The position numbers were made by a program, and so were the translations under genes. Positions 1 through 58,666 of a DNA stretch of 58,666 bases are shown here, one piece after another (within the stretch, counting starts at the first letter, position 1; each line of letters opens with the position of its first letter). The stretch is from Macrostomum lignano. Its lineage: Eukaryota. A model generated the notes under the pieces. That model ran no database searches. It saw only the letters and a list, made by a program, of their open reading frames with translations, and was not told the origin of the DNA. The DNA lies in assembly GCA_002269645.1 (NCBI GenBank), contig NIVC01004131.1:1-58666 (forward strand), given 5' to 3'.

Positions 1-3000
1 AGAGGAGAGGAGAGGAGAGAGGAGAGGAGAGGGAGAGTAGAGGAGAGGAGAGGAGAGAGAGAGGAGAGGGAGAGAGGAGAGGAGAGGAGAGGAGAGAGGA
101 GAGGAGAGGAGAGGAGAGGAGAGGATAGAGGAGAGAGGAGAGAAGAGGGGAGGAGAGGAGAGGAGAGGAGAGGAGAGGAGAGGAGAGGAGAGGGAGGAGA
201 GAGAGAGGAGAGGGAGTGTGGAGATGAGAGAAGAGGAGAGGAGAGGAGAGGAGAGGAGAGAGGAGAGGAGAGGAGAGAGAGAGGAGAGGAGAGGAGAGAG
301 GAGAGGATAGAGGAGAGGAGAGAAGAGGAGAGGAGAGAGAGAGAGTAGAGGAGAGAGGAGAGTAGAGGAGAGGAGAGGAGAGGAGAGGAGAGAGAGAGAG
401 GAGAGGAGAGGAGAGGAGAGGAGAGAGAGTAGAGGAGAGGAGAGGAGAGGAGAGGAGAGGAGAGGAGAGGAGAGGAGAGAGGAGAGTAGAGGAGAGGAGA
501 GGAGAGAGGAGAGGAGAGGAGAGAGGAGAGGAGAGGAGAGGAGAGGAGAGGAGAGGAGAGGAGAGGAGAGGGGAGGAAAGAGAGAGGAGAGGAGAGTGGA
601 GATGAGAGAAGAGGAGAGGAGAGGAGAGGAGAGGGAGAGAGGAGAGGAGAGGAGAGGAGAGAGGAGAGGAGAGGAGAGAGGAGAGGATAGAGGAGAGGAG
701 AGAAGAGGAGAGGAGAGGAGAGGAGAGGAGAGAGGAGAGTAGAGGAGAGGAGAGGAGAGGAGAGGAGAGAGGAGAGAGGAGAGGAGAGGAGAGAAAGAGG
801 AGAGGAGAGGATAGAGGAGAGGAGAGAAGAGGAGAGGAGAGGAGAGGATAGAGGAGAGGAGAGAAGAGGAGAGGAGAGGAGAGGAGAGGAGAGGAGAGGA
901 GAGGATAGAGGAGAGGAGAGAAGAGGAGAGGAGAGGAGAGGAGAGGAGAGGAGAGGGGAGGAGAGAGAGAGGAGAGGAGAGGAGAGGAGAGAAGAGGAGA
1001 GGAGAGAAGAGGAGAGGAGAGGAGAGGAGAGGAGAGGAGAGGAGAGGAGAGGAGAGAAGAGGAGAGGAGAGGAGAGGAAAGGAGAGGAGAGGAGAGGAGA
1101 GAAAGAGGAGAGGAGAGTGGAGATGAGAGGAGAGGAGAGGAGAGGAGAGAGGAGAGGAGAGGAGAGGGGAGGAGAGGAGAGAGAGAGGAGAGTGGAGATG
1201 AGAGGAGAGGAGAGGAGAGAGGAGAGGAGAGGAGAGGAGAGGAGAGGAGAGGAGAGGATAGAGGAGAGGAGAGAAGAGGAGAGGAGAGGAGAGGAGAGGA
1301 GAGGAGAGAAAGAGGAGAGGAGAGTGGAGATGAGAGGAGAGGAGAGAGGAGAGTAGAGGAGAGGAGAGGAGAGAGGAGAGGAGAGGAGAGGAGAGGGGAG
1401 GAGAGGAGAGAGAGAGGAGAGTGGAGATGAGAGGAGAGGAGAGGAGAGAGAGGAGAGGAGAGGAGAGGAGAGGAGAGGAGAGGAGAGGAGAGGATAGAGG
1501 AGAGGAGAGAAGAGGAGAGGAGAGGAGAGGAGAGGAGAGGAGAGAAAGAGGAGAGGAGAGTGGAGATGAGAGGAGAGGAGAGAGGAGAGTAGAGGAGAGG
1601 AGAGGAGAGAGGAGAGGAGAGGAGAGGGGAGGGGAGGAGAGGAGAGAGAGAGGAGAGTGGAGATGAGAGGAGAGGAGAGGAGAGAGGAGAGGAGAGGAGA
1701 GGAGAGAGGAGAGGATAGAGGAGAGGAGAGGAGAGGAGAGAAGAGGAGAGGAGAGGAGAGGAAAGGAGAGGAGAGGAAGGAGAGAAAGAGGAGAGGAGAG
1801 TGGAGATGAGAGGAGAGGAGAGGAGAGGAGAGAGGAGAGGAGAGGAGAGGGGAGGAGAGGAGAGAGAGAGGAGAGTGGAGATGAGAGGAGAGGAGAGGAG
1901 AGGAGAGAGGAGAGGAGAGGAGAGGAGAGGAGAGGAGAGGATAGAGGAGAGGAGAGAAGAGGAGAGGAGAGGAGAGGAGAGGAGAGGAGAGAAAGAGGAG
2001 AGGAGAGTGGAGATGAGAGGAGAGGAGAGAGGAGAGTAGAGGAGAGGAGAGGAGAGAGGAGAGGAGAGGAGAGAAGAGGGGAGGAGAGGAGAGAGAGAGG
2101 AGAGTGGAGATGAGAGGAGAGGAGAGGAGAGGAGAGGAGAGAAAGAGGAGAGGAGAGTGGAGATGAGAGGAGAGGAGAGAGGAGAGTAGAGGAGAGGAGA
2201 GGAGAGAGGAGAGGAGAGAGGAGGAGAGGGGAGGAGAGGAGAGAGAGAGGAGAGTGGAGATGAGAGGAGAGGAGAGGAGAGAGGAGAGAGAGGAGAGGAG
2301 AGAGGAGAGGATAGAGGAGAGGAGAGAAGAGGAGAGGAGAGGAGAGGAGAGGAGAGGAGAGAGGAGAGTAGAGGAGAGGAGAGGAGAGGAGAGGAGAGGG
2401 GAGAGAGGAGGGAGAGGAGAGGAGAGAGGAGAGGAGAGGAGAGGAGAGGAGAGGATAGAGGAGAGGAGAGAAGAGGAGAGGAGAGGAGAGGAGAGGAGAG
2501 GAGAGGAGAGGAGAGGAGAGGGGAGGAGGAGAGAGAGGAGAGGAGAGTGGAGATGAGAGAAGAGGAGAGGAGAGGAGAGGAGAGGAGAGAGAGAGGAGAG
2601 AGAGGAGAGGAGGAGAGGAGAGGAGAGAGAGAGAGGATAGAGGAGAGGAGAGAAGAGGAGAGGAGAGGAGAGAGAGGAGAGAGGAGAGTAGGGAGAGAGG
2701 AGAGGAGAGGAGAGGAGAGAGGAGAGAGGAGAGGAGAGGAGAGGAGAGAGGAGAGTAGAGGAGAGGAGAGGAGAGGAGAGGAGAGGAGAGGAGAGGAGAG
2801 GAGAGAGGAGAGTAGAGGAGAGGAGAGGAGAGAGGAGAGGAGAGGAGAGAGGAGAGGAGAGGGAGAGGAGAGGAGAGGAGAGGAGAGGAGGAGAGGAGAG
2901 AGAGGAGAGAGAGAGGAGAGGAGAGGAGAGGAGAGGAGAGGAGAGGAGAGGAGAGGAGAGGAGAGGAGAGGAGAGGAGAGGAGAGGAGAGGAGAGAGGAG

Positions 3001-3128
3001 AGTAGAGGAGAGGAGAGGAGAGAGGAGAGGAGAGGAGAGAGGAGAGGAGAGGAGAGGAGAGGAGAGGAGAGGAGAGGAGAGGAGAGGAGAGAGAGAGGAG
3101 AGGAGAGGAGAGTGGAGATGAGAGGAGA
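1..3128. repeat. Polypurine (GGAGA/GAGGA)n satellite, truncated by the window start
   Basis: The + strand is almost only G/A, with occasional GTGGAGATG, GTAG and GATAG variants and no C before about 3129. The ORFs at 1117 and 1800 are near-identical, indicating an internal duplication at 683-bp offset. Confidence 0.97.
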
Positions 3129-3164
3129 GCAGGAGAGGAGATAACTAAGAAGAGACAAACCTTG

Positions 3165-3250
3165 AGCGGGCCGGATTGGCATTCGATAAGTGTCCAAGGA
3201 CCCGAGGGCCAGATAGAGAGACTTTGCGAGCCGGATTTTGCCCACCCCTG
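3165..3250. mobile_element. Right end of a hAT-like non-autonomous element
   Basis: Ends in TTTTGCCCACCCCTG (reverse complement CAGGGGTGGGCAAAA) preceded by GCGGGCCGGATT-type subterminal motifs, typical of hAT MITE termini. The partner end is not seen in the window. Confidence 0.5.
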
Positions 3251-3551
3251 TTTAGACCCAAAATTTTCAAAGTCACCACCTTAATCTCGTTTGATCGGCT
3301 ACACGTTGAAATTTGAGCTCAATCGTATATGCAATTATCGCGATTTAAGCTGTGAAACAAATATTTGACAAACATTCCGTGAATTATACATCATGTAGTC
3401 CTACTAAAAGTAGCACAGTCAGTGTATTTAGAAGGATAATGATTCCAATGCTTGAAAACTTTAACAATATGCAAACAGGTGTACTGGTTTTCATGGGGTA
3501 GTAACAACACCCAAGCCCCACGATTTGAGTCCAGATTCCATCAAAGCCCCA

Positions 3552-3848
3552 TCATTGATCAAAGCGGCGCTGCCGACGAAGCCGCAGCCGGTCCTGCAGC
3601 AGCTCGGATGGGGTGCAGAAGAGGCTGGGGAACATGAGCCGGCGTACCGGGTTGGTGCACAGCACGCAGATCTGCAGGAAAAACAGCACGAAAGGCACCA
3701 CCAGGGTGCCAATTATGAAGAACTCCTCAGATTTCATGGGAGTCTTGATGATGCCCACGTTCTTCATGGTTGCTTTGTTGTACTGGATGCTGGTTAATAC
3801 TCGTGCAGAAGAATTGATGAAGGCAGAGAAAAGCGATTGAACTTCTGT
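3552..3848 (-). CDS. Candidate terminal coding exon of an unknown membrane protein
   Basis: Acceptor CTACAG at 3849-3854, then a 99-codon open frame TEVQSLFSAF...FIIGTLVVPFVLFFLQICVLC...RRQRRFDQ* with GC-rich codons and one hydrophobic helix followed by a basic tail. No upstream exons were identified. Confidence 0.35.
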   Translation of the reverse strand, partial: TEVQSLFSAFINSSARVLTSIQYNKATMKNVGIIKTPMKSEEFFIIGTLVVPFVLFFLQICVLCTNPVRRLMFPSLFCTPSELLQDRLRLRRQRRFDQ

Positions 3849-3995
3849 CTGTAGTGAGTGCGATTGAGTTCGAGTTTGAATTCAGCCGTAATTTGTTTTA
3901 CCATAGAGAGATTCTTGAGGCATCTCAAGCCAGCCGCAGCCTCTTGCCTCTTTTAGTTTTTGCTAAAATCTAGAAACAAATTCAGTTCGTTTAAA

Positions 3996-4397
3996 ATCAG
4001 TGAGGCCCTGCTGTCTTATCAGTGAGGCACTGCTGTCTCATCAGTGAGGCTCTGCTGTCTCATCAGTGAGGCTCTGCTGTCTCATCAGTGAGGCTCTGCT
4101 GTCTCATCAGTGAGGCTCTGCTGTCTCATCAGTGAGGCTCTGCTGTCTCAGGAGTGAGGCACTGCTGTCTCATCAGTGAGGCACTGCTGTCTCATGAGTG
4201 AGGCACTGCTGTCTCATCAGTGAGGCACTGCTGTCTCATCAGTGAGGCACTGCTGTCTCATCAGTGAGGCACTGCTGTCTCATCAGTGAGGCACTGCTGT
4301 CTCATCAGTGAGGCACTGCTGTCTCATCAGTGAGGCACTGCTGTCTCATCAGTGAGGCACTGCTGTCTCATCAGTGAGGCACTGCTGTCTCATCAGT
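3996..4397. repeat. 22-bp minisatellite (ATCAGTGAGGCACTGCTGTCTC)n, about 18 copies
   Basis: Direct tandem periodicity. Confidence 0.95.
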
Positions 4398-4556
4398 CAA
4401 AGAATTGAGTCGCATTTTAAGTAGAGCTAGCTAGAACTCAAACGACGTTGCAAACTGTCTACGCATGCCTATGGGTAGTAAGATCGCGTACTCGTACAAT
4501 AGAGGTTATCGTTTATCACGAAAGGCTGGCTCGTACAACGATTTTATTCTTATTCT

Positions 4557-4650
4557 AGCCCTAAGCATAACCCTTTAACGCTAACTCTAACTGTAACTAA
4601 CTCTAACCCTAACCCTAACCCTATACGAATAACTTTAAACCCTAGCCTTA
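4557..4650. repeat. Degenerate interstitial telomere-like (CCCTAA)n tract
   Basis: CTAACCCTAACCCTAACCCTA core flanked by decayed CTAAC units. Confidence 0.6.
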
Positions 4651-5285
4651 AATCTCTAGAAATTCGACTTTTTATCAATTTGATGGCTTCATCAGGGGCG
4701 TCGCCACCGGGGGGAGGGGCAGGGGGACATGTCCCCCCCCCCCGAGTAAAAGCTATGGGGGACATGCTTTATCCCTATAAAACAAACCGATAATTGATTT
4801 TGACTGGCGATAAAGAAAACAAGGTCGCAACCCAGAATCCAGCTTTTATATTTTCTAGCCTAAACATGGGTGGAAAAGGTGGGGGGGGGGTTGGCAGAGA
4901 GATATATTCTGAGTACATTTTGCGTACAGTGAAAATAGAGAAAATAACTTTGGATGAAACAGGCGGCTAGTCTAGGCCAACTCATTTTTTGACACTCCCC
5001 CCAGATGATTTATCATTTGATTTTCAATTCGAAAAAGCGTTCCGAACATACATACATACATTACAACGTAATTACACTACGTTCGAACTTGTTGCAAACA
5101 ATGAAAAATGAAAAAACTATTTTAGCCTAACGGAGAGAGAGGTGGTTCGTTGCTTTAAGTGAGACAGTCAGCGGAGAACAAATAACCGATAGAGCCAAGT
5201 TTAAGCGCGTGAGCATGATCGATGAAGGGAAAATTTAAATGGAAGAATGACGAATAATGACACGTAACATCGCCCATAACCAAGA

Positions 5286-5642
5286 ACAACAACAACAACA
5301 ACAGAGTCTGCTGTCAGTTCGCAAAAGCAGCGTCAGATGGCGCGCTTCGAAGCTTGGGCGCGAACAAAGGCCGCACCGCCGGCAGAGTCCGGGGCGCCGG
5401 CGTCAGCCAGCAGACAGTCGACGTAGCGCCGAGTCCTCGCCTGTCCCCGCCGGTAGGGTGCCTGCAACGTAAGTAGCAGCACCTCCTGCACCGGCTCCGG
5501 ACAGTAGGCCTCGGCGCGGATGACGTGGCCTGCCAGCTGGAGTCGCCGACGGCGCAGCAGATCGCTAGGACGGGCCAGGCCGGCGCGATGATAGAGCGCC
5601 GTGTTGGTCACTCGCTCGTTGCCGATCTTGAAGGCGGCGCGC
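5286..5642 (-). mobile_element. 5'-truncated RTE-like non-LTR retrotransposon with (TTG)n tail
   Basis: RVTNTALYHRAGLARPSDLLRRRRLQLAGHVIR...RRGQARTRRYVD matches the C-terminus of RTE-type ORF2 proteins. The 3' tail reads (CAA)n on +. ACCAAGA direct repeat at 5279-5285 and 5643-5649 is a candidate TSD. Confidence 0.75.
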
Positions 5643-5760
5643 ACCAAGAGAATTATCTCAAAGCAGAAAAACAAACCTTTCCCATTACAAATTTTGGCGA
5701 GAGGCTGTCAAAAAAGTTAACAAACGAATTCGAAAGTCATGGGAAAGGTAAAAAACGGAC

Positions 5761-7295
5761 TTAGGATTGAAGCTCTAAAGGAATCAACGACTGGACTGGC
5801 CGCCTCACCCGTTCCCAGCGCCGGGAACTCCCAGCACCCGCAACGCGAAGAAGAACCGAACGGATCGCACCATCACGGCCAGGATGCACTTCCTCGACAA
5901 TACCCAATTTCCACTTGAGTTTTGGTTGTCGAGCTTCACCTGCCGGAAGAACCACTTCACCAACATTTGGCGGGCGGCGGTTAGGTTGATCCTTTAGGGC
6001 TTTCTCGCGCTGAGACTCCAAGTAGGACGTCTTTCATTGGTTACAAAACCAATCCAGAGCTGCTCTAAGCATTGTAAGCCGTTTCGAAAGCGGTAGAACG
6101 GAGTCCGCCTCACTGAGACGACTAGCTGCAATGAAATGGGACGGTGTGATGACCTTCAACCGTCGCCTGAATCCGAAGGTTACATACAACAGCGACCGAC
6201 AGTTTACCACAGCTTCGACTTCCACAGTTAGAGTGATCAACTGGTCGTAGGTAAACAGCTGTCGACCTGCAGCCTTTTTAGTGCCATCTTCACGATGCCA
6301 ATCAGCCTTTCCCAGTAACCTCCCCACCAAAAAGCTCCCTCGGGCACAAAATGCCAACAAATCTTCTTCGACGAACAGAACGACTGCAGCTCTTCTGAGA
6401 TACTAGCGCCGATCCGTTTGGCGCCTGACCGAAATGTCCGTGCATTGTCACTGACGATGGAGGGAATGCCCCTTCGAGCCACGGACCGACGCAGTGCATG
6501 CAGAAGTTGTTCGCTGTCCATCCTTGAAACAACTTCCAGATGAGAAACAACTTCGAGTTGCTGAGCAAGTGAAGAGCAGGATGTACGCCTTTTTGCTCTC
6601 ACCACCCTCCGCCGTCCGATAGAATATCGGAGCAGCATAATCCAGTCCTATTGTACGAAAAGCACGAACAGTTGACAAACGGAAGGATGGAAGCTGCGGA
6701 ACCGCACACACGGAAAACGGTCGACCTTGAAACTTCTTGCACACAACACACCCCGCCAATAACTGCTTCACACACTGTCTCGCCTTTAAAACCCAAAAAT
6801 GTTCACGAAGCTTGCATATTGTTGCCGCCACCCGGAATGCATCACAGCCACATGGTAATGACGGACAAGCAAGGTTTCGAGCGGGTGCTTTGAGGGAATC
6901 AGCACCGGATCGTTGGTGTCGAAGGGCACAGCGCCCTGCAGACGACCCGCTGACCGAACTAATCCAGTAGGATCAAGGAACAATTTGAGATCGTGCACTA
7001 ACGGCGTGCGAGGTCCAGAACCGCTGAGGCACGAAATTTCGTTCGACAATGATTTACACTCATTGTCGCAGGATGAGTGTCGCACTCATTCGCACGGCTC
7101 GCAGCACTGACTGTCCTGCCTGTAATATTTCCGTAGCCGTTAACAAGGATGGTTATTTAACAATCCGATGGCGCAAGATGCTGACAAATCTCAAGACCCA
7201 ACCAACCACTCGAGTGAGCTTGGTCCACAATGAAAATTCTGAAATCTGAATCACTTTGAGCAGAGAAGGTGAAGAAGAATCGGTACACTCCACTG
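5761..7295 (-). mobile_element. Bel/Pao LTR retrotransposon pol 3' half (integrase and C-terminal DUF5641-like region), frameshifted
   Basis: Motifs in order: FSLWTKLTRVVGWVLRFV; LFLDPTGLVRSAGRLQ; HYHVAVMHSG...FWVLKARQCVKQLLAGCVVCKK (H2C2); IGLDYAAP; LFTCSATR; RRGIPSIVSDNARTF; WWGGYWERLIGIVK; KWKLGIVEEVHPGRDGAIRSV...RRPVQSLIPLE. Several frameshifts. Confidence 0.92.
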
Positions 7296-7717
7296 TGGTT
7301 TCAATGTAGCGTCATCAGGAGCATTTGAAACGTCAGATAATTGGGGTTATATAGTATCTAATTCAGAATGGGCATCGAGGAATGAACCCAATTCTTACAT
7401 TGAAGTAAAACTTCCCGAGTCTATTCAAATTTGGAAATTCGGATTGAAAGGAACCAAAGCAGTAGGTAGTGAAATTATAAAAAATCAACCAAAAAGTTTT
7501 ATTCTAAAAGGTAGCAATAACAAGAGAGACTTTAGGAATATTTTTTTCTGCCGAAAACGCTGGTTTAGTTTCTGGAGTGATGAAGTACTTCGAAGTAGCT
7601 TCCACCGAAAAATTCTCCGTTTATAGAGTGCATATTAATTCAGCCACTGAAGGATCAACGGTTCTTATTGTTTCAGGCTTTCAACTTTATCCGATTTTAG
7701 ACATAATTGCCACATAA
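7291..7717 (+). pseudogene. Discoidin/F5-8 type C-like (galactose-binding fold) ORF remnant, Polinton-associated
   Basis: GFNVASSG...SEWASRNEPNSYIEVKLPESIQIWKFGLKG...QPKSFILKGSNN; after a 1-nt shift in a T-run it continues ...KFSVYRVHINSATEGSTVLIVSGFQLY*. The pattern (W-A-S, YIEVKL, FILKGSN, YRVHI, FQLY) fits this fold. 5' end truncated. Confidence 0.5.
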
Positions 7718-7719
7718 AA

Positions 7720-8479
7720 ATGAATGATGAAAGTGAACACGTCTATCCTGTGGTTGAGCTGCATGAAGCAGATTCGAGGGAACGGGACTATTTCAATCAG
7801 AGAAAGGGTGAAATCAAAGGCAGTATTGAATGCATTACTAAAGATCTTACAATTTATAGCAAAAAGGTAAACAAGTACAAACGACAAAGTAGCAGGATAA
7901 ATTGGATCAACATTGTGACAGGAAATGTAAGTCTCTTGGCTGCTACAGGAATTGGCATAGCGACATCGATACTGACATTGAATCCCTTAGTCATTGGAGT
8001 AGTAATCGGGGCAATGAGTGGTTTTGAAGCTGTAAAATCCATGTCATTGTTTGCAGCTGTGAAAATGCATTGCCAAAAGCAGAAGGCAAAATACATTGTT
8101 CTCAGAGATCTGGCAAATCAATACAGAGAGAGATTGTATATATACTCCCAAAAAGCAGTTGATGATTACAGAATAACTCTTGAAGAGGTTCAAGCAGCTA
8201 CTGCCATTTATTCAGAATAGAGAGAAAAGAGACAAATTGTTAGATACTTCTCTTGTGCCTCAAGGTAATAAGCAAGGGGGAAAACTAGTTAACCATTCGG
8301 AAGTCGTTGATAAAATCCTCAAAGAGAGTAGACTTGGTCATTCAGCGAAGGAAAAAATTAAAAAGGAATTGCTGGAGAAAGATCTGAGAGAAAAATTGGG
8401 TCTAGCTGATAAGCCAAAAGAGTACTCGGCAACACTCAATCTTCAATCAGATGCTCCATGTGCACCTCCCTACAATTAA
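7720..8479 (+). pseudogene. Polinton/adintovirus-type two-TM membrane protein, split into two ORFs (7720..8220 and 8180..8479)
   Basis: YPVVEL N-terminus, KKVNKYKR before a hydrophobic hairpin (NVSLLAATGIGIATSILTLNPLVIGVVIGAMSG), SQKAVDDYRITLEEV and C-terminal APCAPPY. This resembles the small membrane ORF common beside Polinton polB genes. Confidence 0.55.
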
Positions 8480-8503
8480 TATTGTATAATGTTTTTCTTA
8501 AAA

Positions 8504-9805
8504 ATGGAATGGAAAATACCAGCGGCCTCTTATGAGTTTGATCTCGACTCCGTTGAAGAAATTCACGGTTTAATCTCCCTGCAATTCTTTCCAAACATTT
8601 GATGGCTAGAGATTCAATAAAATACAGAATTTCCTTTGTTGCAGAATTTTATAAAGGAACTACCGACAAGTGGATTGAGTTCCAATATCATTCAAAGTAT
8701 CGAATTTTGTTAAATCTTTTCCAAGTGAAAACTAGTATAGAAACTACAATTCAGGATGTTCTGGATGAATTCGATGAATGGAAGGATAGTTTTAATGAAA
8801 GGGGATCGGGATATCATTTTGTTAAGTTAGTAAAGATTGTGTTGAAAGTTGTTGGCAATAATCAGTTGAAGGGAGGAACTTATATTAGAATTCCAATTGA
8901 ATCAAACGTATTAGTAAATGTTTAGAATACTAAAGACAATAGGTGCTTTCTCTGGTCTATTTTAGCCAAGCTCCATCCTGTGAAGGAACATAGATATAGA
9001 GTTGGTAAGTATACACAGTATATAAATGAAATAAACTTAGGAGACGTTGAATTTCCAGTGGACATTTGAGATATCTCTGAGATTTAAAAGTTGAACAGCC
9101 TCCATATAAATGTGTTTGGATTGAGAGATATAAATACTAAAGAGTCAATATATTCTATTCGTCTGACATAAGATTATGACAACCCCGATGTTATTGATTT
9201 ACTACCTGTTAAAAATCATTATTGTTTAATAACAGACCTAAACTTATTCCTCACGTTTAACAATAGGGTTTTTCTTTGTAGAAAATGCCTTCAGGTTAAA
9301 TACTCCGAGGATGCACTGGATAATCATAAAGCGCTTTGTGTCGACTTCAATGTGTCAATTGAAGTTCCAAAGATTGATAAGAGGATGTTAAAGTTTAAGA
9401 ACTACCACATGAGTGTAAGAAAGCCATTTGTGTTTTATGCAATATTGGATTATGTATCGATAGATAATAAATCCATAGAGCTATCAAACTAGACACTTTG
9501 TATTAGTTCCGACTATGAAAATATTATAAAATCAGATATTATTTCAAATACTACAGTGGAATCATTCGTTGAAGCCGTAATCAAAAAGTTTGAGCATATA
9601 AGAAATGAAATGGATAGATATAAACATGCAAGATTAAGTGATGACGAAGAGACTGATTACAAAGCGGCAGAACAATGTTTTCTCTGCTCAAGGCCATTTG
9701 TAGATAGTAAAAAATTTCGAGAGCATAATCACTACAATGGTAAATATCGCGGCGCAGCATGCCAATCATGTAATACCAAGGAGGGCAAGGCGAATCAAAC
9801 AGTAC
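8504..9805 (+). pseudogene. N-terminal part of a Polinton/Maverick (adintovirus) protein-primed type-B DNA polymerase with endonuclease VII-like zinc motif
   Basis: FNERGSGYHF...LKGGTYIRIP...VNV*NTKDNRCFLWSILAKLHP...NLGDVEFPV...INVFG...HYCLI...FLCRKCL...FKNYHMSVRKPFVFYA...CFLC...FREHNHYNGKYRGAACQSCN. Multiple stops and frameshifts; the catalytic palm is absent. Confidence 0.85.
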
Positions 9806-9829
9806 CGAATCAAACAGTATTCAATGGTC

Positions 9830-10493
9830 GGAAACTCCATTTTTCAAATTTTCCGAATAATGCGAAGCTTTGCAATAGGTGCAATAGGAACATTTTGTTC
9901 GTGGCGTCAGGTGCTGGCGTCAAGAAATCGTAAGTTCTTGACTTTGATTTCTTTCTTTCCGTAGCGCTCTCGCAAAATATGAGATAGTTGAAATTGTCTA
10001 CCGGTATATCTGACAGGCTCGAGTTGCGATGTATGGAAGAGTCAAACTGATCCCAAAACGACTGCCACGCCGAAATCTCCCCCGTGAATGTCGGAATTCG
10101 CCTCTTGGGAAGCTTGATCTGCGACCCGGACTCTACGGAACGACTTTTAGTCGCTATTGCCTCCTCCGGCGATTGTTGACTATTGAATATTGAAAGCTGC
10201 TTCCAGCATCTTAATGCAGCTGATACACTTCATCGAATAAGCTTGATTCTCTTCCACTTCAGCATCCAGCCCCTATCAGCGATAGACTCCTCTATGGCTT
10301 CATCCAATGCTTGCACTGCTGTCAACTTCGACTTCAGAATCTGCACAATTGCCTCCACATCCGCACGATTTGCAGCTCGACCAATATCCACGGAGAGAAG
10401 ATTGTCAGCCTTTCCAAACAGCCTTTGTGATCGCCGCGCCGATACCTGCACGCTTCCTGACTGCTGAAGATAGCTCTTTTCACTGAGAACCAT
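9830..10493 (-). mobile_element. Bel/Pao gag fragment (DUF1759-like region and zinc-knuckle remnant)
   Basis: QIKLPKRRIPTFTGEISAWQSFWDQFDSSIHRNSSLSD...FNYL is the Bel/Pao gag signature; KCSYCTYCKASHYSE follows after an apparent internal deletion. Confidence 0.8.
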
Positions 10494-11007
10494 GACGACT
10501 TGAATTGGGAGACGCTTCTAAAGCCAAGAACTCCCGACACTGAGAACTTGAAGACGGTCAGCCCAAAAAAAGAAGCAGACTGCAGGAGAACGCTACAAGT
10601 GAACACGAGAAAAATGAATGGAAAAAGCAAAAAATACGAGTAAATTTGGTAAAAGAAAACTCTAAAATTTTAGTATATGACCCCACCTTGTGATCCGTTG
10701 TGGAAATCAATAATTTCAGGGCGCTAAACCATAGCACCTGTGGCGCCAAAATGAGTGCCTGTGGCGCTAAAATGAGTGTCTGTGGCGCTAAAATGAGTGC
10801 ATGAGGCGCTAAAATGAGTGAGTGCTAACAAAACAGATTCTCAAAGTAATGCAATGCTTTGTCCCCCACCATAAAATCCATGGCGACGCCCGTGAGCTTC
10901 ATTGTCTATGGTCAAATGCTCTACTATGCAGTGGCAGGAGGTTTAATCATCATCTCGACTGCCGAAAGCAAATGTTACCGTCATGCTATCCAATTTGATT
11001 CTCCAAG

Positions 11008-11139
11008 CCAATAGGAACAGCCGCTGCGCACAAAGCAACCTCATTGGCTGTCGAGACTGAGGCCAGGCGGGCAGTATTAGCTTATCTACTAGTGAAGCTT
11101 TGGCTTCGGTGGCATCTCAACCAAGCATGCGCATATAAA
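11008..11139 (+). promoter_or_regulatory. Candidate promoter (CCAAT and TATA boxes) of the Cys-rich GPI protein gene
   Basis: CCAAT at 11008-11012 and TATAAA at 11134-11139, about 75 bp upstream of the ATG at 11215. Confidence 0.35.
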
Positions 11140-11214
11140 CAAGCGACTGTCTGCTATCCAGAAGAGCCATTAGGAAATCCTTCTACAGAAAGGTAGAACA
11201 GCGCGAACTGATCA

Positions 11215-11272
11215 ATGACGTCTCAGCTAATGCTGATGCTGCTGGCGGCCACTCTGCAGCATCACCAGGCCT
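11215..11272 (+). CDS. Exon 1 (signal peptide) of secreted Cys-rich GPI-anchored protein
   Basis: MTSQLMLMLLAATLQHHQA plus 1 nt, then a strong GTGAGT donor. Phase 1 joins exon 2 to give ...HQASALAMAAQC. Linkage across 18.4 kb is inferred. Confidence 0.55.
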
Positions 11273-12124
11273 GTGAGTATTACATAGTTTGTTTTTACTC
11301 GATCGATTAATCAATTTTTTCAGTACCTTGAAATGTACTCGGTGTTCTCCTCCACTGGCCTGTTTGTCCGATTCCTTTCAAGGAAATGAATAGAATCAAG
11401 GCGATCAGAAACTGATACGAAGATCCCAGCCAAAATAAACTGTTGGTGGATACTTTCGGAAGATAGATAGCGGCGCAACGGCGTGAGAGAGGCGCGCGTT
11501 CACTAATTGTCAAGCCTCTTTCGCCGCATCTCTCAAACACAGGCCCCGAGTTTCGCTTATCCCAGTCTCCTACTCTCGTCTTCTTCTTTTGCCTTGCCGT
11601 CACGGGGGGGACGGACGGAAGCAATCGAGCTCAAACGCGGAGAGCATTCAAACGAGCCCCTTAGTAAACTCGGCGCCGCTCTGTGCAGGCGGAATTCGGG
11701 TTTCGCTTCGACCGGCGAGTGAGAGAGTGCCGGTTCGAAAGGAAGTGGAGGCGGTTTTCGGACTCCAAAAACTTTCAAACTGCTCTCTTTGCCAGCCTCC
11801 TGGAAGGTTTCGAGGCTCTCGGAGGCCGGAGTAAGCAGCGTTGTTGGGCGGAAACGAAGCACCGCCTGACTGGTCAATGAGGCGCAGCGTTAACGCATGA
11901 TTAGCGAGCCAGGCAAATCAGCCTCCTTCAACTCGTTTCAGTCACTTTGCTTTCTCCGCTCTGCTTCAAATCTAATTGACCATTGCTTTCAGTTGCTTTG
12001 GTGCAAGTCTGCTTTTCCAGGTAGAGAAAAGTGCGAAATCAGTTTTTTAATGCGGAAAGAGCTCGTATTTAAAGCATCAAAAAGAGTCTTGAATACATAT
12101 AGCTAACAGCTTAAGCATGGATTG

Positions 12125-14376
12125 CAGCTCGTTGAAGAGCCTCAAGGACACGGGTAGCAGCTCATGGAAGAGCCTCAAGGACACGGGTAGCAGCTCATGG
12201 AAGAGCCTCAAGGACACTGGTAGCAGCTCATGGAAGTGCCTCAAGGACACGGGTAGCAGCTCATGGAAGAGCCTCAAGGACACGGGTAGCAGCTCATGGA
12301 AGAGCCTCAAGGACACGGGTAGCAGCTCATGGAAGAGCCTCAAGGACACGGGTAGCACATCATGGAAGAGCCTCAAGGAAACGGGTAGCAGCTCATGGAA
12401 GAGCCTCAAGGACACAGGTAGCACATCATGGAATAGCCTCAAGGACACTGGTAGCAGCTCATGGAAGAGCCTCAAGGACATGGGTAGCAGCTCATGGCAA
12501 AGCCTCAAGGACATGGGTAGCAGCTCATGGAAGAGCCTCAAGGACACGGGTAGCAGCTCATGGAAGAGCCTCAAGGACACGGGTAGCAGCTCATGGAAGA
12601 GCCTCAAGGACACAGGTAGCACATCATGGAAGAACCTCAAGGACACGGGTAGCAACTCATGGAAGAACCTCAAGGACACGGGTAGAAGCTCATGGCAAAG
12701 CCTCAAGGACATGGGTAGCAGCTCATGGAAGAGCCTCAAGGACACTGGTAGCAGCTCATGGAAGAGCCTCAAGGACACGGGTAGCAGCTCATGGAAGAGC
12801 CTCAAGGACACAGGTAGCACATCATGGAAGAACCTCAAGGACACGGGTAGCAACTCATAGAAGAGCCTCAAGGACACCGGTAGCAGCTCATGGCAAAGCC
12901 TCAAGGACACGGGTAGCAGCTCATGGCAAAGCCTCAAGGACACGGGTAGCAGCTCATGGCAAAGCCTCAAGGACACGGGTAGCAGCTCATGGCAAAGCCT
13001 CAAGGACACGGGTAGCAGCTCATGGAAGAGCCTCAAGGACACGGGTAGCAGCTCATGGAAGAGCCTCAAGGACACGGGTAGCAGCTCATGGAAGAGCCTC
13101 AAGGACACAGGTAGCACATCATGGAAGAACCTCAAGGACACGGGTAGCAACTCATGGAAGAGCCTCAAGGACACGGGTAGAAGCTCATGGCAAAGCCTCA
13201 AGGACACGGGTAGCAGCTCATGGCAAAGCCTCAAGGACACGGGTAGCACATCATGGAAGAGCCTCAAGGACACAGGTAGCACATCATGGAAGAACCTCAA
13301 GGACACGGGTAGCAGCTCATGGAAGAGCCTCAAGGACACCGGTAGCAGCTCATGGCAAAGCCTCAAGGACACGGGTAGCAGCTCATGGCAAAGCCTCAAG
13401 GACACGGGTAGCAGCTCATGGAAGAGCCTCAAGGACATGGGTAGCAGCTCATGGAAGAGCCTCAAGGACACGGGTAGCAGCTCATGGAAGAGCCTCAAGG
13501 ACACGGGTAGCACATCATGGAAGAACCTCAAGGACACGGGTAGCAACTCATGGAAGAACCTCAAGGACACGGGTAGAAGCTCATGGCAAAGCCTCAAAGA
13601 CACGGGTAGCAGCTCATGGAAGAGCCTCAAGGACACGGGTAGCAGCTCATGGCAAAGCCTCAAGGACACGGGTAGCACATCATGGAAGAGCCTCAAGGAC
13701 ACGGGTAGCAGCTCATGGAAGAGCCTCAAGGACACAGGTAGCACATCATGGAAGAGCCTCAAGGACACGGGTAGCAACTCATGGCAAAGCCTCAAGGACA
13801 CAGGTAGCACATCATGGAAGAACCTCAAGGACACGGGTAGCAGCTCATAGAAGAGCCTCAAGGACACCGGTAGCAGCTCATGGCAAAGCCTCAAGGACAC
13901 GGGTAGCAGCTCATGGCAAAGCCTCAAGGACACGGGTAGCAACTCATGGAAGAGCCTCAAGGACACGGGTAGCAGCTCATGGAAGAGCCTCAAGGACACG
14001 GGTAGCAGCTCATGGAAGAGCCTCAAGGACACAGGTAGCACATCATGGAAGAGCCTCAAGGACACGGGTAGCAGCTCATGGAAGAGCCTCAAGGACACAG
14101 GTAGCACATCATGGAAGAGCCTCAAGGACACAGGTAGCACATCATGGAAGAGCCTCAAGGACACGGGTAGCAGCTCATGGAAGAGCCTCAAGGACACGGG
14201 TAGCAGCTCATGGAAGAGCCTCAAGGACACGGGTAGCAGCTCATGGAAGAGCCTCAAGGACACGGGTAGCAGCTCATGGAAGAGCCTCAAGGACACGGGT
14301 AGCAGCTCATGGAAGAGCCTCAAGGACACGGGTAGCAACTCATGGAAGAGCCTCAAGGACACGGGTAGAAGCTCGT
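12125..14376. repeat. 33-bp minisatellite (GAAGAGCCTCAAGGACACGGGTAGCAGCTCATG)n, about 68 copies
   Basis: Tandem 33-bp period; same family occurs inverted at 47213..48000. Confidence 0.97.
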
Positions 14377-15104
14377 CTCGTGAACTTCTAGGAAATCCCA
14401 ACTTTGGCGCCTTCACAAATCAATGCAATAGAAAGAGAGAGAGGGGGGAGGCCGACTTCCTTCCCGAGTCCTGTTCCAGCCAACAGAGATATGCAAGATG
14501 GGAGTCGGGCGTGAAAGCAATTCAGTATGAAGACTGAAAGGACAGGACTGGCCCTCCCCCGAGAGGTGCCCTTAGCCTCAGAGCTGGCCGAAAAAAACGG
14601 TTGCGATTTTGTGACGGCTTCGATTTTCCGATAAAATTCATATTTCGCCTTTGGTCTCTCGCAGCCTCTCTCTCTCTATCGCACAAACTTTATTTGCGGT
14701 CTCTTTGACAAAAGCCGCTGAGCTAACTAAGCGCACGAGGTTTGGTGGGCTTGGAACCACTCGACTTTCTCTCTATGCCTCTCGTCCTCTCTATTTCTTA
14801 GCTCGTACTAGTTTTGAACAAGAGGCTGGGTTGGGTGGTCCGGAAGGCAGAAGTGCCCGAGCTGTCCGGGCGTACGTCTTCGCATGATGAACTTGTGCGA
14901 TGTGGCGACTGGCGGGACGTCAGCCAGAAATTAAAGGCTTTGATTTGTCTGCACTTTGAAGAGCCCGGAACAGCCCCCACACAGCCGACTGCTGTATGGG
15001 GCGGCGGGGCTGTCTCTGCTGATTTTCGGGACTGTTTATTCATTAGAATGCATCATTTAGTAAGCTCGGTCTCGGTGGGTCATGGTAGATAGATCACTTG
15101 GAGA

Positions 15105-16400
15105 CAATTAGCTAGATCAGTAGATATACCACCTAGATAAGTATATTTAACAGCTAGATCAGTAGATATGATAGCTAGATCAGTAGATATGATAGCTAGA
15201 TCAGTAGATATAATAGCTAGATCAGTATATATAAAAGCTAGATCAGTAGATATGATAGCTAGATCAGTAGATATGATAACTGGATCAGTAGATATGATAG
15301 CTGGATCAGTAGATATGATAGCTAGATCAGTAGATATGATAACTGGATCAGTAGATATGATAACTGGATCAGTAGATATGATAGCTAGATCAGTAGATAT
15401 GATAGCTAGATCAGTAGATATGATAGCTAGATCAGTATATATAAAAGCTAGATCAGTAGATATGATAACTAGATCAGTAGATATGATAGCTAGATCAGTA
15501 GATATGATAGCTAGATCAGTAGATATGATAGCTAGATCAGTAGATATGATAACTGGATCAGTAGATATGATAGCTGGATCAGTAGATATGATAGCTAGAT
15601 CAGTAGATATGATAACTGGATCAGTAGATATGATAACTGGATCAGTAGATATGATAGCTAGATCAGTAGATATAATAGCTAGATCAGTATATATAAAAGC
15701 TAGATCAGTAGATATGATAACTAGATCAGTAGATATGATAGCTAGATCAGTAGATATGATAGCTAGATCAGTAGATATGATAGCTAGATCAGTAGATATG
15801 ATAGCTAGATCAGTAGATATGATAGCTAGATCAGTAGATATGATAGCTAGATCAGTAGATATGATAGCTAGATCAGTAGATATGATAACTGGATCAGTAG
15901 ATATGATAGCTGGATCAGTAGATATGATAGCTAGATCAGTAGATATGATAGCTAGATCAGTAGATATAACAGCTAGATCAGTAGATATAACAGCTAGATC
16001 AGTAGATATAACAGCTAGATAAGTAGATAAATACAGCTAGATCTGTAGATATAACATCTAGATCTGTAGATATAACAGCTAGATGCGTGCATATAACAGC
16101 TAGATGCGTGCATATAACAGCTAGATCAGTAGATATAGCAGCTAGATCTGTAGATATAGCTAGATCAGTAGACATAACAGCTAGATCAGTAGACATAACA
16201 GCTAGATCAGTAGACATAACAGCTAGATGAGTAGACATAACAGCTAGATCAGTAGATATAACAGCTAGATCAGTAGACATAACAGCTAGATCAGTAGATA
16301 TAACAGCTAGATCAGTAGATATAAATAGCTAGATCATAGATTCAACAGCTAGATCAGTAGATATAAATAGCTAGATCATAGATTCAACAGCTAGATCAGA
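15105..16400. repeat. 21-bp minisatellite (AGCTAGATCAGTAGATATGAT)n
   Basis: Tandem 21-bp period with variant drift along the array. Confidence 0.95.
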
Positions 16401-17321
16401 TAGTCATCGTGTGGGTAGGGAGTTGAGAAATTGGAGCAAGACTTGCTACATGAAAAAGAACCCATTAAAAGAATTTCTGTCCCAACCCATTGTAAATAAG
16501 TTTCATTCAAGTACCGCACTACATCACAGTTCCTGCCGAACTCACTTCGGAAAAGTCTGAAGTGTTATGATTGAGAGCTTCCACTCGAGAACTGTTGAAC
16601 CCGGAAAGGGGGAGTCAAGCCTCACTAACACGACTGCAAGCAAGTTTATCCCATTGAATTTCCCAAGTCCAACTTTCTCTCAATTTCCTCCCTTCATCAT
16701 ATTTCGACTGTCTCCTTTGTAGTTGAGAAGGAGCAAGTGTGTTTGCGTCCTCTGTTCCCTTGCATGGTCAATTTTTTGCTTCGTCACTGAGAGTGCAGAC
16801 TCGATTATCGCTTTAGCACAGGTTTTTAAAGCTGTAGTTTAGCTGTGTATGACTGCCAAACCGAGTCTGAAGTACCCAGGGAGGATGGCTGGTTGACCAC
16901 TTGTTGACGGCTCCCCCCTCTCTCCCCCCTTTTCCCTCGGCCTCTTCATCGGCAGGCCGGGTCAACAACTGAAGCGCAAGGAGCTGGCAAAGTGATTATC
17001 GGAAAGCCTTCGCACTCAAAGCCGAATTCGCCTGAGCAGACTTAGCGGGGCCTCTCAGACCCCGCCTCCGGGATTTAATATTTAATTGGCTAATCCGCGC
17101 CAACTTCGAATTCGGGCGCCTATTTTCGATTTCTATTTGTTGCTGGCTCTGCACTCGTAACTGGATTTAATCTGTGAAATGCAGGCAGGAGGTTCCGGCT
17201 GCCGCTTGGTTGGTAGAGACTCTGCGGAGTGAACTCACAACTCTTGAGCATTCCATGAATTGTGAGGCCATTGGGTCTTGCATACTCCACAGCTGCTCTG
17301 GAAAGAGAGAAAAGAGAAAAG

Positions 17322-18140
17322 GTATTAGATCAGGGAATTTTTCTCTTGATAACGTGAAGAGAAGGGGTGTTAGATCAGGGAATCTTTCTCTTGATGTACG
17401 AGAGGAGAAGGGGTATTAGATCAGGGAATCTTTCTTTAGATGATGGGAAGAGAAGGGGTATTAGATCAGGGAATTTTTCTCTTGATGGCGTGAAGAGAAG
17501 GGGTGTTAGATCAGGGAATCTTTCTCTAGATGATGGGAAGAGAAGGGGTATTAGATCAGGGAATTTTTCTCTTGATGGCGTGAAGAGAAGGGGTGTTAGA
17601 TCAGGGAATCTTTCTCTAGATGATGGGAAGAGAAGGGGTATTAGATCAGGGAATCTTTCTCTTGATGTACGGGAAGAGAAGGGGCATTAGATCAGGGAAT
17701 CTTTCTCTTGATGACGGGAAGAGAAATGGTATTAGATCAGGGAATTTTTCTCTTGATGACGGGAAGAGAAGGGGTATTAGATCAGGGAATCTTTCTCTTG
17801 ATGACGGGAAGAGAAAGGGGTATTAGATAAGGGAATTTTTCTCTTGATGGCGTGAAGAGAAGGGGTGTTAGATCAGGGAATCTTTCTCTAGATGATGGGA
17901 AGAGAAGGGGTATTAGATCAGGGAATCTTTCTCTTGATGGCGTGAAGAGAAGGGGTGTTAGATCAGGGAATCTTTCTCTAGATGATGTGAAGAGAAGGGT
18001 ATTAGATCAGGGAATCTTTCTCTAGATGGCGGGAAGAGAAGGGGTATTAGATCAGGGAATCTTTCTCTTGATGAAGAGAAGGGGTATTAGATCAGGGGAT
18101 TTTTCTCGACGATGAGAAGAGAAAAAGCATTGGATCAGGG
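17322..18140. repeat. 45-bp minisatellite (TTAGATCAGGGAATCTTTCTCTTGATGACGGGAAGAGAAGGGGTA)n
   Basis: Tandem 45-bp period, about 18 copies. Confidence 0.93.
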
Positions 18141-18396
18141 AATTTTCCGTGATAAGGGGAGAGGATATTGGGAATACATGTAAATCAGATAAATCTTCTT
18201 AGTTGGTAGAAAGAGACCAGAGAGAAGTGCCAATGGACACCGTTTAGTACACCGAGGCTCGGGACTCTAGACAGTATAGAGACATCTCCTCCAATGATGG
18301 AAATGGATGACTGACGCCCCGGCCCAGTGACAAGCAGCGACAGAGGTATGTTCTGACAATTTCAGCTTGCCAAGGGTAAAACAAAGCGCATAGCGT

Positions 18397-18442
<46 letters not shown>

Positions 18443-18664
18443 CAGATTGCGCCAGTAAAATTGCCCAGTCAAAACTCCGACAGCGAAACCCAAATTCAAC
18501 TTGACAGCGGGCCGCTTATACCAGCTTGGCCAGGTAAACACACAGGGGGATGCTGCCGGGTTTAGGAGGGGGGGGGGCTCAAGTTGAAGCGGCCTGCGGT
18601 GCTAGATAAGCTGTCACTAGACAGGATAGCTGTATGGGATTTTAGAGCGAGCGGAGGGTCTCGG

Positions 18665-18885
18665 CCATAGACAGAAGATCAGGCGAGAGATCGGAGCTAA
18701 GGGAGGGGTTTCAGCCATAGACAAAAGATCGCGCCACAGACCGGAGCTAGAGGAGGGGGTTTCCGCCATAGACAAAAGATCGCGCCACAGACCGGAGCTA
18801 GAGAAGGCTTTCAGCCATAGACAAAAGATCGCACGACAGACCAGAGCTAGAGAAGGGTTTCAGCCATAGACAAAAGATCGCGTGA
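18665..18885. repeat. About 49-bp tandem repeat (GCCATAGACAAAAGATCGCG...), 4-5 copies
   Basis: GCCATAGACAAAAGATCG recurs at about 50-bp spacing. Confidence 0.85.
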
Positions 18886-19409
18886 CCAAAACAGGTGCAG
18901 CCAATGGCGGGATCTACGCGAGGTGGAAAAAGCATTGATTGCTTACTGCACGATGGAGAGTTGCAGGCAGACTCTGCCAGCTTTAGGGGGAAGAATTTGA
19001 AAGAAATATTTCTCCGAGGGGAAGAGTAAGAGACGCGGCGGTGTCGGTGGCCTGTGCGTGTCGAGATGCTAGAGCTGAAGGAAGCAGCCAGAATCAGCGA
19101 CTGATTCTATTGAAGGATTCCATTGAGGGGAATCGTATTGAAAAGTGGTTGTGGCAGGGGGACTAAACATTTTTTGGTCGAGGGGGTTTTGGTCTAATAT
19201 TTTGGGAAGAGGGAATTTTGTACCTGGTTCCCAGCGATAAGTATGCTTTGCGAGCGTTTATTTGCACAATGAAACATTAATTTTTTGGTTGTAGATTTAT
19301 AAATGGAAAATTTGGATCTAGCACAATTTGCATTCCTTAAACGATTCACCATCGCACAAAACTAAAAATCCCACAAAATTTACAATAGTAAAACGTAGGA
19401 AATTTTAAA

Positions 19410-20660
19410 TCTTTGGTGATTGTGAATCTCTGAGGATTGTGAATCTTTGAGGATTGTGAATCTTTGGTGATTGTAAATCTTTGGTGATTGTGAATCTGAG
19501 GTGATTGTGAATCTTTGGTGATTGTGAATCTTTGGTAATTGTGAATCTTTGAGGATTGTGAATCTTTGGTGATTGTGAATCTTTGGTGATTGTGAATCTT
19601 TGAGGATTGTGAATCTTTGGTGATTGTGAATCTTTGGTGATTGTGAATCTTTGGTGATTGTGAATCTTTGAGGATTGTGAATCTTTGGTGATTGTGAATC
19701 TTTGGTGATTGTGAATCTGTGGTGATTGTGAATCTTTGGTGATTGTGAATCTTTGGTGATTGTGAATCTTTGGTGATTGTGAATCTTTGGTGATTGTGAA
19801 TCTCTGAGGATTGTGAATCTTTGAGGATTGTGAATCTTTGGTGATTGTGAATCTTTGGTGATTGTGAATCTTTGGTGATTGTGAATCTTTGGTGATTGTG
19901 AATCTTTGGTGATTGTGAATCTTTGGTGATTGTGAATCTTTGGTGATTGTGAATCTTTGGTGATTGTGAATCTTTGGTGCTTGTGAATCTTTGGTGATTG
20001 TGAATCTTTGGTGATTGTGAATCTTTGGTGATTGTGAATCTGTGGTGATTGTGAATCTGAGGTGATTGTGAATCTTTGGTGATTGTGAATCTGTGGTGAT
20101 TGTGAATCTGTGGTGATTGTGAATCTGTGGTGATTGTGAATCTTTGGTGATTGTGAATCTTTGAGGATTGTGAATCTTTGGTGATTGTGAATCTGTGGTG
20201 ATTGTGAATCTGTGGTGATTGTGAATCTGTGGTGATTGTGAATCTTTGGTGATTGTGAATCTGTGGTGATTGTGAATCTTTGGTGATTGTGAATCTTTGG
20301 TGATTGTGAATCTTTGGTGATTGTGAATCTGAGGTGATTGTGAATCTTTGGTGATTGTGAATCTGTGGTGATTGTGAATCTGTGGTGATTGTGAATCTGT
20401 GGTGATTGTGAATCTTTGGTGATTGTGAATCTTTGAGGATTGTGAATCTTTGGTGATTGTGAATCTGTGGTGATTGTGAATCTGTGGTGATTGTGAATCT
20501 GTGGTGATTGTGAATCTGTGGTGATTGTGAATCTGTGGTGATTGTGAATCTTTGGTGATTGTGAATCTTTGGTGATTGTGAATCTTTGGTGATTGTGAAT
20601 CTTTGGTGATTGTGAATCTTTGAGGATTGTGAATCTTTGGTGATTGTGAAACTTTGGAGA
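19410..20660. repeat. 17-bp minisatellite (GATTGTGAATCTTTGGT)n
   Basis: Tandem 17-bp period, about 72 copies. Confidence 0.97.
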
Positions 20661-21339
20661 CTTTGAATCTGTGTGGATTGTTAAACCTTGAAGATTGTGA
20701 AGTTTGAGTGATTGGGAAGTTTGTGGAATCGTGAGTTTGTGGAATTGTTAAGTTTGTAAGATTGTAATTTTTTGATTTGTAAAGTTTGGAGTCGGTGAAA
20801 GCACAGAAAAAACGATGATTTTAATTTCGTTTTTCTAGACATTACACCTAGGGCTCCATGCCGCGTTAAAGGGCACTGAGATTCTGTCTTTCACCCTTAC
20901 CTTGACTCCCTGTTGTCGCACAATAGCTGTTTGCGGTCGGGTCGGATAGATAGTATTGACAGAATGATAATACTTGACGGGCCTCGGGGCGGGCAGACGC
21001 AAGAGGGATATCGGTATCTGGGGGGGGGGGGGGGGGGTGAAGTTTCGAGCTGGGAGGGGAGAAGCGACTATGGAAATTGAAAGCCGATTTGCCAGTCCCC
21101 TCTTTTCTTCTCTCTCTCTCTCTCTCTCTCTTTCTATTTTTTGTAGATAGCTAGTTTACCTGCGTTCGGTTAGACAACAGACAGGAGGGTTCAGGGACTT
21201 CTGAATGCACTTCTGGACTGGAGGCGAAACCTCGAATGCGCAGGAATATTAGATACAGCATAAGCGTACATATAAAGTATCTGCAATAAAAAGCTGAGCC
21301 CAGCAAAGGACTGTTGGATCCCGTGGCCAGACTTTTAGT

Positions 21340-21680
21340 TTTAGTTTTTAGAGGCGAGGGTTGTGTGCACCCTGGCGCTGTCACACAACCGGCGAGAGGC
21401 ATTACTGCCCATTCCTCCGACTCCCCTGAGAAGGCACACTCCCACAGGAGTGTACAGCGGCCCTAACTTTATTTATCGTTAGGCATGTACACTTCACTGC
21501 GCCTTGGGGCTGGGCCTCAAGGCCGTTAATTGCACGCGCAGAGCCAAGCCGAGATTCCAATTTAGCCCCAAATTAATGTGACTGCACTGGGAATCGAGCC
21601 TGGGCCGCTGGCACATCAGATCGCCGCGCCAGATCACCGGGCTTACGGCGCTGGGCCCCGCAGCCACTGAAGAAAGCATT
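21340..21680 (-). mobile_element. tRNA-derived SINE, copy 1
   Basis: Reverse complement aligns with 40590..40910 and 43047..43300; B-box-like GGCTCGATTCCC and a (CTAAAA)n 3' tail. Confidence 0.75.
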
Positions 21681-22539
21681 TTTTGCGTTGGGGGTGGGGG
21701 CTTCGGTTCGCTTCCGGTCCAAGTGTATCCAGCAGTCCTTGGCGGGGAAGAATTTCCTGGCCTGCCTCGGTGTCAGCTGCTGTCAGCTTGTCGATTTGCT
21801 AGCTATGCGCCTCCTCCGGTGCAGAAAAGAAAAAGGGGATATTTTTGTTTAAATTAATAACTTAACTTGTTGAATTCCAGTCTGAGTCAGTCAGTCTTTG
21901 TTTTAAACTGTTGCACAGGCCTCTCTGGGCCCGACACTCGGTTCGGTTCGGTTTGAAATTCTAACCCCTAAGCCCAAACAGAGCGATTGTGTGACAATCA
22001 GCAGGGGGCATTGCTATCACCTCCTGCCGCACCGCTGCTGTTCCAACCACTCATTGCTGCATGGGATATTTTACTGGCTTAGCCATAGAGCTTCCCGGAT
22101 CCCCAAATCTGCCAAGGTTTTCCTCTGCCTCCTCCTTCCCTGCAGCGGGGGCGTCATGCCATCCATTGTCAACTGCCTAGCCTGATCCCGTATGGGCAAA
22201 CACCTCCCCTTATCCTAATCCCTCTTCCCATCTATCCATATCGCCTCCCCAGCCCTCCTGTTTACGCTTCGTAGAGAAAAAGTAGGAAAATTCAGACCCG
22301 CGAATCCCTCCGTATTCTTCCCTAATTTGCAGCAGTGTGGCCCGGGATGATGGGAACGCGTTTTATTTTTATTTGCTAAATGCGCGACTGCATTCTGCTC
22401 GGCCCTGAGTGCCCCCCTTCGGTTGCTAGGCGTTCCACCCACGTAAGACCAGACATGCACTGGCGAGTGACATGTTCCCCTGTGGCGATCGTTTGCAAAA
22501 TCCGTGATATCGCTTTGTATTTGTCAGTGCTAAGTACAC

Positions 22540-23240
22540 AGGCCCCGAGTTTCGGGTTTTTGTTAAGTTTCGGGCTTTTTGTTGAGTTTCGGGTTTTCTG
22601 TCAAGTTTCGGGTTTTCTGTCGAGTTTCGGGATTTTTGTCGAGTTTCGGGTTTCTGTTGAGTTTCGGGTTTTTGTTTGTCGAGTTTCGGGTTTTTCTCTG
22701 AGTTTCGGGTTTCTTGTTGAGTTTCGGATTTTTTGTCGAGTTTCGGGCTTTTTGTCGAGTTTCGGGTTTTCTTCGAGTTTCGGGTTTCTTGTCGATTTTC
22801 GGGTTTTCTTCGAGTTTCTGGTTTCTTGTCGAGTTTCGTTTTTTTGTCGAGTTTCGGGTTTTCTGTCGAGTTTCGGGATTTTTGTCGAGTTTCGGGTTTC
22901 TGTTGAGTTTCGGGTTTTTGTTTTTCGAGTTTCGGGTTTTTCTCTGAGTTTCGGGTTTCTTGTTGAGTTTCGGATTTTTTGTCGAGTTTCGGGCTTTTTG
23001 TCGAGTTTCGGGTTTTCTTCGAGTTTCGGGTTTCTTGTCGATTTTCGGGTTTTCTTCGAGTTTCTGGTTTCTTGTCGAGTTTCGTTTTTTTGTCGAGTTT
23101 CGGGCTTTTTGTCGAGTTTCGGTTTTTTTGTCGAGTTTCGGGCTTTTTGTCGAGTTTCGGTTTTTTTGTCGAGTTTCGGGCTTTTTATCGAGTTTCGGGT
23201 TTTCTGTCGAGTTTCGGGTTTCTTGTCGAGTTTCTACTTT
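22540..23240. repeat. GTCGAGTTTCGGGTTTT-type short-unit satellite with a 246-bp higher-order duplication
   Basis: Repeating GAGTTTCGGG core; blocks starting at 22714 and 22960 are near-identical. Confidence 0.92.
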
Positions 23241-23914
23241 TGGTGAAGTTTCGAGTTCTTCTCAAGCATTTGTTTTTATTGAACTTCATGTCTGTCCGGT
23301 CATTCCGTCTGTGATCGAATATATATTTGTAAGTTTCTCGTGTTTGCAAAGTTTTGCTCTGTTAAACTCTCGAGTATCATCAACTGACATCGTATCCCAG
23401 CCTGCGGTAGTTTGCTAGTTTCATGCGCACCCCGGTGGTTGGCAAAAAAACACACCACACCAAGCAAAGCTGAAAGGACACTCTTCTTCCATACAATGCT
23501 AGTTTTGAAGCAACCAGCAGAAGCGCTTGGTTGGGACAATAAGCCAGTCGTAAGCACCCCCCTCCCCCCTAAACTGCTGCCCCCAACAGCAGTGAACACC
23601 AACTGCCCAGTGTAAATTAAAATTCACCCAATATCCCATACAGCAGCAGACGGTGGGCGGGCAATGCAAAATTCTTTTTGGACACTCCAGCATCTCTACG
23701 CCATCAGGTTTCCACAAGTTCTATAGTCTCCAGATTTTCAGTCACGGATTCTACTTTCCTCTAAACGCAGCGCTTGGAGTATTTATTATTGCGGCTGCTG
23801 CCACTGAAGGGTTGACTGAAGCTGCCTTCACGGACCGAGCTGGCCTGAGCGAGTGTACTGGTGCCTCAAGGCTGCTGCGTGCCGACCCCCGACTCCTGGC
23901 TCTTGTCCACTCCT

Positions 23915-24250
23915 CACCGCCACTCTCTTCCTTTCCCTCTCTTTCTACATCTCCCTCTACCTCTACCTCCACCTCTAACTCTGCCTTTCCTCTCCTCTCC
24001 CTTCCTATTCCTCTCCCTCTCCCCCTCCCACTCTCCCTCTACCTCTCCCTCTTCTTTCCCTCTCCTTCTCCCTCTTCTCCCTCTTGGACTCCCCTCTCTC
24101 TGTCCCCCTCTTGTCCTCTCCCTTTCTCCCTTTCTCCATCTTACTATCCCTCTCCGACTTTCCCTTCTCTCTCTTCTCTAAATTTCCTTCCACTGCCCCT
24201 CTCTATCTCTACGTCTCTTCTTCTCTCTCAAATCTACCCCCTCTCTCTCA
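23915..24250. repeat. Polypyrimidine low-complexity tract
   Basis: CT-rich imperfect repeats. Confidence 0.8.
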
Positions 24251-25461
24251 ATAGCGCAAGGGCAAAGTCATATTTGCTACATACTTTTCAATAACGATTA
24301 GCTCAGCAAATAATTCAGTAATTAGCTTTAACAGCTTAGTATGGCCACTTCAAACCGACACTTTGAAACTCATTCTATCCATCAGTCATATTTCACAAGC
24401 GTGTGGTTGCTCTTGCACAGTCCTCTTTGCGGCTGAAGAGCTTCCGCACCGTCCGGCCGAGCGCTTGCTTGTGTCACTTAATCGCCCCCACCCCCCAGAC
24501 CGGGATTAGTAACCACGCGCGCCCTAAGCGTCAGGCAAAGATCCCCTAAGCCTCGAGCAGCTTGTGATGATGAGAATTCCCCTCTAGAGCGCATGTAGGA
24601 TCGGCATGTTGTGAAATCTTCAGAGAAATCCTCATTATTTCCACTAAACTTCTCACCCCTCACTTGGGCATCAGGCAAGTTGAGCCGCTCATTTCTTTTG
24701 CTTTTGCTGCTGTCCTGAAGTACATGATTTACTTTGTTGGCTATGATGCTGACTGCTCAACCCCAATTGAAATTATAATACGCATTGAATAGACTTATGA
24801 AGCCTTTAAGAGGCGCCTTTCTGATTTCGTTTGTGTTCAGGAGTCAGCGCAATGGGCAGCATTGCCGTCAGCACTGGTTGTGAGACCATGTCACCGAAAA
24901 CGCCCGCAACCATACAGATATTTTTGTTATAGTATGCAATTCTAGAAAATGTAAATCCCACAGCTAACAAGCAGCACAGGCGATAGACAGGTGTTTTCTA
25001 TAGACGAATAACAATCTATTGGGTATCCATATGGGTACCCCGGCAGATTCTGGTCAGTTGGTTGATATTCAGTGCAGTTGCAGCCCAACTGTTTCCTAGC
25101 CAATGCCGGAGATGCCTTCTTGATTGGTCAAATTATGCGTTTCGAGGTTATTAGGCTTATGCTGGGGAGCAGCTTCAGGTGGAATCCCGAGGCAGGTAGG
25201 GAAGGGTTAGGTTAAAACGGACAGACGGACGTAGTTTCCGACTTAGCACCTTTTTGGCGCAGCTGCATGCAGACACCTGATTGACAACACTGGGGGAGGG
25301 GAGGGCAGCAGAGAAGTGGCTTGGATGGGGATGCGGAGTTTTTGGGAAGAAGGAGGAGTGGAGATTTGCCAAGCTGCCCCCGGATACAATGTGGAATTCC
25401 GAAATTGCCCACAGTTTGACCATGTACGAGTATAGAACTGCCTGCTTGACCTCTTTGCCTT

Positions 25462-25527
<66 letters not shown>
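25462..25527. repeat. (TC)n microsatellite
   Basis: Perfect dinucleotide run. Confidence 0.95.
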
Positions 25528-25529
<2 letters not shown>

Positions 25530-26034
25530 ATGCAGAGTAAACTTCTTGGCTAGTTACTGACTGAAAAAGAATAAATTATATTCCCCGGAGCGCTGCTGAC
25601 AATGTCGTCTCGCAACCATCGCTGACTCCTGAGCATCTCCAAAAGCGCGCCAATACTGTACACAGCCGCGCAATCATCCACACGCTCACACAGGGTGACC
25701 ATTTGATTTTCTAATCGTCATACTCAAGGATCTGGAATAAAGGGCAACCAAAGCCCCTTCCAATTAAGCCCCGAACCCAGCCCAAACCAGCCCAACCCGT
25801 CAGAAAACTTCAGCAGGCAGTCGAATACCAATTCGAAGATTGATGATGATGCCTTCTACTGACCCCCCCCCCCAAGCTGCTTTCTGTTAAATCGATTAAG
25901 TCTGACACCAGCTTTATTAACATAAAAGCACGCATTCGCCAAAATGTCAAAAAGAATTCGGTCTGGTCAAAGATACCGGCATCACGTGATCTGGCTTCGG
26001 AATGTGTTGATTTCTGTTATCAAAGAGCCGATTT

Positions 26035-27350
26035 CTGAGTTTCTGAGTTTGGAAGGCGCCGATTTTTGAGTCAGGGAGGCGCCAATTAGTAAGTCAGGAA
26101 GGCGCCGATTTCTGAGTTTGGAAGGCGCCGATTTTTTAGTCAGGGAGGCGCCGATTTCTGAGTCAGGAAGGCGCCGATTTTTAAGTCAGGAAGGCGCCAA
26201 TTAGTAAGTCAGGGAGGCCCTGATTTCTGAGTCAGGGAGGCGCCGATTTATGTATCAGATCAGGAAAGCGCCGATTTATGTATCAGATCAGGAAAGCGCC
26301 GATTTTTTGTGTCAGGGAGGCGACGAGTTCTGCGTCAGGGAGGCGCCGATTTCCGTGTTAGGAAGGCGCCGACTTCTCAGTCAGGGAGGCGCCAATTTGT
26401 GAGTCAGGGAGGCGCCGATTTCTGAGTCAGGAAGGCGCTGATTTCTGAGTCAGGAAGGCGCCGATTTCTGTGTCAGGAAGGCGGTGATTTCTGTGTCAGG
26501 AAGGCGCCGATTTTTGAGTCAGGGAGGCGCCAATTAGTAAGTCAGGAAGGCGCCGATTTCTGAGTCAGGGAGGCGCCGATTTATGTATCAGATCAGGAAA
26601 GCGCCGATTTTTTGTGTCAGGGAGGCGCCGATTTCCGTGTTAGGAAGGCGCCGACTTCTCAGTCAGGGAGGCGCCAATTCGTGAGTCAGGAAGGCGCCGA
26701 TTTCTGAGTCAGGAAGGCGCTGATTTCTGAGTCAGGAAGGCGCCGATTTCTGTGTCAGGAAGGCGCCGATTTTTGAGTCAGGGAGGCGCCAATTAGTAAG
26801 TCAGGAAGGCGCCGATTTCTGAGTCAGGGAGGCGCCGACTTCTGAGTCAGGGAGGCGCTGATTTCTGAGTCAGGAAGGCGCCGATTTCTGTGTCAGGAAG
26901 GCGCCGATTTTTGAGTCAGGGAGGCGCCAATTAGTAAGTCAGGAAGGCGCCGATTTCTGAGTCAGGGAGGCGCCGACTTCTGAGTCAGGGAGGCGCTGAT
27001 TTCTGAGTCAGGAAGGCGCCGATTTTTGAGTCAGGGAGGCGCCAATTAGTAAGTCAGGAAGGCGCCGATTTCTGAGTCAGGGAGGTGCCGATTTCTGAGT
27101 CAGGAAGGCGCCGATTTCTGTGTCAGGAAGGCGCCGATTTTTGAGTCAGGGAGGCGCCAATTAGTAAGTCAGGAAGGCGCCGATTTCTGAGTCAGGAAGG
27201 CGCCGATTTCTGAGTCAGGGAGGCGCCGATTTTCGTATCAGGGAGGCGCCGATTTCTGAGTCAGGGAGGCGCTGATTTCTGAGTCAGGGAGGCGCTGATT
27301 TCTGAGTCAGGAAGGCGCCGATTTTTGAGTCAGGAAGGCGCCGAGTTACG
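26035..27350. repeat. 23-bp minisatellite (GGAAGGCGCCGATTTCTGAGTCA)n
   Basis: Tandem period of about 23 bp with recurring variant blocks. Confidence 0.95.
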
Positions 27351-28923
27351 CATGATAAGCACGGCTGTCCCCATGGAAAAGTACACAAGGCTGATACAGC
27401 GTGCAACAGGCGAAGCAAACGCATTGAACTGCAGCTTAAAACAGTTCAAAGATCTCGCCAGACGCACTGACGGTATTGACCAACAGTCCAGCCCGAACTA
27501 GTGTGCTGCAAGGGCATTAATAATACATTGGTTGCACAGTTGGGGCACCGCTCAGCACTCTGCTCGTATCTGCATGCATTGGTCGCTCTTTATCTGTGTT
27601 AAAATGTAAAAAAAAACACAAATTTCTTCGCACACGCAAAAGAGTTGAGACAGCCGATTATTAATTTATCAGCCGAAGGCGAGGCGGATACAGCTGAAGG
27701 CGGAGGCGCCAGCATCCTGTGTCGGAATGGGAAGACAAAAATATTTCTTAAGAAGAAAAAATGACGTCTTCAAGAGAGACGACAGTTTTTTTGGAGGAAG
27801 AGGGGATGACGCTGAGATTGAGGGACTCGATTAGGAGCAGGGCGGGGCCTAAATTTTGCCCCTGAGCCAAGTTGTGCGCCAGAGAGAGTTAAGAGGGAAA
27901 AGAGGGGTTGAGCGAACGGGTGATTAATAATCAATGCATTGAAAACTCGTTAAGGCAGGGCGAGGGGGTTGCGGACAAGAAGGGGCCTCGGTTGAGCAAG
28001 GAATAAACTTCAACTCTCTCTGTGAACAGAGGGAGGGACTCGGGAGTAACTTCAAGCGAGACTGCACACCCAGGGTGTTTATTCTGCAATAGACCAAATC
28101 TATGCAGCTTATGTTAACGGTTTAGGTAATTGAGGTCGGCTGGCTCAGATAGAAACAGGAAATGAAACTGAAACGAAAACTATTTAAAAGATAAAACGCC
28201 CTAATACGATGCCCCTAGCAACTTCTTGAACTAAACAAGAGAAAAATAGAAAATTCTCGTCACCAAATTGAGGATAACACTCTACAGCTCAAGTCCAGGG
28301 TAATAGTGACTGATTTCCTGAGCCTGCTCAAAGAGCCCGCTCAAAATGGCTACATACAGTACCGGCCGAGCGGGCTGAGGAGACACGACAGAATCGATCG
28401 CATCTCCGATTGTTGAATCGCTACAATTTCTCCTCTGGGCCTTCCAATTTAGCCATCAAAGAAGACAGGCCTGCTTAAGCTGCAACCGCTGCTGGTTGCG
28501 TAATTCGCCCCACAGAGCAGCTCCCGATGGGATGAGGGGGGAGGGGGGCGGCTAAATGAGAATTCTGTGAGGTCGCATTCGCCACCACAGAGTTGGGATT
28601 CGGGCCTCAAAGGAGCGAAGGCTGAGGACCTGATGGAGCAGATGCTCAGCCTCAGCCTCCCTCCCGCCGGCTTCTCAGGGCCTGTTGCACTCCGACACCC
28701 AAACTGCGCTTTGGAGAGTCCCTCGGGGACCCGAATCTCCCACAGGCACCCCATTCTGCCTTCCTCCCGCAGAGCAAACTTGATAAATTGAGGCGGGAAG
28801 ACACACTGAGCCGAGTGCGCTCTGGGCATTGGAATGAGTTGCTGGGAGAATCAGAAAAACCAATTTGGGGATCAATTGCTACCATACTGGACCTTTCTGA
28901 GTGCAGCTAATGACTGAAAGTGA

Positions 28924-29343
<420 letters not shown>

Positions 29344-29678
29344 TTCATCTTCAGGGCAAACACAGCTGTGTGGACAGTAGCACCCAAGTTTCATCATCTG
29401 AGAGCTGCAGAGCTGCTTGAGGGTGCGAGAAATAACAAGAGTTTGCAATTTGTCCCGATATTTATTATCTCGCAGCAGAAGTGAGCAGCTGCTTTTACCT
29501 TTGTAATCTTTTCTAGCTGGGAATGGTGAGGTAACAATTTCCAGCACACGCATTGTTGAGAAATTGTTCACAGCAATAATTGCGCCGTTGTCATCAAAAG
29601 ATTGATGGATTATGCAGGCTGAATTCTTTGTTAGATATTTTCTGATCAAATTTTATTTAATCTTCCTTAACACTCCAG

Positions 29679-29874
29679 CCGCCCTGGCGATGGCAGCCCA
29701 GTGCACCTCGCTTGAGTCCGACTTTGACCAATCCTTGGCCAGCTGCTTCGGCCTGCTGGGCAGCGGCATCCCCAGGGACACCATTGCCAGCACGGTGGAG
29801 TCCAAGACTGACGGGCTGGTGGCTGAGATGGAGCTCAGCCTCCACTCGGCTGACCAGATGACCAAATTATGCAG
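29679..29874 (+). CDS. Exon 2 of Cys-rich GPI-anchored protein
   Basis: CTCCAG acceptor, GTATGG donor, phase 1 to 2; (S)ALAMAAQCTSLESDFDQSLASCFG...DQMTKLC. Confidence 0.75.
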
Positions 29875-29882
29875 GTATGGCC

Positions 29883-30822
<940 letters not shown>

Positions 30823-31963
30823 CGCAGCAAGCGGCTACCCGTTGGTCGCGTCAGTTTCGGCGACAAACTTTTTTGATGACCTGTCAGCCTCCGGACTCTG
30901 GGGAATTCTTTGACGCATTCGGACAGTCGGGCAGGCAGGCAGTGAGCTCTGCGGTGCCCGCTCTGCCCATCTCCAGGGTCCGTGACCTGCCTGACTGATC
31001 ACCGCAGCTTATGCTAATGAGTTTTTAAAGCACCGACTCTACTATTATACTGTCCACCAGCCACTGGCCACCCCAGCCACTCGCCAAAATCTCCAACTGA
31101 AGTGGGGCAAGCAGTTTTTCTCCAGATTATCTATCCCGAAACTCACTTATTTCCTTCTATAATCTTTGCAACCCTTGAGGTAAACGTACTTCTTTCCTTC
31201 CTGCTGCAGATTGGGAGCGTATTACCTATATCAATTTCCATCTCTCAGCTTCTGTAAGTTTGCTATTTATAGAAATAATTGCATAGGGGTGACACTAGTT
31301 TAAGTGTCACTCCGGAGGTAAGGTTTGCTGTATCTATAATAAATAGAACTCACAAGAAGCCTATTTAGCTGAGCACTAACCGCGGCCGATACTGCTTAAC
31401 TTAGGCATCCACTGAATGAGCTAATAAGGTGCTGATGGATCTTACCCAAACCCTTCTCTGCAGCACAGGCAGAGAACTGTCAGCTACTTGGCAGATGGTC
31501 CTCTCAGCCAATTTCTAATACGCATCCCAGCTCCATCATTGGTAGCTCGCTCCGAGAACAGATGCCCCAGTGCCCAGAGGGCAATTTGCATGTTGACTCA
31601 GGACTGCAATGGGTCTTGATGATGGCGAGAGTGGGAGAGAAAGGGAATGATGGAGCTGAGAGCAGGACGAAGTTCTGGGCAGGCTTCTCCGCAGAATATT
31701 GTTCATTGCCCTCCCAGCGGGGGGCCTCATTCAAAGCCAATTAGGCCCCATCTTCTCTGTCTGTGTGTGTCTGTCTGCCAGACTGGCAGGCCCAGCGCAT
31801 TAATTCTCAGGCCATGGTTGCGTCATCGGCATTAAAGTAGCATCCTTGAGCCACTGCTTACAGCCTGCAGCGTGATCAACTGGGGAAATTCGGCTAAAGA
31901 GGGAGGAAGGTTGATCGATTTCTGTCTTTTGTTGAGTCTCAATGCCTCCCCCCCGAACTGCAG

Positions 31964-32109
31964 CAAGCTGACTGCATTCAAGGACTGCCAGGATGGCATT
32001 CTGAACAACAGCTCCCAGCACTGGTCCGGCTGTCCTTGGTGGGCGCAGAAGGTGAATAACTATGTCTACAAGCTCAGCGGCTATCACGATATTGTCTGCA
32101 AGAATGATG
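31964..32109 (+). CDS. Exon 3 of Cys-rich GPI-anchored protein
   Basis: CTGCAG acceptor, GTGAGC donor, phase 2 to 1; (S)KLTAFKDCQDGIL...GCPWW...IVCKND. Confidence 0.75.
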
Positions 32110-32159
32110 GTGAGCTTGTGAAGCTGAGCTGCAAATGTGGGAACTGGGAGCGGAATTGA

Positions 32160-32675
32160 GGAAAGGAGAGAAGGAGAGAGGAGAGGGGAGGGGGTTAGAG
32201 GGAGAGAGGAAAATGAGAGGAAGATAGGGAAAGAGGGGAGAGAGTGAGAGGAAAAGGAGGGAGAGGGATAGAAGGGAGAGATGGAGACGGAGAGAGAGAA
32301 TGGATAGGGAGAGAAGGCAGAGAAGGATAGAGAGGGAGAGAGAGGGAGAGAGGGGGAGAAGGGAGAGGGAGAGAAGGGAAAGGGATAGAGAGGGAGAGAG
32401 GGGGAGAAGGGAGAGGGAGAGAAGGGAAAGGGATAGAGAGGGAGAGAAAGGGAGAGAGGGAGAGAAGGGAGAGGGATAGAGAGGGAGAGAAGGGAGAGGG
32501 AGAGAAGGGAAAGGGATAGAGAGGGAGAGAAAGGGAGAGAGGGAGAGAAGGGAGAGGGATAGAGAGGGAGAGAAGGGAGAGGGAGAGAAGGGAAAGGGAT
32601 AGAGAGGGAGAGAAGGGAGAGGGATAGAGAGGGAGAGAGAGGGAGAGAGGGAGAGAAGGGAGAGGGATAGAGAGT
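32160..32675. repeat. AG-rich polypurine low-complexity repeat, intronic
   Basis: GGGAGAGAAGGGA-type imperfect repeats. Confidence 0.9.
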
Positions 32676-32889
32676 GGCCACGGTCTAAACATTCACTATT
32701 TCCAATGAGAGAAAAGTGGAGAGTATTTCAGTGGTAGCAGTATCAATGCCTACAATTTATGGTGCTGTGAATAGAAGGATTGAAGGAATTTACAGACGAA
32801 CTTGACGCAGTGAAGTACACTCTAAGTATAAGTGATACCGCAGTCTCAGGCCAAAGCGACCTGACAAAAAGGGCACCCCACGCACTCAG

Positions 32890-33150
32890 AGTACAAGAAG
32901 AACTGGTTCTGCGCCGGCCAGATGTTGTCCAGCTACCTTGCCGAGCGGTGCAACAAGATGATGTCGCAGCGAAATCGCCTCGCCCAGGCCAGCAGCTGCC
33001 AGCTCAGCAACGAGTACCTGGGCTGCCTGAGCGCTCTGATCAGCAGCGGCTGCGGCACCGCAGCGGACCAGCTCTTCCGGCCTGTGGCGGCTCGAATGCT
33101 GGGCCAGCGGGACTGCCAGGGGAGATACAACTTCGCGTGGCCGGAATACG
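32890..33150 (+). CDS. Exon 4 of Cys-rich GPI-anchored protein
   Basis: CTCAG acceptor, GTAGGC donor, phase 1 to 1; (E)YKKNWFC...ERC...SSCQLSNEYLGCLSALISSGCGTAADQLF...DCQG. Confidence 0.8.
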
Positions 33151-33356
33151 GTAGGCCTGGGGATTACATGCTCTCTGCCTCTCTTCTCTACTCCCATTAT
33201 ACTTCTCTCTCTCTTCTACTCCCATTCTACTTCTCTCTCTCTCTTCTACTGCCATTCTACCTCTCTCCCTCTTCTACTCCCACTCTACTCCCCCTCTCCT
33301 GCAGTGAACCTCGCGCAGCTTGCCACACAAATTTCCACCCCATTCTACTTCGACAG

Positions 33357-33510
33357 CTTTCAAATTCGACAGCAGCTGCTCCAGCAACTTTCAAACTCAA
33401 GTCCGCACGAACGAAGACCTGTTCCGAGTTCGGACAGACTTCATGATGACTGGAGCCCTGCCCATAGTGCGCAGCGGCCGGAAGTTCAGCCTGCAGAAGG
33501 ACCTGTGCGA
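33357..33510 (+). CDS. Exon 5 of Cys-rich GPI-anchored protein
   Basis: Acceptor TTCTACTTCGACAG, GTAAGA donor, phase 1 to 2; (A)FKFDSSCSSNF...LQKDLC, paralleling exon 2. Confidence 0.7.
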
Positions 33511-33835
33511 GTAAGAGTTCTGCGCCTGAAATGATACATTTTTGTTCCGACAAATAATTCGGTTAGGCAGTTCGACAAAAAACTGGAACGAACTCGCATG
33601 GGATTTCAGTCTGCTGTGGTGTCAGTCGCACCCCAGTGCTTCCTTGATGTAATCAAATTACGCGGAACAAAAACGTTTCGATATTCGTTCGTCAGATGAA
33701 AATTTCATGAGTTTTGGCGTTAAATTTGTTGAGCCAATACCTGTCACACAGGGGATACTGGCGAACACGCCACTTTTTTGGGATTTACCTGGCATCAAAA
33801 TTGTCTCCTAGAGCTTTCGAACCTTAGCAACCCCG

Positions 33836-34262
33836 TGAGCATAGGCATCACAGCAATCCCAGTTAAACACCCCATGCGAGCATAGGCATCACAGCAATCC
33901 CAGTTAAACACCCCATGCGAGCATAGGCAACACAGCAATCCCAGTTAAACACCCCCTGTCAGCATAGGCATCACAGCAATCCCAGTTAAACACCCCATGT
34001 GACCATAGGCATCCCAGCAATCCCAGTTAAACACCCCATGTGACCATAGGCATCCCAGCAATCCCAGTTAAACACCCCATGCGAGCATAGGCAACACAGC
34101 AATCCCAGTTAAACACCCCATGTGACCATAGGCATCCCAGCAATCCCAGTTAAACACCCCATGCGAGCATAGGCAACACAGCAATCCCAGTTAAACACCC
34201 CATGTGACCATAGGCATCCCAGCAATCCCAGTTAAACACCCCCTGTCAGCATAGGCATCCCA
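33836..34262. repeat. 41-bp minisatellite (CATAGGCATCACAGCAATCCCAGTTAAACACCCCATGCGAG)n, intronic
   Basis: About 10 tandem copies. Confidence 0.95.
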
Positions 34263-34282
34263 GCAAAACTTCACCATTGCAG

Positions 34283-34416
34283 CGCTGTTCACGACTATGA
34301 GAACGGTCTGGACTCGATCAACAATGTCTGCCCTCGAGGCTACAACCTGCTCAGAGCTCTGTTCGAATGGAAGCCGCGCTTCTATCAGATGAAGTTCATC
34401 TGCTTGAACTTGAATG
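34283..34416 (+). CDS. Exon 6 of Cys-rich GPI-anchored protein
   Basis: TTGCAG acceptor, GTTGGT donor, phase 2 to 1; (D)AVHDYENGLDSINNVCP...KFICLNLN, paralleling exon 3. Confidence 0.7.
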
Positions 34417-34750
34417 GTTGGTCAATCGATGTCTCTGTCTTATTTCACGCACTATGACAGCCTAGTTGAAGGGACCGTGTGTCATGTCTTGTCGTTGATA
34501 ATTTCGTAGCTTCAAAACTAAAGTAGAGGTCAAAAGGTCAAGCTCTGTCTCGGGCAGGGAAAGCCGCGGGAATTCCATCGGCCCCCGAGTGAGAGTACGT
34601 CGAAGGGAAAATTCCGTGGGAATTCCATGGGGACACAAGTGTGTACAGAGTCTAAGACTCTGCTGCAGGAAAACCCGCGGGAATTCCGTGTCACCATAAA
34701 GGACGATAGAACCGATTTGTACAGAACAACCCCGCCGCCCCGCCAAGCAG

Positions 34751-35283
34751 ATTACACCGACTCTCACGAGTGCATGCAGACCGCGGCCCTCAGCCAGTGC
34801 GATCAGCACACAAACGAAGCCAGAGGCCTGCTATTCCACCGCTTGGAGATGCAGTGCACAGACTATTCAAGACGCAGAATCCAGGATCTTCAGGCTGCGT
34901 GGGACGCCGCGAACCGGTGCCTGGAGACGGCGATGTCGCGCCAGTGCGGCGCCAGGGCAGGCCAGCTGTTCGGCGCTTTGGTCCGCATGCGAAACACTTT
35001 GCAGCGCTTCGAGATCGACTGCCAAGGCGCTTACGTGAGCAATAATTACACCGTTGAGCAGTTCCTGATCAGGCCGGAGGCTGCGGCGCCCAGGTCGACA
35101 ATTGCTAACACCGAGTACGTTGCTGATGAAGGCGGCAGCAGCGGCTGGCAGCAGCAGCAGCAGCAGCAGACGAAGGGACAATCCAGAGACGGATCCAGCA
35201 AAGCGAATGGCCGGCGAGCCTCGCCGAAGTCGGTGGCTGTGGCCGCCATTGCCGCCGCGGTTGCGACCTTCTTGCTGGGGTGA
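34751..35283 (+). CDS. Exon 7 (terminal) of Cys-rich GPI-anchored protein
   Basis: AAGCAG acceptor, phase 1; (D)YTDSHEC...NRCLETAMSRQCGARAGQLF...DCQG parallels exon 4. Ends in a polar spacer and hydrophobic tail VAVAAIAAAVATFLLG* with no cytoplasmic segment. The seven exons total 1482 nt, giving 493 aa. Confidence 0.8.
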
Positions 35284-36045
35284 CTGACTCTTCTTGGGGA
35301 CTAACTTCTTCAACTGGGAGCAGGGCTTTAGGGGTTTCAGTTTAGTCAGTGTTTTCTTTCTTAACCCTGGCAACAAAGTCTATTTTGACAACAGGACAAT
35401 GGGCCGTATGGAGTACATGCAAAAACAGCGATAGATAAGAGTGCCATGGAAGTGCCTGACATGGAAGTCATAGTCTATGGCCACAGCCACAGCAGCAGGC
35501 CTTGGCTGTCAGACTTTGTAGCTCTGATGTTGAATGGAGAATGGAAATTCCTTACTGTGGATTTTTCCCTGGAGGTGACGATGCCAAAACGAAGCATCCG
35601 TGACCCGAGAGGGTCATGGTTACCGCCCTGATGTCCCTGCGGCTGAGTCCAAGCTGGGGCACTGCAGATGGCCTTGATGTTAATCAACTCGTGTTCTGTA
35701 ACTTGCTTCTAGACTTGCTTGCCTCTTGTCTATGGCCCAACCTGTATTTCTGGAAATTCTAACCCCCGAAGCTTCCAGTTTTTTTCTTCAAGTCGACAGT
35801 TCTCCAAAACTTTTATTCCGTTTGTTTTGACAAGAACAACTATGTAAAACTGCTCACACAGATGGTTATTTTGGTCTCACCTAGCCGTAGCAACGGCATA
35901 TAGTACTCGAAAGTAGACTGCACTTGCCTGCGGCACTGTGGGTTTTGGGAGACATGAGGAACAGATTGCTATAATGTTATTGGCGAGTAACTGAATAAGA
36001 AGCCAATAACATTAACCGTAGCACTTACGCTTGTAGGCGCCAAAA

Positions 36046-36466
36046 ATGGCATCTAGACATCAAAAATGGCATCTAGACATCAAAAATGGCATCTAGACAT
36101 CAAAAATGGCATCTAGACATCAAAAATGGCATCTAGACATCAAAAATGGCATCTAGACATCAAAAATGGCATCTAGACATAAAAAATGGCATCTAGACAT
36201 CAAAAATGGCATCTAGACATCAAAAATGGCATCTGGGCGTTAAAAATGGCATCTAGACATCAAAAATGGCATCTAGACATCAAAAATGGCATCTAGGCGT
36301 TAAAAATGGCATCTAGACATAAAAAATGGCATCTAGACATCAAAAATGGCATCTAGGCGTCAAAAATGGCATCTAGGCGCCAAAAATGGCATCTAGGCGT
36401 CAAAAATGGCATCTAAACATAAAAAATGGCATCTAGACATAAAAAATGGCATCTAGGCGTCAAAAA
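36046..36466. repeat. 20-bp minisatellite (CAAAAATGGCATCTAGACAT)n
   Basis: About 21 tandem copies. Confidence 0.96.
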
Positions 36467-36713
36467 AGCACCCCAAAGTCCGCTCTCACAGCAGACGTGT
36501 TCGCACATAAAATCCCCAGAAATGAAACCTTTCAATCTCTTTTCGCTGGCAACTGTAAAGTGTACATAATCGGATGTACACCGAAATGTTGAGACTGCGC
36601 TGATTAATTTTTTATCCCGTATAATGCCCAGTAAAATTTCAGTATCCATTTGTTTTCTCGCTTTGCCGTTTGTCTTAGTTTTATTTTGTAAAAAATATAA
36701 CCTACCGTTTGTT

Positions 36714-36758
<45 letters not shown>

Positions 36759-36959
36759 GTCTGTCTGTCTGTGTCGCTGCCCCATGAATTTCGGTTTGTT
36801 TTTTGCAATGCAGAATTTAAACAATAAATTGCGAGTTTGATGAACAGTTCATTAAACTGTTCAGACTTGGTTTTGATTGGCATGTGTGGCTGAATAGTGC
36901 GGTGCTGTACTGAACTTTATTTGGGATTCTGCCCTTTTGATACTGGATGATATATGAGA

Positions 36960-37400
36960 CTGGAAGTCACAACTCCTCATCAAGAATGTCACAATTCCCC
37001 AGCAAAGATGCCACAACTCCCCATCAAGGATGCCACAATTCCCCATCAAGATAACCTCAATTCCCCATCAAGGAAGCCCCAATTCCCCATCAAGGAAGCC
37101 TCAATTCCCCATCAAGAATGTCTCAATTCCCCATCAAGGAAGCCCCAATTCCCCATCAAGGAAGCCCCAATTCCCCATCAAGGAAACCACAATTCCCTAT
37201 CAAGGAAGCCTCAATTCCCCATCAAGGAAGCCTCAATTCCCCATCAAGGAAGCCTCAATTCCCTATCAAGGAAGCCTTAATTCCCCATCAAGAATGCCGG
37301 AATTCCCCACCAAGGATGCCGCGATTCCCCATCAAGGATGCCGCAATTCTCCATCAAGAATGCCAAAATTCCTCAGCAAGGATGCCACAATTCCACATTC
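36960..37400. repeat. 22-bp minisatellite (CCCCATCAAGGAAGCCTCAATT)n
   Basis: About 20 diverged tandem copies. Confidence 0.9.
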
Positions 37401-38109
37401 AATTCACCATGGCAATAATGCATTTGGTTTTTAGTTTCTAATCCAATGAAAAATAAGGGAAGCTGTGCCAAAAAGTAAGTTTTCCTCGGCATACTCGCTT
37501 TGTCGAAATAAAGTTTTCCCAAAAGAAGCGACCGCCCCTACCCCCTACAGTTGAATGAAGGAATTAGTCAGTGTTATCATCTACGACGCATCTGCGGCGT
37601 TGGGGGGTTGGGGAATTTATCCTAGAAGATGCGTGTTCCTCTGCCTGCCAGCCACCTGTGGCTGTGAGGCACTAGGAGGAAGGCAACCTCTGATTAAACT
37701 GTATTTAAACACGGACGAAGCCAAAAGCAATCCAAACCTAAAAGTACGATAGAATCAGGAGGCTTGTTCTCCACAAGCAGATGTCTTCAATCGAGTGCCT
37801 GGATAGTTATGTCTTGTTGCCTATCAAAGACCAATTACATCAACTACAAACCATTGGTTAGTTTAAAAGAAAGCCTGTGGAGTCAAGCACCAACGACCTG
37901 TCAATCATCAGAAGCAGCACTTGACTGCTAAATATTAAATTACTAGTATTATCAACTGAATTCTGTTTTGTTAATTAGCAAGGTTATCCTTTAATAGGAC
38001 TACTCAATCATTCTGAAATATAACAAAATCGAATTACTCACTCATCCTTTAACATTACAGAATAGAGTTAATAGAATTCTACATGTACATGACTAAATTC
38101 CTACTTGTA

Positions 38110-38820
38110 CATCATTTTCAGAATCGGTGTTGTCAGCGTTCATTTTGGCGCCGTAGGCACTCATTTTAGCGCCGCAGGCACTCATTTTGGCGCCGCAGGC
38201 ACTCATTTTGGCGCCGCAGGCACTCATTTTGGCGCCGCATGCACTCATTTTAGCGCCGCAGGCACTCATTTTGGCGCCGCAGGCACTCATTTTGGCGCCG
38301 CAGGCACTCATTTTAGCGCCGCAGGCACTCATTTTAGCGCCGCAGGCACTCATTTTAGCGCCTCAGGCACTCATTTTAGCGCCGCAGGCACTCATTTTAG
38401 CGCCGCAGGCACTCATTTTGGCGCCGCAGGCACTCATTTTGGCGCCGCATGCACTCATTTTGGCGCCGCAGGCACTCATTTTAGCGCCGCAGGCACTCAT
38501 TTTAGCGCCGCAGGCACTCGTTTTAGCGCCACAGGATCTCATTTTAGCGCCAGAGGCACTCATTTTGGCGCCGCAGGCACTCATTTTGGCGCCGCAGGCA
38601 CTCGATTGGGGGGACAAAGCATCGGCATGTCCCCCAGTAGCTTTTACTGGGGGGGGACATGTCCCCCAGTAGCTTTTACTGGGGGGGGGCATGTCCCCCA
38701 GTAGCTTTTACTGGGGGGGGACATGTCCCCCAGTAGCTTTTACTGGGGGGGACATGTCCCCCAGTAGCTTTTACTGGGAGGGGGCATGTTCCCCCTGTCC
38801 CTCCGGTGGCGACGCCCCTG
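38110..38820 (-). mobile_element. Second copy of the CAGGGGCGTCGCCA hAT-type MITE, with expanded internal 21-bp and about 31-bp arrays
   Basis: TIR ...TGGCGACGCCCCTG ends at 38820. The arm matches 4693..4770 (CAGTAAAAGCTACTGGGGGACATG) and the 21-mer GGCGCCAAAATGAGTGCCTGC matches 10740..10820. The other TIR was not found. Confidence 0.75.
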
Positions 38821-39264
38821 AACAGCATCGCACTCTGGTGCACAAAACCAATGAAGCGAGCGGAACGCATCGAGAACGCGGAAGTCTGGATGGCAAAGCA
38901 GAGCAAGACACCCGTCAGCTGAATAAGGACAGGCAATTTCTGGCATTGCACAGTCGCTGATAGAAAAGTCGTGACCAAGGAAATGGAAAACGGCGAAATT
39001 GCTCAACCTGAGAAATTCGGTAACGGTCTTAGCTGGACTCATTATTCATTCGCTAACTGGCACTGGGCAGACAGCAATTATTCTACTTAGTTGGCCCGCT
39101 GAGCAACTCAACTGAACTTCCATTTTTCCAGCTCGGCTCGCACGCCAGTTTTCAGGTCAAACCTGCGAAACTCGCATGGTTGAAGTCTGCGGCCACAGTT
39201 GCCTCTCCGCTCTCGGCGTCAAGGAAGAACTACGTTTGTTATAATAGAATCGAAATTGGGAATT

Positions 39265-39870
39265 CCAGTAGAATCTGTGAGACTCCAGTAGAATCTGTGA
39301 GACTCCAGTAGAATCTGTGAGATTCCAGTAGAATCTGTGAGATGCCAGTAGAATCTGTGAGACTCCAGTAGAATCTGTGAGATTCCAGTAGAATCTGTGA
39401 GACTCCAGTAGAATCTGTGAGATTACAGTAGAATCTGTGAGATGCCAGTAGAAACTGTCATGACACGAGACTGAGATACCAGTAGAGACTATGAGATCAG
39501 ACTGTGAGATGCCAGTAGAGGCTATGAGATCAGACTGTGAGATGCCAGTAGAGGCTATGAGATCAGACTGTGAGATGCCAGTAGAGGCTATGAGATCAGA
39601 CTGTGAGATGCCAGTAGAGGCTATGAGATCAGACTGTGAGATGCCAGTAGAGGCTATGAGATCAGACTGTGAGATACCAGTAGAGACTATGAGATCAGAC
39701 TGTGAGATGCCAGTAGAGGCTATGAGATCAGACTGTGAGATGTCAGTAGAGACTATGAGATCAGACTGTGAGATGTCAGTAGAGGCTATGAGATCAGACT
39801 GTAAGGTGCCAGTAGAGACTATGAGATCAGACTGTGAGATGCCAGTAGAGGCTATGAGATCAGACTATGA
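39265..39870. repeat. Compound minisatellite: 20-bp (CCAGTAGAATCTGTGAGACT)n followed by 33-bp (CCAGTAGAGGCTATGAGATCAGACTGTGAGATG)n
   Basis: Period changes near 39470. Confidence 0.93.
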
Positions 39871-40589
39871 GATGCTAGTGAAGATTTATCACTCAAAGCG
39901 CAGTAATCAAAGTTTATCACTGAATTCTATTAATGCGTAGCTTAAGCTATTCAACGAAAAAAGCATTTTTAGCCATTAGTGCACATCGTTTGTCAAGAGT
40001 TGCTTCATTTAGAAGTAGGAAAATACTGCATTTATCACGGGTCGATACAAAAAACCGTTACGTTTGTAAAAAAAGCACCAATTTGTGGAGCGTTCAAAGA
40101 TGAGTTGTCTTAGCGATATTACTTGATATCGAAATTCGGTACCGAAGACTCGAACACTAATGAGCAAAAACTGATCGCTCACGTGCAGCAGCTCAGGTTG
40201 CCTTGGGCAACTGGGATACTGAGTTAGGAGAAACTCTGTCGTCTGACCTCGTACTGCATAATGCCAGGTGTTTTTTCAAGCCGGCTCTCAGTCCTCGCTT
40301 CAACTTTCTTTGAAAACAATTTTTTCATGGGATTTAGAATTGGATATTTTCCAGCTAGTTCGATGTCAACATGAGAAATCTTCAGTCGGGTTTTAAGAAA
40401 GGAATTTAAATTCGCACCAAAAAAGAAAAGCAAATAGAAGAAAATAGTAAAGCAACTAGTCAATTTTTTGGGGCGAATTTAATTCGAGATAATTTATCTA
40501 AAAAATCCAAACTAACTACTTAAAATACCACACAAAGAATTTATCGAGGCATCCAAGTCAATCTGTTAGCTGAGTCCATATTGACTCAG

Positions 40590-40910
40590 GGAAGGGGGCC
40601 GTGGCCCAGGTTCGATTCCCAGTGCAGTCAAATTAATTTGGGGCTAAATTGTAATCTCGGTTTGGCTATGCTTGTGCAATTAACGCCCTTGAGGCCCAAC
40701 CCCCAAGGCACAGTGAAGTGTACATGCCTAACGATAAATAAAGTTGGACCGCTGTACACTCCTGTGTGAGTGTGTGACTGCGCGTGTGACTGCGTACGTA
40801 TCCGCGCGCTTGTGTGCCTGCTCAGGGAAGTCGGCGGAATGGGCAGCAATGCCTCTCGCCGGTTGTGTGACAATGTCGCTTAAAGTGCGCCAGGGTGCAC
40901 CCAGCCTCCA
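40590..40910 (+). mobile_element. tRNA-derived SINE, copy 2
   Basis: B-box GGTTCGATTCCC at about 40608; body homologous to the copies at 21340 and 43047. Confidence 0.75.
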
Positions 40911-41370
40911 TATTAACTTAATTAAAAGTCCATCGTCACCCTGACTACTGTTCTCTATCAACTACTTATGAATATAGTAGGCAGATATTGCATCTCTATA
41001 ATAAACTAAAGCAAGAAATTCATTTTTAAAGTTTATATTAGCATTTATTTAATGTGGCCGTAATATTTGCCTCATAAACGACGTCTCATTGAAAAAAAAT
41101 AGATTTGGCAACCTGCTAGGAAATCAGAACACACTTCATTAAGATATAATGTTGATCATCGCAGAAAAAAATCAATTAACAAGCAAATAATGTAAAGACA
41201 GCAATCAGAAAATATTTTATGATTATTATTCGCTAAAATATCTTTTTAAGATCTAAAAGTGGACTTAGTGACAGAATGACACGATTATGGCCCTTTAAGT
41301 GTGAACCGAGGTCACTGACTTGTTTGGCGAGCTGTACAAACAGTCCCAGCTATAGGAATCAAGTTACTCT

Positions 41371-41498
41371 TCAGTAATCTTCCCACCCGGGCATGGGAAA
41401 GCGGCTGGCAAACGACTCAACTTCCTGTTTGAGCTCTCCGATGCGTCTCGCTGTCTCGGCGTCTTCGAGCACAAATTTTTTGAAGTCTTTCAGCGTCT
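41371..41498 (-). CDS. SHMT2: Serine hydroxymethyltransferase, exon 6 (terminal)
   Basis: (K)TLKDFKKFVLEDAETARRIGELKQEVESFASRFPMPGWEDY*; TTCAG acceptor. Confidence 0.92.
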
Positions 41499-41583
41499 CT
41501 GAAGACAAATGAGATCATTTTTATATCAGAGCCCCCCGAGACCAAGTGCAGATACTTCTAACAGCATGCACAAATTTACTTAC

Positions 41584-41691
41584 TTGTTTTAGATTTGGCG
41601 TGAATAGCAATGTCCACAGCTTTGTCGATAAAGTCTACAACGGCTTCGAAGTCTTTCTCAACAAGATTTCTCGTTGTCAGTGCCGGCGTGC
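41584..41691 (-). CDS. SHMT2: Serine hydroxymethyltransferase, exon 5
   Basis: (G)[35 protein letters not shown]; TTGCAG acceptor and GTAAGT donor. Confidence 0.93.
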
Positions 41692-41745
41692 CTGCAATGA
41701 TTTGGTGTGCGAAGTACACTGTGCGTTACACCTCTGCTCGCTTGC

Positions 41746-41800
<55 letters not shown>

Positions 41801-41847
41801 GTGTGTGTGTATCTGTCTGTCTGTCTGTCTGTCTCTGTGTGTGTGTA

Positions 41848-41880
<33 letters not shown>

Positions 41881-41911
41881 CAGTCTGTCTGTCTGTCTCT
41901 GTGTGTGTGTA

Positions 41912-41972
<61 letters not shown>

Positions 41973-42111
41973 GTGTGTGTGTATCTGTCTGTCTGTCTGT
42001 CTGTCTGTGTGTATCTGTCTGTCTGTCTGTCTGTCTGTGTGTATCTGTCTGTCTGTCTGTCTGTCTGTGTGTATCTGTCTGTCTGTCTGTCTGTGTATTT
42101 GTCTGTCTTAG

Positions 42112-42143
<32 letters not shown>

Positions 42144-42144
42144 G

Positions 42145-42178
<34 letters not shown>

Positions 42179-42200
42179 CTAATCTATCTATCTACCTATC
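41746..42200. repeat. (CTGT)n/(GT) compound microsatellite in SHMT intron 4
   Basis: Tetranucleotide run with interspersed GTGTGTAT. Confidence 0.95.
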
Positions 42201-42539
42201 TATCTATCGCTCGCTCTTTCTCTCTATCTACCATCTATTGCCAGGACCTGCACCGGAGCGGTTACGAAAATTAGATTTCTCGGTAGTTGCACGTACTCTT
42301 TTGCACTACTTGAGTAGTCAGATTTTCGTTCGGCATGGCTGGTTCCAGCAGTTAGTTCCTCTGGATAAAAGCGCTTACCGCGCCCATTGGCTTTCCAGCT
42401 GCCTTAATCGTTTCCGGTGATCTTGTGTGCGTGCTTTCAGCTTGATTGGCTGCGGCATCTATCTTTCTCGCTATCTACTATCTATCTATATATCTATCTA
42501 TCTATCTGTCACTAAGCCAAGCAACCAAACGCCGCCTAC

Positions 42540-42759
42540 CCAGCCGAATTCCGCCCGGCACCAGGGCGCTCTTATCGCCGGGCACAGTGTTTTTATTAAA
42601 GGTGATAGCGGCCAGTTCAGCAACCCGCTCAGCCCTGGCGCCGTCCACGCCTTTCGGCCGGAGATCGACGAGTAACAGGTGGCAGTCGGTGCCGCCGGTG
42701 ACTACGCTGTGGCCTTTGGCGATCAGCGCTCGGCTCATCGCTTGCGCATTGGCCAGGAC
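42540..42759 (-). CDS. SHMT2: Serine hydroxymethyltransferase, exon 4
   Basis: VLANAQAM...[26 protein letters not shown]...[19 protein letters not shown]; canonical splice sites. Confidence 0.95.
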
Positions 42760-42939
42760 CTGGGGTTTGGGGAAGAAAACGAGCCTAGGCATATTGATGC
42801 TTGATTCCCTCCCCGATTGTTAGGCTTTAAAAACGATTCATATTTCCTTTTGACTCTACTGACAGTAGCGAAGAATAGTACACAGAATCTAAAAAGATAA
42901 AATAGGGCGAAGATTTTGGGATAAAGGGTTGAAGGGTAC

Positions 42940-43330
42940 TGTGAATGAAGGGATGCAAGGTACAGTCTGAATGAAGGTATGCAGGGTACAGTCTGAATGA
43001 AGGGATGCAGGGTACAGTCTGAATGAAGGGATGCAGGGTACAGGCTCTGCTCGTGCAATTAACGGCCTTGAGAGCCAACCCCCCAAGACGCAGTGAAGTG
43101 TACATGCCAAACGATATTATTAAGTTAGTGCCGCTGTACACTCCTGTGTGAGTGTGTGCCTGCGTACGTATCCGCGCGCTTGTATGCCTGCTCAGGGGAG
43201 TCGGCGGAATGGGCAGTAATGCCTCTCGCCGGTTGTGTGCCTATGTCGCTTAAAGTGCGCCAGGGTGCACACAACCCCCTGCCTCTAATAAAATAAAATA
43301 AACAGTCTGAATGAAGGGATGCAAGGACAT
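42940..43330. repeat. 26-bp minisatellite (CAGTCTGAATGAAGGGATGCAGGGTA)n interrupted by a SINE, SHMT intron 3
   Basis: Units on both sides of the SINE insertion. Confidence 0.8.
43047..43302 (+). mobile_element. tRNA-derived SINE, copy 3 (5'-truncated)
   Basis: Homologous to 40670..40900; ends in a (TAAAA)n tail. Confidence 0.75.
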
Positions 43331-43372
43331 CCAGCACCAAGGACCAAGGGGTCAACCAAGGTCAAGCCGAAC

Positions 43373-43843
43373 CTGCTTGGCGTAAGCTTTGAACTCTGGC
43401 GAGCGAGCCTGCAGCGCCATGGCGGCGATGCCGGCAATAGCAGCTTCGTGCGGGCCGCCCTGCAGGCCGGGGAACACGGCGAAGTTGATTCGCTCCTCAA
43501 AGTTGTACTGTCTGGGCGCCTCTTTAGCCGACGCCGGAGGCCGTTCGCCGCGGCGATAGAAAATGACGCCGGCGCGAGGGCCGCGCAAAGACTTGTGCGT
43601 GGTGCTGGTGACAACGTCGGCAAATTCGAATGGCGAAGGAATAACGCCGGCGGCCACCAGACCGCTGATGTGGGCCATGTCGGCCATCAGGACGGCGCCG
43701 AGTTCGTCGCAGAGGCGCCGAAAACGCGCGTAGTCCAATAGGCGCGGATAGGCGGTGACGCCGGCTACAATTAGGCGAGGGCGAAACAGGCGAGCGGTCG
43801 ACTCCAGCTGCTCGTAGTCTAGCAGTCCGGTGCGCTGGTCCAC
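43373..43843 (-). CDS. SHMT2: Serine hydroxymethyltransferase, exon 3
   Basis: TGLLDYEQL...[15 protein letters not shown]...[19 protein letters not shown]...[14 protein letters not shown] (PLP lysine)...[11 protein letters not shown]. Confidence 0.97.
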
Positions 43844-43991
43844 CTGAGGGGGGCGACGGTTGGAAAGCCGATGAACACCTTTGATGGCCAACCGTCAGCG
43901 GCCGTCAGCGTCAATTTGATTGCCGTCAGCGCTGGTTGTGGGGTGATGTCACCCATAGCCCTCCTGCCCAACCTTAATTGTTATTACTAAC

Positions 43992-44268
43992 CTTGTATCC
44001 AAGCGATTCAAAGTACACAGAAGTGGCCGACACCCGCTTCTGCGGGCTGGCAAAGCCGTGGGTGAGGTGGCCGCCGTCGGGCAGGTCAAGGCCCATGAAT
44101 CTGTCGTGAGGCTTGAGGAGGCCGGTGTAGGCGGCGAAGTTAGCCGGACTGCCCGAGTACGGCTGCACGTTGACACCCCAGCGCTGGGGGTCGAGGCCGA
44201 AGCAGTCCAGCAGGCGGGACTGGGCCAGAAGCTCGATTCGGTCCACCACCTCGTTGCCGCCGTAGTAC
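43992..44268 (-). CDS. SHMT2: Serine hydroxymethyltransferase, exon 2
   Basis: (R)YYGGNE...[18 protein letters not shown]...[14 protein letters not shown]...[13 protein letters not shown]. Confidence 0.97.
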
Positions 44269-44329
44269 CTGCGGCGAGGAAAGGGAGGACTGCTGATGGA
44301 ATCGGGTTCTTAGCTGGTTCTATTGAAGA

Positions 44330-44820
44330 TAGCGGGGAGTTTAATGGTAGCCAGTGTGAGTTTAAAGGTAAACAGTGGGAATTTAATGGTAGACAGTGGG
44401 TTTAATGATGGCTAGCGGGGAGTTTAATCGTAGACATTGGGAGTTAAACGGTAGACAGTGGGAGTTGAATGGTCGCCTGTGGGAGTTTATGGGTAGCCTG
44501 TGGGAGTTTAATGATAGACAGTGGGAGTTTAATGGTAGCCAGTGGGAGCTTAATCGTAGACATTGGGAGTTAAACGGTAGACAGTGGGAGTTGAATGGTC
44601 GCCTGTGGGAGTTTATGGGTAGCCTGTGGGAGTTTAATGATAGACAGTGGGAGTTTAATGGTAGCCAGTGGGAGTTTAATGGTAGACAGTGGGAGTTTAA
44701 TGGTAGCCAGTGGGAGTTTAATGGTAGCCTGTGGGAGTTAAATGATAGACCGTGGGAGTGTATTGGTAGTTAACGTGGGTTTATTTAATTAGTAGATAGT
44801 AGGAGGTTAATGGTAGACAG
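44330..44820. repeat. 21-bp minisatellite (GGGAGTTTAATGGTAGACAGT)n in SHMT intron 1
   Basis: Tandem 21-bp period. Confidence 0.92.
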
Positions 44821-44878
44821 CGGGAGTTCAAGATAAACAGAGGAAGTGCCAGGGTAGGCAGCGGAAGGCGGGTCGCAC

Positions 44879-45120
44879 CTGGCACCCGGATATCCCTCAG
44901 CGTATTTGTTGGTCAGACAGGAGCCGGCGCACTGCATCACAGCCCGGCTAGTGAAATTCTCCGAGGCGATGAGCTCCAAGCCTCTGAATTGGCGTTGTTT
45001 CTCTTCTTGAATAAGCGACCACAGCTGCGGATCGCTAGTTGCTAGGGACTCTTGTCCGGTCCAGGCGGCCGTTGCTAGGCGACGAGCAGCCGGACGCATT
45101 AGAATGCGGCGCATTAGCAT
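44879..45120 (-). CDS. SHMT2: Serine hydroxymethyltransferase, exon 1, with Arg-rich mitochondrial-type presequence
   Basis: [18 protein letters not shown]...[32 protein letters not shown]...[12 protein letters not shown]. Six exons total 1446 nt, giving 481 aa. The mitochondrial assignment is inferred from the leader. Confidence 0.95.
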
Positions 45121-45184
45121 TGTTGATTATCGCGACAGCAATGCGGCGTTGGTTGATTGTCCAGCTAGGAGTGAACTTGGTGTC

Positions 45185-45665
45185 AATTGGTTTCAACCAA
45201 TCAGAATGAAGCTAGTCCACTATAGAAGTAAGATAGGTGTATATCGGTTTCAACCAATCAGAATGAATCTAGTCCATTATAGGAGTGAGGTTGGTGCCTA
45301 TTAGTTTCAACCAATTAGAATGAAGCTAGTCTATTTTTAGAGTGAGGTTGGTGTCTATTTGTTCAACCAATCAGAATGAAGCTGCTCCATTACAGGCCAT
45401 TACAGGAGTGAGGTTGGTGTCTATTGGTTCAACCAATCAGAATGAAGCTGGTCCATTACAAGAGTCAGGTTGGTGTCTATTGGTTTCAACCAATTAGAAT
45501 GAAGCTAGCATAACTAAGAGTGAGGTTGGTGCCTGTCGGTTTCAAGCAATTAGATTGAAGCTAGTCTAACCAAGAATGAGGTTGGTTTCTATCATTTTCA
45601 ACCAATCAGAATGAAGCTAATCAAATTAAGAGTTGAGGTTGGTGCAAATCGTTTTAGCCAATTAC
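45185..45665. repeat. 57-bp tandem repeat, most units carrying AACCAATCAG (CCAAT box)
   Basis: About 9 units starting about 65 bp upstream of the SHMT ATG. Confidence 0.9.
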
Positions 45666-46420
45666 TTTATACGAGTACATAGTACGTGGAACAGAAATAA
45701 TTTTGATGTTTCAATTCTAACTAATATAAGGCTTCTAGCCAAAATAAGATTACAATAGCTGAAAAAATGCAGGAAATTTGTGTACCCTTCGGTTAATCAT
45801 GTTCTCCATTGAATATTAGGCTACATTGAAACTCTTGTTAATCTAAAGAAATATAAGCATATAAACTCAATCTACTTGATTTTGTTATAATATGCAAAAA
45901 AGAACAGTAAGACAAACAAAATTTTTGTGAGCAATAGGTCTTTCTTAGATCGAACAAGCTAGCGTGTGCGGCCGTTGCTGCTTCTGCGGCAAAAGCAAAG
46001 CGTTTTACTATTTTATTTCAGACTTTTATTTAATTAGGCATCAATCAACGATTTGACATAAGCAGGTGACGCGCAGGTGCTGTGTGTGTGTATATATTTG
46101 ATTTTGTTTGACTAACAGGGAACAGACAGGTGTTGAAATTCGACATTGAAATATTTCAGTATATTTTTGACAGAAGACTGCTTTTGAAGTGGGAGAGTGC
46201 GCAACGAGTTAGACTATTACTACAGAAACTATATTACTAACAAGAGTGGATGTGTTAATTTTTTATAGATAGCTAAAATCTAATGCCTCGCCCACTTATA
46301 CAGGTAAACCAACATTGTAACGCAATTGGTTGCTAGGTAGTCATAAGTAGACGCTTTTGTTTTTGTTAATCTAAGCGCAAAATGGCAAAGTGTGTTCTTT
46401 TTTTCTCTTGAAATTTGCGC

Positions 46421-46573
46421 TCATTCGAACATGCCCTGCTCGGGGTGCACATACAGCTCGGGCTTATCGTAGCCCATCTCGTCGATGGAGCTGATGCCCA
46501 GCTCAGCAAGGGTTGGTTTGATCTGCTGCATCATCCAGGGCCAGATCACCTTCTCTTGGGTGCCGCACTTGAA
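46421..46573 (-). CDS. COX5A: Cytochrome c oxidase subunit 5A, exon 2
   Basis: FKCG...IWPWMMQQIKPTLAELGISSIDEMGYDKPEL...*; TTGCAG acceptor, phase 0. Confidence 0.93.
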   Translation of the reverse strand, partial: FKCGTQEKVIWPWMMQQIKPTLAELGISSIDEMGYDKPELYVHPEQGMFE

Positions 46574-47087
46574 CTGCAAGTAGAAAGCGAGGTGGTCAGG
46601 TGGCTTAGATAGCATGTATCTAGCGATGCAGATGTCGCTTACTAACGAGTAGCGAAACTAATTTTTATGCGAATATTGTCCAGTGCTTTCCAGATTAAAA
46701 CTGTACGCAGGTCAATAAGCATCATAGAGTCACGTGCGTCCTCTTAGAGTCGCTTCAGGCAACACAGGCAAAACAGGACAATAAGTGACTCTAAATAACT
46801 CTAAACCGACGAGATGTCACGGTACAAGTCGTCAAAGAGTCGCCTCACCCCAGAGCCGCTAGTGAATTGTACTTGCTACGACTGTTAAGCGACTTTTGTC
46901 ACGGTAACAAGTTCAATGTGTTTCTTAGTGAAATTCTTCTGGCATGGTAACTTTCCGCTACGAGAAAATCAGCCAATTCGTTAAAAAATGCTGTTTCCAG
47001 CTTTCGACAGGCAGGTATCATTGATCTATTTCAATGCTCAGGTCACCAGATTATTACCTATAGGGTGAGACTAACCGAAACTTTGAG

Positions 47088-47090
<3 letters not shown>

Positions 47091-47171
<81 letters not shown>

Positions 47172-47998
47172 GATTTATGAAGGCGTAAAAGTCGGAATTT
47201 ACTAAAAGTTCACGAGGCGAGCTGCTACCCGTGTCCTTGAGGCTCTTCCATGAGCTGCTACCCGTGTCCTTGAGGCTTTGCCATGAGCTGCTACCCGTGT
47301 CCTTGAGGCTTTGCCATGAGCTGCTACCCGTGTCCTTGAGGCTTTGTCATGAGCTGCTACCCGTGTCCTTGAGGCTCTTCCATGAGCCACTACCTGTGTC
47401 CTTGAGGCTCTTCCATGAGCCACTACCCATGTCCTTGAGGCTCTTCCATGAGCTGCTACCCGTGTCCTTGAGGCTTTGCCATGAGCTGCTACCCGTGTCC
47501 TTGAGGCTTTGTCATGAGCTACTACCCGTGTCCTTGAGGCTTTGTCGTGAGCTACTACCCGTGTCCTTGAGGCTTTGCCATGAGCTGCTACCCGTGTCCT
47601 TGAGGCTTTGTCATGAGCTACTACCTGTGTCCTTGAGGCTTTGCCATGAGCTGCTACCCGTGTCCTTGAGGCTTTGTCATGAGCTACTACCCGTGTCCTT
47701 GAGGCTTTGTCGTGAGCTACTACCCGTGTCCTTGAGGCTTTGTCATGAGCTACTACCCGTGTCCTTGAGGCTTTGTCATGAGCTGCTACCCGTGTCCTTG
47801 AGGCTCTTCCATGAGCCACTACCTGTGTCCTTGAGGCTCTTCCATGAGCCACTACCCGTGTCCTTGAGGCTCTTCCATGAGCTGCTACCCGTGTCCTTGA
47901 GGCTCTTCCATGAGCTGCTACCCGTGTCCTTGAGGCTCTTCCATGAGCTACTACCCGTGTCCTTGAGGCTTTGCTATGAGCTGCTACCCGTGTCCTTG

Positions 47999-48096
<98 letters not shown>

Positions 48097-48097
48097 C
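47091..48097. repeat. 33-bp minisatellite cassette (inverted relative to 12125..14376) bracketed by (TC)n runs, in the COX5A intron
   Basis: (TC)n 47091-47168, about 50 bp unique, 33-mer array 47213-48000, (TC)n 48001-48097. Confidence 0.95.
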
Positions 48098-48483
48098 GTT
48101 GCACTGTGCGCTCCGCAAATCTGTGCAATAGCCGATTGACTGTTAAGTTAATGTACATTTTTCTACTTTTATCGACTCCTTTTCGTCAAAATTAATTAAC
48201 AAAGTAACAAATTAAGTAAAGTAACAAAGTAACAAATTAACAAAATTAACAAAGCCTCAACATAAATAAATACTTCGTTTCCGATTCCTTATGAGCCTGA
48301 CGATGCCTGACGCGAGGCGAAACATGTCGCTTATCGAAAAATGCTAGCGCTCGCTTTTTTAGTTTTACTGTTTACTGTTTTACTGTTTGTCAAATTTGAG
48401 TAATTCGTAAACATGGAGTGTGCACTGTGCAACTTCTGTGGGTCAGAGGCTCAGCAGTGTGTAAAAAAAACAGCCAGACTCAC

Positions 48484-48798
48484 GCGAGTAGCCTCAAGGA
48501 AGCGAACAGCCAAGGCGTAGTCGTTGACACGCCGGCAGGCTTTGAGTGCGGCAGTGACAAGCTCAGGCTCGGGGACCAGATCCTCAGAGTACAGATCCTG
48601 CATAGCTTTGCGAATCACCCAGCCGTCTGATTGGGGATTGTTAAACATAGCCAAGTATTTGGCGTCAAACTCAGCCGGGGACAGTTTTGGCGCGTCGCTC
48701 AGCTGCCTGCTGACAACGCTGACGGCCGGCAGCGATGGCCTGGCAACTGAAACGCCTAATCTGAGCAGCTTGGCTGAGCTAGCGATTGCGCGGAACAT
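48484..48798 (-). CDS. COX5A: Cytochrome c oxidase subunit 5A, exon 1
   Basis: Mitochondrial presequence, then EFDAKY...DGWVIRKAMQDL...DLVPEPELVTAALKACRRVNDYALAVRFLEA; GTGAGT donor. Confidence 0.95.
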
Positions 48799-48867
48799 GG
48801 TGTAGGCTAGAGCATGAAATTGTGAATAAAAGCACTGATAGTGGTTGCAAATTATACATATAGCCCA

Positions 48868-50510
48868 TAGATCAAGCTGTGCCAGTGGATCAAGCTGTGC
48901 CTGTGGATCAAGCTGTGCCAGTGGATAAAGCTGTGCCTATAGATCAAGCTGTGCCTATAGATCAGGCTGTGCCTATATATCAAGCTGTGCCTATAGATCA
49001 GGCTGTGCCTACAGATCAAGCTGTGCCTACAGATCAAGCTGTGCCTGTGGATCAAGCTGTGCCAGTGGAAAAAGCTGTGCCAGTGGAAAAAGCTGTGCCT
49101 ATAGATCAAGCTGTGCCTATAGATCAGGCTGTGACTATATATCAAGCTGTGCCTATAGATCAGGCTGTGCGAGTGGATCAGGCTGTGCCTATAGATCAAG
49201 CTGTGCCTGTAGATCAAGCTGTGCCTGTGGATCGAGCTGTGCGTATAGATCAAGCTGTGCCTATAGATCAAGCTGTGCCTGTAGATCAAGCTGTGCCTGT
49301 GGATCAAGCTGTGCGTATAGATCAAGCTGTGCCTATAGATCAGGCTGTGCCTATATATCAAGCTGTGCCAGTGGATCAGACTGTGCCTATAGATCAAGCT
49401 GTGCCTGTAGATCAAGCTGTGCCTGTGGATCAAGCTGTGCGTATAGATCAAGCTGTGCCTATAGATCAAGCTGTGCCTGTAGATCAAGCTGTGCCTGTGG
49501 ATCAAGCTGTGCGTATAGATCAAGCTGTGCCTATAGATCAGGCTGTGCCTATATATCAAGCTGTGCCTATAGATCAGGCTGTGCCAGTGGATCAGGCTGT
49601 GCCTATAGATCAAGCTGTGCCTGTAGATCAAGCTGTGCCTGTGGATCGAGCTGTGCGTATAGATCAAGCTGTGCCTATAGATCAAGCTGTGCCTGTAGAT
49701 CAAGCTGTGCCTGTGGATCAAGCTGTGCGTATAGATCAAGCTGTGCCTATAGATCAGGCTGTGCCTATATATCAAGCTGTGCCAGTGGATCAGACTGTGC
49801 CTATAGATCAAGCTGTGCCTGTAGATCAAGCTGTGCCTGTGGATCAAGCTGTGCGTATAGATCAAGCTGTGCCTATAGATCAAGCTGTGCCTGTAGATCA
49901 AGCTGTGCCTGTGGATCAAGCTGTGCGTATAGATCAAGCTGTGCCTATAGATCAGGCTGTGCCTATATATCAAGCTGTGCCTATAGATCAGGCTGTGCCA
50001 GTGGATCAGGCTGTGCCTATAGATCAAGCTGTGCCTGTAGATCAAGCTGTGCCTGTGGATCGAGCTGTGCGTATAGATCAAGCTGTGCCTATAGATCAAG
50101 CTGTGCCTGTAGATCAAGCTGTGCCTGTGGATCAAGCTGTGCGTATAGATCAAGCTGTGCCTATAGATCAGGCTGTGCCTATATATCAAGCTGTGCCTAT
50201 AGATCAGGCTGTGCCAGTGGATCAGACTGTGCCTATAGATCAAGCTGTGCCTGTAGATCAAGCTGTGCCTGTGGATCAAGCTGTGCGTATAGATCAAGCT
50301 GTGTCTATAGATCAAGCTGTGCCTGTAGATCAAGCTGTGCCTGTGGATCAGGCTGTGCCTATATATCAAGCTGTGCCTATAGATCAGGCTGTGCCAGTGG
50401 ATCAGGCTGTGCCTATAGATCAAGCTGTGCCTGTAGATCAAGCTGTGCCTGTGGATCAAGCTGTGCGTATAGATCAAGCTGTGCCTATGGATCAAACTGT
50501 GCCTATGAAT
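48868..50510. repeat. 18-bp minisatellite (AGATCAAGCTGTGCCTAT)n with 414-bp higher-order repeat
   Basis: The rare variant ATCGAG recurs at 49231, 49645 and 50059 (spacing 414 = 23 units). Confidence 0.96.
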
Positions 50511-50649
50511 CAAACTACAACTGCAGATCAAGTTTGTCTAGATACAGGATTTGAACAAGGTGGTATTGAATGAATTAGCAAGGTGATAATATAGTATGGA
50601 ATATTGAGGTAACATCCTGGACCTGGCATGCATAAATTTTTGTACGCAT

Positions 50650-53600
50650 TGCACAAAAGCTAGTACTACTGTCTGGATCAAGGAAAGCATCTATCTTAAT
50701 GCAACCTGCAGCTTTAAATCAAAGTCCAAGTGAGATGCAATGTTGAGGCAGAAAAGGCCTTTGCAATAAGACTGTTTTTAAAAAAATCCAAGTTAATAAG
50801 CAACAAGATTCTTTTGACTAGCACTATTGCAATCACACTTTAGAGGCCCAAAATATTTATTGTTGCAACTTGTATTTGATTGCTACATATGATTTGATAA
50901 TTTAATATCTAGTGAGACCTTCTAGTAAAAAGCTTAGCATTTTAAATTGGTTTTTTTTTTAATCTGACAACAATTTTAAGACCAATTTTAGAATCTAGTA
51001 GTGTGGCTTATTATATAGTATTATATCATAGTAGCCTTGAAACTAGAAACTTAAGATTGACCTTAATTCTAGCCCAAAATATCTCATTAGAGGTTAGAAG
51101 TTAGAACCCATATAAGAACTCATTCAAATAAGTAAGCAAGAAATATATTATACATTGTTACTTATAACTTAAGGTTTATGCTTTAGGTCTTATTTTGATT
51201 TTGATTTACAATTTACATTGTATACAGTGCAATTTGTATTACAACCAATAGTTTTCTAAAATATTTAAGGTTTTGCTTTCTAGTTGTTTTGAAATTTAAA
51301 TTGTATATTTTTTCTTGTACCATACTAGCATACCACATCTACAACCAGTTGACAGCCTTTTTATTACATAGAATATCAGCACAAAGATGCTAATTTATAT
51401 GCTTTATTTGTTGCAAAATAGTAAAAACAATATTAAGCAAATGAAAATACCAAAAATGCTATGTCTCAACAAATTGTTACAACTATAGCTTTAAATGCAT
51501 TTTTGTTTTAATTTTTCTTCCAATGTCCTTAGAGATCCCAGGAAAAGTGACAAAAATTCTTTACTTGATAGGGTTTTTAAAGCCAGAATTGGTATCCTTA
51601 ATTGAGACAAATAATCAATCCAAATATCAACACTGTATATACCAACACCATTCAAGACAACTAGGAATATACAAAGAGTCACTTATGCAATGAACATTAC
51701 AGATTCAACACATAAAGGAATATCCCTAGTATTGCATCTATTTTCCTCTTAGCTCTTGGACTATCCTTTGTTAGATTACCATGTATTACATAGTCTAATT
51801 AACTTAAAAATTTATAAAAAGAATTATACAAAAATTGCCAAAAGATGAATTTTAAATTTATTTGGATCATACTAACTTTGGATTATTATAAGGCCATAAG
51901 CATGTCTCCAATTATGAATAGCTTCATATATTTATTTCTTTTAATTCTTATTTTAGCAAAATATTGAGTGAATATTAGAAATTGATTAGTTATATTACCA
52001 GTACAACCCTTGCTAATATGGTATAATACTATAATATTTTTATATGTAAACTAGCCTATCAAGTAAGCCTATTAAGACTAGGTTTCAGTGCTTAATAATC
52101 TTCCAATTGGTCTTTTACCTTTTGCTCTTTTGCAAGCATATTGTCTTTATATTAGTCCAAAGACTCCAAATAGCAACTTACTATATAATAGAATCTTCAA
52201 AATTTAAAGTAGGCCTTTTTCAAGAGTATTAGGCCATGGAAAAACATATTATAAATATGTTTAGGCTAATAGTTAGGCCCAAAAATTTAAATTTTCTTAA
52301 AATTTTAATTTTAGGAACAAAATTATAATATTCATATACTTGGTAATGAAATACCAGGATTCATTCCTACTATTCAGATGTTCCTTGACTTAGCTATTCT
52401 AGCTGGCTGTTATGAGCTACTAGACTTGCTTAATCACATTTTGTTATATGATGCTATTATTATATAAGCTACCTATATATGATAAAACTAGATTTCAGAT
52501 GATTATACTAAAGCACAAAGGGGCTTAGTCTCATCTCTTAAAATATGATTAGGCCTACTAATTTTTAGAAACATTTTTTCTTCTTTAGCCATTTGTAACA
52601 AAATTGTTAAAATATTTATTTTTAAGTTTTGATGTGAAGTTAGCTCGTATATATAGAAATTATTTTGTAATTGAGTAATTTGCTAGTTATTTAGTTATTG
52701 TTTCAATTTGACTTAATTTTGAGAAATTGTACTTTAGTTTCTATTAATTTAACTATCTTTTTATTGGCATCTTAGGTTTAAATCTAGCTGGTTTTTCCGA
52801 AAATTTAATTTTTGTTTTCATACTCTTTTTAAATACTTAGTATCTTAGCATTTTTGCATCCTTTCCATTGTTAGCAAGTATATAAATAATAACAATAACT
52901 AACTTAGCTAAATAAATTAAAAACTTGTCATATATTTTTTCTTATTCACCATTGAAAGCTCAAGACTTGCAATAAAAATTGGTGTCAAGAAGTGAAATCC
53001 TTACTATTTGCATTCATTAACTATTAATTGCTTAGCATGGATAAAGAAATTGTGCTAAGAAATTCAATGGCTTATATCTTCAATAATATTTTTTATCTAG
53101 CAACCAACTAAGTAGTATATTCAGTTCTAGTCTTTTGGATTTGCAAGAAAGGTAGAACATCAAATAATTATCTAATGAGATACTTTTAATAGATTAGAAA
53201 CAAATAACCAAAGCAAGGTAATAATGAAATTATGTTTTGAATTTAATTGGATACTATTAATTGGATATTAATAGTATCTAATTAATTAATAATTGATATT
53301 ACTATTTATTGGATATCATTTTTAATTGGATACCACCATATGGGATATTCTAAATAATGGTAATAATATGGGTTGGGCTCTAATTTACCAAGTTTTCTAA
53401 GTTTTTTTTCAAATTAAATGCAAGACAAGATTCTAGAGATTCAATACTTAAAATTAACACTAATTATGATACCCACTCAATGTCATAAAAAGGCAAACTA
53501 AAAAGCTATCTTGAAGATCAAGAGGCATTACCAATAGGTATTTCTTTCTTATCAATAGGCTAAAATACAATAGGAGACCAAGGATGACAAATGGCTATTT

Positions 53601-55200
53601 TACTATGATGAAATATATAAAGGTATCAATATAAAAGTTGTTACCACTAGTGCCACTAGTCCTATTTTGACTTGACCAAGCCAGTCTTTACCACCATTTC
53701 AAATGGCCTTAGTGACAATAGGCTTATCTATACATGTCAAGATTACAAAGTGCATGTTTGTATGATCTAAAGTTAACTTTATGGAGCAACTTAAAGTCCT
53801 AAATGTCAAGCTGACCACTCAAAGAATGAATCTCAAAGCTAGTCAATTGAGAGGGGCAAGTAGACTATCACCTACAACATTAGTTTCAATGAAACTATAG
53901 AGGAGATCAACTAATATAACATAAAAGACAATATAATCTATAGGCTCCAAGAAATAGATAAGCTTGAAAGCATCATGCAAGATGGCCTAAAGATAATATC
54001 CTTAATTATGCTAATTGTTACTTCCAGGTGAATTGGCAATCAGCAACTCCTTTAAACTATCTAAGACCCCTAGTTGTCTATTTAGTAAATGAGAGCAATA
54101 AAGCAGCTTTTTTGGCAACCTGCCATCTTAAGAATTGAGATAAGCCTAGAAAATGACCTAATAAAAAACATAAGAGTGCATATAAGCTTGTATAATATTC
54201 AAACAAAAGCTTATGCACTAAACTTAACTTGAGTTTTTAGGCTGATTCAATGTGGGATTCAATGTGAGATCTTCATACAAATCTCAACTAAGTTTTTAAG
54301 CCTATTCAATACAAGGTTCAATGTGTAATATCTTGCAGTAAGCCTAAATTGATTTCTTAAACCTATTTAATGCCATATTTTCTACACTAAAGTAAACTTG
54401 AGTTCTTAGGCCTATTCCATATAGAACTTAATAACGAATTCAATGTGTGATTCAATGTAGCAACTTATTAAAAGACTCATTATTGCTTGTTGCTCTCCTA
54501 TCATTTTCAACATACAAAAAGGTTCTAGATATCTATTTAGCTACTTTGGCTGATACAAATAATGGTTTTGTCAGTCTTTTGACAAATCAAGTGAGCAAAA
54601 TACAATGTAGTCTAGTGCAATAGACTAAGCTGCTTATGCGTAACATAGCCAAGTCCAAACTATTGAATAAGATAGAAGTTGCAATGTTGAAGCTATTGGA
54701 AGAACTGACATTTTGACTAAAGAAAGTTGGTAATATACAATTATTTGTTTCAAGAACTTTATTTTGGGATACAAACTAGGTAAATGGCATTATAGAAGAA
54801 GTCCATTTTTTAAGTTATACTTAGGTATATATAAACAAATATAGACACAAAGGTAAGTAAATTTGCTGAACTAGACTTTGGTCCCAATTTAGAGAACTAA
54901 CCTAAAACAAAAAGTTTGATACAAAAGAAATATATAAGCACTTGCCAATTCAATATTACCAAAATTTGTTTAACAAAAAATGCCTTTATGGCACAATTTC
55001 TACCCATGATGTGCCTTGATATTTGATAATTTAAGCAAAGCCCAACTTTTATAATACAAGAGCCTTGCTTTGCTCTTTTCAGATCAGCTATATTTTCATC
55101 AAGATTATAACTAGGGCCTGACTACAAATTTATATTTTTTTACTTTAAATAGATTGCAGTTTATAGATTTGCTATAACCAAACACAAAATTTGTATTTGC
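50650..55200. other. AT-rich block almost devoid of CpG (likely hypermutated element relic)
   Basis: About four CG dinucleotides found by eye in 4.5 kb (near 52646, 52798, 54435, 54639); CpG is common in other AT-rich parts of the window. Confidence 0.8.
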
Positions 55201-55505
55201 ATTATTTACTTAGTATTGGTTTGATCGCTCTTTTTGGTCTTGGGATTTTAGCTTTCTACTTAAATTTGCACTGTGCTTTGATAGTTGACTATCACTGAGT
55301 AAATATTGAAATAGATTAGGCCTACTAACATCATTGAGACTGTTGTGATCTTTGGAATACTTGTCATTACTTTACCTTTATATTATTTGTGCTAACCATA
55401 AGCACAAAAGTTGAAAACATAACCAACAATACATAAAAATATTTCAGTGCCAGCCAAAGCTACCTGCTTAATAAAGTGTGCCTTGCAGATGCAACTTGCC
55501 ATTCT

Positions 55506-55547
<42 letters not shown>

Positions 55548-56296
55548 CTTTAGCTCTCTTTATGTCTGTCTCCATTTCCAGTCCCTTTATCTTCAAAGCA
55601 TGCCAGCAGAAGCAACCTGCTTAATCAAAGTATGCCATGCAGAAATTTATCTAGGTTTACTCTTGCCTTTGCCATGGCCATATAGCTATACAATTTAGTA
55701 AATAGGCCTAGGCCTTTACCTATCATAATTAAGCCTAGCTACCAATAAAAATGTATTCAAAGTCAAAAATGATTTTTTAGTTGTAGGGCCTAAGCCTTAT
55801 TAGGCGATGGCCTAGTTATTGCTGAGCTGACATACTGACAAAGCTAGGCCTATCGCCTATGTAGAAAAAATTCAATGCCTATTTGTGAAAATTTTTAAAA
55901 AGTAGACCTAGGCCTATTTAGTAATGACTATATTTTGGTTCTAAAAAACCACCACAAGACTTTTGTCAGATAACCACAATGCTAAATCAGATGTAGACGT
56001 AGAGGCTTTAAGTCTAGGCTAGAATCAATAGCTATATTTGTTTTCTTACTCATAGCTAGTTCTAGCAAAATTTTATAATAAATACAGAATTCTTAATTAC
56101 TGCAACTTCTTTATTGCCCGTTTAAATACAAAAGAATGTATTTTCTTCCGATTAAATGTGATACAAAAAGGCTATCCTTCAGTTTTGTTTTTGTTTAATT
56201 ATTTTCAGAGTCTTATATTATTTTTTACCCCTTTTTCAGCATGGCGGGTCACCCATCTGCTCTGACAACAATTGTCCCACCAGCTGAGGTCAGGTC

Positions 56297-56546
56297 ATGA
56301 ATCTTCTGTTCATGAAGATGTGTGACCTCGCTATCCTGACTGCTGACACGCAATCTGTGATGCGCTGGCTGGCGAAGTACCAGCTGCTGCCCAACGAGCA
56401 CCAGTGCCACAACAACAACTGCCCTTAGACACCCAACATGCGCTTCAACGTCGTCAAGGTGATTGTTACGTTGATGGCTGGACCTGGGCCTGCAACAAGG
56501 ACTGCCGCGCTCAGGAGTCCATCAGGAAGGGCTCGTTCTTTGAGCG
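56297..56546 (+). pseudogene. Merlin/ISXO2 (IS1595-like) DNA transposase N-terminal remnant
   Basis: VMRWLAKYQLLPNEHQCHNNNCP*...M...DGWTWACNKDC...SIRKGSFFE matches the zinc-ribbon region and SIRxGSFFE motif of eukaryotic ISXO2/Merlin transposases. Contains a stop and a frameshift, and is truncated after FFER. Confidence 0.7.
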
Positions 56547-58441
56547 TATATATTTCTTCGAAAATAATTAAACGAACGAAACTGAAGGATAGCCTACAAA
56601 AAAAGAGCGCAATAAATAATAGCTAGACGCTTCTGAAAGCGCGACATGGAAGCATGCTTTATCCAAAGGGGCACCAAATTTGAAAGGTTTAACTAGGACT
56701 AGGTGGTTGGTATACGGGTACTTGCAGAATTTGTAGAAAATTTAAGCTCAGCTTAACATTATGTGGTAGCCGGGACTACCACTTAGTGAACGGCAATTGC
56801 GAAATTATTTTAATTCGATGGACTGATTTACGTCACTGCCACCCGTTGCCCAGCTGTTGTCCCCACTCGTTGCCCCTCCTGTTGGTCCTGTTTTTTTCGC
56901 TCTGGCCCCTCCGTTGGTCTTGTTGTCCTTTTCGCCTGGCCCTTTGTTTTTCTGTGCTGATCCCGTTGGTCGTTTTCGTCCACTGTTTGCCCCACCTGTT
57001 GCCCCACCGGTTGCCCCATCGCCTGCCCGGTTGTCCCATCCCCTGCCCCACTCAATGTACGTTACTATTGAAATAAGTGTTTTATGTGACGATCATGCAT
57101 TCCCTCCCCCTTTCCTTCTGATTTTGTTTTTTCCTTTCCCTTTTCATTTTCTTTTCCATCCTTCTGCTCTTGCGATTTTGTTTCCGGTGATTGCCTAGTT
57201 CAGTTTTAATTTATCGTCTGCACTCCCGGCACTAGCGCGTTTCATAATCGTCATTAATAGAAATCCTCGCCAGCTTGCTCATTAACTAGTTTAACTTAAT
57301 ATTCCACCTTTTAATTATCTCGTGCGTTTAGGAAATAAAGACGATCGACGTAGTTCTCCTTAAGTTTCGTTAATTGACTGAAGCCTTCGTAGTTTATCTT
57401 GAGTAATTTGCCCGTGGGGCGTTAAACAACCCATTAATCTCATCTCCGAACGAGCTCTGAGATCTCAACGTTCCGTAATACGCAATTACGGTGGTGGCAG
57501 CAACTACCCTACTGACAGTAATCAGTCAAACAGTTCGACGCATTAAATATACGGAGTCCGAACCTCCGGTATTCCTAAATCTGAACGACCGTGCCGCTTA
57601 CGACCGCTCGACTACGATTGCGACTACCCTCCCCCCGGACTGAGAACCCGGCAGTCGGAGTAAAACAGGAGGAAAATAATTCGTTGTGATTCGTCTGCGC
57701 GATTTCCGGCTTTATTCGTGCGAGCTCAGTCGGCGGCAATTCAAACGTGTACCCGCCCCACTCAAGTTGGTGTCAGCAAATTTCAAAACCCAACCGATTT
57801 CCAAGACAACAACCTCCTCCGCCCACTCAATTACTAAGTGCATAAGAAACGAAAAATTAAAAAAAATGAACAAGGGTGGAAAATAAAAAATGTATATATT
57901 TAAACAGTTCTTACTAACAGGATAAAAGCTAAGCAGTATATTATTTTTTGTCATTGAAATGGATACCTCTGAGTTTTTTGTTTTATTGGGCACATGCTTT
58001 AATAGGATGGTTTTCCAAGAACGTTCTACGCTGTTTTGGTTTTGGTTTGGTTTGCCTTTGCGTCAGCTGAATTTTTCGCAAATACGGTTTCGTAGTTTTT
58101 CCTTCTTACACTCTTATTACTATCAGTGCAATTTTAGTTAGTACAAAATGTCTTCAATAAAGGTATGTTAATAATTCCCGTTTTAGTACATTATTTGCCT
58201 TATTCAGTTTTTTAAGTACCCATTGACACGGCGGCTGTCTAGAATGTTGGAGCTTATAGGCACGTCCGCCTTGTCTATAACGTTAAGCACACAATATACC
58301 GTGGCTCTAATTTGGCAATATTGCCAATAAGGAGACAGCCACCGTCTCCAATGACGAATGGATTCTATTCTATATTAGGGACACTGCCACCCTCCAACCT
58401 TTGTGTCTTTAAGTGTGAATGTGAACCCATTCAATAATAAC

Positions 58442-58600
58442 CAGTGTTGGGCATTTCCGTTACCGAGTAACTTGCAAATGGTAACGCAAGTTACTTTTTC
58501 GTAAAGCGTTCCTTACGCAAGTTACTTTTTTATTTTAGTAACGGAGTAACGGTAAGTTACTCAAATTTCGGAAGTCCGTTACAGTTACTTTGCAACAATC
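58442..58600. mobile_element. Left end of a non-autonomous DNA transposon with GTAAC/AGTTAC subterminal repeats
   Basis: Starts CAGTGTTGGG followed by many GTAAC/GTTAC motifs in both orientations. The other end is not seen. Confidence 0.45.
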
Positions 58601-58666
58601 ACAATATTTAAATTTAAAACTGAAATGCTTAGCTATTACGCCGGTTGTCACATGTTTTTGCATTTT

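What the first reader, a model, noticed from the sequence alone, without database searches (positions are those of the whole stretch)
4685..10902. 6.2-kb hAT-bounded composite element carrying pieces of three other mobile-element classes
Seen: TIRs CAGGGGCGTCGCCA (4693) and TGGCGACGCCCGTG (ends 10894), with 8-bp flanks GGCTTCAT/AGCTTCAT. Both arms belong to a MITE family that recurs at 38110..38820. Inside lie an RTE LINE tail, Bel/Pao gag and integrase with no recognisable LTRs, and a Polinton segment with no termini of its own. Established: 8-bp TSDs and CAG-starting TIRs are hAT hallmarks. Inference: either a pack-type hAT unit that moves retroelement and DNA-virus cargo as one piece, or serial nesting into a small MITE followed by deletions.
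Basis: partly seen in the sequence, partly recalled or inferred. Interest (0 to 1): 0.8.

Follow-up and report, generated by a model that had tools for sequence, protein, structure and literature searches.

The report
Decayed hAT-type element stuffed with transposon debris
A small non-coding DNA transposon in a flatworm (Macrostomum) genome has swollen to 6.2 kb with broken pieces of three other mobile elements, which is an ordinary result of nesting and decay in a repeat-rich genome, with no sign that it moved as one unit.

Summary
The terminal inverted repeats (13/14 matching) sit at 4693 and 10894. The 8-bp flanks match 7/8. Both arms match a short copy at 38110-38820.

The same termini, with 8-bp target duplications, bound 0.2-0.8 kb elements on about 14 unrelated metagenome contigs. 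This is therefore a real, widespread hAT-like MITE family.

The window is from Macrostomum lignano or a close relative. The interior holds:
- a 5'-truncated RTE-like LINE copy that ends in its own tail and is 98-99% identical to other M. lignano copies, so it is young;
- a Bel/Pao gag start and a Bel/Pao integrase end, on the same strand and in the right order;
- between them, in opposite orientation, a 2.7-kb AT-rich Polinton-like fragment.

All genes are broken or truncated. There is no LTR pair and no Polinton terminus.

Nothing from the interior recurs in the window, and all other family members seen are short. The best reading is nesting plus deletion inside an immobile MITE, as documented for maize Ds elements. 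Movement of the composite as a unit is neither supported nor excluded, because the genome itself could not be searched. Interest is low.

The parts
4685..4692 (.). Left copy of the 8-bp target-site duplication (GGCTTCAT)
   Evidence: 7/8 identical to 10895-10902.
4693..4779 (+). Left arm of the non-autonomous hAT-type element. It holds the TIR (4693-4706), a G/C palindrome (4716-4743) and about 1.5 copies of the family's 32-bp subrepeat.
   Evidence: The first 18 nt are identical to the 5' ends of short elements on metagenome contigs.
4780..5286 (.). Unassigned non-coding stretch of about 0.5 kb. It could be a Bel/Pao LTR remnant or other filler.
   Evidence: No Pfam hit, no repeat in the window, and no similarity to 10494-10718 beyond shuffles.
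5287..5647 (-). RTE-like LINE fragment, 5'-truncated. It holds the last 104 codons (intact), a short 3' UTR and a (TTG)6 tail.
   Evidence: 98-99% aa identity to M. lignano proteins, and every alignment stops at 5647; the relative P0177 has Exo_endo_phos + RVT_1. One search shows the tail sequence.
5648..5763 (-). Unassigned 116 bp downstream of the Bel/Pao pol stop codon
   Evidence: no homology found.
5764..7250 (-). Bel/Pao pol 3' part: the pre-integrase linker, Integrase_H2C2, rve and DUF5641, up to the stop codon. It is broken by at least four frameshifts, at least two in-frame stops and one short in-frame tandem duplication. Everything upstream (protease, RT, RNase H) is absent.
   Evidence: Pfam hits in alternating frames; frame reading; duplication.
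7297..7705 (+). Polinton-like block, gene 1: the 3' part of a fibre-like gene. It is 5'-truncated, aligning to residues 178-312 of a 314-aa protein of L122, and has one frameshift.
   Evidence: the L122 protein carries a tail-fibre motif.
7720..8476 (+). Polinton-like block, gene 2: a ~246-aa protein whose weak Pfam matches (SLATT_1, 2TM effector) and hydrophobic stretch suggest two transmembrane helices. It has one frameshift.
   Evidence: 66-72% identity over 98% of the query to P0146-P0149.; weak SLATT_1 hit.
8557..9972 (+). Polinton-like block, gene 3: roughly the first 470 codons of a protein-primed DNA polymerase B. It has about six in-frame stops, no frameshift was seen, and it is 3'-truncated.
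   Evidence: hits carry PF03175 + PF02945; collinear with L124 and L125, which also carry rve, a DJR-like capsid domain, Adeno_PX and Pox_A32.
9981..10493 (-). Bel/Pao gag 5' part. It starts at an ATG, has one in-frame stop, and is 3'-truncated after the first 34 of 148 DUF1759 positions.
10494..10716 (-). Unassigned 223 bp upstream of gag (a possible leader). It is too short to hold a complete LTR plus leader.
10717..10894 (+). Right arm of the hAT-type element. It holds 4-5 copies of the 21-bp subrepeat (10717-10820), a subterminal region and the TIR (10881-10894).
   Evidence: Its last ~33 nt resemble the 3' ends of the short relatives.
10895..10902 (.). Right copy of the target-site duplication (AGCTTCAT)
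38110..38820 (-). Short cargo-free copy of the same family. It has one TIR (38807-38820), 5.3 copies of the 32-bp repeat and 22 copies of the 21-bp repeat. Its other TIR is missing.

Best explanation
A non-autonomous hAT-type element (a MITE of a widespread family) inserted here and made an 8-bp target duplication. It encodes nothing. Such an element can move only if a transposase made elsewhere recognises its TIRs and its G/C-palindromic subterminal boxes; this step is inferred from hAT biology, not shown here.

After insertion it served as a passive landing site. A Bel/Pao retrotransposon copy came to lie in its middle. That copy's central part (the rest of gag, protease, RT, RNase H) was replaced by a 2.7-kb internal fragment of a Polinton-like element. 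Its LTRs were lost by deletions that also trimmed the MITE's internal minisatellites. Later, an RTE-like LINE added an ordinary 5'-truncated copy.

The result is a dead, single-copy mosaic, not a vehicle that carries cargo.
For: - TIR, TSD and family membership are confirmed.
- Short relatives with the same asymmetric ends have 8-bp TSDs. Of the 14 eukaryote-like contigs, three match 8/8, five 7/8, four 6/8 and two 4/8. Chance TIR pairs on GC-rich contigs score 1-2/8.
- The LINE piece has the hallmarks of its own insertion mechanism: a native 3' tail, 5' truncation exactly at 5647 against every full-length relative, and an intact reading frame. It is 98-99% identical to other M. lignano copies. 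By contrast, the host's TSD has a mismatch and the other cargo genes carry many breaks.
- The gag and integrase pieces lie on the same strand in the correct order, as expected from one former copy.
- The only other family copy in the window and all relatives found are 0.2-0.8 kb with no cargo.
- No interior sequence recurs in the window.
- The host genome is more than 50% repeats, with 21% LTR retrotransposons (PMC5730564).
- The same outcome is documented for maize Ds1/Ds2 elements, enlarged to 0.8-24 kb by nested LTR retrotransposons (PMC3260210).
Against: - Simple nesting predicts element termini, and these are absent. There is no LTR pair, no Polinton TIRs, and no TSDs around the Bel/Pao or Polinton pieces. 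At least three or four separate deletions must therefore be assumed.
- The junctions are tight: 9972-9981 and 7250-7297.
- A 7-bp repeat flanking the LINE piece is not significant; 22% of shuffles reach that length.
- The age argument rests on very few sites. The unusual right TIR may be native to this subfamily.
- The genome could not be searched, so 'single copy' is shown only for this 58.7-kb window.
Confidence: 0.6

Rival explanations
1. The cargo, at least the Bel/Pao-Polinton mosaic, was already between the arms when the element last transposed. It would have been acquired as filler DNA, by template switching during repair of an excision gap or by end-joining capture, and then moved as one 6-kb hAT unit in the pack-type manner.
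For: - The Bel/Pao and Polinton pieces are internal fragments without their own termini, joined at tight junctions. Capture explains this more economically than several deletions.
- The arms retain both TIRs and a TSD.
- Filler DNA and Pack-hAT elements are documented in maize (PMC3260210; PMC8903248).
Against: - No second copy of any junction was seen.
- All other family members found are short.
- The two Bel/Pao pieces keep the order and strand of one copy, which independent captures would not predict.
- The LINE piece is clearly a later, ordinary insertion.
- The cargo is not host-gene sequence, which is what defines Pack-TYPE elements.
Confidence: 0.2
2. One or more internal junctions are assembly artefacts, that is, chimeric joins of repeats in a very repeat-rich, partly duplicated genome.
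For: - The genome is hard to assemble because of repeats and duplicated chromosomes (PMC5730564).
- Composition changes abruptly at 7250-7300 and 9900-9980.
- The window is packed with minisatellites.
Against: - The two arms are complementary halves of one family member and carry a matching TSD. A mis-join would not create that.
- The Bel/Pao halves are mutually consistent.
- There is no direct evidence of mis-assembly.
Confidence: 0.07
3. The two arms are remnants of two separate family copies that happen to flank a transposon-rich stretch, and the flank match is a coincidence.
For: - The family has truncated copies; the one at 38110-38820 lacks a TIR.
- The TSD is imperfect (7/8).
Against: - The chance of a 7/8 or better match at the fixed flanks is about 4e-4.
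- The arms are a 5' half and a 3' half in the correct mutual orientation, and together they account for nearly the whole short copy.
Confidence: 0.03

Closest known systems
Maize Ds1/Ds2/Ds-like non-autonomous hAT elements with nested insertions or filler DNA (Du et al. 2011, PMC3260210)
   Same: Short, non-coding hAT-type elements with TIRs and 8-bp TSDs. Some copies are enlarged many-fold by LTR retrotransposons or other DNA lying between intact ends. Many sit in repetitive DNA and decay.
   Different: The host is an animal (a flatworm). The cargo here is a hollowed-out Bel/Pao copy plus a Polinton-like fragment and a LINE copy, without LTRs. No autonomous partner is known.
Pack-TYPE transposons, including Pack-hAT (Gisby and Catoni 2022, PMC8903248)
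   Same: TIR- and TSD-bounded non-autonomous elements with foreign DNA inside.
   Different: Pack-TYPE elements are defined by captured host-gene fragments, and several families have been shown to move and multiply. Here the cargo is mobile-element debris and there is no evidence of a second copy.
Bel/Pao LTR retrotransposons (five families reported in M. lignano, PMC12801592)
   Same: A gag with DUF1759 and an integrase with H2C2, rve and DUF5641 domains.
   Different: Only the two ends of the coding region remain. Protease, RT, RNase H and a recognisable LTR pair are absent.
Polinton/Maverick-type elements and related virus-like contigs (L123, L124, L125)
   Same: The N-terminal part of a protein-primed polymerase B with the Endonuclease VII-like motif, two neighbouring accessory genes, and about 33% GC like the relatives.
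   Different: Only a 2.7-kb internal piece is present. There is no integrase, capsid, ATPase or protease gene, no TIRs and no TSD.
RTE-clade LINEs
   Same: A C-terminal tail of an endonuclease + RT single-ORF protein, a very short 3' UTR ending in a trimer repeat, and 5' truncation.
   Different: Clade assignment rests on architecture and tail features (my own knowledge of RTE), not on an RT phylogeny.

Membership tests
hAT superfamily (non-autonomous member) | 8-bp target-site duplication | tested here: met
   7/8 here. Relatives with the same termini show 8/8 in three cases and 7/8 in five, while chance TIR pairs show 1-2/8.
hAT superfamily (non-autonomous member) | Short TIRs beginning YARNG (CAG-type) | tested here: met
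   CAGGGGCGTCGCCA on the left and CACGGGCGTCGCCA on the right. Relatives begin CAGGGGCG at both ends.
hAT superfamily (non-autonomous member) | Weak target consensus nTnnnnAn | tested here: inconclusive
   Among eight TSDs read, A at position 7 occurs in about five and T at position 2 in about two (by eye).
hAT superfamily (non-autonomous member) | An autonomous partner with the same termini that encodes a hAT transposase (DDE core plus hAT dimerisation domain) | tested here: not met
   No transposase ORF lies next to the termini in the window or in the metagenome loci examined. The host genome could not be searched, so the superfamily call rests on TIR and TSD only.
MITE | Short (under about 0.8 kb), non-coding, with TIRs and TSDs, in many copies | tested here: inconclusive
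   The short copy is about 0.71 kb and relatives are 212-796 bp. Copy number in the host genome is not testable here.
Pack-TYPE (Pack-hAT) | Captured fragments of host genes between the TIRs | tested here: not met
   All identifiable cargo is LINE, Bel/Pao or Polinton-like sequence.
Pack-TYPE (Pack-hAT) | Several copies with the same cargo at different sites (evidence of movement) | not testable with these tools
   There is one copy in the window. Junction-spanning ORFs are not on record. The host genome is not available.
Bel/Pao LTR retrotransposon | gag (DUF1759) and an integrase with a DUF5641 C-terminus | tested here: met
Bel/Pao LTR retrotransposon | Pao-type protease, RT, RNase H and a pair of LTRs | tested here: not met
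   No such domains were found and there is no direct-repeat pair. This is a fragmentary copy only.
Polinton/Maverick | Protein-primed DNA polymerase B | tested here: met
   The N-terminal part only. Hits carry PF03175 + PF02945, and the part is collinear with L124 and L125.
Polinton/Maverick | rve integrase, double-jelly-roll capsid genes, packaging ATPase, protease, long TIRs, 6-bp TSD | tested here: not met
   All are absent from the window. They are present in the relatives L124 and L125. This is a fragment only.
RTE-clade LINE | A single ORF with an AP-type endonuclease and RT, and a very short 3' UTR ending in short tandem repeats | tested here: met
   The relative P0177 has Exo_endo_phos + RVT_1 with this tail at its C-terminus. 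The 3' UTR is under 50 nt and ends in (TTG)6.
RTE-clade LINE | Placement within the RTE clade in an RT phylogeny | not tested
   The RT domain is absent from the window copy and no reference set was at hand.

The most novel reading that the evidence does not exclude
The 6.2-kb mosaic was assembled elsewhere and carried here as one unit by a hAT transposase. That would be an animal 'pack-type' hAT vehicle able to move fragments of a virus-like Polinton and of a retrovirus-like Bel/Pao element around the genome.
Probability: 0.12. Interest if true: 0.55.

Novelty: new member of a known kind. Interest (0 to 1): 0.2.

Why it matters
As it stands, this is a textbook picture of how small DNA transposons in a repeat-rich genome become graveyards for other mobile elements, and it matters mainly for repeat annotation of Macrostomum.

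Two by-products may be more useful:
- The terminal sequence CAGGGGCGTCGCCACCGG, with its adjacent G/C palindrome, defines a MITE family found with 8-bp TSDs on many unrelated environmental contigs.
- The Polinton-like fragment links a flatworm genome to AT-rich virus-like contigs at 66-72% protein identity.

Only if the same junctions turned up at other sites would the composite become an interesting animal example of cargo transport by a hAT element.

Tried and rejected
- Exact-product look-ups of five window ORFs, including two that span internal junctions, found nothing. No second genomic copy could therefore be fetched.
- A paralogous empty site was sought in the window and in the loci; none was found.
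- LTR remnants were sought between the unassigned flanks; similarity did not exceed shuffles.
- Internal TIRs and long direct repeats were sought; there are none.
- A candidate TSD around the LINE copy (TCTTGGT) is not significant, since 22% of shuffles reach that length.
- An autonomous hAT partner was sought next to the termini on metagenome contigs. The neighbouring ORFs are ordinary genes (a phosphorylase and an MFS transporter) or have no domain.
- I briefly considered that the 7297-8467 stretch is phage DNA, because L122 has tail-fibre and endonuclease VII hits. I rejected this because L123 also encodes a Polinton-type polymerase, and relatives of the adjacent polymerase piece sit in elements with integrase and a capsid domain.
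- IMG/VR holds no relative of the 246-aa protein.
- A literature search for the TIR string gave nothing.
- Rfam and tRNA scans gave nothing.
- The SHMT exon did not identify the organism, with a best identity of 62-67%. The LINE tail did.
Full report
**Observation.** CAGGGGCGTCGCCA lies at 4693-4706. Its inverted partner lies at 10881-10894 with one mismatch (CACGGGCGTCGCCA). The 8-bp flanks are GGCTTCAT and AGCTTCAT. With up to two mismatches the 14-mer occurs three times in the window, against 0.22 expected from shuffles. The third occurrence (38807-38820, minus) is the end of a short copy. A 7/8 or better match at two fixed 8-mers has a probability of about 4e-4 (my calculation).

**The family in the window.** Self-comparison aligns 4692-4767 with 38821-38753. 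It aligns 10720-10851 with the 21-bp array and the stretch 38110-38140. The two arms are therefore the 5' half and the 3' half of one family member, in inverted orientation relative to the copy at 38110-38820. That short copy joins a 32-bp subrepeat array (5.3 copies) almost directly to a 21-bp array (22 copies). Its second TIR is missing. In the 6.2-kb element the arrays are small, with about 1.5 and 4-5 copies. A few bases of the central joint are not accounted for, so at least one inner junction is not a clean insertion junction.

**The family elsewhere.** A scan of metagenome contigs with the first 18 nt returned many chance hits on GC-rich bacterial contigs. It also returned about 14 contigs of moderate GC on which two convergent copies of the terminus bound elements of 183-796 bp.
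- Their 8-bp flanks match 8/8 on L025, L077 and L099.
- They match 7/8 on L029, L034, L041, L059 and L107, and 6/8 on four more. The remaining two such contigs (L033, L084) match only 4/8.
- Five chance pairs on GC-rich contigs match only 1-2/8, which serves as an internal control.
- The ends are asymmetric in the same way as in the window. One end runs CAGGGGCGTCGCCACCGGGG followed by a G/C palindrome. The other end runs ...CCCCC...AAAATCCGTGGCGACGCCCCTG, compared with the window's ...CCCCCACCATAAAATCCATGGCGACGCCCGTG.

This establishes a real and widespread MITE-type family with 8-bp TSDs and CAG-type TIRs, as expected for hAT. I found no transposase-encoding partner, so the superfamily call rests on TIR and TSD alone.

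**Organism.** The LINE tail matches proteins of Macrostomum lignano at 94-99% identity. The window therefore comes from that flatworm or a very close relative. Its genome is more than half repeats, with 21% LTR retrotransposons and 15% simple and tandem repeats (PMC5730564). Five Bel/Pao families are reported (PMC12801592). The window fits this picture, with about 40 tandem-repeat arrays.

**Interior, from left to right.**

(1) 4780-5286 is non-coding and unassigned.

(2) 5287-5647 (minus) is the 3' end of a LINE.
- Every alignment stops at 5647, including those to full-length relatives that carry more than 800 residues upstream.
- The last 104 codons are intact.
- The stop codon is followed by fewer than 50 nt of 3' UTR and a (TTG)6 tail.
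- A 56%-identical relative has an AP-endonuclease domain and an RT domain, with this tail at its C-terminus.
- These are the marks of an ordinary 5'-truncated, target-primed LINE insertion of RTE type. At 98-99% identity to other copies it is the youngest component.
- A 7-bp direct repeat abuts both ends but is not significant.

(3) 5764-7250 (minus) is the end of a Bel/Pao pol.
- It holds the linker before the integrase, Integrase_H2C2, rve and DUF5641, up to the stop codon.
- It carries at least four frameshifts, at least two in-frame stops and a short in-frame duplication.

(4) About 7297-9972 (plus) is an AT-rich block, at 30-40% GC against about 50% on either side. It holds three gene pieces.
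- The first is the 3' part of a fibre-like gene, with one frameshift.
- The second is a ~246-aa protein gene, probably with two transmembrane helices (weak 2TM-effector Pfam hit), with one frameshift. It is 66-72% identical to four metagenome proteins.
- The third is about the first 470 codons of a protein-primed polymerase B, with about six in-frame stops and no frameshift seen.
- Contig L123 carries both the 249-aa homologue and a Polinton-type polymerase.
- The closest relatives of the polymerase piece lie in AT-rich elements that also have an rve integrase, a double-jelly-roll capsid domain, Adeno_PX and an A32-like ATPase.
- The block is therefore a Polinton-like internal fragment. No other part of such an element is in the window.

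(5) 9981-10493 (minus) is the start of a Bel/Pao gag. It begins at an ATG, has one in-frame stop, and is cut off after the first 34 of 148 DUF1759 positions.

(6) 10494-10716 is unassigned.

There is no LTR pair, no internal TIR, and no similarity between the unassigned stretches.

**Reading.** The gag start and the integrase end lie on the same strand in the right order. They most simply derive from one Bel/Pao copy whose middle was replaced by the Polinton-like block in opposite orientation, with junctions at 7250-7297 and 9972-9981. The LINE copy is a later, normal insertion.

These facts favour nesting followed by deletions inside an immobile MITE:
- the short relatives and the cargo-free copy 27 kb away;
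- the lack of any repeat of interior sequence in the window;
- the imperfect TSD.

This outcome is described in detail for maize Ds elements. There, 0.4-kb Ds1 copies reach 0.8-24 kb through nested LTR retrotransposons, and many Ds-like elements carry filler DNA and no longer move (PMC3260210).

The weak point is that Bel/Pao and Polinton termini are missing, so several deletions must be assumed. Capture of internal fragments during break repair, in place or before a last transposition, would explain this with fewer steps. Pack-type hAT elements exist in plants (PMC8903248), but they are defined by host-gene cargo and by multiplied copies, and neither is seen here.

**What could not be done.** The host genome is not in the searchable DNA collections, and exact-product look-ups failed. 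Assembly error cannot be excluded either.

**Verdict.** The hAT-type boundary is supported. The composite is most likely a decayed nest (confidence about 0.6) rather than a cargo-carrying unit (about 0.2). It is a new member of a known kind, and interest is low (0.2).

Noticed in passing
L025, L029, L033, L034, L041, L059, L073, L077, L082, L086, L099, L107 (metagenome contigs); window 4693-4710: The terminal 18 nt CAGGGGCGTCGCCACCGG and the adjacent G/C palindrome are conserved on short TSD-flanked elements from many unrelated environmental samples. This points to an old or horizontally spread MITE family whose transposase source is unknown.
   Followed up: partly
window 38140-38603 and 38626-38795: Inside the short family copy, the two internal subrepeats are expanded to 22 copies of 21 bp and 5.3 copies of 32 bp. 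The 6.2-kb copy has 4-5 and about 1.5 copies. The MITE seems to seed minisatellites.
   Followed up: partly
window 1-3141 and 4560-4625: The window begins with 3.1 kb of (AGAGG)n. A degenerate CCCTAA (telomere-type) run lies about 60 bp left of the element, so the region may be subtelomeric or hold an interstitial telomere-like tract.
   Followed up: no
window 42535-44282 (minus): A multi-exon serine hydroxymethyltransferase gene. The exon I queried (43355-43837) is only 62-67% identical to the best database proteins; another exon reaches about 80%. It is either a divergent paralogue or a poorly sampled lineage.
   Followed up: partly
window 12124-14374 and 47219-48003: The same 33-bp minisatellite occurs as two large arrays in inverted orientation 33 kb apart, about 90% complementary.
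   Followed up: no
L122 and L123 (ENA metagenome assemblies ERZ27315222 and ERZ27299524): These are AT-rich, tightly packed contigs. They combine a phage-like tail-fibre motif, endonuclease VII genes, the conserved ~246-aa probable two-helix membrane protein and, on L123, a Polinton-type polymerase. They may be free or integrated Polinton-like viruses related to the flatworm fragment.
   Followed up: partly
P0151, P0152, P0155 (M. lignano UniProt models): Several M. lignano gene models fuse this LINE tail to unrelated domains (papain protease, PHD/CXXC fingers, 'transmembrane protein'). This looks like annotation run-through into transposon copies.
   Followed up: no
window 50500-56000: A long stretch at 28-34% GC with no long ORFs and no similarity to the Polinton-like block. 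Its nature is unknown.
   Followed up: no

Follow-up and report, generated by a model that had tools for sequence, protein, structure and literature searches.

Bel/Pao elements with foreign sequence

Bel/Pao retrotransposons have been found with viral sequence before. In Bursaphelenchus xylophilus, eBxnv-1 is a viral polymerase sequence (a nodavirus RdRp) in a single degenerate Bel/Pao element that, like the one described here, is without part of its own coding region; in eBxnv-1 only, however, the available part of the report describes an intact RNA virus ORF that lies between two identical LTRs and is transcribed (PMC5177903). Foreign viral sequence is also associated with Bel/Pao in the Anakin Pao elements, which carry a chuvirus glycoprotein (PMC7642597), and in LTR-associated EVEs of Aedes (10.1101/127498). 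As far as the accessible text of these two papers goes, these are captures from RNA viruses, mostly in the same polarity, that have been amplified by retrotransposition or feed piRNAs. In the 58,666-nt stretch of Macrostomum lignano DNA analysed here (contig NIVC01004131.1, hereafter the window), by contrast, there is one locus without amplification, where the foreign sequence comes from a resident DNA element and is antisense, drawn from three genes and decayed, the 5' LTR having been lost. Neither two LTRs with copies at unrelated sites nor an intact ORF in element polarity, as in mobile hybrids of the Anakin or eBxnv-1 type, was found.

Three further systems are comparable in part. Nesting also links retroelements with Polinton-type viruses in PLVs and virophages, but in the reverse arrangement, with a whole retrotransposon inside the virus in the cases available to us (PMC12220804). 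Short filler from beside the joint, with little or no homology, is common to polymerase theta deletions (PMC4032859) and repair-mediated duplications (PMC2671141), but the former are mostly 50-200 bp (in the worm) and the latter lose 1-15 nt at capture sites in the portions of these papers that we could consult, versus kilobases in the window. Finally, the donor has the integrase, capsid, packaging ATPase, PolB-type polymerase and terminal inverted repeats described for Polintons and adintoviruses (PMC8502044), whereas the window has 18% of one such element, without the ends, integrase, capsid or polymerase active site. Our search, whose reach ended short of subscription papers and preprint supplements, turned up no report of an LTR element with a Polinton fragment in it.

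The locus is a single dead Bel/Pao insertion with an internal Polinton fragment. By appearance it is ordinary genome debris that DNA-break repair at a single place likely left behind, not a hybrid that works and has spread, and it cautions that viral DNA flanked by gag and integrase does not have to mean capture by a retroelement. It is also a well-resolved fossil that preserves, base by base, the donor family, the repair scars and a probable order of events.

Layout of the locus

Two Bel/Pao halves (5642-7296 and 9820-10680) surround a 2,511-bp segment (7297-9807) in the opposite orientation, which is an internal part of a multi-copy 14-kb Polinton. The features are, in window coordinates:

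4693..4775, plus strand: MITE left part, high-copy, with the terminal inverted repeat start; target of the Bel/Pao insertion, its final 5 bases being the candidate target-site duplicate
4776..4994, minus strand: Bel/Pao 3' LTR, about 219 bp, canonical outer end
4995-5003: polypurine tract, immediately inside the 3' LTR
5286..5642, minus strand: 357-bp later insert with a (CAA)n tail and a 7-bp target duplication
5761..7296, minus strand: Bel/Pao tether, H2C2 zinc finger, integrase core and DUF5641, with stops and frameshifts throughout
7294..7299, no strand: left joint (7296/7297)
7297..7717, plus strand: Polinton gene for a F5/8-type C domain protein, 3' end (aa 337-475)
7720..8479, plus strand: Polinton gene for a small two-TM protein, 2 stops, one frameshift
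8483..9807, plus strand: Polinton pPolB frame, N-terminal 46%, with endonuclease VII domain; catalytic half absent; 5 stops
9808..9819, plus strand: right joint, 12-nt templated copy of 9793-9804
9820..9915, minus strand: Bel/Pao remnant, gag end just upstream of the zinc knuckles
9916..9930, no strand: 15-nt filler at the gag deletion of about 390 bp
9931..10493, minus strand: Bel/Pao gag 5' part, DUF1759, with a 79-bp deletion at 9980/9981
10494..10680, minus strand: Bel/Pao 5' leader remnant
10681..10895, plus strand: MITE right part, 21-bp minisatellite and terminal inverted repeat

The insert at 5286..5642, which we take to be a LINE-like 3' end (it has no Pfam match), is missing from one of the other copies of the locus, C2422.

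The Bel/Pao host

The first-pass annotation had seen minus-strand gag and integrase regions as collinear, and this is borne out by Pfam domains (gag DUF1759, E 3.4e-7; Integrase_H2C2, rve and DUF5641 on the integrase side) and by near-complete sister copies, with which both pieces align at 90-91%. In the window, DUF1759 and DUF5641 score above the Pfam cut-off, and rve and H2C2, which lie in broken frames, below it; the order, gag DUF1759 followed by rve and DUF5641, is that of Bel/Pao. The stretch that is absent, about 2.8 kb, comprises the gag knuckles, the protease region (a frame without Pfam match, located by position), RT and RNase H; an RT and Peptidase_A17 (RNase H region) core is found in the sister copy C4826, and tblastn gave no match to it in the window. 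Loss is not confined to the core: the gag side has the two further deletions listed above, and the rest of the leader, the primer site and the 5' LTR (~620 bp) are gone, whereas sister loci keep LTRs and primer site within 5-bp target-site duplications. The window element is a relic of its family rather than a mobile member, cannot retrotranspose and encodes nothing functional.

That gag and integrase might belong to different Bel/Pao families would have undermined the original observation, but the two halves stand at equal distance from one and the same family (p-distance to C415 5.75% and 5.69%). They derive from one insertion, because a single MITE flanks the pair, one half of it on each side: free MITE copies pass directly from the left part into 10681+, and the right part takes up, to within a few bases, at the point the left part has reached.

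The Polinton donor

The plus-strand ORFs standing where protease, RT and RNase H belong had been called Polinton-like, correctly: 7297-9807 matches a Polinton at 92-93% at eight free loci. The segment covers the 3' end of the F5/8-domain gene, the two-TM gene (with a weak SLATT_1 match, E 0.021, below cut-off) and residues 2-444 of a 954-aa pPolB frame. One donor copy (C944) measures 13,962 bp end to end, with 314-bp terminal inverted repeats beginning AGT and a 6-bp target duplication, all of which are absent from the window segment. Another (C716) has Pfam matches to an rve integrase (E 3.7e-10), a double jelly-roll capsid (3.4e-11) and an A32 packaging ATPase (7.7e-6). The polymerase half found no match in Pfam, PHROGs, PDB or phage searches; PF03175 is carried by 10 of the 120 relatives listed (43-51% identical), which is indirect evidence of a protein-primed family B polymerase. 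An adenain protease, putative by its motifs, and an OTU domain, features that bear on the Alpha/Beta adintovirus class, have no Pfam or PHROGs match in the donor.

The family is abundant (41 matches, with 40 of 77 candidates scored), and 4 of 17 copies break within 1.5 kb to the right of the segment. We rejected the idea of a small autonomous or non-autonomous element with ends of its own, because free loci extend beyond the segment into common Polinton sequence, rightward in 18 of the 18 examined and leftward in all eight that have the whole segment.

Four copies of one locus

Both joints are present on four contigs only, up to 2% diverged, each with a single LTR match; all are without the 5' LTR and primer site. 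The further chimeric copies, especially with LTRs, that the first-pass annotation had proposed to look for did not materialise: neither dispersed copies at unrelated sites nor a segment between two LTRs was found. The four go back to a single event, the locus being duplicated, and not to transposition, because they have flanks of >30 kb in common and are collinear with the window for >20 kb rightward and up to 10 kb leftward. Flanks in common far outside the MITE ends also dispose of transposed hybrids and of a MITE-bounded unit that moves. C2422 has lost a further 135 and 1,230 bp inside the Polinton segment. The locus illustrates how fast nested elements erode in M. lignano.

It is very improbable that the arrangement is an assembly artefact or two unrelated Bel/Pao fragments around a Polinton scrap. 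The region is repeat-rich, and none of the 32 of 7,220 contig pieces listed bridges the Polinton joints by 31 letters; against this, the four contigs have their own substitutions and later rearrangements and each carries both joints, run contigs drawn from three studies span either the gag-deletion joint specific to this locus or the joint between Bel/Pao and MITE, and the MITE halves abut.

Joints and repair scars

Comparison with sister and donor copies placed both joints, with microhomology of at most 3 nt. At the left, GGT terminates both parents and C2422 has it twice, in keeping with either a blunt join or a 3-nt duplication. At the right, the 14-bp direct repeat that had been taken to mark the junction does so: the window contains CGAATCAAACAGTA at 9791 and 9806 and nowhere else, and the repeat arises from the 12-nt templated filler. 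In 35.4 kb of natural Bel/Pao and Polinton copies, only one exact repeat of at least 12 bp within 25 bp was seen, so chance does not explain why the window's repeat falls on the joint; C2013, among the four copies, has the sequence a single time. The repeat is no target-site duplication, as both copies are Polinton-derived and on one side. The same kind of scar marks an ordinary gag deletion 100 bp away, whose 15-nt filler is made up of 8 nt copied directly from the left flank and 8 nt copied in inverted form from the right. The right-joint filler matches templated insertions described for polymerase theta (PMC4032859, in the part available); the pathway was probably error-prone end-joining of that type.

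A proposed nested Polinton, later trimmed

The proposal of 'template switching or repair-mediated capture' is supported in part: 'repair-mediated' fits the joint scars, and template switching is a minority view. DNA-level routes taken together are probable. Among them we favour, at slightly less than an even chance, a route missing from the first-pass annotation, which fits at least as well. The Bel/Pao element would have inserted into the MITE, and a whole Polinton would then have jumped into its pol region; two deletions, each taking one Polinton arm and adjoining Bel/Pao sequence, would have followed, their ends sealed probably by error-prone end-joining. Nested inserts are routine (the two near-complete sister loci have them, of 1.35 and 1.17 kb, and the window copy the 357-bp one), and so are multi-kb losses (sister cores, C2422, Polinton breaks). 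Counting against it, a full-length intermediate with a Polinton end, which would have been lost, is absent from the four copies and from C3564, C215 and C1148. The deletions required, at least 6.9 and at least 4.6 kb, exceed any measured here, left no arm remnant and are older than the C2422 split. C3564, with two LTR matches 14.6 kb apart, had been considered as the intermediate, and the pol-only fragments C215 and C1148 as a reciprocal exchange product; four Polinton stretches used as queries matched none of the three.

Possible, if rather less likely, is a patch in one step. After integration, breakage or a gap would have cost the Bel/Pao element 2.8 kb, and Polinton DNA, either copied from a chromosomal locus or acquired in free linear form, would have been end-joined into the space on both sides. 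Such a patch predicts one contiguous internal segment without a Polinton end, as seen, and agrees with the right-joint filler, the GGT common to both parents, the abundance of the donor family and the near-equal ages of the parts. However, homology at the joints never exceeds 3 nt, and published repair captures, from vertebrates only in the text at hand, lose 1-15 nt at the acceptor versus 2.8 kb here (PMC2671141). The joints themselves suit both the patch and the trimmed nested Polinton. That the replacement is of similar size, as first remarked, is true (2,784-2,798 Bel/Pao bases gone, 2,523 foreign bases in their place) but means little, since plain core deletions of 3.1 and 4.2 kb removed RT/RNase H, with no Polinton and nothing inserted, in two of four other loci keeping both LTRs. 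C1852 and C4923, which have one deletion in common, are counted as one locus; a comparison of their flanks gave no match because the contig ends at the LTR.

Age, decay and possible capture at the RNA level

The Polinton segment is decaying near-neutrally, without selection (pN 0.024, 47/1950; pS 0.039, 20/510; p=0.07), with the five pPolB stops common to copies. Dating was tried for event order and gave no significant difference: pN is 0.029 for Bel/Pao versus 0.024 (p=0.44), old changes 0.019 versus 0.010 (p=0.10), and the old:young ratio is alike (p=0.76), comparisons biased by few Bel/Pao references and differing base composition. 'Bel/Pao first' is thus the point estimate only, the ages of the parts being indistinguishable.

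Such ages would also suit an unlikely scenario in which RT, switching template twice, took in an antisense Polinton RNA and made chimeric cDNA that then integrated, perhaps through one end only. The 5' loss ends a few bases from the target site, as one-ended integration would have it, and Bel/Pao elements are described as having captured viral RNA (PMC5177903; PMC7642597). The gag-side breakpoints of three independent core deletions also lie within ~175 bp (C4826 positions 6057, 6148 and ~6230; post-hoc P 0.026), but the cluster has no stable hairpin (z 0.11), and each core-deleted derivative tested is one locus, so none shows spread. Moreover, the segment lies antisense across three genes and their spacers, whereas captured viral sequence mostly follows retroelement polarity in the part of the Aedes work available (10.1101/127498). 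With the 5' LTR absent, no dispersed copy, the antisense course and near-neutral decay, the idea of an LTR retroelement as the capture vehicle finds no support. That Bel/Pao RT copied an antisense three-gene Polinton transcript, and that the locus yields antisense small RNAs against the abundant Polinton family, is quite improbable. An LTR-bounded or dispersed form, or such small RNAs, if found, would widen retroelement capture, as described for RNA viruses, to DNA viruses of the Polinton type. Among the matches listed, no RNA runs contain sequence of the locus; one run guessed to be RNA has a low-depth, uninformative contig (run contigs are unstranded) over the gag joint.

Layout of the chimera

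Minus-strand frames at 5761-7296 and 9813-10517 matched DUF5641, rve, Integrase_H2C2 and DUF1759 in a domain search, while Endonuclease_7 was the sole above-cut-off match for the plus-strand frames lying between these Bel/Pao parts. The arrangement proposed in the first-pass annotation, a minus-strand Bel/Pao gag and integrase flanking plus-strand Polinton ORFs, is thus borne out. So is its 14-bp direct repeat at the right junction, this 14-mer occurring twice in the whole window, at 9791 and 9806.

The Bel/Pao host

Searches of G000 (the 764-Mb animal genome assembly in which the window is contig C4131), together with fetched loci, revealed a small Bel/Pao family in which damage differs from locus to locus. 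Two loci (C415, and C4826 with the contigs sharing its flanks) retain both LTRs and the primer site, are flanked by 5-bp target duplications and still have a frame with RT and Peptidase_A17. Both have a nested insert within gag: in C415 (L057), one of 1.35 kb that carries terminal inverted repeats as well as TA ends and is presumably Tc1/mariner-like, and in the C4826 group a different one of 1.17 kb. Compared with these loci, the window copy retains, on the minus strand:

4776-4994: 3' LTR
up to 7296: Bel/Pao integrase side
9820-9915: 96-bp Bel/Pao remnant
up to 10680: gag and part of the leader

Against the same references, 2,784-2,798 bp of Bel/Pao are missing between the two Polinton joints, gag has two further gaps (about 390 and 79 bp), and about 620 bp including the primer site and 5' LTR are gone. 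The two halves are equally distant from C415 (5.75% and 5.69% divergence) and from C4826 (6.1% and 6.3%), which counts against the possibility that they come from different Bel/Pao families. They are also bordered by a single split MITE, one half lying before the LTR on the left and the other beyond 10680 on the right. This MITE is uninterrupted in free copies, shows the joint motif in 6/8 of those fetched, and has lost just a few bases here, in a C-rich tract. A single Bel/Pao has therefore inserted once at this site.

The Polinton donor

In G000, scoring 40 of the 77 candidates gave 41 matches to the 2,511-bp piece. It is whole in eight free loci at 92-93%, with Polinton sequence extending beyond it on both sides. 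The donor family encodes an integrase, a double jelly-roll capsid, an A32 ATPase, a primase-helicase and a 954-aa frame (PF03175 on 10 of the 120 relatives listed). One copy (C944) is 13,962 bp long, with 314-bp terminal repeats beginning AGT and a 6-bp target duplication. The window piece, 6.9 kb and 4.6 kb from the Polinton ends, comprises an F5/8 gene tail, a gene for a two-TM protein and, from pPolB (protein-primed family B polymerase), the front part, which is non-catalytic.

Copies, age and selection

Exact patterns for each joint gave four finds, all on the same four contigs (control patterns, 0), which have the MITE and flanks in common. C2013 and C2422 are collinear with the window as far as 32,674 in the stretches fetched, and C2663 to its contig end; leftward, agreement among the three reaches as much as 10 kb. 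Each chimeric contig has one LTR match. C2422 is 2.1% diverged and lacks the window copy's 357-bp insert, yet has both joints, which are therefore older than its split. Public-run contigs bridge two of the other joints: X1 and X4 cover the one at the gag deletion, and X4 also the one between Bel/Pao and MITE. Among the pieces listed (32 of 7,220) none bridged the Polinton joints. An assembly artefact is extremely improbable.

C2663 (L063) has its own later 685-bp tandem duplication (window 6042-6727), and C2013 (L062) its own later insert of ~238 bp near 8578. Most repeat loci in G000 are represented by 2-5 contigs with common flanks (four for the chimeric locus, three for the C1381 group, four for the C2163 group, also the C4826 group). 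The assembly contains several haplotypes or duplicated chromosomes, and copy counts are consequently inflated. The chimera is one-off nested-element debris at a duplicated locus, real and cleanly resolved.

A change was counted when two or more chimeric copies had it and none of the references did (seven Bel/Pao loci; 12 of 18 fetched free Polinton loci). The Polinton piece, whose pPolB part has five stops, gave pN 47/1950 and pS 20/510 (p=0.07), and the Bel/Pao parts pN 39/1365 and pS 23/447. Bel/Pao and Polinton parts did not differ significantly in pN (p=0.44) or in changes shared with C2422 (21/1107 versus 9/907, p=0.10). The Polinton piece is under no conservation, and its arrival and the Bel/Pao insertion are indistinguishable in age.

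Joints and origin

At the right joint, Polinton sequence to 9807 is followed by 12 nt recopied from 9793-9804 and then by Bel/Pao, with no homology. This duplicate is kept in 3/4 chimeric copies, the earliest-branching C2422 included, and the single unit in C2013 is best read as a later collapse. At the left joint, GGT ends both parents and is doubled in C2422. A plain gag deletion (9915/9931) contains a 15-nt patchwork filler, built from two flank copies, one direct and the other inverted. These fillers resemble the templated ones described in PMC4032859 as a mark of polymerase theta end-joining.

Loss of a Bel/Pao core is nothing special, since in the C1381 group a deletion across a 7-bp microhomology took out 3.1 kb, and in C1852 4.2 kb went missing, with no foreign DNA in either case. 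Our tentative preference is that a Polinton inserted into the Bel/Pao and would later have been trimmed from both sides by deletion. This calls on common processes alone, because nested inserts and kilobase deletions are common in the Bel/Pao and Polinton loci examined. The two deletions required would be larger than any measured here, and no full-Polinton intermediate was found among the four chimeric copies and three further loci. A one-step repair patch filling a Bel/Pao gap with Polinton DNA would account for the single clean piece, but is rather unlikely, the acceptor loss being unusually large beside the cases in PMC2671141. More doubtful still is RT template switching onto Polinton RNA: the equal ages of the parts, three clustered gag-side breakpoints (post-hoc P 0.026) and a 5' loss stopping nearly at the target site would fit, but the piece is antisense and spans three genes (cf. 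10.1101/127498), the chimera has not spread, and no hairpin was found for the breakpoint cluster.

Viral sequence within Bel/Pao elements (PMC5177903; PMC7642597) and retroelements nested in Polinton-like viruses (PMC12220804) are already known. The Bel/Pao-virus hybrids have two LTRs, an intact sense ORF, and spread or expression, whereas the present chimera has neither two LTRs nor an intact sense ORF, nor has it spread. Our literature search found no report of a Polinton fragment in a Bel/Pao element.

Other observations

Polinton copies can be grouped by common edges (14 match from 7697 on only, 16 only up to about 8507), and in C67 the F5/8 gene is inverted and located at the far end, which looks like modular subfamilies. 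In C716 (L069:7734-9222), the first Polinton is immediately followed by a further rve integrase and by an Adeno_PX gene, suggesting an adjoining second element, and at L068:292-1563 a phospholipase A2-like domain opens the Polinton integrase frame (E 8e-4, below cut-off). Large tandem arrays, of purine-only, 33-bp (also inverted, 33 kb away) and 18-bp types, lie at window 1-3000, 12077-14537, 47150-48005 and 48750-50570, and the long ORFs within them are repeat artefacts.
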